A stretch of 64,000 nucleotides of DNA, from assembly GCA_001662655.1 (NCBI GenBank), contig KV460247.1; one strand, written 5' to 3'. The notes under the pieces were generated by a model. It did not search any database and was not told the origin of the DNA. It worked only from the letters and a program-made list of their open reading frames with translations. The translations under genes and the position numbers were made by a program. Below, one piece after another: positions 1 through 64,000 of this stretch. How positions within the stretch are numbered: position 1 is the first letter of the stretch; each line of letters starts with the position of its first letter. The stretch is from Pseudogymnoascus verrucosus (taxonomy: Eukaryota).

Positions 1-500
1 AGTAGTACTCGGGCAACACTGGTAGCAATAGCGATAGTTAATTATGCTGAAAAATAAGACTTAAATAATATAGCAGCAACATTAAACCTACAGATCCTGC
101 CCCCCTGTTTAAATAAATCCTATCTCTGGTCTTTTTACTGCCTAGTTCTGCGGCTCACCTAATTAAATAAATCCAGCCATGGAATTATTTTCCTTTTATA
201 GTAGCCCCTAACTTCCACACCTTTTATAGGAGATCATGCCTATATTGATATGAAGCTGCAAATTTATAAGTGAAACAAGGAGAGTGAGTACTTATATCAA
301 AATCATTGAAAACAAATCAAAAGTTATAAAGCCTAGAGTTAGGGTTGGGCCCATTATATAATAAGGGTACAGGTGCTATTATAAGCAGTGGATTAAAAAG
401 GTAATCAACGAGAAATCAACTTACTATTATAAACACTGCCTCCTTTAATGTGCCACTTGTCTTGTCAGTCTTATATTTAGTTTTGCTAGCCATTTTATTA
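1..500 (-). pseudogene. RIP-mutated relic of the C-terminal part of a fungal-specific (Zn2Cys6-type) transcription factor, running off the window start
   Basis: AT-rich with excess TAG/TAA/CTA. The minus strand reads ...SGTLKEAVF / intron GTAAGT..TAG / APVPLYIMGPTLTLGFITFDLFSMIL / ...LSLLLPVLPEYY with in-frame stops. It resembles the C-terminus of fungal C6 TFs (recalled, not searched). Confidence 0.4.
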
Positions 501-632
501 AACGATATTTGATATTATTATTATTAAGCCTAGTTTCCATAAAGCATCGATGACTCCAATTTATACAATTAAGGCAACTGCTTCTACTAACTGTGCATGA
601 AGCGGACAATTTGATCCAACGATTAAATCCAT

Positions 633-2422
633 TTAGGATACCTTTTCAAGAACTACTATAGCAGGCCCATTGTATTGCTTCCGGCCCGACCACCAGTAAT
701 ACAGACCTCCTAAAACCAACCACCCCCCCATTACAACCACGCAATAATTCATATTCACCGATGTGACTGGTTGGGAATTAGGAAATGCGCTAAACACCAT
801 GGCAAAGGCGAGCCAGGCGATCGCAATCACATTTATTACCATACCGCCAATTGTCCCTAATGTGAATGGGCCCGGGCGATGACTTCCCGATTTGCGGCCA
901 TAGAGAGTCATGTAGATGATCGGAAGAATATATGAGGCGTATATGCCAAGTATCGCCATGGAGAGGACAGCGTTAAAAGCAGTTGAGCTTCCAAGGTAAA
1001 GGAATCCAAGCAGCATCTGAATCACAGAAATGCAGACGATCATGCGGGTTGGTACAGCGTAACGTTTGTCGACGTGCGCTAGGTAGCCCGAGAATGGGAT
1101 GGCACCATCACGAGCAAAAGCCCACGCAGTTCGAGACGTTGATGTGAGACCCGCAGCGTTCGCTGCCATCGCAATGAACGTGACTGTCAAGGATAATATC
1201 GAAGCCCCAGCTTTACTTTTGGTGACATTCAGAAATAGCTGCATAAAAGGAAACCCTGTTGGTGACAGCAACAACTGATCGAGATCACCAATCGAGAATA
1301 ATAGGATAACGCAGTAACCTAATCCCATAATACCATTCACGATGACACTGCCAACCATTGCTATCGGGACATCGCGGGCTGGATGAGCCATTTCCTCGGC
1401 AAGATGAGTTGCGCTATCGTAGCTAAAATAAGTTAGCATAAATCCACTCGCATTGTTCAGAGAGAGCGAAAGGGCTGCTCTCGGTATCGGCAAGGCTATG
1501 GCCAGGTCTACTTACCCCAGGAACGGATATACAGTACTCAAAAGCCCCACTAGCCAGGAAACGCCGTCGTTTGACCAACCACTTGTGTTCGAATGCTCGG
1601 TGAAGACATAGGAAGCATCGTGTTTAGGGGCCATAATCCCAAGAACGACAACGATTGTGAGAAACGCTACAATGTGAATGACACCTGCTGTCATCAGCCG
1701 CTGATGTGATCAAAAGGCGGATTGGACTTACCAGAGGCCATATTCGTAAGTGGTAAGAGCTTTGATCCCCACAAGTTCAGAGCTAGTGAGTAGGCGAGGA
1801 CTACCCAATAAACGAGCATACCTTGCCACCGCTTCGGGATATAAGAGTCGGGATTGTTCAATGTGATTAATGCTTGTAACTGCAAGGCGGCAGCGAAAGC
1901 AGCCGAAGCAGACAATACAATCTGTCCACCACACGATATCCATCCTGTGAACCATGACGCAGCCTTGCTTGATCGCGATGGAGACAACAGAGCTACCCAG
2001 TGGTATTGGCCTACGCAGGCGTCAATTCTTGCATACGCTCTCAAGTGTTAAACACCTGTGACTACGTACCTCCAGCGGTTGGGTACATCGACGCTATTTC
2101 ACCAAGGGAGCAGGCTACTGCGATGGTCGCAAGAAAGGTTATAATGCTATGAGTGACATAAGAATTGACCTCGAAGTAGATGAATGGAGCGCGGCACTCA
2201 CTAGTTGTAGAACAGGCAAGGCGCACCACCGTTCGTTAGTGCTGTTGCAACGACAGTTGAAAGAGCTTCCCATGTCGCCATCAAGCAGAGACAAAGCGAT
2301 CCGAGAGACCAAACGGAGAACTGATGTCGCAACTCGACATTCTCCATGAGCTCTACCTCAGCCACACTTGGTTTATCCGAAAAAATTCCATGATCCTTCT
2401 CTAATGAGATATCAAGAGACAT
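633..2422 (-). CDS. APC-family amino acid/choline/GABA permease (multi-exon)
   Basis: ATG at 2422 (MSLDISLEK). Exons include ELRHQFSVWSLG, GQYHWVALLSP, SGWSNDGVSWLVGLL, YDSATHLAEE, TSRTAWAFARDG, LGSSTAFNA and MNYCVVV. GT-AG introns; stop TAA at 633-635. Confidence 0.93.
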
Positions 2423-2861
2423 TGCTTTGTAATGGCCAAGCTTGAAGGATGGCCTTATTATATAAAAGGGTGTGTGTAGGTAGTTGATATTCACAAACCG
2501 ATCTCTGTCTAGTGTCCTAGTACTAGTGAGAGCTTTTGACATGAAGATGAGAGATCACTTTATAGCATTCATGTGCTATCAATGGCGGATGTGTTCCGTT
2601 ATGCTCGCTACTGATCAGAAGATCCCGATCTAGAACACGACGAAAGAATTAAGAGTAGCCTTCATAGGCCAACTGGTTTGTTAGTTGACTTGTGCGCGTT
2701 CATGTTCATGGGAATCAAGAATACTCCGATTTCTAATCTTGTTTCAACTTATCCTGTCCATTCTTATAGGAACAAGAAATTGAGTTGATTTGAGTGCCAC
2801 CTTCAAACGTGGACCAAGAGAAAGACCCGCATTGTAGAATTGACGAGAAATGGGTGATGGG

Positions 2862-3216
2862 GTAAATTGCGGGGCAGTAAAGGCTTAGTTCTCAGGCAAG
2901 CAGTTACTGGTCTTACCGAATTGGAGTGCGGGCTCCACTTCGAAGCCTGAATCGCCTTGTTCCGCGATCTGTCATTAGTACTGCGAGACTCCTATCACCC
3001 CTAGACCATCCCCGCTCGTAAGAGGCATGCGGGTGGTGGGGTAAGTTGCGGGGTGGTGAAAGCTTGGATCCTAGGCAAGCAGTTATTGGTCTTAGCGGAA
3101 TTGGAACGCGGGCACTTCTTCGCACCCCGACTCGGCCTTGTTCCGCGATCTGTCATTAATATTATAGAATTCACCCCCCCCATCCCCCCCCAAGACCATC
3201 CTCGCTCACAAGAGGC
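2862..3216. repeat. Diverged tandem duplication (~170-180 bp x2) in the permease/amine oxidase divergent promoter
   Basis: Units start at 2862 and 3041. Shared blocks are TTGCGGGG, AGGCAAGCAGTTA.TGGTCTTA, CCTTGTTCCGCGATCTGTCATTA and AGACCATCC..GCTC..AAGAGGC. Confidence 0.85.
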
Positions 3217-3419
3217 GGCTTCTCTGCGGAGATGCCCCGCTCTGTGAAAGCTTCTCACACCATCTTTAGAGGTATTTAGTTCATAACCTCCAATTACGAC
3301 GGTCGAACAATGAAATTTTGAGCCCTTTAATCGAACAAAAGCACCCCGAGAAACAGTAACGAGAAGCAATTGAGGGCCAAACAGGTGTTGGCCTATTGAC
3401 AATTACAAACTCTACCGAT

Positions 3420-5650
3420 ATGGCACCTCATCCCCTTGACAGCTTAGCTGTCAACGAAATCAACGTCGCGAGACAGGTTATTCTCGATGATTATTCGAAC
3501 GTCGTCATCGATTTCAGAGAGATCTTCCTCCAAGAGCCCAGAAAGGCAGAATTGCAACAATTCCTACACCTAGAGCACACAGGCTGCCTAAGCCCAAGCA
3601 CAAAACGGCCCACCCGATTAGCAACATGTCAGTACGATGTTGTCGGAGCAAACAAGATCCCAGAATTCCATGAGGCTACCATTGACATTAGCAACGAGAT
3701 AATTGTCTGTCGTGAGGTGGTCGACGTGCAACACCACGCAAGTCTAACTCTGTAAGCAATTTCTTCCATTTAGAGTTGACGACCAATGCCAGTCACTCAC
3801 TGACAACGACAAAGCAAGGAGTTTGATGACTTGATTGCAGCTTGCCATGCTTCCCCACTTTACCAGGAAGCGCTGGCTGAATTCATACTGCCAGAAGGCT
3901 TTGAAGTCATCGTCGAGCCGTGGCCATATGGCGGTCTCGATGCCTCCGACAAGAATATGCGCTTCTTCCAAGGTCTCTGCTTCGCCCAAGACAAGCGCTC
4001 AAATAACGAGGATTCTAACTTTTACGGCTATCCGCTCCCATTGATTCCAGTCATGGATGCTCGGACAAAAAAGATTATTAGAATCGATCGCCTCGCAACT
4101 GGCGGTAAAGGAGACAGCCTAAACGGAAAAACGAACTCTAGGAACATTATTAACCACTGTGTACCGTCTGATTATGCCCCTGAGCTACTTCCTAAAGGTA
4201 CGAGGAAGGACCTCAAGGCTTTGAATGTTATTCAACCAGATGGACCGTCTTTCAGAGTCAAAGGTAATTTGATTGAATGGCAGAAATGGAGATTCAGAGT
4301 GGGCTTCAACCCACGTGAAGGGGCAACAATTCACGACGTGCATTACGATGGTCGAAGCATTCTCTATCGTCTCAGTGTTAGTGAAATGGTACGTAAGACA
4401 TCAAATACAGTCAAGCTTGATCTAATGAATTATGTAGACTGTACCATATGCAGATGCTCGGGCTCCTTTCCACCGTAAACAAGCATTTGACTTCGGAGAT
4501 GGCGGTGCTGGAAACTGTGCCAATAACCTCTCCCTAGGATGTGATTGTCTCGGTGTCATTAAGGTAAGCCTGGTAACCTGAGATCCGCAACTCGAGATTA
4601 ACAGATTGACGCAGTATTTTGATGGTGTTATTACAGACTCTGCTGGGCGAGGCAAACTAAGTCCTAATGTGATCTGTCTTCACGAACAGGACAATGGGAT
4701 TGGCTGGAAGCACACGAACTGGAGAACTGGCCGCGCCGTTGTTGCCCGCAACCGCGAGCTCGTCGTTCAATTCATCATCACCTTGGCGAACTATGAGTAC
4801 GTCTTCGCGTATAAGTTCAATCAATCAGGTGGCATTGTAGTCGAAACTCGAGCAACAGGCATTGTTAGTGTCGTTAACATTGACCCTGGCAAAACCAGTG
4901 ATTACGGCAACGTCGTCTCACCAGGAGCACTGGCGCAGAACCACCAACACATATTTGCAGTTCGCATCGACCCGGCCATAGATGGTAACCATAACACAGT
5001 ACTAGAGGAGACCTCGCATCGAGTCCCCATAAATCCTGAGACAAACCCGAACGGGAACTTCTACGAAATTCGCCAGAACATCATCAGAGAATCGCAATGG
5101 CTCGATGCCGCTCCCCAGCATAACCAGGTCATTAAAATGGTGAACCGCAGCAAAAAAAACCCAATCAGTGGAAAGCCAGTAGGCTATAAATTCATGCCAG
5201 CACCGACGCAGCTATTACTTGCTGACCCAAACTCCGTCCAGTCGAAGCGAGCTTTGTTTGCGCACCATCATATCTGGGTCACCAAATACAAGGATGGAGA
5301 GCTGCATGCAGGTGGTAAATATACTTTACAGAGCCAAAAGGAGGTTGGTGGCGTTGCAGACGCTGCTGCCCGCAAGGATGCCGTGGAGGATGACGACATT
5401 GTTGTTTGGAACGTATTTGGTCTCACTCATAATCCTAGGGTTGAAGATTGGCCTGTCATGTGAGCATTCAATGCCTCATAACCTAAAAGTCTCAGCCCCT
5501 GCTAACAGAGAAACTTCTAGGCCAGTGGAAATCCACGAGCTGCACATTAAGCCAGCTGACTTCTTTACCGCCAATCCATCTATTGACGTCCCTTCAAATA
5601 AGAATGTGTCATCCCAATTGGTAGAATCGGAGTGTTGTTCAAGATCATAA
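3420..5650 (+). CDS. Copper amine oxidase (TPQ-dependent), multi-exon
   Basis: MAPHPLDSL start; WQKWRFRVGFNPREG; KQAFDFGDGG (catalytic Asp); TPQ consensus TLANYEY; Cu ligands HQH and H in GLTHNPRVEDWPVM; stop at 5650. Confidence 0.96.
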
Positions 5651-5850
5651 AAAACATGTGTTGTTATGCTTATTATGGTAACCTTGTGTATGCATGTCTA
5701 CTAGTAAGTTCTGTGTCGGTGTCAAGGCATAGATGGGAATTCGAAGTTGCAATGTTAGTACCCGCGAATAATTTTAAAGGTTAATATCAGAGATGCAACG
5801 CAAATTATCCAAAATATTAGAACTGCCACCCTGCACCATATATGTACTAT

Positions 5851-5912
5851 ATATACAACAGTGGGTATTCGCTGGTGGTCACCCACCCAACTACTAATCT
5901 ACCGATCTTAAG
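5851..5912 (-). pseudogene. 5S rRNA pseudogene fragment (3' half only)
   Basis: 59/62 nt identical to 49360-49421. All three differences (5852, 5900, 5909) are CpA->TpA on the + strand. Confidence 0.92.
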
Positions 5913-6073
5913 TAATCCTCCAGATAATAGTTAAATCGGTGCCATCCAGCCTAGTGGGTGAGCCTTGCTACCCTTACCCTTATTTTGTGATCGCGACCAC
6001 CTCGACTACCTCAACCACCTAAAAGTAGGTCTATTTTTTACAACGCGTTGTATCGCGACAGTAGACGCCTACA

Positions 6074-6224
6074 GGTGAGTGAGTGAGCAAGGTGAGCAAG
6101 GTGAGCAAGGTGGGCAAGGTGAGCAAGGTGAGCAAGGTGAGCAAGGTGAGCAGGGTGAGTAGGGTGAGCAGGGTGAGCAGGGTGAGTAAGGTGAGGGTGA
6201 GCTAGATGGGTGAGAAAGGTGAGT
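6074..6224. repeat. 9-bp minisatellite (GGTGAGCAA/GGTGAGCAG)n
   Basis: Direct tandem array visible at 6074-6224; it produces the spurious (HLA/HPA)n ORF on the minus strand. Confidence 0.9.
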
Positions 6225-6259
6225 ACGGCTGAACTAAGAAAATAGTATAAAGAGCTAGT

Positions 6260-7129
6260 CACCCGCTTCCATATTTCAGAGCTTCTGTTTGCATCATCTA
6301 TTTTCTTTTAAGTTATTTGCTACTATAGGGCAGCCAGCCTTTACTCCCAAGGAAACACTTGCTATAGCACAGGGGCGAGGTTTTACTATATAGAGTACAC
6401 TTAATCAACAAAACCAATTAAAGGAGACTAAACAGTCCTATCCTTTGGTTTCGACCACAGTAGGAGCCCATTTAACTGCAAAGTCGAAGCCACACCCTTC
6501 TAATAGGCGTTGAGTCGTTGTCAGGATGAGATGCTGTAGGTTATATAGAATGGATGTCGCAGTGAGGGGACTTTTAATTCCATTTGTATTGGAACTTTAG
6601 GCATAGTTGAATTGGGTAGCGGCAGCGTCTACTTAGGCACTCTAGGCAATTAGTACAGCTAGGTAATTTCGATAGTGGTAACAAACACTCTTCTATATCT
6701 GCATCTTCGTGATACTCATTTACTCTACCTCCTGATACTAGGTCTTTTAGAGCCTCTGCTTTAGAACGTGCCGCCTTATTTTCAAATGCAGCTCGCTGCA
6801 TACTTTGGGATGGTATAGTTTTGGAAGAGCTCTGGAAACGAAATCTTTGCCTGAATATCTGATTTGAAAACACAAAATTCTAGGAGCACCTTGGGAATAT
6901 CCACAGCTTTAGCAGATCCAAAATCCTTGATGAGTGCTCCTAACGAACTTGATTTTTTTTTACTAGCTTCCGGATTCCAAGGCTGCAAACCTGACGTCGG
7001 ATGACTTCTGGTCAGCCGTTTCGGGGCCGCTGCCTTCAATCTCCAAATCGACGTACTTCTTTCTGATTTTGTTATACACGCTGTCGTATATTGTCTCTTG
7101 CATCTAGGTACGTTTTCAACAATCCTCAA
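6260..7129 (-). pseudogene. Frameshifted, stop-interrupted relic of a fungal hypothetical protein (family often mis-annotated 'ubiquinol-cytochrome c reductase cytochrome c1')
   Basis: Fragments LGALIKDFGSAKAVDIPKVLLEFCVFKSDIQAKISFPELF and LQHLILTTTQRLLEGCGFDFAVKWAPTVVETKG*DC lie in different frames. Family recognition is from memory only. Confidence 0.4.
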
Positions 7130-7446
7130 GATGGATGATATGTGTGGGAACGAAGAGGATCAACACAAACGTGTCTCTATCGAAATAAGGCTTATGAAGT
7201 TCACCAGAAACCGCGCAACACTTTTCAATGGTAGTAGTGCCTTTGTGCTCTCTCTTTAACTTTAGTAGAAAAGGAGCTTGTTAGATTTACTTAGATTGAA
7301 ATGATTCTGTAGGCTAGTTATTCAGATTTATACGCATTTGTGGACATTTAATCGAGCCGTGGGGACGTTTTACCTTCGGCAATGCAGGTTGGTATGGACC
7401 AAAGTCGAGTCTGTACTCTGGTAGGGTTTACGATCGAGCGGGAACC

Positions 7447-9083
7447 TCAGCTCCTATGATGCCGCAAGCACGACCACCTCTCATGGAACACCTTCTCCTG
7501 TGCCAGCAAGGCGCTTATATCGTCAGCCGAGTTTTTTCTGCCGGTATAATTACTTCGGCCTTCTATATGCTTTCTCGCAACGCGAAGATTATACGTGCAG
7601 CAAATAGGGAGCAGATCCGCATTCACGAGGTTCTCTCTGTGGCTGCGTGCGACATCGACCATCATCTTCGACGCAGTGTCCAGGGCCAAACGCGAGCTTT
7701 GGGCTATATGCGCTTGGGCATGATCCGTTGATGGCGAACCGATCAAGGCAAGAATGCTCTGGTGTAAAAGAAAAAGTGATCTGTTGAATGTTAGATTCAA
7801 ACGAGAGAAAAGGCACTGCCAACAACAAAATGAGCGTACCTGATCGAAGATGCAACAACACCGCAGTACGTGACCTGCTCCCACGTGTGCACCTCCATGA
7901 TATGTGTGAGAAAGGACTGCACTGTATCATCTAGGCATCTCAGCTCTTGTAGTTTGGATTCGTTGCTGTCCGGAAGTCTGGCAGCACGCGTCACCTCATT
8001 GTGCAGGTACATAGCTTGCGCTTGGCGGCCAAAGGTGCTGATGTGAGTGGCATTTATATTGGATAGTTGGGGGGTATCAAAAGTCTTGGCATTTGGCGGC
8101 TTAGGCTGGAATGGCTGTCCAGGGGTGAGGTCCAATGGCAGGTAGGCGGTTGGTCCTGGGTATTCTGTTGAAGGTTGGCGGCTTCTGTCCAGAGCCTCAA
8201 ATAAAACAATTCTAGTCCTAACTCAGTGGTCTATTATTGCTAGCAAACTATCGTGAGCCTACCTTTCTAGGATCACAACTCCCCACCATACATTCCAAGC
8301 CTCAATTGCTTTGAGTTTCGACATTGGGTCATTATCCGATGTGTTGATGCACTTGTCGAGACCAATACTGTCAGCCATCTTCAGACAGGTTCCCATCGAG
8401 ATGTAAGCGGCAACGGGCCGTCCGCATGCATACTCAAATGCCGAGATGATAATGCTTGCTTGGACCATACGTATCGAGGTTGGGACTATGGCTTGCACTT
8501 GCCCGAATAGCATCTTCACAGTCATATAGAGTGCTTCTGTGGTGACCTGGTTTCCCGGTGTGTGCCCTAGCGAAGCAGCTGGCTCGGGGATTGTAATGAG
8601 GCACATGGTAAGAATGAGAAGCGAGAAGTCTGCTGGTGGCGATGGAGCGAATTGGGCTCTAGCGATCGCCTCTTGGAGAAGAGTGTCCGACAGGACGGGG
8701 AGCCATTTGTGAACACCATTAAAATATCGCTCGCATACTTCATGCACAGTCGTGCTTACAGAGAGTAAGACGAAGTTGACCTGGAAGTCTAGAATTCTGT
8801 TAAGATTGCATTCCGAACTGCTAGAGAGCGAGCACAACTGCGTCAGCAACGGGATGGGGCTCGGGCTGTTGATCCAAGGCCCATACTGCTCCCCGGACCA
8901 CGCAGTCATGCTGGAAAGTGGGGTTGAAAGATCTCTTTTGGCAGAGCCTGTCGTGTCATACTTGCAAACGAGGTCTCTCTTGGTGCAGTACCCGCAATTG
9001 GGCAATCGTTTGTCACAGCCCTTTTTCCGTGCCTTGCAGGTGCTACAGACCTGCGCTGCACGCTCTTTGTCAGGCGAAGCCAT
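7447..9083 (-). CDS. Zn(II)2Cys6 transcription factor with fungal-specific middle domain (3 exons)
   Basis: CSTCKARKKGCDKRLPNCGYCTKRDLVC (Cx2Cx6Cx5Cx2Cx6C); YFNGVHKWLPVL; NVWWGVVILER; introns start at ~8261 and ~7819. Confidence 0.92.
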
Positions 9084-9203
9084 AGCAAAATCTGCTGGTG
9101 CCCGCCTTGAGTTTATGGTCCTCGAGTGGAGCCGCCCTACTACCGCATACCGGCCTTAGAGCGTTTGCCGTGATATGCCGGAAAGCTAAGGAATAAAGGG
9201 GTT

Positions 9204-9383
9204 GGCGGCCGCTGCTACTTAGAATCTGTTAAAGATAATTCGGGTTTTAATTGTAACACCGAAGGCCGAGATAGATGCATTGGATGGCGGCCGCCACTAC
9301 CAATATATATAATCAATTTGGTTATGTCGATGCTGACTGTTGTCTTGAGTCGCATCGTTGACAAATAGGTCCGGCGGCCGCCA
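9204..9383. promoter_or_regulatory. Three GGCGGCCGC(C) palindromes in the TF/MFS bidirectional promoter, probable Zn2Cys6 sites
   Basis: Copies at 9204-9212, 9285-9296 (perfect 12-bp palindrome TGGCGGCCGCCA) and 9373-9383. Confidence 0.6.
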
Positions 9384-9653
9384 TTAAACTAGTAGTAGTT
9401 AGGCTCTGTAGATTACAGGGTACCCGCGCCGCGGAAAATAACTTAGTGTCCCTTGTGCCGAGAGCCCCACACACAGAGATCTTCTCCTGTAAACAAGCTA
9501 CCTCTACCGAACTATAGGCACTCCTCGTCAGTAATCAGTAATTACTAATCATAACGATGAATATAAAATACAGTCTCCCCACTTGCAGTAAGCTGAATCA
9601 TTTTCTTAAACAAGACCAGCATTTGCTGCTTTCCGAAAAATTTCTCCAGGGCA

Positions 9654-11432
9654 ATGGAGTCCACAGACGACTCATTGAGCGACAGCAGCCAGCCTGATTC
9701 GAAAGTAGAATTGCCTCTAACACAGCAGCAGGACGCGGGTTTAGAAAAGAATAAGCCACTTCCGAGCTACTCAGCGCAAAAGGAAGGGGTAGCGCAAGGC
9801 CCAGGTGTCGGTGACAAAGATGCCTACCTCGTCGAGTTTGATGGGGGCGACCCTAACAACCCCATTAACTTCCCCTCCATCTACAAGATATGGCTTGTTC
9901 TCCAAATGAGTATGTTGGCATTTTGTGGTCTTGGGGGGGCGTCAATTATTGCACCGTCAGTGCCAACGGTTGCAGGTTACCTGAACTCTAGCATCGAGGT
10001 TCAAGTTCTGATGATTGCCTTGTTTCTTCTAGGTTGGTATTCTTCACGCCATCATTGATGAACAAATAATTAACTCTCACAGGGTTTTCACTAGGCCCGC
10101 TGGTTTGGGCCCCAATCAGCGAGGTATACGGCCGCAGATGGTCAATGCTTCCTGCGGTCTTTATCTACTGCCTTTTCAGTATTGGAACAGCAACGAGCAC
10201 GGATGCCGCAAGCATTTTTGTCACCCGTTTCTCTGCTGGCATTTTTGGTTCAGCGCCCGTTACCATCGGTCCTGCAGCCTTGGCCGACTTCTTTTCTCCT
10301 CGGACAAGAGGAATAGCAACAGCTTTCTTTGTGACATGCGTGATAGGAGGACCGATCCTTTCTCCAATAATCGGCGCTGCGTTGACTATAAATCCGCACC
10401 TTGGGTGGCGATGTAAGCTGACCATATGGTAAATCAATTTGAAGGGGCTAACTTTACTTTAGGGACAGAGTACATGGAAGCCATTATATCATTTTTTATT
10501 TTTACAATTACGCTCGTTTGTTTGCCAGAGACATACCATCCGGTCTTATTGAAGAGTAAGGCACAAAGTCTACGCAAGACCACTGGAATGGAGCAATATT
10601 GGCACCCGCATGAGAATGAGAAGTTAAATCTCAACAACACTATCACCAAGCATCTAAACCGCCCTTTACTGTAAGCTAACTGTCGAACCTTGGGGTCTGT
10701 ACTTTAATATCTAATTGTAGACGATTAGAATGCTCTTTACTGAACCCATGGTGGCATTAATTTCACTCTATTCGGGGTTTGTATACAGCCTACTCTTCCT
10801 CACTTTAGAAGTTTTCCCAATCGTCTTCGGGGAGCAAAGACAGTACAGTCTCGTTGTGTCCACTCTTCCGTTTTTGGGGATTTTTGTGGGTGTTCTCTGT
10901 GGAACGGCTATCAACATCGGCAACCAGCCATGGTACGCCCGGGCAGTGAAGAAGAATAATGGCCTTGCAGTTCCCGAAGCACGCCTTCCCCCCATGATAC
11001 TCGGTGGTATTTTATTCTCGATTGGGTTATTTTGGTTCGGCTGGACAGCTGCGCCGCGGTTTCATTGGGCGCTACCTGTTGTAGCAGCAGGTAAGTCTCG
11101 TCGTGTTTCGAACCTGTAGCTCTACTAACCACATCATAGGCTTTATTGGCGCTGGATTCAACGTTGTTTTCCAGCAAAGTTTGAACTTCCTCATAGACGC
11201 CTATGGGCCGTTCGCATCGAGTGCAATTGCATCCAACACTTTCTTACGCTCTCTGTTGGCTTGTGCAATGCCCTTGGCTGCGAGGCCAATGTTTCTGAAC
11301 ATGGGAGTTGGTCCCGCAGCAAGTTTATTGGGTGCAATCTCCTGCTTGGCTCTGCCAGTGCCATTCATATTCATAAAGTATAGCTCCCAGTTACGGAAGA
11401 TGTCCAAGTTTACTCCTATGGTGGAAGATTAG
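9654..11432 (+). CDS. MFS multidrug transporter, DHA1 family (multi-exon)
   Basis: VEFDGGDPNNPINF; GPLVWAPISEVYGRR; LGWRW; LPETYHPVLL; MLFTEPMV; PEARLPPM; NFLIDAY; stop at 11432. Confidence 0.94.
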
Positions 11433-12412
11433 GCAGTTTTGACCAAGAGTGAAATGAGTCACATGATTTTTGCGGATTACAGAGGTAATAGTTTAGAGAC
11501 TTCAGAAAATAGAAACCATAGATATATACTATTATACTCATCCCAATTAAATTAATAGATGCTGTGTTATTGAATGAACGCAATAAGTTTTGAAAATTAT
11601 TTGTGAGATCTGATAATTTGATGGGCTTTTCGCCTCTGTTGCTCAAAAACCGACTAATCCAACATCCAACCGTTAACTGACAAACTTATAGTCGCTATAT
11701 AAATCTTTAGTTATAGTTTCTCACCCCCTGGTGCCGGAACTCTAGTTGGATATGTTGCCGCCAGTAGCTATGTTACAAGTCTTGCTGCCTGCGGCGCACA
11801 GTGTCTAGAAACTTCGTGTTGTACAAACACATATTTCATTCAAGGGAAAAATTGCAACCTTGCATTATGGACCGAAGGCTTTCAATAACAATGTTGGGAA
11901 TGACAGGCTTGAAAATCTTTACATTAAGAGACGTGTCCTGTGTAATCGTCAAGGCATGAGAAATATTTGCAAGCTCGCTCGTCAAGAAATTATCACATAG
12001 TTTCCAAGCCCTGCCGCTGGGTTGAGGGAGAGGGGGGGGGATGTGTGGCAATCCGAACCCATCTCCTTTTCTACGCTTTACAACGTCAATCAGACTAATG
12101 CCTTCTAATGTAAGCACCATCCACCGACATGTAACTACATGTATTGAGGCTGAGCTCGAATTCTATAGCCAAGCAAATCTCACCAATTACATTGCGGGTC
12201 TAGAAGAACGTAAATTGCCAGCATAACTATCAAAGAGGTTAGGGTTCGCTTATAAAGCTAACTCCGATGCCGGAGTTGGCTTTATAAGCCAAGTGCGCTT
12301 AGAAACTAACATAAGACATAGCAAATGCCAGGAATCTCGTGCGACAGCCCGGCTGCTATTTATTGAAAATGATTCATATCCGTCTAGTTGTTTCGCCCTA
12401 GACTTCTCCATC

Positions 12413-13202
12413 ATGGCATTCGAACTCCAGCCATTAAATGCTATTGCAGACTTGGAGGAGATCATACAGCTCATGGTTGTAACGTTATACACCCAAGAGC
12501 CAATGAAAACAATCTTAGGGAATGCCTCTCCCGAGGACAAATGGACTCTCCTTTCACACTCAATTCGGGATTGGTTGACTAAACCAGGAGCAGTTGGCTT
12601 GAAGATGGTCGAGTCCTCCACCAAGTATGATTCTATAGGCAGAGGACTCAACACATATGCTTATGAAAGTTAGCAAAATAGTATCATTCTTCATCGTCCA
12701 ACGCCCTCATTCTATGACGGATAACGAGAAGGCAGCTGGGTCTTCATCAATGGAATATCCGCTAGGGATGAACAAGGAGCTGGCTAGAGAGTTTTATGGT
12801 ATCAGCGTGGGTCTCAGAAGAAGGAATGGATTCGACCCAGCAAGGGATTATAGTAAGACAACTTCCTCTTTCTCTCGTGCCTTGTTTCCATCTTGAAATG
12901 AGGTTTCTTCTTTGCAAACTAATGGAATACTGCGATTATCAGGTGGCAGCATCATTGCGACTCTCCCAGATTATCAAGGACAAGGACATGGGAGACGTTT
13001 AGTCGAAACAGGACTCAAAATGGCTGACACAGAGAGTAAAACATGGTATGCTGGGTGTTGGCCAGCGTCGGTGCCGCTATATAAAAAAGTAGGGGGTTTC
13101 GATTACATCACTGAGGAGTCAATTAATATGAGTCTCCATGGCGGTGAAGGAGTAGTCTCGATGAGGCTGTTTGTGCGCAAGCCCAATGTAACTACTATTT
13201 GA
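12413..13202 (+). CDS. GNAT-family N-acetyltransferase (3 exons)
   Basis: ATG at 12413; acetyl-CoA motif ATLPDYQGQGHGRRLV; ASVPLYKKVGGF; GT-AG introns ~12625-12673 and ~12853-12942. Confidence 0.85.
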
Positions 13203-13839
13203 ACTGAGTGAGTTAAGCCACCCAACTGAGTTAGTTGGTCATATAGTCGGTCTGGTTCAGGACTCTGTCTAGTTAAGTGACGTCTCGCTCAATTGAGTGA
13301 GCCTTATTACTAAGTTGGGCTACCACTTTAGACAAGATTACTATATATAGCTAGCGGCAGCTCGGCCCAGATCATTAGATACATATTAATATAAGCTATT
13401 CAAATCTCGCTATCGCTACCTCGCTGTCGCTGTAGTCTCGTCTCTTAACTATTACATTATCTTACCCTTTCCCTTTTGCGTCTCAACCTATAACTCTCCT
13501 CCACTTCGATAAAGTGTTGTTTTGCAGGCCTGTACGCCTAGTACTAGGGATGGCATAAAGATTATATCGAGACAGAATTTAATAGTGGAAAGATAAAGCT
13601 TAATGTTCAATCGGGAAGCACGCGGCTGTTTAAATCAACAACATTTAGGCTCTGCAGCATATTACTAGTTACTAAACATGTGATGATTCGACTTCATAAG
13701 AATTACACTTAAATGTAGTCCCTTTATTGTTCAAAACATTTCTATTGAAGATTTTATATAGACTACTTCATCTCGTTGCCACATAGAACAAACGCCTAGA
13801 TAAATCGGTAGGTAATAAAATTATCGTAAATCAAAATAT

Positions 13840-14781
13840 TTATGTTGGTTGTTGCAGGGCGACCTTAATGACCTCCTCGAGATTATCTTTGGGCAGTCCA
13901 AGCTTCTCCAGCTTCTCCAGCTCCGCTGCGTCAACCTTGTGGTCGAAGTCGCCACCGAGGCCCTCTACGAAGTGCGTGACAAAGAACTTGATGAAGGGCG
14001 CCATACCGTCACCCTTCTTGATGTTTTTCTCGTACTCACTGGCGATGTCCTCGTACTCCCTCGTCGTGACGTCCCAGTCTGCATCCGTGGTGCTCGTGGC
14101 GCGCTGCACCGCCTCTAGTATCTCCCGCTGTGACAGGCGGAACGATGGCGCGTAGACAGCCTTGTTCTTGAACTTGACCAGATCGGCTTCTGGCAGACTC
14201 AGCACGGCGGCAGCGGCCTCGCCACTGTGCGTGACCGTCGCCGTGCTAGTCTTAGCGTCAGCGCCGCGCCAGATGGTGGCCTTGCGGGCCTTGGGGTCAA
14301 TTCCCCAGAGGCCGAGAGGGAGACTGATGTCTAGCCAAGGGCCAACCGCGACAGAGATCCAGCTGCTGACTCCCAGCTCATTGATGAAGTCGCGGATCTC
14401 CTTCTTATTCTTAAGGAGGATATTCTCCTCAATCAGCTTACTGGCGAAAGGATCAGGACCGAACTCGGATGGTAGGATCCAGCGCACGCCGACCTTAGCA
14501 GCCGCACGGATGGCGGGCTTCTGGAGGCTGATGATATGAGACAGAGGCGGCATAAGAACGATGGCGTCCTGGCCCTTGAAGACATCGGCGAGGAAGGCCT
14601 CGTCCTCAAGGTCACCCTTCTTGACGGTGACCCCGGAAGGAAAAATGCTGGTGGCCTCGAGCCGCTGAATAACGGTGATGGCGTGGATACCCTTGGCCAG
14701 GAGCGCTTTGAGCATCGGCTTGCCGAGTTGGCCACTGGCACCGACAATCGCGATCTTGCGTCCTTGAACTTGAGGCGCCAT
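13840..14781 (-). CDS. NmrA-like / isoflavone-reductase-family NAD(P)-dependent oxidoreductase
   Basis: Rossmann motif KIAIVGASGQLG; AAAKVGVRWILPSEFG; intronless and GC-rich; ATG at 14781. Confidence 0.92.
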   Translation of the reverse strand: MAPQVQGRKIAIVGASGQLGKPMLKALLAKGIHAITVIQRLEATSIFPSGVTVKKGDLEDEAFLADVFKGQDAIVLMPPLSHIISLQKPAIRAAAKVGVRWILPSEFGPDPFASKLIEENILLKNKKEIRDFINELGVSSWISVAVGPWLDISLPLGLWGIDPKARKATIWRGADAKTSTATVTHSGEAAAAVLSLPEADLVKFKNKAVYAPSFRLSQREILEAVQRATSTTDADWDVTTREYEDIASEYEKNIKKGDGMAPFIKFFVTHFVEGLGGDFDHKVDAAELEKLEKLGLPKDNLEEVIKVALQQPT

Positions 14782-15487
14782 TGTGTAGTAATTATATACT
14801 GGCGCCAAAATAAATCGCGAAGATGAGGAGTAAGGCTAAATGAGTCTAGGTTGCTGATTTGGTATCAAGATGCTTGAAGCTAATCGTTGAATCGTTGGTT
14901 GTTTGAGGACACTATAAGGGATGGTTGACTCAACCGAACTAGAATCGTGTTTTCATCGTCGTTCTAAAGGGACTGTTTTAAATGTGCCAAACGGAAAGCT
15001 ACCGAATCCTAAAGAGACTTAGCAAAAGGGCACTGTGAGTAATCTTGCATGTCGTCACTGCTTTATAACGAGTGTGTTTTTAAATGTGTCAAACGGAAGG
15101 CTACCGAATCCGCAACAGGTTAGCGAAAACGCGGCAGGAGTACTCGTATTAATCGTACTTGATGTAACTACATTTGTCATACAGCCTTGCCTTGAATGGG
15201 ACAAGATTGTAGATTTATAAGCTGGTAATATACCTTGAGTATTAGTGATCATCCACGGGGATTAGATACTGTAGACTGCTAGCGCCACCAACGTAGCGTG
15301 ACAAAGGTAGCCCGGACTACGGGACCATCTTACAACACTAACGAGTATTTCACTCTTGCCAGAGATCGATATAGTCACTTGCTAGAATCCTGCAGATAAA
15401 CCTCCCTTCCTTAAATGCTAGCCAACCTACCTAATTTCTTCGCTTCCCCTTTACGAGCTACGTTTTTGACAGCACCTACCCAAACCC

Positions 15488-16905
15488 ATGGCAAAGACGC
15501 TACCCAGTGGGATTTATGCCCCTCTGCCTGTTTTCTTTAGCGAGAACGATGAACTAGGCAAGTCTCCTCTATGCCATAAAGATACCTTTCTGGCCATGGC
15601 GGAAGAGGAATATACTAATGCTGAATAGACCTTGAGGCATATGCAAAGCATGCTAAATGTGAGGATCTCCCAAGCATGAAGAATTGAGTAATTATTAATT
15701 GGTCCGGGATAGATGTCACTGCACCAGGAATTTTCCCTGTTGTCTCGGCCAGCATGGGAGAAGCTGCTCATTTGGTTTGTTTGTGTTTCGTTTGGTCATT
15801 TGCAATTCTCTAATCGACAATATAGGATCGCCAAGAACGTATAAAATTAATCCAGACTTTACGACTTGCCCTTGATGATATCGGTTTATACAAAACGCCA
15901 ATTGTTGCTGGCGTGGGTGCTAACAGCACTCGGGAAACTACTCAATTGGCGCATGATGCGGCTGCGGCTGGGGCAGACTTTGTCCTTGTCGTCCTACCAG
16001 GCTACTATGCAGGTGTCCTAAAGGCCAACCCGACGGCGATGAGGAAATTTTTTGTTGATGTGGCCGCCGCATCGCCAGTACCAGTGTGTGTCTTCCCTCC
16101 CTAAGACGGTCAACTTTATTCTCTCTGCTCCGTTTGGGGGATATTCTACACCAGACCGAAGAAAGAGTCCAATAAGTTAACGAAATCGTGGGTGTTAACT
16201 ACGTCTGCAGGATCATCTATAACTTTCCAGCAGTCTCTGCGGGGATCGATCTGAGTAGTGATGATGTTGTGGATATTGCAAATGCAGCTCCAAATATATG
16301 CGGAATCATGCTGTCGTACGTAACGGCTTTATTTTGCCCTTGTGTCAAAATAATCACTAATATTATGATAGTTGCGGTAATGTCGGAAAATTGGCAAGAA
16401 TTACAGCCCTTGTCGATAACTCGTCGTTTAAAACTCTCAGCGGATTTATTGACTTCCTCCTTCCATCTGTTGCCGTCGGGTCTGCGGGTGCTATTAGCCC
16501 ATTGCCCAACGTCGCGCCGGTTGGTCTCACATGTAACATTTTGATAACAAAATAATAACAGGGTCCTAGAATTTCAGTTTCAAGCTGTGGCAGGCGGTTC
16601 AAAGTTTCGGAAGCGTTGCTGATTTTCATGAAGCCAAGAAACTCCAAGGCTTAGCTTCCTTAGGAGAAACGGCTTTACTAAAAGAAGGGGTAAGCACTGC
16701 CAACACTTTCTTTGCTTTAGGCTCGAGGTGGTATGTAATGGGCTAATATTTAATATAGCTTCTGGGGTTGAAGGGCTTGCTCAACCAACGGTTCGGATAT
16801 CCTGCAGTGCCAAGGCTGCCACTGCTAGTGGTAAGCAATGATGCAGTTACAGAGATGTCTAAAAATAAGCACCTGGAAGATGTAATGGCTCAAGAGAAAA
16901 TATAG
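15488..16905 (+). CDS. DHDPS/N-acetylneuraminate lyase-family class I aldolase homolog (multi-exon; catalytic Lys position reads Met)
   Basis: Spliced product MAKTLPSGIYAPLPVFF..SMGEAAHL..IVAGVGANSTRET..AGADFVLVVLPGYY..IIYNFPAVSAGIDL..NICGIMLSCGNVGK..PRLPL. First intron is GC-AG (15558-15628). Confidence 0.88.
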
Positions 16906-17137
16906 AACAGTAAAGGAAAGACAGTATCTTGGATCGCAGTGTCCGCAATAACCACATTCCTTATCACATGCTGTTAAGTCTCTTGGAGCAACCGCCCACA
17001 CTGTGCAATCCAGATTGTCGGCGCTGAAACATTAATCCCGAGGGGAGGCGCCTTTTCAGGAGGGGTCCAACACAGCTAAAGCCAGTAACGTGATTATATT
17101 TAGTCATCCAATTATGTCCTCTGCGTTTTTGATGCTC

Positions 17138-17597
17138 TGTAAATCTACGGGCAATCTCTATCTTCAAGTCTGCGAGATTTTCCTGCTCAGCAGATCCCAG
17201 CTGTTCTCCGTCTCTGCTGTACTATGTTCCGCAGTCCTTTGCCTCATCCCTCTCCAGTGTTCCACACTGACTGTGATATCTCCCTTAACCTTAATCTTAT
17301 CCAGCCCATACAGGTTCTCCACACTATCTCCGCCCTAACTCCTAGTCGAATTGATCCCATCAAATCCCTCCAACACATTCCACACTCAGGGGCTGCCCTA
17401 CAGTGGAGCGAGTAGGGCTCGGCAATGAAGGGTATTGAGAGCCCTAGATAAAAGGGGCTGGAGGCCCTAGATTCAGGCCTCCAGTCAATAGTCGTTGCAT
17501 TTACGTAGACCTATTGTTCTTACGAATACTACCTTCTACCACCTCCTCCTGACCTGGTTCCCTAGACTCCCGTGAGACCCCGGGACTACGCTTTACA
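17138..17597 (+). mobile_element. Solo LTR (gypsy-like), ~460 bp
   Basis: Begins TGTAAA and ends TTTACA (6-bp terminal inverted repeat); internal TATA-like GATAAAAGG followed by TCAATAG; non-coding. No target-site duplication seen (TGCTC vs AGTAT). Confidence 0.6.
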
Positions 17598-18334
17598 AGT
17601 ATCCTATGAAAATACTTTATGATTTGACTTATATTATTATCTACATTCTACTTAGACCTAGCTTTGCAATTTCTCAACCCCTAAGCTTCTAATCATCATT
17701 TTTCGCACATGGCCGTACGCTGCCGAATTGCTCCCCAGCCCCTATTCGGCCTCTCCCCGACATTCCATAATCCAAAATAGGTGCTTGCCTACCATCGGAC
17801 ACACCGCGGGATTCGGCGTCGCGAGCTTCTTGCAGGCGAACGTAGTCGCTAGTGCGTTCTGCCGCACTCGATGACAATCTTGTCGTGGATGACCCTTTAT
17901 CTCGGAAGAGAACCACAACCTTCAGGAAGCTAATGAGGCTCTTAGTAAACGCCGGAGGGCTGAAAAAATACGTGTTCGTTGAGAAGATTCACTAATTATG
18001 GAGGATTCACACAATATTTTGGCCTAGAAAGAGGTTAACGAGCAGGTTGCGTGGATATACGTGAAAATCGAGGTGGTGATCGGGAGAGGCCAGGGAGTGT
18101 ACGGCTCTGTGGCAACAGTGGCAAGACTGGTCATATTGCACGAACGTGCTAGATCGAAGCAGAAAAGTCTAATGTATATAGTTCTGAGTAGTTTTAATTC
18201 ATTTGAAAGGTTGTGGTTTTGTGATTGGCTAGAAAATTGGCCTCACAAAAAAGTGCGCAGCTCGCTGATGAACCACGTTAAACTAGAAGTAAATAAATAT
18301 AACTAGTTATATTTACTTCTAGTAAGCTAAAAAG

Positions 18335-20049
18335 TTATAGAGTGTATCGGAAATCAGTAGAAGCATCCTGCTGTAATAAATTAGTACAATGTCTTTCCTG
18401 CAGTACACTTTACTCACGTCATGGGCCTCGATTAGCAACTCTCCTCGGTCGGCCTTCTTATTTTGGCGGATGAACTCAAGGTCACAGCACACGACTAAAA
18501 CTATAGTCAATAGTGCGCACGCAATACACGCCCACATTCCAGGCTTGTAGCCTGTTTTTGCATCCTGGGACCGGAAGACTAAGCTACCAGCAATACCACC
18601 GATGCCGCCAAAGCCTACAAGGGTGGCGCTACAGAAGGCTCTCTTCCACTGGCCGCGAACGTTGTTGGCCTGGAAGGACAGAACGGCAGGGACGTTACTG
18701 TTGGCACCGGCCGTGGTGAGGAAGACACCAAAGTAGCGGACGGAGGCGCTCTCAGCCCAGCCCATAATAGGCAGGCCAATGAGACAAAGCGTCATGTTGA
18801 AGATGATAATCGGTCCCCGAACGTGGTACTTGTCGCCGACCCAGGCGGTGGCAGACATGATAATACCGGCGAAAGCGTATGGCGGCGCGACGAGGCACTG
18901 GGCGGCACCAATGGAGAAGCCCATATTATCCATGAGAATAATGGGCAGCGTATAAGCAAGAGCATAAGAGATAGTAGTAGTGTCAAAGAAGAGCATGGCA
19001 TAGGCCCAGATCTTGGGGTCAGCGCCACCATTGATGAACTTACGCAAGTTGAAGGGGGGTGCTACAGAGTCGCCGCGGTCGCGGTTAATGCGAGAAATGA
19101 TCCACTGGCGCTCACGTTGGCCTAAAAAGCTCCACGACTTGCGGGTGGAGTCGGGAAAGTCGACAAGCAGCCAGTAGCCTGCAATACCCAAGGCGCAGGT
19201 AATGACGCCCTCAATAATAAAGATCCAGCGCCAGCCAGAAAGGTTCTGGTGGCCACCGAGATGCATAAGCTAAAGGAAATATTAGAAGACGAAGAGAGAC
19301 AGAGAAGGGAGGTGGGACTGGGCAACATACACCAAAGGCAAGGATACCGGCAAAGGCAGAGGCAACACAGCCAATAAGGTAGAAGAAGGAGTACCGCTTA
19401 CCAATCTCATCTATAGAGTCAGTAATTGGCACCAGTAGTTAATAATATACTCACATCGAGTATACCATGTGCTCATAAGGTAGACACAGCTGGGGAAGAA
19501 GCCAGCCTCAAATATACCGAGGATAGCGCGTAGGCCGGCAAGCGACCTGAAGTCTTTCACAAAGCCCATTCCGATCATAACGGCGCCCCAAAGGAGTGTG
19601 ATTCCAGCGAGGTGGAAGCGGGGACCGATCTTGCGGATAAGGATAGTAGACGGAGGCTGGAAGACAATATAGGTGGTAAAGAAGACAAGATTGCAAATAT
19701 TCTGAGATAGGGCAATCCTTGTCAGTGGGAGTTCGCTACCATATCCGTTCGAGAGTTCACAATACCCCTAGAAACAACTTACATAGCGGAACCCTGTCAG
19801 GGTCAACTCGGCGCTCATGCCAGCAATGTTGGCGGCACTCATATTGGTGCGGTCCATCAGACTCACGCAGTACATGGCCCCAACCGTTACGACGAGGCGG
19901 CGGTCGAGGCGGCGGATGATGCTGCGCTGCTCAGTGGGTGTGAAGCCATGGGTGATGTCCTGCTCGTGCTCCTTGCCATTCGTAGGGGACCGGACAGGCT
20001 GGTAGTCGGCCTGCTTCTCCAGCGCCAGATTAGACTCGGTACGGTCCAT
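18335..20049 (-). CDS. MFS transporter, allantoate permease/ACS (Dal5-like) family (multi-exon)
   Basis: IRRLDRRLV..SLMDRTNMSAA; GIFEAGFFP; GWRWIFIIEG; LVDFPD; ANNVRGQWKRA; last exon DASTDFRYTL* with stop at 18335-18337. Confidence 0.93.
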
Positions 20050-20462
20050 GGGGAGAAGTGAAGAAAGGGGACGAGTGGGAAAGGAATAAGTAGAGAAATT
20101 GAAGAGAGGAAGCTAGCTTGATGCTATCTTGCGTGGACAGGAAACCTAGAGACGAAGGGGCCCTCGTCAAGATATAGAGGGGGATCGGCGCACGATAGAG
20201 AAGCACCCTACAGTATTGATCCACGGCCGCGATGCATCGGACAGGCTCCGCCAGACCTCATGCCAAGAATGGTGTCTAGGACTAGCAATTGTCAAGAAAT
20301 TCCTCGGGTAATGGTGGTCCTAAGACCACTATGGTAGACTCTCACTATCCTGAGCTCTCCAGCTTGTTCCGCCTCTGTTGGTGGCAATGCAGCTCGCCGT
20401 TGCCCCCTATCATCGAGCTTGACGGCTGACCAGAGATCTGGGGCCCCCCGAACTGCGACGTA

Positions 20463-20883
20463 CCCTCGGCACGCTTATGCGAGCCCGCGAATGAAAGACT
20501 CGGACTTAATCGGTAGCCACTAAAAGTCATAAAGTCATAAAGGCACCTCGGATTATGGACCGAGGTCGAGTAGTACAGACGACCCGATAATATTAAATGC
20601 GGGCTACAGTACTAGCAGTCTACAAGCAGGCCTGCATATGACCGCGGATTGTGAAAATAGCTTCTCAGATCTGCGCAGAAATAGGTTTTAGTATGAAAAT
20701 GATAGGACCAAGCTCCTGATACAAGTTCAGGTTCTGGCACAGTAGATGAAACCTTGGGCCTCGGCAATATTTCAGATACGAGGTTGTGGTGGTCTTCGGT
20801 TTCGGTATTCCTGAATGCTAAGTAATTGAGGAAGGTAGGTGTATTAGCTGTGAAAACACATTGTTCCCTTAATTTATTCCGAC
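20463..20883. repeat. Copy 1 of a diverged ~400-bp non-coding direct duplication (copy 2 at 26578-27020)
   Basis: Collinear shared blocks CCCTCGGCACGC.TATGCGAGCCCGCGAATGAAAGA, GGATTGTGAAA, ATACAAGTTCAGGT, GCCTCGGCAATATTTCAGATACGAGGTT.TGGTGGTCTT and AATTGAGGAAGGTA. Confidence 0.88.
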
Positions 20884-21692
20884 CAATAGTATGTTACCCA
20901 ATAACACAGCCCAGCAACAGCAAATGCCGAACAGGCCGTATCTAGCAAACACACCAAGCGCAGCACTTTGTCTTTGAAGATTTGAACATGGCTGAAGACG
21001 CCCACCTTGTTATTGTCTCAACGCGTCCAGATCTGATCACGACCACGAAAGTCAGCATTGGGGCTCAAACTTGAAAGTGGCTTGGTCAACTGTCTAACCA
21101 ATCCTTACGGACGCTCTAGCGAAATCAAGTGGCTGGTTCGTCTACGTCTACGAATTCTATAGTTATTCCTCAGATAGAAGCTTCGTGCTCAACTCAATAT
21201 AGTATTTGTCATATACCGTAACGCAATTACTTGAAAGCCTTTGTGTCTGATCCCCTGTCTTACTTAGTTAACCTTTATGCAAAGGAACCTCTGTGAATTC
21301 TACGCCATGGGACCCAGCGTTACACCACACTCTGTTGCGGGATATTGCATAAATATTATCTTGCTAAGGGATGTAATGGCATTGAGTTATGATGGGTAAC
21401 ACAAAGCATTCCCACCACTTGACCGGTGTGGCCCCGACTGCAGAAATAGACAGGCACGTGAATTCATGTTTCTTCCAAAAATGCGCCCGGCATAAGAGGC
21501 AATGCCAGATGTTGAGCGAGGATCTAACTAAGGGCCTAACAGCGCATTGACTTTGTCACTGGAGATCCCACCTTCATAGACCTGACCTTCCCAGGGCTAT
21601 GATTCACCAAGTGAATGTGAATAACGTGGTTCAAGAGAATACGAAGGTGCTTGCGACCCTATCAAAGTAGCTTTATCACCACTGCAGGAACG

Positions 21693-22394
21693 TTACAGAG
21701 ATCTGTCGGGCAGGTTCGTTGGAAGCAATGTGGCTGGCATAATTGGGTTAGTAGGAAACGACACGACAGTAATATGCAATCTGGGAGACCTACTCTGACT
21801 AAGAGATCTAGGAATGCCACTTATGCATGTGTTGGAGGATGCATGAGGAAGAATACATTTATCATGTCTGACCTCAATTTGTATCTGATTGCCACTCGAC
21901 ACAACGTCATTGGGATGGCATGAGTCGACGATAGGGATACCTAGTAGCCGTTGGGCTTCTGAATGCATGAAATATAAGGAGCTCCAGCGAGGCAAGTCCT
22001 GCTCTATGCTCAATGACGAATCGAAATCGTTGGAAAAGATTGCCTGTGATAATGATTTGAGAGAATTTTCGGAGCCAGAAATAGTTGGGGTTTTGGAGTC
22101 AACGGTTGCTTGCTGAGAAATTCTAAGTGCAAAGAAGAGAAAACCGTGTCAGCCAATTATTTAATTATACGAATCACGAATCACTCACCCTACTTGGCTC
22201 ATCCTGCGGATGCAGCGGTTGCCTTCTTCGCGGCACCTGACACATGCCTCAAAGCCCCAGAGAGTAAGGCACCGTAGTTTACGGGTATGACAGACTTTAC
22301 AGGCTCCTGGCCGTAGGGATCTGTTTTTTCGAACGGGACTCCCACCAAACCCTCTGTGCTGCTTTGGTATATTAAATATTTCGTGGGGAATCAT
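21693..22394 (-). CDS. Short Zn(II)2Cys6 protein (~210 aa, 2 exons), possibly truncated
   Basis: CKVCHTRKLRCLTLWGFEACVRCREEGNRC (Cx2Cx6Cx8Cx2Cx6C). An intron GTGAGT..GCTGAC..TTAG joins it in frame to the 21693-22013 ORF. Confidence 0.65.
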
Positions 22395-23604
22395 GGTGGT
22401 TACAGTCGTGGATCCTCTCTATTCGTCAAGTTGCGGTCGTAATTTTAAACAGAAAACGAGCAGCTGAAGAGATAGTTTCTGTATATATAGATACAAACGT
22501 TTAGCAAGAAAGCCAAAGGGCCAAGGATCGGAAGGGAACAATCTTTCAGCTGCTCAGCTAGCCGTTGTGGCGAGCAAGCGGGACGGTCGACCGATTGTTA
22601 TCCCTATGCCGGGGCAACAACTGAGAGAATAATTGAGGAGAATATGCCGATGGTGGTGCTGACAGGAGAGGAGTTGGGGAAGGCGAGTGGGGAAGGTGAT
22701 GGCATCTCGACAAAAGCATTGTCCGCCGAGACATATATACGGTTGCCGGTAGCCAGCATTGTCCCCGATTAGTCTGGAGGCCAGAGCAAGTTGCTAATCG
22801 TGATCATATCCTTTCATAACGTACACTAAAATCTCGGTATAAAAATCCTGTAGATAAGAATACCTGACCAATAATAATTCGACGATATTCTTATCATACA
22901 ACCATTGCAACCAAGATTCTTATAGCGAAGCTTTACTGTAGCTGACATAGTTGCGAATATTAGTTAACCTGCTACTGGCTCACGGAACTGGCTGTGGAAG
23001 CAGGCCCATCTTCTGATTCTGAGCAAACTTTTGCATTCCGACCTCTGAAAAAGCTATAACGTATTACGTGCATAGAAAAAACTACAGATATATTTTTGGA
23101 ACCTACTATTGGGCTGTTGTTTAGATATTATGTTGGCAAAGACACAAGGTTTAAAAGTAACACTTAAGAGTGGAACTTTGGCTAGTGAGAATATATTTGT
23201 AGAAGTGTCGATCTTCAACCCCGAACGAGAATCTCGCAAGCGAGGCAAAGCTATTAGGAGGATATGTCCTACAGGAAGCCTGATCAATATTAGCGTAGGC
23301 TCATGCGGGCCTAAAGCGTTCCAGATTACCCTTGCACTAGATTTCTGTAGCAGCCGAGGTCCCGATGTCCGAAGTAGGTGGGAAAGACGTTAACGAAGAG
23401 AGTTAGACCCGAAAAGCTATCAACATCAGTTAATGATAGAATAGATGGATGAATTAACTTGGAACATCTTTCCCCAGGCTATATAGATCTAGATTCATAT
23501 GCGAGATTGTCGGGTGTAGCTGCAACGTGACTACTGTATATAGAACAGTAATAAATGAATCAATTGAATAAGTAAACTATCTACTGGGCCAAAAACTACT
23601 GTTT

Positions 23605-25340
23605 CTAGGCCGCCGCGGCACCAGCCTCGTCACCCAACTGTACACGCTTTGTAACCCAAGCTTCCAAAGTGCAAGTTTCGCCCCGCCCATTTTCGTGTGG
23701 ACTGTCTTCTCCACTTTTTCCATCAGTCTCCTCTGTCCACGCCTTGCCGCTCCCCGCGGTCTTTAGCTCAATCGCTGATTCGGGATTTTGGCTCCAGTGG
23801 GCGCCTGCTGGTTTGGGATTCATCTTGCAGGGACGGAAGATGCTGTAGGTACTTTTTGCGAGCGTGCTCTGGAAAACAGTGGGCATGTATTTGGTCAGCA
23901 GCGGTCGGATGGCGACTAGGCAGGCGCAGATCACGGCCGTGTAGACCTCGAGTATAGACCAGATCACTACGTCGATGCTGCCCCCTGTTTTTTTTGTCAG
24001 TGTTGGGAGCCTGACGGCGAGGATAACTATGCATACATGTTGCGTCGAGGGACTGGACTTGGTAAGAGAATATATATTTCAGGCGGACCATGCTGGTTAC
24101 GCATGCACTGGATAAAGTCAATACCTACCAAAAAAAAGGTGGGAAGGGGGGGCAGGGTTGAAAAGAGAGAAAGTGGTCACGTACAATGAACCACATGCGA
24201 ACATGAATATGACCGCCAGTCTCCTCTTCAGAGTAAGATTCAGTCCCTTCAACTCTCTGACAGGAAGTAGCATAATCACAATGTCTTCAAAAATGCTGAA
24301 CCCAGCCCCGGCGAAAACCACAACAGTTGGATTGATACACTTCCCTTTCACGCCTAAATCCCAAATTGCACTAATGGGGATACATTGCAAAGTAATGACC
24401 ATGAAGAATGCGAGGACATGGCAGGTAATTAAGGCTATGAAGATCTTGGTAAAAAGTCGGAAGCGTTTACCCTGGAAGATGCGCAGTAATAGAAGGAGAA
24501 GTGAGATCTTGGCCAGACCTTGGACTACCGCGTAGAGTATTTGAGATGTATAGTAGAGCTACCGGTTGTTAGCATGTATAAGAAGTTGCGTTCGAATACC
24601 TACCTGTTGTAGAGAGATTGTATTCTCCGGTGGAACATCCCACACATGTTTCCCGAAGCCTCGTGTGGCATCTGATTGTCGTTATTATTTATTGACTGAA
24701 ACGATGGAACAAAATTGGAGCGTACTATATATTGGAATAACTGACATCGGTATCATAAGTGCCTGATCACAAGTCAGCCTCACCGTCAAACCAGTTTGTC
24801 TGCGTGTAACTCACACCAGCTGCAACTATGGCCCAATCATCCCACCAAATATATGCAACAGTGAAGCGGGAGTAAATCCTCAGTATAATTACTGGAAAGG
24901 AAATTGCCGATAAAATGGTAACTACTCGGATAAGTTCTGCACTCCGAGATGGCTGTGGGACAGTTTTGCAGACGAGGTTTTGCGAGACGGATATCGCAGC
25001 TGTAGACGTTAGCATTGACTCAAGTACGGAATGCGAATCCTAGGATTTACTATACTGCTCCGTGCGATTACAAGATGTTTGTATGCAGGCAGCGAGTTGA
25101 CCCCGCAGGGTGGTATTCCTGCAGAAGCAGCTTTGAATATCATCAAAATGGCATTCCACCATTTGAAGCAACTTCTCAGAGCATGATATCTTGAAGGTGT
25201 CAGATAATTCGATAGACTAAAGATCCAAATAAGGAGCTCACCGAGCAAGCAGGAAGCTCTGAGAAGATCACTCCAAGATTCAATTGCGCTAGCACTCTCG
25301 TTAAGAGAGACACAAAAACCAAAATCGTAGAGAGTTGCAT
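23605..25340 (-). CDS. PTH11-like CFEM-domain membrane receptor (fungal rhodopsin-like GPCR), multi-exon
   Basis: Signal peptide MQLSTILVFVSLLTRVLA; CFEM cysteines LPACS/ISCSEK..EC..SCFC..ACIQTSC; RIYSRF..WWDDW; QCIPISAIWD; WSILEVYTAVICACL. Confidence 0.88.
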
Positions 25341-26086
25341 TGTTTCGTGATTAGCCAGACAATGTTACAGTACAGCAATACAGTTAGATGCTGTGGACTG
25401 TGTATTTAACCTACGGTTTTTAACCAGCGAGCCTAGTGCCACTAAGGAGATCCGCGGTACTAAGCCAAGAAATGACATGGCAAGTCATCGCCTCGGCCTA
25501 TCCCCTAATGCGATCTACCCCTGTTAGCTCGCCAGTCATGAACAGAATTTTGAGGAGGGAGGGGGCTGGGAGGGGCCACAGAGGTGTAAAGGCGACATAA
25601 CTTAGAAAGAAGGGTCATAGCGTAGCGTAAATGCTACTCCCAGTCTCTTGAGCTTTTGGAACGAACTTTCAAGTCTGTTGCCTTAGCTTGTCTCCTTAGT
25701 TACACTATCTTTCTTGAGTGTTCCCAAGAACGCAATACCGTAGTGTATCGGTTGCCTCGGCTTTTGGATTTAGCGACCTAAGTCCAAGTATACGAAGTGC
25801 TCGCACTGCCATGTAGGAGATGGACCTGTTTCTAGGAGGACTTTGACCGTGGAACGATTCCAACTAACCTAAAACAGGTAATAGTTAGTCGATTAGTTGA
25901 CGAAGGTCCAGAGTATCTCAGAGGCTTGTCTGCCTCAGTCCAAAGTCATCTCGATAGACTATGTGGCGTCAATATATGCTCCGATATAGAAACACCTTGC
26001 GTATTCTGTTAACACTGGTAAACCCTGCAAACTGTTCGTACGTAGCTCGGTCTCCTACAGTGTTTGAGCTGGTTGCCTCGACGCCT

Positions 26087-26238
26087 CGTACCAGACTTAT
26101 GCCCGACTTCCGTAAAAACTTTGAAGCACCGTACTAGGAGAACATCGTGCACACTTCCACAATGCTCTGCATCAAAGAGCTTTAGAGCTGGGTGTCGACG
26201 TAGGAGTGATTAGTCGGGTCGAGAATTATGATTCCGAC
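26087..26238 (+). pseudogene. Fragment of an FAD-dependent monooxygenase (salicylate-hydroxylase-like)
   Basis: RTRLMPDFRKNFEAPY* then a frameshift to HRAHFHNALHQRALELGVDVGVISRVENYD, matching the APY..HRA..LGV segment of this family. Confidence 0.65.
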
Positions 26239-26577
26239 AACATAATATTCGTATGACTTTTGTTCAATGACGAAGGCCTGGTTATTATGTTCCTTTGAGA
26301 ATGTAGGTATGTTTGTTTCGCCCAATTCCGAGGGATAGTATTTGGGGATACCGGAGAACGGAGCTAAAAATTATTGCAGGCGCTTTACTAGAATAGGACG
26401 TGTGTGTTGTGTTGTGGTCTAGTCCTTCCGAGGACTTCGAAAGGCGGGGAGGTAGGAAAGGCGGGATGGTAGGGATCGAAAGGCGGGAAGGCAGGGATCG
26501 CCGAGACGCTTTGCCTATTTAAGCAATAAGGTAGGAATAAGTTAGACTAGACCCTCTTAGGCGACTATTGGGACCTT

Positions 26578-27020
26578 CCCTCGGCACGCCTATGCGAGCC
26601 CGCGAATGAAAGAGTCGCGCCTAAGCTCTAACCACTAAAAGTCGGATCGTGGACCGAGGTGGAGTAGTGGAAACTACCCCATAATATCACAGGTAGGCTA
26701 TAGTAGGCTATAGACCCGCCTATGATCCCGGATTGTGAAAGCGCTTCTGAGATCTGCTTATGAAAATGAGTAGAGACTACTCCTAATACAAGTTCAGGTA
26801 CTAGTAGAAGAACCATTGAGCCTCGGCAATATTTCAGATACGAGGTTTTGGTGGTCTTTGGTTTCGATATTCTCGAATGACAAGCAATTGAGGAAGGTAT
26901 TAGCTGTGAGAATAGTAGATGGTTGCTTGTTTTCTTCCATCAGCTTTAGCGTTCTGAGTCGTTCCTCCTGTAAGTAATGACAAACAGGGTTGGCACCTAG
27001 TTCCCCTCATTTTTTCCGAC
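26578..27020. repeat. Copy 2 of the diverged ~400-bp non-coding duplication, immediately upstream of the lipase
   Basis: Collinear with 20463-20883, same orientation. Confidence 0.88.
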
Positions 27021-27182
27021 AGGATAACCTGGCCAGTGCTGCTAGTCCTTTAAAGTATAGCGGTGCGACGATAGCTGCCAAAGTGTCTTAATTATATATT
27101 CCGCAGAATTCCCCTTCCTCCATGGTTTATTTTGTATCTACATCTCGACATTTCTAGCAATCCCCACTGTCTCACATTCAAA

Positions 27183-28850
27183 ATGATGCAACCTTCCATG
27201 TTCATATTGTACCTCCTTCCTCTCGCACTCACCACGGCATTTGACCTGAACCCTACGGTCAAGTTACCATCTGGTGCCAATGTGATTGGAAGCTCTATTG
27301 CCGGTATTGATTCCTTCAAAGGTATCCCATTCGCTCAGCCACCTGTCGGACAGCTCCGATTGCGGCCACCTCGAGCAATTGTCAACCAGAGCGGTAATAT
27401 CCTTGCCACTGGTATTCCGAAAGCCTGTCCTCAGCTATATCTACCCATCGATACCAGCAATATACCAGCCGCCGCTTTAGGACTTCTGCTCAACACCCCA
27501 TTGGTGCAAACCTTTACCAACGCCGGCGAAGACTGCTTGACCATAAACGTTCAGCGGCCAGCATCCGCCACTTCTTCATCAAAGCTTCCAGTTATCTTCT
27601 GGATCTATGGGGGCTCATTTCAATTTGGATCAACTCAAATTTATGACGGCAGTTTCATAATCACAAATTCTGTACAACAAAGAAAAGATGTGATATTCGT
27701 CGCCGTCAACTACAGAGTCGGCGGCTTTGGATTTCTACCAGGAAAAGAAGTTCTGAAGGACGGCTCTGCAAATCTTGGTCTGCTTGACCAACGTCTCGGC
27801 ATGCAATGGGTAGCCGATAATATCGCTTCTTTCGGGGGTGATCCAGACAAAGTCACGATCTGGGGAGAGTCGGCTGGGTCCATCTCCATCTTCGACCAGC
27901 TGGCTTTGTACGGAGGCAACCACACCTATCAAGGCAAACCCCTTTTCCGTGCTGCCATCATGGATTCTGGGAGCATCATTCCGACCGAGCCAGTAGCTAG
28001 TCCCCGCTCTCAGGCAGTATACGACAGAGTTGTTAAGAACGCTGGTTGCTCTTCCGCCGCTGATACTCTTTCTTGTCTACGTGAAACAGACTACACCACC
28101 TTCTTGAATGCTGCCAGTAATGTTCCCGGTGGCAGTATTGCAGGTTCCTATCTGCCGCGTGCGGATGGAAATAGTCTCATGAAATCCGCCAACCTCATCG
28201 CTCAGGAAGGCTCCTATGCGCCGGTCCCATTTATCATTGGGGATCAGGAAGACGAAGGCACTATTTTCTCCCTTACCCAGTTCAATCTCACTAACGAACA
28301 ACAACTCGTTGACTACTTCTCCAACGTTGTCTTCCCCAACGCCTCTCGAAGCACAGTTCAAGGATTAGTTGACACCTACTCCGCGGACCCATCAGCCGGT
28401 TCGCCCTACAATACAGGGCTTCTCAACAACTTTTACCCCGAATTTAAGCGCCTGGCTTCTATACAAGGCGATATCGTGTTCACTCTTCAGCGGCGCCTGT
28501 TCCTTGCTTTGGCATCCCTTGCAAAACCAAATGTCGCATCGTACTCGTACCTGTCGTCCTCCTTCTACGGCACACCCATTCTAGGCACCTTTCACGGGAC
28601 TGATGTTCTACAAGCCTTTGGTTATATTCCCGGCATCCCAGCTGCCAGTATGCAAGCATACTACATCAGCTTCGTCAATACGATGGATCCTAACCAGGGG
28701 ACGAGTGCGCTGCTGCCGAAATGGCCTAAATGGAGTACGGGGAAGCAGCTTCTCAATTTTCGTGCGCTAAGCAATACGATAATTCCCGACAATTTTAGAG
28801 AGGCTAGTTATGAGTATCTGGCTGCTAATATTGCTGAATTGACAGTTTAA
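27183..28850 (+). CDS. Secreted type-B carboxylesterase / fungal lipase
   Basis: Signal peptide; [28 protein letters not shown] nucleophile; GDQEDEG; GTFHGTD; intronless. Confidence 0.95.
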
Positions 28851-29497
28851 CATGATAGCTCTGGAAATTCACTGGTGGGGATGAGTGGCAGTGGCGGGGA
28901 TATCTCCTAGATTTAGGCTCAAACTGCAGGTTATCTGTTCTATATAAAGACCTTAAAAAGCAATTAATAAGCCATTGATTGAGGTTTGAAAGACTGTTAG
29001 CATGCAATGTTCAAATAATAGACCGTGCATTTGAGTGTGAAGAGTTTTCATTGATGCTAACCACTAAACCTAATGTACAGGGCCTGATATCATCGTACTG
29101 ATGTCGGGGGAGTAGGGCCGACTCTGCCAATTGCTTGGCAACGAGGCCGGTTTTCAACATGCAATAGCTGCTTTTCTAAACTTGCTCCTGTAATAGAAAA
29201 CCACATGCTGAGAAATATGCCAGCCAATTGTGACAAGAGCCCCACTTTAGTCATTAAATGACCGCTCCACAAATCTTTGGAAGTTTGGCTGGACAAACAA
29301 CGCCACGCGTCCTAGCGGCCGCTAGTAAAGTGCGGGGAAATCCTCCTGTTCTCCCATTTCGTAATTGACTCGACGTTTCTTCAAAGTAGCATTTTAACAA
29401 GAGTAGTCTCATTTGTTTCTGGAGAGGTAGTGTTTACTTGTAAAGAATCTATATTGCATATCTGAGCCTCTTCCAGGTGTTTTAATGGTACAGTAAT

Positions 29498-31140
29498 ATG
29501 GCCACAATGATTGTTCCACGAAAACCCCACTCGAAGACTCGAGGAGGATGCCGGACATGCAAGTATATAACCTGGAGAATCCGTACCATCCCCAATATGA
29601 CACTGACTGGTTTTGTAATAGGTACAGACGCGTCAAATGCGATCAAGACTGGCCTGCCTGCGGGAGGTGCAGTAGAACTGGCCGCCGTTGTGACGGCTAC
29701 GAAATGCCGAATAATGAGAGGCTCACACCTCGCTATATGTCTCTAGAGCATTTCCGAGAGACAATCTGCTCTCCACTCACCTCGTCGTTGGTATCCCACC
29801 CGTTCAGTACGAGACGCCCACAAGAACTACGCTCGATCCAGTTCTTCCAGACTCGCACGATGCCTGCGATGTCCGGCTGCTTTGGAGGGTATGCCTGGTA
29901 CTCTCTGGCCATCAACTTTGGCACGGCATGTCCTGCCATTCTCCATGCTATAATTGCACTCGGCGCATATCACGAAATCTCAGAGGCCGTCAAAAGTACG
30001 GAGGCGTGGAGCTTAGATCGTAGCGCGAATCCGTCTGACCTTTCCTCTTTAGCCTCCGTACAGTACATGAAGGCCATTCCTCTCCTCCGCGACAGTCTTT
30101 CCTCGAACGAATCCTCGCCTGCTGGAATTGAGATAGCTTGTGTATTGTTCGCTTGCATAGAATCGCTCAGAGGCAATCGACAATCGGCATCCGTACACGT
30201 TACGGGCGGGTTAAGCGTATTAAAATCACGACAAAAGAGCCAGCTTATGTCCTCCGAGGAGGCGATTATGAAACCAGTGTTTGCTCGGATGAGCCTCATG
30301 CAATCTCTTTACGGCCGCCCCAGAGGCATTCGGTTTCCAGAGCTTCTAGATCCATACGACGAGGCACCCTCTCTGCGTGAGGGTAGATTTGTGAATCTCA
30401 AGGATGCTTACACTGCGAGCACAGGGATGTTGAATGGAAACGTGCGTTATGTTGAGATGACTAAACATGGCGGCTTTCCAGACCAGGCTACAACGGATAT
30501 AGCATATGCGGCCCATCTTTCGCAGGTTAAGGGTTGGTCCAAAGCTTTTGAGGCTTATGTCAGTGAGCCTGCTACAAGCGAGGAAGAGGTTCTTGGACGA
30601 GTACTATTGCGCTCACACCACTCGCTTGCGCGCTCTTTTCTGGCAGCTTGCAGAACTCGACAAGAGAAATCCTTTGACCTTGACATTTCCCATTTCGAGT
30701 TGATCGTCAGATCTCTGGAACCCTTCATTTTGCCCCTAGCAAATTCTGGACAACCGTTCTCGACATCCTTCTCGCTAGATATGGGGTTAGTCCCCACATT
30801 GTTCTACACTGCGGTCAAGTGCCGACATCCGAAAGTGAGACGGAGGGCAATAGCGTTACTACGTCTTGCACCGAGGCGAGAGGGGCTTTGGGACGCGATT
30901 GAAGCGGCCAAAGTTGCAGAGCTAGTGGTTAAGTTTGAAGAGACTTACCTAGATGAATCTGGAAGCAAGCGAGATTCGTCAACAGAGCCGCATTTGATAC
31001 CAGAATGGGCGCGGATCCACGACGTCGACATCCTGGATATTGATTCTCTGGACCCTTCGCGGCAACTGGTCATTCTAAGATGGAAACCCGATGGGATCGA
31101 TGGGAAAGTTCAGGATATGCGCAGCTACATTCGTTGGTAA
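29498..31140 (+). CDS. Zn(II)2Cys6 transcription factor (Upc2/DUF3468-like C-terminus), one intron in the cluster
   Basis: KTRGGCRTCK / YRRVKCDQDWPACGRCSRTGRRCDGY across intron ~29563-29621; FSLDMGLVPTLFYTAVKCRHPKVRRRAIALL..RREGLWD. Confidence 0.92.
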
Positions 31141-31399
31141 TCTATCTTTGTGGCAGAGTTAATGTTCGCACGCTGTTTCTACTCGATGCTGGAGCTCTTG
31201 TGCCTGAGGAGAGCACCCCTAACCTATACCATAAGCAACACCCCGGCGCCTGGCCGACGCGCTCTCGTGCATGAACTCGTCGAGCCCCTCACAATCCGGA
31301 CGTGCCATGTCTTCCCCCGAGAGTTCGCACGTCGGCAGCATAACACTGTTGCCGCACTGGCATGAAACGCCCCAACCCCAATCGTGCCACGCCTGCCGG

Positions 31400-32045
31400 G
31401 ACGCCCCTCCTCTCCATAGGTTAATCGGAATAGTAGACTCATAATCGGACCTGATCAAGTCTGCGCGGAGATAAACCAGGTCTGACAAAAGGAGGCTTCT
31501 TAGCCCGTGCGTCCATCGTGGTTGGCCACGGTCTGAGCTCGAAGTTCGCTCAAGCTGCTCTATCTGATGGTGCGTCTCCATGAAGCGCAACAGGTCGTCG
31601 CCCTTGACGCTGACGCCGCGGAAGGTCAGCCGTTCAACATGCCCGCGCGTGCCAATCCGGCATCCGCCAGTTCCGAGAGCCCGACCGAGAATCGTATGAG
31701 GGCACACAGCACCCTGGCAAGCTGGTGTACAAGCACAAATTCGAGATGGCGGCACTACTGCGCGGCATCGCCGTCGTCGCTAGCCAGTACACCTGCGACG
31801 CGCGCACCCACAGCGTCTACAATTCGTCTGGCACGACATGTTGGGCCGAGGGACTCATGAAGCGGGCGTCGAGCTCTAGCGTCGACAGTGAGTTGCATCG
31901 GCAAAAAACGGCGGCCAGGCGGTCCACAAGCTCGGCATCGGGAGGCACGCCTGGGAATGCCGCGCGATGGCGCAGCCAGGAGAAAACCGCGGCGGTCTGG
32001 GCTAGCTGGTCTGCTGTACCCGGGACCCAGACTTCCTAGTCTGGG
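31400..32045 (-). pseudogene. GC-rich degenerate coding relic of unknown family
   Basis: Protein-like fragments in shifting frames: AVFSWLRHRAAF..LWVRASQVYWLATTAM and LTFRGVSVKGDDLLRFMETHHQIEQL, with internal stops. Confidence 0.35.
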
Positions 32046-32453
32046 GGCCAGTACTTCCGGATGGAGAGAATATAGTCGGCGGTAAGAGTCGTCATAGCTT
32101 GTTCCACCTGCCATAGACGAGCTGTCTGTGGAGGGCTGCCGAGATTGATTCTTATTTTCGATCGTTTTTCATTGAGCACATCATCCCAGAGCCTGTCACA
32201 TATTTGAGGCCAACCAGAGGCAGGTGTGTGGGGCTGCGCCAAGTAGCGCACAAGCTGACCTAGCAAGGCTTTCCGCCCCCTTTTCATTGGGTCGTCTTTT
32301 GGAGGCCACCTGAGGATGTCTTGGCAGAGCCTCGCAGGTCTCAACTCGACATTTGTGTATTTAGATCCAGCCTGAATGAACTGCTCTTTTGCTAGTTCAC
32401 GATACAACGGGAGTCGGACATCTCGCGATGATTCTCGGATCATCTTTCTGAAG

Positions 32454-32906
32454 ATGTCGTTCGGCTGCGGCGTCGGGGATATCATTTCAATCATTTCAAT
32501 CATCTCTTCTGTCGACACTTTCATCAAAGCGTGCCGCGAGACGTCTGCGACAATAAAGACACTGCACCAAGAACTTCAAAATTTAGGGACGTGGTTAGGT
32601 GAATTGCAACAGGAAGAATCAAATTTTGGGGAGTTAGCAACTGAACTCTTATCGAAGAGACAGAGAATCGAGGCGGAAGTCGAATTGAAACTTCATCGAC
32701 TCTTGCGTCGGATTTTCGCCATCATTGCCTTTGGGTTATCTCAGAGCTTGGGTAGCCTTGCGATAACACGCAGGCCTCCGCCGCGTCACCGGCGGAGATC
32801 CTGCGCGAGCGTGAACAATCCTCGGCCACAGCCAACACTCGTATCGGAGAACCTTTCACGATTCGCCTTTTTTATTCGTCAACCCTCGGGACCTCTGTGT
32901 TTCTAA
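32454..32906 (+). CDS. Fungal STAND N-terminal (SesA/HeLo-like) helical domain, fragment or first exon
   Basis: MSFGCGVGDIISII...IKTLHQELQNLGTWLGELQ resembles the MSFGFSVGDFI.. N-terminus; the ORF becomes non-protein-like after ~32710. Confidence 0.5.
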   Translation: MSFGCGVGDIISIISIISSVDTFIKACRETSATIKTLHQELQNLGTWLGELQQEESNFGELATELLSKRQRIEAEVELKLHRLLRRIFAIIAFGLSQSLGSLAITRRPPPRHRRRSCASVNNPRPQPTLVSENLSRFAFFIRQPSGPLCF

Positions 32907-32961
32907 GCCTTCCATTCAGGGCCCCTTCTGCTCTGTAGAAGGTGGTGCGCGGTGTGATGTA

Positions 32962-33657
32962 TTGACATTACACGACGTTAGACCCGACGTTATTAGCCAA
33001 CTGACTCCAGGTGCTTCGGCAAGGCTGGTAGAGACAAAGCACTACAGTGACGAAGAGTCGAATTATGCAACCATCTATGAGCAACCCATCGTCCCCACTC
33101 TGTATCCTGATCCTCAATATCCCCTCAGCAAACCCTTTATGGACGAGACGACCATCTCGTCGTGGCCATCTCCAGAAAATCCCGAATTTGGCTACTCCTC
33201 CACAAATGGAGATGCACAGAAGACATCCTCAACTCCATCCGCCTCATCAACTCCTCACACATCTTCCTCCGCATTCGGATCAACTGCTTCTGGTAACATC
33301 GATTGGATTTCCTGCGAGTTTGCAGGCTGCCAAAGAACATTTACACAACGCCACATCTACAAGTGGGTATTTTTCATCCAATTATCAAAAGCCTTCACTC
33401 ATTCTAACACAATCCTCAGCAAACACAAAAAGTCCCACGAACATCCAGAACATTGTTCTATGTGCGGGCGCGGCTTTGAAACCAACAAAGATGTTCGACG
33501 CCACATCAAAGATAAACACCAGTCGACGAAGGATTTTCACTGCCTTGTCACTGGATGCAAGTATGCACAAGGAGGAAAGAGAGATGGTTTCGCACGGAAG
33601 GAAAACTGGAAGAGGCACTTGCGAAATCAGCATGGGATGGGTGACGAATCTCCTTGA
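32962..33657 (+). CDS. C2H2 zinc-finger protein, 3' exons (three fingers); 5' end uncertain
   Basis: CEFAGCQRTF..H..H across in-frame intron 33363-33419; CSMCGRGF..HIKDKH; CLVTGC..FARKENWKRHLRNQH. Confidence 0.75.
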   Translation: MTLHDVRPDVISQLTPGASARLVETKHYSDEESNYATIYEQPIVPTLYPDPQYPLSKPFMDETTISSWPSPENPEFGYSSTNGDAQKTSSTPSASSTPHTSSSAFGSTASGNIDWISCEFAGCQRTFTQRHIYKWVFFIQLSKAFTHSNTILSKHKKSHEHPEHCSMCGRGFETNKDVRRHIKDKHQSTKDFHCLVTGCKYAQGGKRDGFARKENWKRHLRNQHGMGDESP

Positions 33658-33949
33658 GTCCTGGGTCTCGTAATTTTACTTTGAAGCTGTACAGAAAGTT
33701 TGATTTTCTTTAAATGCTAGGCTTTCTTTCTATCCAAGTAGGGATACACTTCTCAAATGTTTCTCAGACAGTACCAACGACACTAGGCATTAAAGTTATT
33801 ACTAAGCTGGATGTGGCGCACCAGTTACCGCAGTACCTCCAGCCACTGTTGGCCTTTTATGCCTAAGGGATCACAAATAAATTACAGCGTAATCTAGGTT
33901 ATAGTGTTTTAAACGTGGATTATAGGGATATAGGCTCGCTTAAGAACGC

Positions 33950-34580
33950 TATAAGGACATAGGGAACCGTATCACGAGAAGTTGCATATAGGAGTGTAAG
34001 TTAGATAGAAGTCGGTGCAATCCTATAGGTCTACTACGAAGGATACAAAAAAGATGAAGGCGTAACCCTATATGGCTGTTCCCTTAAAATACCTAAAACC
34101 GCTCTAATTTAGCTAGCTCCCTATTTGCCTAAGGCTTCCTTACGTTATGTGCCTAAGGCTGTTAGTTGCAACTAACCCATAACAGCCCTAAGTCTTAATG
34201 GCGCTACGTAACGGCCGTAACTACCCTAAGTAAGGAGGCATCCTTATAGCTGTCCCTAGTAGGCGTAATCTTTTTTATATAATGTAAGGACATAGGGCAC
34301 TATATTATAAGAAGTTATATATAGGAGTGTAGGTTAGATAGAAGTTGGTGTAATCCTATAGGTCTACTATAAAGGATATAAAAAGATAAAGGTGTAACCC
34401 TCTATAGCTATTCCCTTAAAATACCTAAAACTGCTCTAACTTAGCTAGCTCTCTATTTGCCTAAGGCTTCCTTACATTATGTACCTAAGGCTATTAGTTG
34501 CAACTAACCTATAACAGCCCTAAGTCTTAATGGCACTACGTAATAGCTATAACTACCTTAAGTAAGGAGGCATCCTTACA
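33950..34580 (-). mobile_element. RIP-mutated two-LTR mini-element (TRIM-like): LTRs 33950-34248 and 34283-34580 with a 34-bp spacer
   Basis: Two ~298-bp direct repeats bounded by TGTAAGG...CCTTACA (left copy TATAAGG...CCTTATA). Differences are mostly C->T/G->A. The spacer carries a sequence complementary to an internal LTR segment. Confidence 0.82.
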
Positions 34581-35370
34581 CTTAGGGGTAATGTAGGCTA
34601 GGGGACTAGGGCTAGGGGACTAGTACCTTAGGCACCTTATGTTAGTTATACCTATACACTTATATGCCCTATGCCCTATAGCTAGTAGGAGGATAGCATA
34701 TAGTACTAACCTACTACTAAGTTAGTAAGGGTCTAACTATAAAGTAGTAGATAAGAATAGCTAAGCCCCCTATAAGGAGGGCTTAGAGATTAGTCTATTA
34801 AATACTATTTCTATTACTAGAGCCTATAGCTATAGCACGCTTCTACTAAACCCTTATAAAAATTATTAAAAATTAAAATTATAACATATTTTACTTATAA
34901 GTAACTATATAAGTAAGTAAGTAACATACTAAAACACTATTACTACTACTACTATACTACTATATAATAACCCTTATTTAATTATAATTAATTCCTAGCA
35001 TGCTATATATTCTATAGTACTACTATTAGCTGTCTATTTATATAAATGTTTAGTAAAAGCTCTTTAGCTATAAATCTAGTCTATTAAAATGTTTTAAATT
35101 CTAACCTATAAGAATTCCTTTATATAGAGTTAGACACTAGCTTCTCTACTTACTATAGTAACTAAAGAAACATTATATTATGTATTTTTAACTTCAACTT
35201 ACCTAATCTATAGAAGGGATTAATCGCTAGTTAAAGCGATTTTGCTCCCTAGCTATAATTTGCCTACCTACTACTATAGATATCATAAAGTAACAGAGGT
35301 AGGTCTGTACTATAAATGTAAGGTAGAAGCGTAAGTATATTCTTTAAACCCTCTAGATTTCTATAGAGTC
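34581..35370. other. Heavily RIP-mutated AT-rich relic (origin unresolved)
   Basis: Strong TpA enrichment, CpA/TpG depletion and no ORFs; an intron-like GTAAGT..TAG remains on the minus strand near 35150-35200. Confidence 0.6.
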
Positions 35371-35455
35371 GGCCTAACTGTCTCTGCACTTACCGTGAAC
35401 TCTAGGAGTGCCCGAGATAATGTCAGCTGACCCACTTCGGCTTAAGACTCTTATC

Positions 35456-35467
35456 GATAAGCGCGGC
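35456..35467 (+). promoter_or_regulatory. Orphan copy of cluster motif GATAAGCGCGGC
   Basis: Exact match, back-to-back with a second GATAAG on the minus strand (CTCTTATCGATAAGCGCGGC). Confidence 0.55.
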
Positions 35468-35948
35468 AAAGGAGATTGCCCCAACTGCTTAATCTAGAGC
35501 ACTACTGTAAGATTCGGCGATGGAGACCTATCTAACCCACTAGACACTTATGGGGAAGAAACTATGGCAGGTACGTACTGTCTGTAAACACGTAGCGCAT
35601 GATCTTGACGGGCATCGAAACGGAGTAGCTGTTTAAGAGAGCTTGCTATAGTCATATCTAACAGATGAAAGAAAGATACGTTTCGGTTGGACCAGAACAG
35701 CCCTCTTAGACAGACAAATGCAAGACAGCCAAACTCCACCTTCTATCAACCGCACCCCAGAGTGTTTCTTATATGAGCTTGTGTTTACGCCTTGTGCATA
35801 TCTTGTTAGGCGGCCACATATAAGTTCCCAAATTAGACATATTCTACAAGCTAGATACTTTATGCATATATGCGTGGTAGCTCTCGTCTCCTAACTTAAC
35901 TTCTAAATCTTATGCCCATCTAGTCTCTGATATCATCAGACTAGTACC

Positions 35949-36350
35949 CTACTGAACATACGCCTCTACCTCGATCTCAACCTCCATCCCTGGAATACCC
36001 AACTTTGTCACCTCAATGCAAGTCCAGACAGGCTGATGGTTGGGCATCCACTTCCTGAATTGCTCAACCATGATATCAAAACTTTTGTCGAGATCGGTGT
36101 GATAGCTTCTCACAGAGTATACATTGGCCCATCCATCACCGCCTGCCTCTCGGACATTCATCTCGACGTTCTGAAAGGCAAGTTGGATCTGCCCGATGAT
36201 ATCGCCCTTCACAATCTCTCCAGATTCATTCCAGCCGCCTTGGCCGGAACACTTGATGGTAGGACCGATGCGAACCGATTGTGAATATGAGTAGAGTTTA
36301 TTGTTAGTCTCGCCGACGCCAGCATAATTCGTGAACTTGATAGGAGACAT
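35949..36350 (-). CDS. Rid/YjgF/YER057c/UK114-family protein (Arg-less subgroup)
   Basis: YSQSVRIG..CSGQGG..QIQLAFQNVE..HQPVWTCIEVTKLGIPGMEVEIEVEA; intronless, 133 aa. Confidence 0.92.
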   Translation of the reverse strand: MSPIKFTNYAGVGETNNKLYSYSQSVRIGPTIKCSGQGGWNESGEIVKGDIIGQIQLAFQNVEMNVREAGGDGWANVYSVRSYHTDLDKSFDIMVEQFRKWMPNHQPVWTCIEVTKLGIPGMEVEIEVEAYVQ

Positions 36351-36601
36351 TGTTCCAGAGGATCTTGATAAACGCTGAGTTATAGGGTTTGTGTCAGCCT
36401 CTGATCAGAACTTCCATTCATGTTGTAGCCCAAGGATTGTGCTGTAACACTTACCGGAGTAATTTTGCAATCAGGGAAGATGAAGAGGAAGTTGTAATAC
36501 AAGTAGCTGGAGAAGGTGAAATCGCGGGGTTATATAACTGGTCTGATGGGAGAAACATTATATTGCTCTGCATCCGTGTGTCATGAACTCATGATCTATT
36601 A

Positions 36602-36693
36602 CCGCGCTTATCTCGGTCGTGCAGTCGGAACGAGTGGGGCTACTTGCGGGGTACAAAGGAACCCTTGATATTGCTCATTGTGATAAGCGCGGC
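36602..36693. promoter_or_regulatory. Divergent pair of GATAAGCGCGG motifs in the Rid/ALDH bidirectional promoter
   Basis: CCGCGCTTATC at 36602-36612 (minus) and GATAAGCGCGGC at 36682-36693 (plus); GCGGGG sites nearby. Confidence 0.75.
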
Positions 36694-37028
36694 TGGGCTA
36701 GGTACGGTGATAAACTAAAGCAGGGGAATGTTGTGATACACCTCCTCGACGATATGACATGCTCCTAGAGCATGAAACTACTACTAGATCTGATCCTTCA
36801 TCATCCAAGGCGAGGGGAGGTCTAACCCCTCTCGACTCGTATATTCCCCGCATGCCCGAGTTTCGGGTAGTCTCTACAATACCGGTATCATTGCTCAGCT
36901 AGCTGTAGGTATCCACTTCTGCTATAATGTATAAGTAACCCACATTACAACTTATATCAGAGTGACTGTCTTCTAAACTATCTTCTGAATAGTCTACTGA
37001 TTTCAAAACGCGTATTTTCACTACCATC

Positions 37029-38827
37029 ATGTCATCGACGCTGTTCCAGAATCTGTTGCTCCCCAATGGAGTTGCCTATGAACAACCCTTAGGTTTGTTC
37101 ATTGATAATGTGTTTGTCTTGCCAGCGGAGCCCAGTTTGATACCTGTGGAAAATCCGGCGTAGGTCCACTCGAGATCTTCCATATACCCAAACTCCTAAT
37201 ATTGCTCTAGGACGGGGAAAGATATAATCAGTGTTCATGCCGCCTCTGGGATTGATGTCAACAAAGCTGTCGCTGCAGCTCGTCAGGCGTTCCGTGGAGA
37301 GTGGAGGTCTCTGAGCGCTACTGACCGAGGGTCTTTGCTTTTCAAACTGGCCAATCTTATCCATCGTGACCAGAAATTAATAGCGGCCATTGACTCCATG
37401 GATAATGGGAAGGTAGGTAAAAACACCTCACAGCCCATTCATGATGACGTGGCTCATACTGAATTAGACCTACAATGAAGCCTTGACAATCGACCTTGAT
37501 GAGGCGTACAATGTCTTCAAGTATTATGCTGGTTGGGCAGACAAGATATACGGGCGTACTATTGAGATAGCGCCGTCTAAGTTGGCATATACGTTGCAAG
37601 AGCCTCTCGGTGTCTGCGGTCAGATCATCCCGTGGTATGTTATAATCTTGCCTGGTTTTCTTGTTTACACCTATCTTTCTTTGACACTGACGGAAATTTT
37701 CCCAGGAATTATCCATTCATGATGCTCGCCTGGAAGGTTGCACCAGCACTTGCCTGTGGCAACACTGTGGTCTTGAAGTCTGCAGAGCAGACTCCATTGT
37801 CAGCACTCTATTTCGGAAAATTGGTTCAAGAAGCTGGGTTTCCCAAAGGAGTAGTCAATATAATCTCTGGCTTGGGAAGCATAGCTGGCAGTGCATTGGC
37901 TATGCACATGGATGTTGATAAGATTGCTTTCACGGGAAGCACAGCTACTGGCCGGCTCATCATGAAGGCAGCTACTTCGAATCTGAAAAACATTACACTG
38001 GAATGCGGCGGGAAAAGTCCAAGCATCGTTTTCGAAGACGCCAAGCTGGAGCAAGCAGTCAAATGGTCGCACGCGGGAATCATGGGCAATCAAGGGCAGG
38101 TGAGTAGTCCAAACGCAATTGCAAGTAAAGCTTCTGCTAACAAGCACTATCTTGCTAGGTCTGCACGTCCACATCGCGCATCTATGTGCAAGAATCGATT
38201 TATGACAAGTTCGTTGAGCTTTTCGTAAAACTGACGCAAGAATCAGCAAAGCTTGGAGATCCTTTTGCAGGAGAGACTATTCAAGGCCCTCAGGTATCCG
38301 CTGCTCAGCTCGATAAAATTCTTCAATACATTGAGGAAGGCAAGCGTGAAGGGGCCCATCTTGCTACTGGAGGTGTTCGGCACTCCTCGGAAGGCTATTT
38401 CATTGAGCCAACAGTTTTTACTAATGTAAGTCTAAGAAAAATCTGTAGTATGGAGGCGGACCAGAATACCCGAGACTAATTGTCCATACAGACTCATGAG
38501 GAAATGAAGATCGTCAAGGAAGAGATCTTCGGGCCCGTTGTAACCATCAGCAAATTCAGTGACGCAGCGGACGCGCTCAAGAAGGCTAATGATACCTCTT
38601 ACGGTTTGGCTGCCGCAATCTTCACATCGGATATTGAGAACGGCCTTGCTATCGCTTCAAAGGTTGAAGCTGGCATGGTGTGGATCAACTCTTCCAACGA
38701 CTCGCATTTTGGTATTCCTTTCGGTGGCTATAAGTCTTCTGGAATCGGTCGCGAGTTGGGACCTTACGCTCTTGATGCGTATACACAGACGAAAGCAGTC
38801 CATGTCAATCTAGGAAACACTTTGTAG
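37029..38827 (+). CDS. Aldehyde dehydrogenase (ALDH1/2-like), multi-exon
   Basis: [46 protein letters not shown] (Glu); GQV/C (Cys); [22 protein letters not shown]. Confidence 0.96.
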
Positions 38828-38979
38828 TGGTAACATCCGTAGAATTCTGTATTTTCATTGCTTCCGTCGCCTCAAACAATTGCTGAGCAACTACGTCACA
38901 TAAAACAAAGGTGAAATTTGGTACTGCCTCACACAAGTAATGGCACGTCTATCATTATTGATCTCGCTTAACCTCATTT

Positions 38980-39440
38980 ATGGCTCGCCGCGATCACTGG
39001 CTCACAAAGCCTCAAGGTACCCGCGCAATAGCTGTGATACTCTCCCACAAAAGACAAATGCTAGGTTTCCAGCCTCAGGGGCACGCCAACTTTGCACTCG
39101 TACGAGCAGCGAATGATATGTCATGATGGTTTCAATTGACATTGATGCAGATTCCTCCTCCTCCTTCGTGGACTAATGAGAAAAAGCTGAGACTAGAGGA
39201 AGGACACTAAGTAGGTCGCTAGCGTAACCAAAGAACATAACCCAGCTCTTACAGTCTACAGGACCATCACCACATAGCGAAGAGAAGTCTTCGATTGTCA
39301 ATTCACTCCACTCATGTTCTACTGTGTACTGCTTAATATAGCGATATAGAGGTACAACTCCACGATGAAGCCTCATACTTCTACATCAAGCTTGACATGA
39401 CGCTGATGCAGCCACGATTGTACAAGGGTCCAAGATAGGA
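38980..39440 (-). pseudogene. Inverted, internally deleted pseudogene paralogous to the TF at 45871-47470
   Basis: EWSELTIEDFSSLCGDGPVDCKSWVMFFGYASDLLSVLPLVSAFSH* vs EWNELIIEDCSLLYGDGTTDCKSWGMFFGYANDLFGILPAVSAFAHQ; homology jumps from TF ~47095 to ~47355. Confidence 0.88.
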
Positions 39441-39667
39441 GCGAAAGCTTTGTGCTTTTCAAGATTTCGGTCATATCTTCTCCATATAGCGCATTTAGAC
39501 TGTGACACTGATAGTCCCAAGAAGTTTTACTTACTCTTAGCATGAGGGGATCAATCCACAGATCTCAAATTCACATGTAGCCGAGAAGACTTCGATGAAC
39601 GGAGAGCATGCATGTTTCAATCGTTTCGAGGAGGACGAATTCGCAGAATTATTTGTGTATACAATAG

Positions 39668-41477
39668 CTACTCGACGCCCAAACACGCTTGGATGAGATC
39701 AACTGCCCTAATGACTTTCTCACAGTTCCACTTCTTTCCGACTAGTTGCAGATTGATGGGAGCACCCATGTACTCACTTGGCTCGTAATTAGCCCAATTG
39801 TAGGCATCCATGTCGTTCCTCGGAGTATATATTTCATCCTTTGGGTGCGACTCGGGAGAGCACTTCAAACCGGTTGGAAATGAGTATGCTGGATAGTCCA
39901 AACAGTTGAACACGCAAGTATACCCCCAGTAACGAGCGGTATCATGTCGAGAAGCAGCACAAGGCCCGACGGGACATAGCAGAAAATCTATGTCTGGATG
40001 TTGATTCCAGTCTTGGAGATATTCCGCTACACACAGAAAATTAGTTCGGCATAAGCGGCAAGCGGCAGTTTGAGGAAGTTCTTACTGCGATATTCCTCCC
40101 GCTCCACATTCAGAGCCCAACTCTCCGAGATAGTCCTTAATTTGGTGTGGGGACCAATAATCGACTGGGCTGCCAGTGGCAGGATTGGTTCTCCAGAGGC
40201 TTTCATGGCTTCAAGGTTATCTGCACCTCCATCCTGGAAGTATAGCTTTCTAATGACATTGTAGCCTCTAGAATGTTGATATGGTTTCCATTCTCGAAGT
40301 TCGAACAATGGGTTTTCCCGCAACTTCTTCACAATAGCTTTCAGCGCTGCTGTGATTGGTGGGTGTGGCCTGACAAATCCATCATCCTCAAAGAAACCTA
40401 TTGTGATTTTCTTTGGGGTAGGAGCGCCTCTCCAAGGCAAAGGAACCATATCCGGTTGGTTACGCCACGGTTGAGTGTCAAGGACGTTCCGCATGAAATA
40501 TTCCGTGTCACGCGTAGTCTTGCAGATGACGCCAACAACCTCCGGGAAAGCCTCACAGCCCTTCATAGGGAAGTTTGAACCAGCCAAAGGAATCCGACAG
40601 GAGGTTGCTTTCATTCCATGGAGTCCAACGTTGGCAGCCGGCGCACGGATACTACCGCCACCATCAGCAGCAAGCCCAATTGGTGACCCATGAAACGCGA
40701 CGAGGGCTGCTTCTCCACCACTCGAGCCTCCAGGGCTGAGGTTGCGGCTGTGTGGGTTGAGTGTTCGGCCAAACACTAGAAGGTCAGTTAGCCAGACCTA
40801 CGGGAGGATGTATACATCACACCTACGGTTTGATACGGTCTCAAGCTGCATCAAGGTCTGCGGATTGTTGGTTTTGCAGTAGAATACTGCTCCGGCGTCT
40901 CTCAGGAGTTTGACAATCGGAGCATCCTTTTCGGCGATCGTCCCCACCCACGCAACATATCCTGAAGACGTATCTTTGCCTTTGATATCAAAATGATCCT
41001 TGATCGAGAATGGCAATCCGTGCCAAGGGCCGACAACTTTGCCAGTATGAGCATATATTTCGTCCAGCTCTTTCGCTTGCCGAAGGCCATCATCGAAGAA
41101 GATGTGCGTCATGCAATTGAGCTGTATCTAGAGTTAGGATTTTTCCCTTGTGTAGATATAGCTGCGGGAAGCCGAGAACCATTGGTACGTACCACCTGCT
41201 GTGCAATAGCTGCACGTTTACAAAAAGCCAATGTCAAGTCGTAGCTTTTGAGCTTCCCTTCCGAAATCAGTCGTAGCAGCTCGGTGGCATCTTTCTCTGT
41301 CCATGCCAACTCCTCCGCCGTCATGATCCCGCTTTCATACGGCACACGCATGACATTCCTCACTTCAGGACCAGGGGGGTTCTGGAGGCGCCATTCAGAT
41401 GGTATTGCTGCATCTCTTTTGTTCTGTTCCTCTTGAGCAATGTCTTGCCATGGTCGTCGCTCTTGAGTTTGAGCCAT
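39668..41477 (-). CDS. Amidase-signature enzyme (AmdS/acetamidase-like), multi-exon
   Basis: IPSEWRL; AFCKRAAIAQQ; GPWHGLPFSIKD (Lys); SPGGSSGGE; ADGGGSIRAPAA (Ser-cisSer-Lys triad); FNCLDYPA; ATG at 41477. Confidence 0.94.
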
Positions 41478-41720
41478 ATTGAGAGTTGCTGTCTGCAGGA
41501 GCTCGTTGTAGTTCAAAGAAAATAGCGAAAAGGCTCAGATATAACACACACTTGTGATCGTTTACTTTAATGACACATAATTATGTCGGAACCAGAGTAC
41601 TATGTCCGTAGTCCCTCTTTTAGCTTCTCGCACTTCTAGAGTCATGAGGCTGTGTTCTCTCCTATCAGAATTGGACTATATAATGTTTGACCCAGTACCT
41701 AAGAGTCTAGGAGTTTGTGA

Positions 41721-42225
41721 GATAAGCGCGGCTGACTCGCCCCCGCATTAAAACGTTGAAGTATTGATAAGTGGAGCGAGGGAGATCGCCTGGGGTGTGA
41801 GAGGACTGCGACTGACCTTACAAGGAGTCAATGATAAGAGCGGCTAGGTCAGATTTCATTAGCGTTCAAAGCGGCCTCCGAGACCCACATCAACAAAGCC
41901 GTCGGAAAAGGTCGAAAGGCGCTTCAGTGAAGTCTAAAGAACGGAAGCCTCTGAGCGTTACTGAGTGGGATATTAGCTTCTCAAGTTGAGGACCCTGTAG
42001 TGTAGGATTGGTCCACCCGGACCAACAATATATCCGGGGTTACGGGGGAATGGAGAACATTCGAAACGCGGGTGGCAAAACTGCCTCCCAAAACTGCCAC
42101 CCGTCTTCGAACGTTCTCCATTCCCCCGAATACCAACCTTTGGTTGGTATTAAGTAAGGCCTACCCTTACTAGCTTAATTAGCGTAGAGCGGAACCGTAT
42201 GTACTGTAGGTTAGCCGCTCTTATC
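41721..42225. promoter_or_regulatory. Three GATAAG[C/A]GCGGCT motifs in the amidase/MFS bidirectional promoter
   Basis: Copies at 41721-41733 (+), 41833-41845 (+) and 42213-42225 (-); CCCCGCAT at ~41741 and ~42236. Confidence 0.78.
42043..42128. repeat. Long imperfect inverted repeat (~34-bp arms) flanked by smaller hairpins
   Basis: CGGGGGAATGGAGAACATTCGAAACGCGGGTGGCA ... TGCCACCCGTCTTCGAACGTTCTCCATTCCCCCG. Confidence 0.85.
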
Positions 42226-42600
42226 GCGCACATTTCCCCGCATTCCCATGTCTTTGGTTTGATTAGCAAGTCGAGGACGCAAGAAACGAGGTTTTCTGCT
42301 CCTATCTCACGTACTCTCAGATGTTAGATACTCAAGGACCAGTAGATTTCCTTTCTATCTTTGTTCTCAAAGTTCGGTCACAGATGACAGGGAGTATCTA
42401 TACTAGGTCGTCAACCATGCGCTTGCCCGAAGCAGAGCCATGGGCGAGCCAACTGCCGAATCTCGAAATCTTAGGCTCATCTCCCCATATCAGCCAGCAG
42501 TGTACCCATATCTCCTACCAGAGTGTAATTTGATATAAAACAGCGAATAGGTCCTGAATAGAAGTGGCAAGAGTAGATGCTGAAGCTCTTGTTCATCAAG

Positions 42601-44655
42601 ATGGCCGCCAACCAAGATTTAGAGACAACCACACAGGTTGCCGACGCATCAACACTCGATGACTTGCGCCTGTCTCCCGGAACAGTATTCCTTTCACATG
42701 GTGAGTTGCCTTCGGTACGAAGTTCTAGACAGGACGGCGCTGATTGCATCGTTAGCTAAAGACGCCCCGATCATTCTGCAGCCGCGGCCATCAGAAGATC
42801 CCAATGATCCTCTGGTACAGACTCCAATCTCCACACCCCACATACTATAGCACGTGCTAATCAACAGAAGTAGAACTGGTCAAAAATTCGGAAGACGATC
42901 AATTTCTCTCTTGTTTTATTCTATACGCTCCTCGGATTTGCAGTGTAGGTCTCAAAGCGGAGTGGGCATTAGCAATCGTTAAAGCTGATTCATCGGCGAT
43001 AGCATCACTGTCCAAACGCCTCTATGGGCTCCCATCAATGAGGACCTTGGGTTTTCGTCCGTCGCTCTGACCAATGGGTACGCTACTAACGTAGCTGCAT
43101 TGGCTGTTGGTTGTGTCTTTTTTGTCCCGTTGGCACTCAAATACGGCCGGCGACCCGTATATCTAACCACCACTCTCCTTATGTTATTGTCATGCATATG
43201 GCAGGCGAAGATGACTACTTTAGCCGATCTGTACCTCTCTGTTTTCCTATCTGGCCTTGCTAGCGCCGTCAACGAGGCTTTGGTTCAAATTACAGTATGG
43301 GATCCTTCTGAATCGTCGTCGTAGTATCTCTAACAGGTGGATCAGATTGCAGACTTGTATTTTGTGCATCAGCGAGGTACGATGAACGGGATCTACATTC
43401 TTTGCGTAGCAATAGGGGTATGTATCACGATTCCATGCTGGATCATGAATGCTAACGATCGGCAAGAACTATCTTGCGCCAGTGGCATCTGGCTACGTGG
43501 CAAACTCCCAAGGTTGGACGTGGTCATTCTGGTGGCCCTGCATATTTTTTGGAGTTGCGAACGTGTTGATGCTTTTCTTCTACGAAGAAACGAAGTACAT
43601 AGGACCTATAACTGGAATCTGCCAGGCCAACGGACCAAACCCAAGTGTACACACTGAACCAAACCTGTACGAGAAGGCAGCCAACGACAAAGAGACTTCA
43701 GTGGGTGACCCTATACCCACCATATCTCACTTAGAAGATCCCTCCGTCTACATTAATAGGAACATACCTCTGAAATCCTACAGAGAGCGACTGCCGTGGT
43801 TCGTGAACAGCCCGGGGTCTTTTGCAAGCTTTATCCGCCACATATATCAGCCTTTTCAAGTCATGGGATTGTTCCCTATTGTAGCATTTGCATGTCTTCA
43901 ATACGGTACTGCAATTGCCTGGCTAGCCATTCTTGCAACAACTGAAGCTAGTCTCTTTGCGTTACCGCCTTACAACTTTAATACTATTGCGATTGGAAAT
44001 CTCAATATTGCACCTTTCATTGGTTTCCTCTTTGGATCTGTGTTTGGTGGTCCAATCAATGATTGGTCGATCGTACGTCTAGCAAGACGGAACAGAGGCA
44101 TTTATGAGCCAGAGATGCGCCTCCGACTATACATCATCCCAGTTCTAGCAATGGCAGCCGGCCTGCTTATGTATGGCCTCACCCTTGCTAAGGTATGCCA
44201 GCAATCAATATGTGAGCATTTTCTGGGACTGACCGTTTCTAGGGAGTGCATTGGATCCTGCCTGCCACAGGCTCAGGGATAATGGCTTTTGGTATATCCG
44301 CCATCATGGACTTGAACCTCAGCTATCTAATAGATGCACACATAGAAGTTAGTTATTGCGAATGTTCTACATGCATAGACCTTCCTTCCTAACTAATTGA
44401 ATCCAGATCCTCGGAGATGCCTTGGTTGCAGTAACTTTTGTTCGCAACGCCATAGCCATGGTCATCGTCTTCGTACTCCCTCCTTGGATGAATGGTATGG
44501 GCACTTATAATATGTTCGTCATCATGGGAGTGTTGTCGCTCACATTTGGTTTGACCTTCATACCCATGATGCTGTATGGCAAGCGGGTGCGCATTGCTTG
44601 CTCTAGTAGATATGCCAGATACGCCCAGAAGCAATTCAGTCCCCGCGGAGTCTAA
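42601..44655 (+). CDS. MFS transporter, HOL1-like (multi-exon)
   Basis: PGTVFL; ILQPRPSEDPNDPL/NW; PLALKYGRRPVY; IADLYFVHQRGTMNG; FYEETKY; RRNRGIYEPEMRL; stop at 44655. Confidence 0.92.
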
Positions 44656-45739
44656 TGCGACCAAGCATCAAGATGTTGACATGTACCTCGGGTTCTAGTT
44701 TTAGCAATATAATTTACTGTTCTGTTACACTTTTGTGTAAATAATGCGATACTCAAGTACAAAAGCTCGCCTGGTACTTAAATGTCCCATGGCTAACCCA
44801 GTCCTATAGGATACCGAATGCCACTGAACCTTAGGTGACTGGTTTTGGATTATTTTGACTGTTAGTAGCGGCGCTTCGAGCTTACATCAAACTTACGAGT
44901 TAACCTTTTCGAAGTTTGCATCAGCAGTTATTTCCAAAAAAATCTCTCGCGGGGTTATCCTGAGGTATGAAGGAACGGCTTCGACTCAAGTGGACCATAG
45001 TTGACCTACCTGACCAGTTGACGGCGTAGGGATAGTGTTCAGTGGCTCCCGGTGTATCGCTTGATTTCTCAACGGCACATGACGTGCCAACGAAGGCGGT
45101 TGTGTTGGAATTCGGGTGTGTTGAGCAGCGGAACAGCATTGGACGAGGCAAATCACAGGTGACGGGCAGGTTTGGGCTCAAAACCCAGTGCGTCGGGGTT
45201 CTGAGGCAACCCCGGCTCACACCAAGCACCAATTGGGGAGCCCGACGGTAACACTGAGAAAAGCCGTCATTTTAGGGCCAAAATATCACCGTATCCCACG
45301 GTGCCCGTCCTCTTTTCCCCAACAGCCTGCAGGTGCTTAAGTGCTCACGTGCTCAAAATATATATGGGAGAAGCGCAGACACGTCGCTGATATGCTCCTT
45401 CAAGCCTTTTTGATAAAAGTCGATGTAGTCTCGATTCGGAGATTCTAGCATGGGTGCACGACGACAAGCCCCATTAAAAAGTATTGACTAAACGAAATGC
45501 CACTCCCAGACTCATGGTGGCTCTCAACGTGAGGGGAAATTTGGTCGTGGCGCGACCACTCGAATCAGCGCATGGGCCTCGGGTCTTAGTGTTGGGCCTG
45601 GCCGCGCCACACTACCAACGTCCACCCTTCATTTGCTCGACCAGAGATATTTCCTATCACCCGAAAAATACTTGACTAATTAAATAATGGGTGGGCATCA
45701 AAGGACTACTCTTCCGCCCCACGCTAATTGAGTCGAGTA

Positions 45740-45870
45740 GATAAGAGCGGCTAACCTGCCCTCAACAATCAAGGATCGGACATGCATTAGATATCGAAAG
45801 TGCCATTTCCTCTCTCTGTTTCTTTCTTTGCTTTACATTATTATCGGGCCCCAGCTCAGCTGCGCTTATC
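45740..45870. promoter_or_regulatory. Two cluster-motif copies upstream of the cluster TF (candidate autoregulation)
   Basis: GATAAGAGCGGCTAACCT at 45740-45757 (18/18 identical to the reverse complement of 42208-42225); variant GATAAGCGCAGCT on the minus strand at 45858-45870, abutting the ATG. Confidence 0.72.
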
Positions 45871-47470
45871 ATGAACCCCTTAACGTTGTTGAAAACATCG
45901 ACCTTCTCGAGAGCAAAGTCCGGATGCTCGGTATGCAGGCTCCGCAAGAAAAAGTGTGATGAACGCAAACCAAGATGTGGAGGTTGCGAACGGAACTACC
46001 TACTCTGTACATGGCCATCTGTCATGTCAGCTAAGGGCGATCTCCGGCGGAGTAGCAAACCCCCTGGAACCCATTTGAAAGTGGAGCTGCTCCCCGCAGC
46101 GAAGGCCTTAGAAGTTCTCGACCACTGCAGCCACAATCTTCAACGGAAGACGGACACTGGAGACAACGCCGCACAGCAATTATTTAGGAGTTCCAAGAGC
46201 ACTCCTGAGCGAGCTTCATCATCAACAAGCCCAAATCTTCTAAAACCAAGCGAGGTGTTCCAAGTCACAATGACTCGACCGGCCTCCCGAACCCTACTTC
46301 AGCACTATCAAAGTCGAACCGCGGATTTGCTTTGCGCCTCTCAAAGTCGTGAAAACCCCTTCATTTCACTCTTAATTCCATTTGCAGCAACGCATGAGCT
46401 CCTCCTTCAATGTATCCTAGCTCTTAGTGGTGTTCACTTCATCAATAATTCCAATGGCGCTCCCTCCTCTGATATTATGGCTGCCACTTGGACACACTAT
46501 GGACTAGCTGTCAGAGGACTCAAACATGGGATTACGAGATTTGCATATGGAGAGCAAGAAATTTTGCCACTGCTTATGGCCACTTTAGTGCTTTGTTTTG
46601 TAGAGGTGAGTCCTGCCCTACGACCAAAAGTAGAAGTTAGCTGATGAGTGGATGCAGTCGACTAGAGGAAACGTAATCAGCATCGCCCAACACCTCAAAG
46701 CTGCTCGAACTTTTCTACTCTCTTGGCTTCAACAGCGTCAACCCAAGATTGAAGTAGAACTACGAGGCTTCGTCATTGAATTCTATCTATACATCGCTAT
46801 ATTGAGCAATACTCAGCTAGGACCTGAGTGGAATGAATTAATAATCGAAGACTGTTCTTTGCTATATGGTGATGGTACTACAGACTGTAAGAGCTGGGGA
46901 ATGTTCTTTGGTTACGCCAACGACCTATTTGGTATTCTTCCGGCAGTCTCAGCTTTTGCTCACCAGAGCAGTAGAGAAGAGGAGGACTCTACGAACAAAT
47001 CCTTTGAATTCATCGTGAACTATTACTCGTTGCTTGCACAGGTGAATAGTTGGCATCCCCCTGAAGCTGGAGATCTGGCATTTGTCGCTTGTGGCAGGAT
47101 ATATCAACAGGCTCTCCTTCTCCTTTTGCATACATCGTTCTATAGAGACGAACTTGGGTCTATGACCTTGAACAACTTACTTGAGCAGGGTGTGCGGGAA
47201 TTCCTGGCGCTCTTAGAGAGTTTGCCTGTGGAATCACCAATTGCAACTACACTCTGCTGGCCACTTTCGATTGCTGGCTCCTGCGCTCGCTCCGAATTAC
47301 ATCGCAATAGTATACGAAAACATCTTAAGATGATGTATAAGAGATTCAACATGGAGAATATCACGGCTGTTCTGCGGGTGCTCGAGGCTTTGTGGGACGG
47401 TGATCACTACAAGCCACTCTACATCACAACAGTAATGCGACAGCAGAATGAGCACTTCATTATTCAGTAG
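45871..47470 (+). CDS. Zn(II)2Cys6 transcription factor with DUF3468/Fungal_trans_2-like domain (2 exons)
   Basis: RAKSGCSVCRLRKKKCDERKPRCGGCERNYLLCTW; ENPFISLLIP; CILALSGVH; TLCWPLSIAGSC; intron ~46606-46657. Confidence 0.93.
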
Positions 47471-47634
47471 TACGCCAGTTTAGGCAATGGACAAACGGTA
47501 AGAATATTTACAAGTGTGGAATGACAGGACTATATTAACACTTAATGCATGCTTTATTGTCTAGTCTGATATTTGAAGTATTGTGTATTTATTGTCTAGA
47601 GCTTTCTATCAAGTACTATAGGATGGAAACCCCC

Positions 47635-47682
47635 GTGGCTGCAAGTGGCTGTTAGTGGCTGTTAGTGGCTGTTAGTGGCTGC
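47635..47682. repeat. 10-bp tandem repeat (GTGGCTGTTA)n
   Basis: About 5 imperfect copies just past the stop codon of the secreted-protein gene. Confidence 0.8.
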
Positions 47683-47690
47683 CTAGCCAC

Positions 47691-48311
47691 TCAGATCTTT
47701 CTAGCCTCACTGGAACCACGCACCACACGTCGGACCTTCCCTCCCGTAGCATCAGGGCAAGTTCCCTGCTTGGAGAACTCGGCAGCCCCACAGAAGTTAA
47801 GGCCACTAGAGTAGTTCATGTACCCATAATCGGTGTGCTCATAAGGTCTCATTCTCGAAGTCCCAGCAATGAAGTTGCCGCAGTTGTAGGAGATATCGAC
47901 GGCGTTGTTGCTGACGAGGTTCGATGGAACGGTGATGGATGACACGGCTGAAAAGTTGCAAATGAATGAAACCGCGGAGTTCTGGATAGCGTACCGCGCA
48001 GCGCCGGCACCGAGCTGCGGCGAAGAGGAGGCGTAGTCGGCGATGCGCTGGTTGGCGATGTTGGTGTCCCCGGCGTTCATGGGGAATGCGCAGCCACACC
48101 AGGTTTGTCTGGAGTTGCCGACGGCACCCCGCTTAGTGTGGTCCAGTGTAACATAGGTGGATTCAAAGTCGGTTTTAACGAGTCTGTGAACTTCTTCGCC
48201 AACTTCGTTGTAGGAGACTTCGTAAAGTCCGTTGGCAAGATCGCCTGGGAGGGTGAAGGCAGAGCCAAGGGCAGCGAGGCCGCTGAGGACGAGGAGAGTC
48301 TTTGCGTGCAT
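47691..48311 (-). CDS. Small secreted cysteine-containing protein (effector/toxin-like), 206 aa
   Basis: Signal peptide MHAKTLLVLSGLAALGSA; acidic pro-region ending in KR; mature part with 6 Cys (WCGC, FIC, YNC, NFC, GTC); intronless. Confidence 0.85.
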   Translation of the reverse strand: MHAKTLLVLSGLAALGSAFTLPGDLANGLYEVSYNEVGEEVHRLVKTDFESTYVTLDHTKRGAVGNSRQTWCGCAFPMNAGDTNIANQRIADYASSSPQLGAGAARYAIQNSAVSFICNFSAVSSITVPSNLVSNNAVDISYNCGNFIAGTSRMRPYEHTDYGYMNYSSGLNFCGAAEFSKQGTCPDATGGKVRRVVRGSSEARKI

Positions 48312-49027
48312 TTCGGGAAGGGATGGTTCTTGGTTGAAGAAGCAAACGAGTAAGTTTAGAGGTAGAGTCTATGAGAACAAAGGCCGAAGGCGCTAAACTG
48401 AGTTTTGAGTGCTTGGAAGACGAGAGAGATCTGTGAAGCTACAGATCAAAAGTCATAAAACAGAGGAGCAGCAAATGATTTATATAGTTGAGAAGACTGC
48501 TCTATTTATCACCGACCCTTCCTTACAAATGATACCAATTGTGAAGCATAACGAGAAATGAGGGTTAGTAGGTAGCCATTGGTTACTATCAATCTGAGGG
48601 TATTCCTGACTTCAGCGCCATGAAATAGATCAACAGAAAATACTGCTTCACTCGGAGCTGTAGGATTGAAGGAATGCAGTAACTGAAGGAACGACAGCTG
48701 AATACGAGGATAGAAATCCTGCAGGATTTATATGTGTAAGCCTGGATTTAGCCATTAATAAGGACAGGAACACTAACTTTTCGGCATAAGTGGCACCTAT
48801 GCGTAAATTCTCTCCTACCATCCACGAAAACTATACGCTGCATTCCTCTAAAGTGTCCGCTTTTAACTATATATCTTCCTCTGGGCAGGGGGGGGGTCCA
48901 CGTAAGCCGCTATGACAGAAAGTTTAGCCCCCGGCTTAACCTACCGTCGCTTCACCCCGAAGTCAGCCTTAAGGAGGCGGGGAGCTGTACCTTGATCCCA
49001 CCCTGAGCCTATCGGCACGATTGAGAA

Positions 49028-49112
49028 TACCAAGCCACGGAATTTCAAGCTTCTGTGAGACAGAGCTTGTGCATGGCAGAACGGGTGGAATGCCCAGCCT
49101 TCGGTCCGATGT
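49028..49112 (-). pseudogene. Degenerate 5S rRNA copy (5' two-thirds) with a small internal duplication
   Basis: TACCAAGCCACGGAATTTCAAGCTTCTGTGAGACAGAGC and AGCTTGTGCATGGCAGAACGGGTGGAATGCCCA align to TACTAATCCACCGATCTCAAGCTTATGTATGGCAGAGCGGACGGGATGCCCA of the intact gene. Confidence 0.6.
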
Positions 49113-49359
49113 GATAGTTAACTCGAATTCTCCCGTTTTAGTACCACCGACGACATGCATATGCACTCAACAAAATGTGAGAAGTACGGCAACCAGATAC
49201 CTTAAAACCCAAACATCCCAACACCAAGATGCGTAAATACCTCGCTCCCTCCTAAAATGCAAGGACTTCCCCGGGATCGAACACGGCTCGAGGGTTCCTG
49301 TCACGAGAGGGGGCCAAGTCCGAATTTCGAAAAGGACTTACTAGGGAGACTAAAAAAAC

Positions 49360-49478
49360 ACATACAACAGTGGGTATTCGCTGGTGGTCACCCACCCAAC
49401 TACTAATCCACCGATCTCAAGCTTATGTATGGCAGAGCGGACGGGATGCCCAATTCTCTTGAGTCTATGGTCGTATGT
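49360..49478 (-). rRNA. 5S rRNA (dispersed, intact, 119 nt)
   Basis: Minus strand ACATACGACCATAG..CATCCCGTCCGCTCTGCC..GATTAGTAGTTGGGTGGGTGACCACCAGCGAATACCCACTGTTGTATGT, followed by a T7 Pol III terminator (49352-49358). Confidence 0.97.
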
Positions 49479-49829
49479 GATTGTTCTTTGAGTATGGCAC
49501 AATATAGGGGTGACGGGACTCGAGACCACAGCACGCCCCCCTTTTTAACTTCCGACCCCCCCTTTTGTTGCCGACTACGGCCATTTCATATTGCCCTTTC
49601 ATGGCCGTTTTCTGTGCCGCGCTCCGTCTCTGTGCTGCGGTCTTCTCACTTTATCCTATGTCATGTTCATTCCTTCTTCTTTCCTATGCTATTCACTTTC
49701 CCTGCCCTTTCCAATGCTGCGCGCTTTCCTTGCTCTGTCCCCTGGGATCTCCATGCGTAATATATCTTATCATCCATCACGCATTACCCCGTGTGTTAGA
49801 AACCAGAAAACTGATCTAGGAGAATATTC

Positions 49830-52800
49830 TCAAGTCATACTAGGGTCTAGGGACTTATTTCGCTCCTGCTTGTCGCGGTAGCTCGACCACCCAAGTGTAT
49901 CCATATCCCATGCGCCTAGCCTATAAATCGCTCTGTATCCATCGGGAGCCCGAAGATTTACGTCTGCTCCACCAGCAATCAACCTTGCTATAACATCAGT
50001 GTGACCATGGCACGCAGCTTCATGAAGTGCTGCTCCGGGACCGTAAGTCGAACCAGGAGCATCCACGTCTGCCCCAGCTTTAAGCAACATATCCACCGCT
50101 TCAAGATTGCCCTTCTCAGCAGCTATTTCAAGTGCCGTGGGGCCTTGATCCCCATGAGGAGTCGCGTTCGGGTTGGCCTTGGAAGCAAGTAGCAACGCTA
50201 CAATCTTAAGGTGACCACGTCGTACAGCTGTTTGAAGCGCTGTTTCGCTATGCTTAGCAAGAGCAGCTTCCACGTTTGCCCCGGCAATAAGTAGGGTTTT
50301 GACAATCTCGAGGTGGCCATGTTTTGCTGCTAATTGGAGCGCCGAAAGACCCTGGCCGTAAAAAGTGGGGATGTTGCGTACGTTTGCCCCAGCAGTAAGT
50401 AGGATTTTGACAACCTCGAGGTGGCCATGTTTTGCAGCTACTTGAAGCGCCGAATGTCCTCTGGGAAAATCAGAGAAGTCATCCACGTCTGACCCAGCAG
50501 TGATCAACCTAGCCGCTACCTCGGGGTGACCACCAGCGGCCGAAAGTTGTAACGCTGTATAGCCATTATACTGTAATATTTTCGAGTAAGCATTTGCATT
50601 CAGTCGTCCATACTTAAGTAGCCAATAGTTCATAGCTGTCAAGTCACTCTGCGGGTGATCATTTCGTTCATTAAATGCAATGATTCCGTCCACGATATCG
50701 AGCCGTCCCACTAATGATGCTAGTAGTAACACCAATTCTAATGATCTTTGTAGGTCATATTTGCCAAAAAACTTTACCTCCGCTAAGAACGGCTTACATT
50801 TAGCCTTAGCATTGAGTAGGGCTTGAGCGATATCGAACTGATTTCCCATTGCTGCTACTGCCAAGGGGTTTGTTTTCCCTCCACTTAGGGCGTCGGGTTT
50901 GGCGCCTCTCTCTAACAATATTTTAACAACCGCCTCATGACCACAGCTCACAGCGGCCGTCAACGCATTGTCATATGTTCCTATCTGGGCGTTGATATTG
51001 GCGCCACCTTCTACCAGTATCTCAACCACTTCTGCGTGGCCAGCACAGGCAGCCGATGCTAGCGCGCCGCCATATTTTCCCTTCTGGGTGTTGACATTGG
51101 CGCCTCTCTTTAACAATATCTTGACCATGTTCGCATGGCCCATCGCGGCTGCCGCTTCTAAGGCGCCGGCATATTTACCACCTTTGGCGTTAACCTCTGC
51201 GCCCGCCTGCAATAATATGTAGACCATTTTCTCATCCCCACTTTCAGCAGCGGCTACTAGTGCACAGCCATATATTCCACCATGAGCATTGACTTCAGCG
51301 CCATTCTTTAACAGTCCCAAGGCCATAGCCTCGTGGCCGTTATGAGCTGCGGCTACTAGCGCATATCCGTACTCCCCAGATAGACCATTAACATCGGTGC
51401 CCTCAGCTAGTAGCAATCGGACTGCTTCGAGGTTGCCATCCGCGGCTGCGCTTTGTAGTGATTGAGCGTTGAATTTTGCTCCGTCCTCAAGTAGAAGACT
51501 AACAGTCTTCTCCACATTTCCACGAACCTTTCCCAACTTCGTTGAATTCTGCTTATCAAAGCACTTTATCGTCGCTCCTTTCGATATGAGTAGACGCAAA
51601 ACGTCGGCTTTATAATGACGGGATGCTATTTGCAATGGTGTTAAAGCGTTGTTGTCCTTCGCATTGATCACAGAGCTTGAAAACTTAATCAATATCCCAG
51701 CCGCTTCTGTCGCACCTCCACGAGCCGCGTAATGTATCGCTTGTTGTCCCAGGTTGTCCTTCTCAGATACCTTCACCTTTTTCTTAAGGAGACTTCTCAC
51801 AGCGGTCGGAATATTCGCCATAGATGCAATGTGCAGTAGCGTAGAGCTTTCTGAAGGAAGCACACCCAAATAATCTCTTGGGCAGAATATCTTGCCTGCT
51901 GAGCACCACAGGCTAAACAAACCTTGTTCTACGATATCCCGTTTGGGAAATCTATAGGTATGCTTGTAGTCAAATTGATCAAGAAGTGTTTCCTGGTAGT
52001 GGCCATTCTGCTCAGCCTTTGAGGCATGCCAAAAGTATGCGGCGATTGCGTACTGTAGTAGCGGGAGGGTTTCTAAAGCAGGTAACTGAATCCAGGTGCG
52101 TTTGCTCGAAGATTTTTTGATGATTGTAGTTGTTGAATGTTGATGGACGTCTTTTGTCCAAAGATAGTTTACGCATGATCTAGCAAGTATGTCGTGGCAT
52201 GAACCTTCGAATTTTTTCTTCTCCGTATCCGAGGGGGTTTTTAAACCTGTGAGAATTTCGAATCCCTCCTCTAGTAAAAAGTCTCGAACTGTTTGATGAT
52301 TGACTTGAACTACTGTGCCTGAATCGTGTTCTCTGACTTCTATCAGGCCACCAGATAAGGCTGTAATCCGCGTTTCCATTCTATACTCCACGTATTCGCT
52401 GGAGTCTTTGAGATGATATAGCTGAAGTGGAGGTAGGCTGTCAACAACGGCCATGGCATGCCGTATCTCCTCTAGTGATAGCGGTCTCGCTGCAAAGCAT
52501 ACCCATCGAAATAGCTTCAGTGCTCCCGTCTTTTGCTTTTGGCTGATTAGAGCCTGGAGAATATACCGATACATATCATTGAGATCTTTAGGCAGATCAT
52601 AAAGTATATTTTGGATCGAACCTAAAGGTTCTGCCTCCCGATCCGCTTTAAATATGATTGGCAACACGAGGCACACCCATTGGAAGACTCCATTTGCTTT
52701 TGCAGCAATGTCGTCTTCTAATTTAAGGCTCATCGCCTTAGACTTGATCGGCCCATCGTCTTGTAAATTCTGTTCAAATTCCCTTTGGATGAACAATCGT

Positions 52801-54970
52801 ATACCTCGCCCATTTTCGTGTTCAACGATAACTTTTTGATTTTCCGCAACTCTCGTAGACACGATCGGGTAATGGCGACTCGAGAAACATATCTTAACGA
52901 TGCCATTGTTGTGTTGCACTTTCTCATAAAGGCTGGCGAGATAAGTCGCTAGGTCGTTTGCGATCACCTCCCCGGCTTCATCTAGGGCGTCTATGAAAAT
53001 GATAACCTTCTTCGACTGTGAAATTTGACAGATGAGGCTGGAGAATAACTCTTCGAGCATTTTCTCGGTCCATTCCCACTTTACATTGACCATGCCATCC
53101 TCACTGTTCTTGTTGAACTCTTTGATAATCCCCGTGCGAGCCGTCGAATCACCTTTGTATAGCTGGAGCAAGAGTGACTTAAACATTCCCAACGGAGTCT
53201 TCTGTAACTCGGTTCCGCGTGCGTGAAAGAAGAAGCTCAATTTAAGACTAGACGTGCTCACCGTAGGCATCTGGATTTTTTCATAAATGTATTTCATCAG
53301 GGTGGACTTGCCCGCCCCTGCTTTTCCTTGGATCCATAGGAGACCATCGGTGTTTTGAATCCAACAGGCGTAGTTCTCATTTTCTAGCAACCAGCCGCAG
53401 GTATTGTCATCAACGTTGACAATATTCTCCTTTCGAAAGTTCATCTCTTTGAATTGGAGCGATTCCAGGCATTCTGCAGAAGGTGTTAGAACGGTTATTT
53501 AAGAGGAAGGTGTCTTGTACCATCATTTCGGAAATCATTCTGCCCTGACGATATCCGAGCATCTAAACGGTATACACAATTAGCGACGGGCCAAGTCAAG
53601 ACATAAGAAACTGTTCATGGATATGAATTTTATATTGATATAATCCAATGAATCTAGCAAACCCCTCTCTCCACGTTCTACTTAGCCTCAGAATTTAGGG
53701 CTAAGAATCGACGCTGTAGATCATGGACGGAATCGGTACTTTCAGGTGTTTGGAGACCACTAAGGAGATATATATCATTACCATTATTAACGCGTTCTTG
53801 CAGCAAAGCTTTAATACACTGTTTAAGCTTTGCCTGAGGTTCCCCTCTACTCAAATACTCTTGTGTTTGGTCAACGATCTCTCCGATATGCTTGTGCTCC
53901 TCCAGTCCAATATTGCCTAATCCGTGCGTGACGCTTAATCGACAATATCGTTCTTCAGCAACCATAACTTTGTTTGCATTGTAAAAATCGTCAGCAACAA
54001 CGTCGCACCCTGTCACGATTTTCGTGATGCTCTCTGCAATCTTTTTCAAGTTGCCACCAAAAGCGGTGCCTGGAACTTCACCGGTTCCAATGCTCGTAGC
54101 AACGACCGTTCGATCCGGCCAGATATTTTGAGCCTCATCGTAGACCTTGAAAATCGGATTGTTGTACCCTAATCCCCCGTCGATGAAGCTCTGTTTGTAC
54201 GGCCCAATCTGTACCGGGTCAAAGAAGGTTGGCGCTGCTGAGGTTGCTCTGCACGCCTCCCACACTTTGCATTCGTCGAAGAGCGTTTGACTTGCGTGAA
54301 GGTAATCGTAGGTTCTAAGGATGGCAAGCTTACTATTGCTCTCGCGAAGTGCAAATACGCAACTGTAGATGAGCCATTAGTGATTGACAAAGTGGCAGAA
54401 TTATTCTCGCTTGTAACATACACTTTGCAGGGCGATTCTGGATCTTGGAGTAAGATCTGGTCATCGTTTTTCGCAACTTTTGATTTCCGGATCTGGTTTT
54501 TTATTTCTCTCTCTAGGACTAGCGAATCAAACTTCCCGTCACCGTTCAGGTATTCCACTCCTCTAACAGGACTCGCACGGGAATGTCTCGGTGTGAAAAT
54601 GGCTTTCGAAAGCTCCGTGTAAGCTTTGATGCATTCCGGGATAGTCATTCGCAGTCTTCCGAGCATGATCGCAATAATACTGCAAAATACAGTTAACACG
54701 CGGCTTCGTAATATAGACACATTGCATACCCGCCAGTACTTGTGCCTCCCATCAAATCGAAGTACTCCCATGGTTCCTGCGGGTCCTTTCCATCGGCTTT
54801 CCGCTGGGTATTGATATTTCGCATGATATGATCTAGAATGAGGATAGCTGATAGCCCTCTCACCCCGCCTCCATCTACATGCTCATATTAGACAACGCAT
54901 TGGAGTATGGAATATGAGGCTACATACCGAGGCTAAGGGCTCGAATGGGCCTTTCACTATCGTCGGCCAT
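49830..54970 (-). CDS. Patatin-like phospholipase - NACHT - ankyrin-repeat NLR-like protein (multi-exon)
   Basis: ATG at 54970. Patatin motifs DGGGVRG, GTSTG and FIDGG; P-loop WIQGKAGAGKSTL; Walker B IFIDALDE; winged-helix ARPLSLEE..HQTVRDFL; many ankyrin repeats. The halves join in frame through introns 53781-53563 and 53520-53474. Confidence 0.88.
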
Positions 54971-56106
54971 TTCCTATACTTTGACAGCCACCCGCCGTGG
55001 CCAGCAGGAACGACAGCGGGTAAGCTTTCCAACGAGATTTATATAGAAGTCTAGATCAGCGGCTTCATAGGAAATAATGTTGACGAAATAAATAAGTATG
55101 CAAGTGACTGAAGGCGAACGAAAACGCTTCCAGCCACCACTCAGGCAAGGCTGCGACACTAATGGGGAGCTGATGGAGGGTTGAGGCGTTTGGGCGCGTA
55201 TTTCGGGAAATGCTGCCCAGTCACAATTCGCAGGACATGTCCCGTGGCATAATTCCAATAAAAAGGCTCCCCATCATCGGCACAGCCTTGTCTGGGTAGT
55301 GGTTGGAAGCATTGGCTGTAGCCAAGCCTATGCATACCTTGGATTCAAAATAAAACATGTGTATGTACCAAAAATAAACAGAGAAGAACTCGCATCGCGC
55401 AGTACATAGCGCTCCTCGTTGTTTCCAACTCATCTGACTTTGGAAGCAGATAACATATGTATAGTGGTATACAATAATAGAGTATATTGCCACGAAAGAA
55501 AATATAAAGCAGTACTCGTCCTATGCCTTATGTTTCATCGTTGTTTCCAACTATTCTTACCCGGCGACAAGAGACAATCGAGCAACCCTGGGTTACATTT
55601 CAAGACCGATGGTACTCTCATGATATTCCCAATAGTGATTGAAGGGGAAAGAACCACCATAGACTGATATATATATATGTTTATATATATAACTCGCTTT
55701 TAATCGATGATTGAAGGTGGTTGAGAGCTAAAAGTTGCATCTAGCTCATCATGACAGCATGTCACGTGCAGCATAGCTTTGCTCCCGCCCCACCTTTCTG
55801 GATAAGGCAGAACGACCCCGCTGATAAGTTGAATCAGTCGATAAAAATCATGGTTGTGGATTTCGCGTGCAGGAGAGCCGCACAACCTCATTCCCCCAAA
55901 ACAAAACAAAACATCACCCGCTGTAAAAAACAGAAATACGAGAACAAACAAGACCTCCGAGAGGCTAATTACGATTTTACATTCTTTCACCCCTTTCGCT
56001 CATTCCATCACCAACTTCACTGTACAGCTTTGCTTCCATCTACAAGGAACCTCATCGTCATCAGGGTTCCTTGGTCACCTGACTGCCCACCCCGCCTTCC
56101 ACGAAT

Positions 56107-59100
56107 ATGGCTGGAAGCCCACCAGCAGCAGATGCACCGACAACGTCGGTCCTGAGCTGGTACGATGCGCGAACACCTCGGATTCTAGATCTCGTCGGCG
56201 ACTATGCCGGAAAGGAGCTGTTCCTCGTCGAGGGAGACTCGTTGCTCCGCGCCTGTTTTGAGGATGGGAGAATCGATTTTGAGGGTAAGCTACCCCGCGC
56301 ATATAGGACCCCACCACACTTTATGGAGGTGGAGCTTCAGTAGACGCAACCCGCGCGGTCGATCCGTCGGGTTGTTGATCTAAGAGTGGATGGTGGCCAA
56401 GCACAAGTGTATTGGGCTATTGGGGCGGTATCCATGGTGCTTGATATGGCCCTGGAGCCTCGATGGAAGATGGGGATTTACCGATGCTGCATATGCGCTA
56501 CTACCTTCTTAAGGCCACTCGCTGACAGGAACAGGTGGATTCCAACTACTACATGCCGCATTTGTTGTCGAGCGCTTCCTCGATAACCTCATCAAGCGAC
56601 ACTGCAATTTCCACATTGCCTTCTTCGCAGGTAAGATACCTCAGCTCCAACTCTCCCGCAATATATACTAACCCTACCCAGACCACAAAGAACTATGCAT
56701 ACCCCCCGGCTCCAGCGCCCAGCGCTCGCGCTACCTCCTCACCCGCACGCTGCTCATCCAGCATCTCGAAGTGCATCTTCCCGACACCTGTGGAGTGGAA
56801 GTGCATGTCTTCCCATCCCTCGGTAGCGATGAGTTCAACACATTCCTTGCACACTCTCCAGTATACTTCGTCATGGCGCATGATGGATCGCTACCGACCG
56901 AGGGCAAAGAGGTGCAGGAGGGCGCGAGAGAGAAGACTGCGAAGGTGCTGCTGCGAGGCATCCTGGCGTCGTTCAATGCGCGCAACCTGAATGTGGCGCT
57001 GATTAATCAGAATGAGATTCGGGATAGCAAGGTATGTTGTTGCACTGGGCCGAGACTGTACTGTGAAATAAGCTGACGAGCTGTTTAGATTATTACTATG
57101 GTCCTAGAGGCAGAAGTCAACGAGCAAGTGGACTTCGGCGAAGAAGTGGCGGCCGCACATAAAGATATGGATGGTGGCAATGCTTCCAGGAATACTTTCG
57201 ACATCGGGAAATGGTTGGAGGATCCCAGCACCCTCAACGAGCTGGCATCGGAGGTAGAGGATGACACACCGGGAAGTTGGGTTGTGGGAGCTGTTGGTGC
57301 ATCGGTTATTCTCCAGCAAACGCAGGAGTACAACTTCCTTGCCTCGGCGTATATGCTGCACCTTGTGATCTTAAAGCGTCTTTCTCTCGAGCAGAGGCGA
57401 TTTCCTCTGATCCGATTCGAAGATGAGTTTGACCAAAAGATCGACAACTTTCTGGAGCTCTTCTCGGAAGTTGTGACGGAAATTGCGGATAACGATGCGT
57501 TTGTAAACGTCATGGAGAAGCTGGGGGTCAAGTCTGATCTCATCGACATGATCGATGGCAGATTATTCAGAGCAACTGTTCAAGCTCTGTTGACTGGTCC
57601 TTTGAAGGGGGGACCCCCGCCTTCTCTTTCAGAAGACTGGTCCACAGTGTTCGATCTAGTCCTCTCCCTATCGGGGAAGTCTCTCATTGGAAAGGCGCCT
57701 AAGGATCGCAAGATTAAGGATGCTGATGCCGAGAACAACGGAAAGGAGGTTGATGCTGCGGATAGCACCGTTTTGTCTTTGACCGAGCCGGTTTTCGATA
57801 AGCACCTTTCCGCCATCCACGTTAATGTCGATACGTCTCTATCTGCAAAATTGTCAGCGATGAAACTGTACCGCGAGTCTTCATACTGGCAAACCCACAA
57901 GCCTATTGTCCCCAAAAAACACGTGCCGATTGAGAAGGAGAAAGTGTCAAAGTGGAAGAACCCGCTGAGGAAGAACCAATTCTACATGGCCGAAATGACC
58001 GCCTACGCAGCGAGTTTGACGGGCTCAAACGGCAGAGTTCTGGAGCCAGAGACTATCACTGTTGGCGTTAAAAAGTCAAAGCCTGCTGAGGTTAAGGCGG
58101 CGTCGAAATCCGGAAAGGCATCTCCAGCTTCGGAAGATTCTGGACCGGTTGCGAAGAAGGGGGGTGGTAAGAAGGGTGGAGCTGGCGGCCTGAGCAAGGC
58201 ACAGCAGATCATTGCTGCCAACAAAGAGAAGAAGGGAGATGCAGAGTCCGACAAGGCATTCTCGGCTTGGCAGGGAGTGATGAAGGTGTATGATGAGATT
58301 CTCGGAGAGCAGGAACGCTACAACCGTGCCAAGCTGTACCGCGACGGTCTCGACTCCGCCAGATCCGTGCACGTCGAAGCGGATATCAACATGTATTTGT
58401 GCCAATGCCTCTTGAACTGGTGGGCAAAGTACTGCAAGGCAGACAAGAAGCCAGAGGGTTACCATGTGGTTGCTTTGCTCTGGACCGTGATCAGGGCAAT
58501 TTCCACCTCAAAGACCCCAGTGGCCAAGGAGATCGTTCAGCAGTCTGAGTTAATTGCCACTATCGTAGGCATCACCGATGCCATCACATCCACACCGCCG
58601 ATTGCTTCTGACCGGAAACTCTCATTCAAGTTCAAGCTGCCCGGTAACCTCAAGCCATTGAAGATCAGCCTTAACCAGACGGAGTTCCAGCTGCTCCACT
58701 GCGGCCCCTACATGGACCGCGACTTGGACGCCAAAGTCGATCCACGTGTCTCGAGCTTCGTGCCTGATGGCTGGCAAAGGAAGGTCCTCGATGAGCTAGA
58801 CGCAGACAACAGCGTCTTCGTCGTTGCACCTACGTCGGCTGGTAAAACATTCATCAGTTTCTACGCCATGGAGAACATTCTACGCTCTGACAACGACGGG
58901 ATCCTGATCTACGTCGCGCCAACGAAGGCGTTGGTCAACCAGATCGCTGCTGAAATCCAGGGGCGCTTCTCCAAGAAGTACCCACAGGCTGGAAAGTCTA
59001 TCTGGGCCATCCACACGAGAGAATACCGCATTAACAACCCAATCGGATGTCAAATTCTCGTCACGGTGCCGCATATTCTGCAGACCATGCTGTTGTCGCC

Positions 59101-61925
59101 AACGAATGCAAAGACTTGGTCGCCGTTGGTTCGTCGCATCATCTTCGATGAAATTCACTCTATCGGAACGGCAGAGGATGGCGTTGTCTGGGAGCAACTG
59201 CTTCTCTTGGCCCCTTGCCCTATCATTGCCTTGTCAGCAACGGTGGGTAACCCTGAGCAGTTCAGCGACTGGCTAGCGGAGACGCAGAAGTCGTCGGGCA
59301 ACAAGCTCAGCATGATTCGTCACACTACGAGATACTCTGATCTGAGAAAGTTCTTGTATCAGCCACCGAAGGGCTTTGAGTTTAATGGCCTGCCGAAATC
59401 AACCAAGGGCGGCCTTGGATTGGATGGCCTTTATGGCTTATCGTTCTTGCACCCAGTGGCGAGTCTTCAGTATAGGTCCCGTGGCTTGCCAGACGATCTG
59501 GCACTGGAGCCGCGTGATTGCTTCATCCTGTGGAAGGCTATGTGCAAGCTGCAGACCGAGAACTACAAGGTCCCTAGCGAGCTCGACCCTGCAAAGGCCC
59601 TCCCCCTGTGCATCAAGAAATTTGATATCTTCAAGTGGGAGAAGAAATTGAAAATCTTGCTTCTTTCGTGGATGAATGACGAGAAGTCGCCGTTCGAGAA
59701 CCTCGTGCAGGAGCTGACCCCCACAAAGACGGAACTGGCTCCTATTGCCGAGGGCGAGAAGGAGATCGACAGGAATGATCTTCGACAGACTACATTGCCT
59801 CTTCTGTACCAATTGCACCAGAGAGGTGCCCTGCCGGCGATTTTCTTCAATTATGACCGTACTGCTTGCGAAGACATCGGCCTGTCACTCTTAACCCAAC
59901 TCAAGACTGCCGAGGACGCGTTTAAGGAGAGCAAAGAGTGGAAGCGCAAGATTGAGAAGTGGACTGAGTGGAAGGAGTTGAAGGAGAAGAAGGCAGCAAA
60001 GAAGGCTCCAAAGGTGTCGAAGAAGAAGACCAACGATGAGGAGGACAAAATGTCAAAGGCAGACCAAGCCCGCGACGATGCCAGTGGCGAGGTTAGCGCA
60101 ATGGATCTCTTCGACCCCGAAGAGCCACAGGACGACTACTCCTTCGCCGACAAGCGCAAATGCCAACGGTCGGAAATCGACCGCTTCGTCAAGCAGCTGA
60201 GATGGAAGCACGTCAAGGAAGAGCTCGTCGAGCTCATCCAGCGCGGTATCGGAGTTCATCACTCGGGTATGAACAAGAAGTACAGACAGTGCGTCGAGAT
60301 CCTCTTCCGCAAGGGTTTCCTGCGTGTCATTATCGCGACTGGCGAGCTGAGCTTGGGTATCAATATGCCTTGTTCCACAGTGGTCTTCTCGGGCGACTCT
60401 GTCTACTTGACTGCTCTTAACTTTAGGCAGGCTGCCGGTCGTGCGGGTCGTCGTGGTTTTGATCTCCTGGGTAATGTCGTTTTCCAGAACATCGACCGTG
60501 ACCGCGCATGCAATCTTCTGAGCTCGAGACTGCCAGATCTCACGGGACACTTCCCTATCACTACTGATCTAGTGCTCCGATTGTTCACGCTGCTAAATGA
60601 GTCGAAGCATTCGCCTTACGCGACGAAGTCTATCAATGGTCTTCTGTCACAGCCGAGGCTGTATCTCGGTGGAAAGAGCTTCAAAGAGCAAGTGCTTTAC
60701 CACCTCCGCTTCACGATCGAGTACCTCCGCCGTCAAGGGCTACTTGGCCCGAAGGGCGAGCCTGTGAACTTCTCCGGCCCCGTTACGCACCTGTACTTCA
60801 CCGAGAACTCGTCTTGGGCGTTCCATGGTAAGTAATGTACAAACTTCCGTTGAATGAAGCTAACACAACTCAGCACTCCTCAAGGAGGGATACTTCACCA
60901 ACGTCTGTGCCAACATTGACACTGAGCCCGACGCCGTGATCAACGAGCTCATGCTCGTCCTCAGTCACATCTTTGGCCGCCGCGCCGCGCGCGTCACCGA
61001 CAGCCAGGCAATGGCCGATGCGATCAACAAGTCTCCCTCGATGGTCTACCTTCCACCAATGCCCAAGGCAGCCCTGTCCACACTCGAGACGCACAACGCG
61101 AACACCTTGTCCATCTACACGACCTACGTGAAGACCTTCGCCGAACAATACGTCAAGGGCGCCGAGACGACCCTCCCACTCACCCAGTTCTCCGCCAACT
61201 CCCTTGACGCAGACTCAGCTTCAGACCTCTCCTTCCTCCCCTCCCTCCCAGCCACCACCGCTCGCTCGCCATTCGTCGCCCTCTCGGGCCACGGCGATGC
61301 TTTCCCCACTATCTCCGACCTATGCACCTCCTCGCGTGCTGGTATCTTCCTTGAGAGCGCACTGATCCCTCACATCTCGCTTCACCCGACCGAGACACGC
61401 CAGCCGCTCAACGCGTACCTGCTTGATTTCTTCGCGCACGGTAGCGTCAAGGCGCTCGAGGTCGCGAACGGCATCCGTCGCGAGGACGTGTGGTTCGTGC
61501 TCAACGACTTCTCGCTCGTCCTTGGCACCGTGTGCGCTGCACTCGCGGTGTACCTTGGTGTTGTGGTCGCGGGACGCGATGCGGATGATGAGATGTTGGG
61601 TGTGATGGGTATGGGTGACGTTGCGGAGAATGAGCAAGATGAGAAGGAAGCGGAGGAGTTGATGGGGCAGGAGGATGCCAGAATTGGCGGTGCTGGTGCT
61701 CCAGCAGCGGGAGGCCCAGCTGCGGTGCCGAGGAAGGGGAAGAAGGGTGTTGCGGAGGAGTGGGGTGAGGCGGAGGATAAGTTGCAGGAGGAGGAGAGGA
61801 TGGAGGAGGAGTGGGAGGAGAGGGGGACGGATGATGAGGAGTATGAGAGGTTGCTGAAAGTGTACCGCTCGTTCAGGAAGCTGAAGGCGGAGTTCGATGC
61901 CAAGTTCTTGGAGATCTGGGCGTAG
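56107..61925 (+). CDS. DDX60-like Ski2-type DExD/H-box RNA helicase (multi-exon)
   Basis: N-terminal LDLVGDYAGKELFLVEGDSLL; APTSAGKT; APTKALVNQ; DEIH; SAT; GIGVHHSG; LSLGINMPC; QAAGRAGRRGFD; WFVLNDFSLVL; stop at 61925. Confidence 0.93.
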
Positions 61926-62274
61926 ATGTGGTGCGGTGTGGTGGTGGAGTGGGTGTGTGCCTGCATGGATATAGAAGGTGCTTACGCGCTATCTATTATG
62001 TTATGAGACAGGAGAGCAAGATAGAGAGGGAAGGGCAAAGCAGGATAAAATTGCATAGTCATGAGGAAAAGGATGGTTCAGCACTAGATAGAGGAGATAG
62101 TGAGGTATCTACATCTAGATGGGGGACAGAAAAGCGTCTCAGCTTATGGATAGATTGGTAGATAGAGAATAAGTTTCCCTATACTGTTCGACGGCGTCTT
62201 ATATTTCGACAAGTTACAACCAGTTGCAGCCCAATTCCGTTTCAGCACAGATTCGACCCTTTCTTAATGAATAT

Positions 62275-62648
62275 GCGCATAGCCGCGGAACTAGAAGGGA
62301 GAAGGGGTTTATAAACACAGTTTAATCTATTTAGAACTAGTTTATATTCAATTATCATTCAATTATCATTCAATTATCAGGCGCCTGAAGCTTCTAAGCC
62401 GCGGTTTAGCGCAAATCCAGACCTTTTATCACGGAGTTGCGCATAACCACGGAACTATGTACAAACACAGTTCAAACTTAGATAGTTTGCAGCTAGCTTA
62501 GAGGCAGTTTAGAATCTACGTAGATTCTATTAAAAACTAGTTTATATTGAATTATCATTCAATTATCATACGCCTACAGCTTCTAAGCCACGGTTTCGCG
62601 CAAATCCAGACCCTTTAGCGCAGATTTGCGCATAACTGCTGAACTAGA
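62275..62648. repeat. Diverged tandem repeat (~165-190 bp, two units plus start of a third) with nested 10-bp repeats and a 20-bp palindrome
   Basis: GCGCATA.C..GAACTA at 62275, 62438 and 62627; AGCTTCTAAGCC.CGGTTT.GCGCAAATCCAGACC twice; (TTCAATTATCA)n; TAGAATCTACGTAGATTCTA at 62510-62529. Confidence 0.82.
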
Positions 62649-64000
62649 GCTAGGGGCTCTTTCGAAGCTAGTCCAGATCTAGTCAGTATATATAGATAGT
62701 ACTGTACGAAACCTAAAAGCAAGTCCAAAGAGGGCGGTCAAAGTACAAGGCTACCGTCTAGGCCGGTTCAGAGAAGTACAAAGCCGCTCAGTCCAGCGGT
62801 GTTCAAAGCCACCGGAACGGAACATCCTGGTATTCTAGCGCACAGCCGAGCTCTTTCAGACGAACCTGCGCAAAAGTGCAAGGGGGTCTATGTGCTGACT
62901 AACCCCCCTCCCAAAATTCATGGACATGTCCTCATAGTCCGTCGGACTTGGCAGCCCTACGTAAGACGTTACGAGTACTATACTACTGTTGGGAAGCAGG
63001 AATCATCTCAGTAGAAGAAACGCGCCACAAACACCAAGCACACACGAATAATCGATGAGATTGTACAGTTTCTTCCATTCACCCACCACCTACTAGCTAC
63101 TCCCCCACCAACCCCAGAGATCCATCAAGTCCCCCATCCCCCGCATCCCCCGCCCCACGCCCTTCAAAGAACCAAACCAGTCAGTCCCCCAAAGTGCGCG
63201 ATGCAAGAAGAATGGCTCGTGACGACAGAGTCCCAGTAATCCCCATCCAGAGCCGGTGAGTCATACATATACAAAGCAGCCAGGCTAAGCATGCATGCGA
63301 CGATGTTGTCAGCTGTCAGCCTACTCAGTAAGCTAATCGCCCCCCTTCTTCTGTCAGGGCGCACAGGAAGGCATCAAGCCATCCTGTGCGCCTAGGAGTC
63401 AGATACCGCTAGCAGTAACAGACCCCCCCGGTCCCCCGACCGAGCGAGGGAAAGGGACAGAGAGATCGAAAGGCGACGACAACAGCAACAACGACGCAGA
63501 CTCGCAGCAGCAGCAGCAGCAGCGCAAACAAAAGCGCAAGGAAAACCCAGTCTCCCCACCAGGGAAAAACCAAGCATGCATTCCCAACCCCAACCTTCCT
63601 CCTCCACACCCCAACACCCATCCACCATGCTAACTCCCCCCCACGCACGCCCCAGCGAGCCATGTGGGAGCCAACCGTGCCATGCCCTCGTACGGAGTCA
63701 ATCCGAACGGGAGAGCCACGGCAGTGCACACGCGCGTGATCTATCTAAAAAGAAACGAAGCTTCCTGAGCCACGCGGGGGAAATTAAACAGTAACAGTAA
63801 CAATACAGGATTTGGGCAACGCAGTTGCCTCTTCTCTTTTTTTGCTCGCGCAAGACGGTGTGTGTGTGTGTGTTTTTTTCCAATCGTTGAGGCCTCGCGG
63901 AGGCTTGAGATGTGAGGAGGTGTGCTGTGTGATGGGAACAAAATAAAACAAAAAACATTATGGCATGATAGCTCTCTCTCGCTCGCTCCTGGCAAAAATC

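Follow-up and report, generated by a model that had tools for sequence, protein, structure and literature searches.

What joint function, if any, is served by a short sequence repeated among five neighboring fungal genes, and which proteins would read it? The genes encode a Rid-family protein, an aldehyde dehydrogenase (ALDH), an amidase, an MFS transporter, and a Zn2Cys6 transcription factor (TF), and the repeated sequence is GATAAGMGCGG. The motif is most likely a shared switch that turns on the five cluster genes together. All coordinates refer to the window, that is, the whole 64-kb stretch of DNA analyzed.

The five cluster genes are all intact, with spliced models and GT..AG introns. The gene families named in the initial annotation (Rid, ALDH, amidase, MFS, and Zn2Cys6 TF) were right by Pfam, and the gene models bear out the proposed layout of two divergent pairs plus the TF. 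The ALDH gene (37029..38827, + strand) encodes a class 1/2-like protein of 498 amino acids (aa) in 6 exons (37029-37159, 37211-37412, 37468-37634, 37706-38099, 38159-38425, and 38492-38827), two of which match Pfam PF00171 (E = 1e-55 and 1e-38). The closest solved structures in a PDB search belong to the ALDH1/2 class, and the translation contains LECGGKSP and GQVCTSTSR, which we take to be the motifs with the catalytic Glu and Cys. The amidase-signature gene (39668..41477, - strand; 4 exons, 41193-41477, 40827-41121, 40086-40775, and 39668-40026) encodes an AmdS/FAAH-like protein of 542 aa that matches PF01425 (E = 1.4e-43) and the PDB entries 8wv2, the closest solved amidase, and 6kvr. Its model equals, over 542/542 residues, a protein (P0266) named by its source as Pseudogymnoascus verrucosus; FSIKDHF, GGSSGGE, and GGSIRAPA in the translation are presumably the Lys, cis-Ser, and Ser catalytic motifs. 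The transporter gene (42601..44655, + strand; 8 exons, 557 aa) matches Pfam MFS_1 on two exons (E = 6e-7 and 7e-8), and the nearest Atlas clusters of its product are generic unnamed MFS (score, 0.97); for the predicted protein, which the initial annotation called HOL1-like, the evidence supports the designation MFS and nothing narrower. A search of NCBIfam yielded no specific equivalog for the amidase, the ALDH, or the Rid protein, and the locus tag and its numeric neighbors gave no text match in the literature.

The TF gene (45871..47470, + strand; 2 exons, 45871-46605 and 46658-47470) encodes 515 aa with the Pfam domains PF00172 (Zn_clus, E = 5.7e-8) and PF11951 (Fungal_trans_2). Its zinc cluster has the form CX2CX6CX6CX2CX6C, which fits the general pattern CX2CX6CX5-12CX2CX6-8C, and CSVCRLRKKKCDERKPRCGGCERNYLLC aligns to the Gal4 DNA-binding domain (E = 9e-5). 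A decayed copy of the TF gene (38981..39429, - strand) is found in the region that separates the ALDH and amidase genes at their 3' ends; this pseudogene relic is 77% identical to TF exon 2 at the nucleotide level and 56-61% at the amino acid level and carries in-frame stops and an internal deletion.

The Rid-family gene (35949..36350, - strand) is a single exon encoding a YjgH/Rid7-like protein of 133 aa that matches Pfam PF01042 (E = 4e-23) and scores 43.5 against the NCBIfam Rid model, below the cutoff of 106. Although the family had been assigned correctly, the catalytic Arg of RidA-type deaminases is absent: HQPVWTC aligns to HKPARSC of YabJ, with Trp in place of Arg. The protein also aligns to Escherichia coli YjgH, which likewise has Trp at this position (NWT versus VWT in the cluster protein). 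According to passages of one paper on the family, Arg105 of E. coli TdcF/RidA is essential for imine hydrolysis, Trp replaces Arg in Rid4 and Rid7, and no imine hydrolase activity was found for the Rid7/YjgH-like subfamily (PMC4433059). Because of the Trp substitution and the inactivity of the Rid7 subfamily, it is doubtful that the cluster protein serves an amine pathway as an enamine/imine deaminase, and it is probably not an imine deaminase. Unlike Rid1 to Rid7, described in the same passages as largely bacterial (PMC4433059), the cluster gene is fungal; homologues with 65-68% identity are named from Fusarium, Lasiodiplodia, Clonostachys, Ilyonectria, and Aspergillus melleus.

GATAAGMGCGG has 7 exact matches in the 64-kb window, compared with 0.06 expected by shuffling, a count that none of 100 shuffles reached. 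When one mismatch was allowed, 8 matches were obtained versus 1.75 expected, a count again reached by 0 of 100 shuffles. No match with 0 or 1 mismatch lies in the window beyond 35456-45870, so that the initial annotation was correct in confining the motif to the cluster. Matches that deviate at 2 positions number 13 outside the cluster and 5 within it, which is the background level, and a control of 571,701 bases of unrelated metagenome loci contained 1 exact match. Every intergenic promoter region of the cluster carries at least one copy (2, 3, and 1+1 in the three regions), in agreement with the original claim that all cluster promoters have it, including that of the TF itself. Two of the positions first given, 42213(-) and 45858(-), were each 2 bases low (they are 42215 and 45860); the others were exact.

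Between the Rid and ALDH genes, exact copies at 36602..36612 (- strand; 252 bp upstream of the Rid ATG) and 36682..36692 (+ strand; 337 bp upstream of the ALDH ATG) form an everted pair 69 bp apart. The amidase/MFS intergenic region holds exact copies at 41721..41731 (+ strand; 244 bp upstream of the amidase ATG), 41833..41843 (+ strand), and 42215..42225 (- strand; 376 bp upstream of the MFS ATG). Upstream of the TF gene, there is an exact copy at 45740..45750 (+ strand; 121 bp from the ATG) that has 18 nucleotides (nt), GATAAGAGCGGCTAACCT, in common with the copy at 42215; a one-mismatch copy, GATAAGCGCAG (45860..45870, - strand), directly abuts the TF ATG at 45871. The seventh exact copy, GATAAGCGCGG (35456..35466, + strand), is an orphan within the palindrome CTTATCGATAAG. 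It lies outside any promoter, in noncoding, AT-rich DNA on the 3' side of the Rid gene, ∼490 bp from the stop; no open reading frame of at least 40 aa runs across it.

Alignment of the copies defines a full element of ∼14 nt, GATAAGMGCGGCTR, with a sharp 5' edge of conservation at G1 and an extension to position 14. The sole variable position, 7, falls exactly between GATAAG and GCGG. Beyond position 14-18, the flanks are unrelated; the copies therefore did not arise as duplicated DNA. All eight copies match HGATAR, with A, C, or T before GATA and A after it; the preceding base is never G, which fits this consensus. CGG occupies motif positions 9-11 in seven of the eight copies, and the eighth has CAG. 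No second CGG or CCG recurs at a fixed distance within ±45 nt of the copies: the best recurring triplet, at +23/+24, accompanies 3/8 copies in mixed orientation. A Gal4-like CGG-N11-CCG site was considered and rejected, as it fits only one copy of the eight. It is not obvious how a single zinc cluster could by itself account for 14 conserved bases.

We tentatively favor the possibility that GATAAGMGCGGCTR is a cluster cis-element read jointly by the cluster TF and an AreA-type GATA factor. Synergy and physical interaction between AreA and pathway-specific Zn2Cys6 factors (NirA and TamA) are described in the relevant passages of PMC4246892, as is the preference of AreA/NIT2 for two HGATAR sites at most 30 bp apart. 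A second HGATAR within 30 bp accompanies three of the eight copies, namely, 35456 (palindromic partner at 35450), 36682 (36708), and 45860 (45841), and is missing from the other five. Three further features count against joint reading: AAG is kept in all eight copies, which is more constraint than a generic HGATAR site requires, the copy at 35456 belongs to no promoter, and the orientation of the copies relative to the flanking genes is inconsistent. To our knowledge, there is no precedent for GATA and CGG sites fused with a constant spacing of one base; a literature search for the motif strings returned only unrelated primer-type matches, and neither the gene set nor the motif was found described in the literature searched, as the initial annotation had anticipated in not assigning them to a described pathway.

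The whole 11-14 nt could instead be read by the cluster TF alone, as a CCG with an AT-rich extension (CCGCKCTTATC on the other strand), the likeness to a GATA site being coincidental; the genes would still be coregulated and the TF autoregulated, with no built-in link to nitrogen. We consider this somewhat unlikely, even though a Zn2Cys6 factor encoded within a fungal cluster usually shows itself by a cluster-specific word in each promoter, including its own. Recognition by the TF alone is supported by the yeast Zn2Cys6 factors Stb5, Yrr1, and Hap1, which read a single CGG or CCG with an A/T-rich extension, and by AlcR, a monomer on single WGCGG sites. The invariance of positions 5, 6, and 8 (A, G, and G) in all eight copies exceeds what HGATAR needs and fits a continuous readout by one protein, and stand-alone HGATAR is not enriched once the composite copies are left out (10 versus 8.7 expected). 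Nevertheless, a Gal4-like zinc cluster contacts a 3-bp triplet, so that 14 conserved bases would need extra contacts that are invisible in the sequence, a second triplet for a dimer is lacking, and in every copy the supposedly coincidental half is GATAAG without deviation, preceded by a base other than G.

It is improbable, in our estimate, that the factor or factors binding the element are encoded outside the cluster while the cluster TF uses another sequence or regulates none of the genes. Candidate sequences for such a TF are CGGGGTTA and TGCGGGG, both of which contain a CGG readable by a Zn2Cys6 factor. CGGGGTTA occurs only three times in the window, once per intergenic region (36525..36532, + strand, and at 42035 and 44950), and the copies at 36525 and 44950 have 12 nt, TCGCGGGGTTAT, in common. 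Of the CreA-type sequences raised in the initial annotation, GCGGGG as a single word is enriched across the three intergenic regions (6 versus 1.5 expected); the consensus SYGGRG is not (15 versus 11.1 expected by length). The significance of these secondary words falls far short of that of the main motif (for the 8-mer, we estimate a chance of about 1 in 10 after allowing for the 8-mers tried), and the CGGGGTTA copy at 42035 is at the margin of an 86-nt hairpin repeat; the main motif, moreover, has a canonical CGG and stands close upstream of the TF gene itself. It is very unlikely that the copies have no regulatory role and reflect chance, remnants of short mobile or duplicated sequences, or relics of promoter duplication. 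The TF relic does attest to a history of duplication in the cluster, and the copy at 35456 has no gene to serve, but the shuffling results speak against chance, and the copies are exact while the DNA around them differs. Self-comparison of 33.6-47.6 kb detected no repeated segment over any motif copy; on this ground and that of the unrelated flanks, we reject an origin of the motif from a repeat or MITE.

Under joint reading by the TF and a GATA factor, GATAAGMGCGGCTR would control in cis a catabolic regulon that is small, restricted to its lineage, and carried by a fungus of the Pseudogymnoascus type. The GCGG(CTR) side would be bound by the Gal4-type TF through its CGG-reading zinc cluster, and the GATAAG side, one variable base away, would probably be bound by the AreA/NIT2 orthologue, the general nitrogen GATA factor; with both factors side by side, transcription would require nitrogen derepression as well as a pathway signal. 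Because the element is present in both bidirectional promoters and in that of the TF itself, the five genes would be activated in concert, under positive feedback. The MFS protein is the likely importer of an amide or N-acylated amine, the AmdS/FAAH-type amidase would hydrolyze the imported amide, and the ALDH would then likely oxidize an aldehyde intermediate. We infer coexpression, autoregulation of the TF, the binders of the element, and the class of nutrient from these features. A stricter version, in which GATAAG-M-GCGGCTR is an obligate composite site occupied by the GATA factor and the Zn2Cys6 factor as a heteromer at the fixed one-base spacing, seems doubtful to us; if true, “nitrogen-starved AND inducer-present” logic would be hard-wired in one 14-bp word, in contrast to the loose, separate sites of the nitrate, purine, and proline systems.

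The distribution of the genes was traced in relatives and metagenomes. In one relative's assembly (X8), the whole cluster is present on two contigs (35403-44917 and 44892-47513) at ∼97% nucleotide identity; another (X7) has it in small pieces, and X13 and X14 have short pieces only. Comparison of the relatives with the window gave 429 differences, of which 40 are listed. An exhaustive homologue search with the TF retrieved 405 relatives at E ≤ 1e-3, with one representative above 50% identity (P0001, 74%) and the next best at 38%. A metagenome scan with the TF alignment produced 164 pattern matches, with no TF relative among them, and a scan with the Rid alignment produced 80 loci, none of which has amidase, MFS, or TF neighbors. 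The closest of these loci (L001, 68%, and L002, 65%) are 1.4-1.7 kb long and end 102-171 bp upstream of the Rid gene, short of the expected motif position. An ALDH gene is found 5-7 kb from the Rid homologue in 4 of the 80 loci (L007, L008, L019, and L020), which form two pairs with identical match coordinates and have Rid homologues at 46-50% identity. The best amidase homologues come from Pseudogymnoascus sp. (60%), Myotisia (57%), and Capronia (55%), taxa different from those of the best named Rid homologues; this distribution gives no sign of the five genes traveling together outside the lineage.

Several characterized systems resemble the cluster in part. The alc regulon of Aspergillus nidulans, a carbon catabolic system that includes an aldehyde dehydrogenase, is controlled by the autoregulated Zn2Cys6 activator AlcR through single (A/T)GCGG cores, with CreA sites of the GCGGGG type near the activator sites. 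The cluster is similar in its MGCGG core, in GCGGGG words near activator-type sites, and in its ALDH gene. However, the zinc cluster of AlcR is atypical and AlcR sites have no GATAAG extension, whereas the zinc cluster of the TF described here is Gal4-like and the cluster sites are extended by GATAAG.

The divergent catabolic genes also recall the A. nidulans nitrate cluster, in which a bidirectional niiA-niaD promoter is served by NirA and AreA. GATA sites and NirA sites are separate elements in the nitrate cluster, unlike the GATA-like and CGG parts here, which are fused at one spacing in 8/8 copies, and in place of nitrate assimilation enzymes, the present cluster encodes an amidase, an ALDH, a Rid-like protein, and an MFS transporter. 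Joint action of NirA and AreA at the nitrate cluster is described in part of PMC4246892; for the cluster analyzed here, such pairing is a proposal from sequence. The hxn nicotinate regulon of A. nidulans likewise combines clustered nitrogen catabolism with a factor of its own, HxnR, and stringent AreA control, and in the available text there are 7 mentions of amidase and 3 of MFS (PMC8478523). It differs in being larger, with a different set of 11 hxn genes, and neither the Rid/ALDH/amidase/MFS quintet nor such a motif appears in these portions of the hxn description (PMC8478523). The FDB1 xenobiotic cluster of Fusarium verticillioides is similar in having an MFS transporter, one or more amidases, and a Zn2Cys6 factor, and according to passages of PMC4726666, its genes are coinduced. 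FDB1 also includes genes for an NmrA-like protein, a dienelactone hydrolase, a metallo-beta-lactamase, an amino acid transporter, and a salicylate hydroxylase; it is without Rid or ALDH genes (“aldehyde dehydrogenase” and “L-PSP” have 0 occurrences in the text available), and those passages describe no shared promoter motif for it (PMC4726666). Given the different gene set, the FDB1/FDB2 benzoxazolinone clusters were rejected as a match.

If only the cluster TF binds the element, the motif would be one more cluster-specific Zn2Cys6 site, useful but ordinary. If the element works as we propose, it would constitute a compact cis-code for one pathway in little-studied, cold-adapted soil and cave fungi, and the 14-mer would offer a handle on the rest of the regulon, the inducer, and the amidase substrate. 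The cluster would also place a Trp-type (Rid7/Rid4-like) Rid protein in a physiological setting and provide a simple in vitro system for cooperative binding of GATA and Zn2Cys6 factors at directly adjacent half-sites. Such cooperative binding would refine the picture of how general nitrogen control is combined with pathway-specific induction.

Scanning the window for the 11-mer GATAAGMGCGG identified seven exact copies, at 35456(+), 36602(−), 36682(+), 41721(+), 41833(+), 42215(−), and 45740(+), versus 0.06 expected from 100 dinucleotide-preserving shuffles of the window, none of which reached seven. Allowing one mismatch added only the copy GATAAGCGCAG at 45860-45870(−), for a total of eight versus 1.75 expected (0 of 100 shuffles reached eight). 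The distribution of matches is bimodal: all those with zero or one mismatch fall inside 35456-45870, and those with two mismatches are at the background level, with 13 outside and 5 inside this interval. For comparison outside the window, a control set of metagenome loci totaling 571,701 bases, much of it fungal loci, contained one exact copy. The confinement of the motif to the cluster area, as described in the initial annotation, thus holds in a scan with up to one mismatch; the motif coordinates listed there were exact apart from 42213 and 45858, each of which was 2 bases too low.

The eight copies were aligned in a single orientation to delineate the element. Positions 1 to 6 (GATAAG), 8, 9, and 11 are invariant, and position 10 is G in seven of the eight copies. 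Conservation is absent 5′ of G1 and extends past the initially described 11-mer, with C at position 12 (7/8), T at position 13 (6/8), and a purine at position 14 (8/8), so the element is about 14 nt long, GATAAGMGCGGCTR. At the composition of the window, chance would yield about 1 match per Mb to the 11-mer and roughly 30-fold fewer to the 14-mer. Its single freely variable base is position 7 (A or C), exactly at the boundary between GATAAG and GCGG. The base 5′ of GATA is non-G in all eight copies, in agreement with the HGATAR consensus. A second HGATAR lies within 30 bp of three copies, and no second CGG or CCG recurs at a constant distance among the eight. The copies at 42215(−) and 45740(+) have 18 nt in common; past 14 to 18 nt, the flanks are mutually unrelated, and self-comparison of the 33.6- to 47.6-kb region revealed no repeat spanning any motif copy. 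Thus, the copies are independently maintained words rather than duplicated DNA.

Spliced models with GT..AG introns of 49 to 71 nt are open from ATG to stop for all five cluster genes, namely, Rid (35949-36350, −; 133 amino acids [aa]), ALDH (37029-38827, +; 6 exons, 498 aa), amidase (39668-41477, −; 4 exons, 542 aa), MFS (42601-44655, +; 8 exons, 557 aa), and the Zn2Cys6 transcription factor (TF) (45871-47470, +; 2 exons, 515 aa). Pfam confirmed the five families assigned initially, and the models agree with the proposed layout, in which Rid and ALDH are divergent, ALDH and amidase convergent, and amidase and MFS divergent, with the TF gene last. Relative to the start codons, the motif lies at −252 for Rid, −337 for ALDH, −244 and −356 for the amidase, −376 for MFS, and −121 and −11 to −1 for the TF. 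The copy at 35456 has no visible gene to serve: no ORF of at least 40 aa runs over it, and its surroundings, ∼490 bp past the stop codon of Rid, are AT rich (37% GC). This orphan copy in a gene-free stretch may be the relic of a lost promoter. It is set, at 35444-35466, within a perfect 12-nt palindrome, CTTATCGATAAG, that consists of two head-to-head GATAAG words.

The splicing of the amidase is validated by its identity over 542/542 residues to the database protein P0266, whose source name is hypothetical protein, Pseudogymnoascus verrucosus. The nearest solved structures are 8wv2 and 6kvr, the translation contains FSIKD, GGSSGG, and GGSIR motifs, and the enzyme is of the fungal AmdS/FAAH type. 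The ALDH is, by its sequence, a generic class 1/2 enzyme, an assignment that says little on substrate, and the evidence on the transporter reaches the MFS level only, short of the initial HOL1-like assignment. The zinc cluster of the TF is canonical and can be aligned to Gal4; the protein also has a Fungal_trans_2 domain. The Rid protein is not a RidA. Its score against the NCBIfam Rid model is 43.5 bits, below the 106-bit cut-off, and in the HMMER alignment, its HQPVWTC is opposite HKPARSC of YabJ and PYPNWTA of YjgH, so that Trp takes the place of the Arg on which imine hydrolysis depends. Niehaus et al. describe Rid4 and Rid7 (YjgH-like) as having Trp there, Salmonella Rid7 as being without imine hydrolase activity, and the function of Rid4 to Rid7 as unknown (PMC4433059). 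Both the substitution and the inactivity of Rid7 weaken the deaminase step that was implicit in the original naming of this gene.

The element is a long, near-invariant word that is confined to the cluster and is found in both bidirectional promoters as well as in that of the Zn2Cys6 gene belonging to the cluster. Read simply, this pattern would point to a cluster-specific regulatory element with autoregulation; that such a word is without function appears highly improbable. We tentatively favor a composite site, in which the Gal4-type zinc cluster of the TF would contact the GCGG(CTR) half and an AreA-type GATA factor would contact the GATAAG half. A single zinc cluster contacts a triplet, and the partner triplet for a dimer is absent; the sole variable base falls at the junction of the halves; the HGATAR neighbor rule is obeyed in 8/8 copies; and the gene content fits a pathway for a secondary nitrogen source. 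Furthermore, cooperation and physical interaction of AreA with Zn2Cys6 factors, for example, NirA and TamA, are reported (PMC4246892). Conversely, the AAG after GAT is tighter than AreA requires, and just 3/8 copies have the second HGATAR nearby. To our knowledge, a GATA-CGG element fused at fixed spacing is also without precedent, which counts against the composite site. In the main rival reading, which is somewhat less probable, the TF alone might recognize the entire element, as CCG followed by an A/T-rich extension; some yeast Zn2Cys6 factors read DNA in this way. Binding of the element by an unlinked factor seems unlikely.

In its proposed logic, the cluster resembles the nitrate and nicotinate clusters of Aspergillus, where AreA acts with a specific factor. 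It is also similar to the AlcR regulon in the GCGG core, the GCGGGG neighbors, and the predicted autoregulation. The Fusarium FDB1 cluster, as far as the excerpted description goes, has an MFS, an amidase, and a TF in common with it but is otherwise different. The gene set and motif had not been recognized initially as a described pathway, and a literature search likewise found no description of the gene set, the motif strings, or the locus tag and its numeric neighbors as text.

When the three cluster intergenic regions were screened for k-mers without bias, the main motif was recovered along with one further word, CGGGGTTA, whose sole window copies, at 36525, 42035, and 44950 (all +), are present one per region; those at 36525 and 44950 have 12 nt in common, TCGCGGGGTTAT. 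This word could be a second regulatory element, or its distribution could be due to chance. It includes the CreA-like word GCGGGG, which occurs 6 times in the three regions versus 1.5 expected. Neither the CreA consensus SYGGRG (15 versus 11.1 expected by length) nor HGATAR outside the composite copies (10 versus 8.7) is enriched in these regions. The amidase/MFS intergenic region also harbors an inverted repeat of 86 nt (42043-42128), unique in the window, that forms a hairpin; its 23-nt arms are 96% complementary and enclose a 40-nt loop. In X8, a publicly available assembly from a close relative, one contig connects 42058 with 47513 on opposite strands, which may be an artifact that this palindrome caused during assembly.

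Elsewhere in the window, a possible second nitrogen-source module (633-9155) comprises an amino-acid permease (633-1511, −), a copper amine oxidase (3804-5463, +), and a Zn2Cys6/Fungal_trans factor (8259-9155, −); the window scan found no GATAAGMGCGG there. Nor did it find the motif at a carboxylesterase gene (27075-28850, +), the adjoining further Zn2Cys6/Fungal_trans_2 factor (29497-31140, +), or the NmrA-like gene (13840-14835, −) and second MFS gene (18319-19269, −) to the left of the carboxylesterase. Directly right of the TF gene, a 225-aa ORF (47691-48368, −) with a signal-peptide-like start, MHAKTLLVLSGLAALGSA, matches no Pfam family and lacks the motif in its upstream region; it is probably outside the cluster. 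Within 49830-54376 (−), a 1222-aa ORF that, by eye, has a P-loop, GKAGAGKST, and many ankyrin-like repeats adjoins a patatin-like phospholipase fragment identified by Pfam (53678-54376), an arrangement with the predicted layout of a fungal NLR-like protein.

The entire cluster is present in X8 on two contigs at ∼97% identity, and most of its 31-mers occur in several further runs. Beyond close relatives, the cluster looks lineage restricted. An exhaustive search with TF exon 2 yielded a single representative above 50% identity (P0001, 74%), the next being 38% identical; the next-best relative of the amidase is 60% identical, and the best named relatives of Rid (65 to 68%) come from quite different fungi. 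An orthologous cluster was not recovered in either metagenome scan. In X8, the segments 34936-35254 and 45088-45325 behave as dispersed repeats, on several contigs and at 4 to 7 times the depth, and 416 other letters replace 45088-45319 and 113 replace 35633-35712, so the cluster edges and the region upstream of the TF are structurally variable among close relatives. A gene-free stretch left of the cluster contains a tandem direct duplication of ∼295 nt (33952-34246 and 34285-34578; 89% identical). Between the 3′ ends of ALDH and the amidase lies a TF pseudogene relic (38981-39429, −), disrupted by in-frame stops as well as by an internal deletion, that shows 77% nucleotide identity to 46713-47097 and 47353-47416 and 56 to 61% amino acid identity to exon 2. 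At the amino acid level, the relic is about as distant from the intact TF (56.5% identity) as from P0001 (58.3%). This decayed copy implies that the cluster underwent duplication or fusion, and one possibility is that a Rid/ALDH module and an amidase/MFS module were each once accompanied by a separate copy of the regulator gene.
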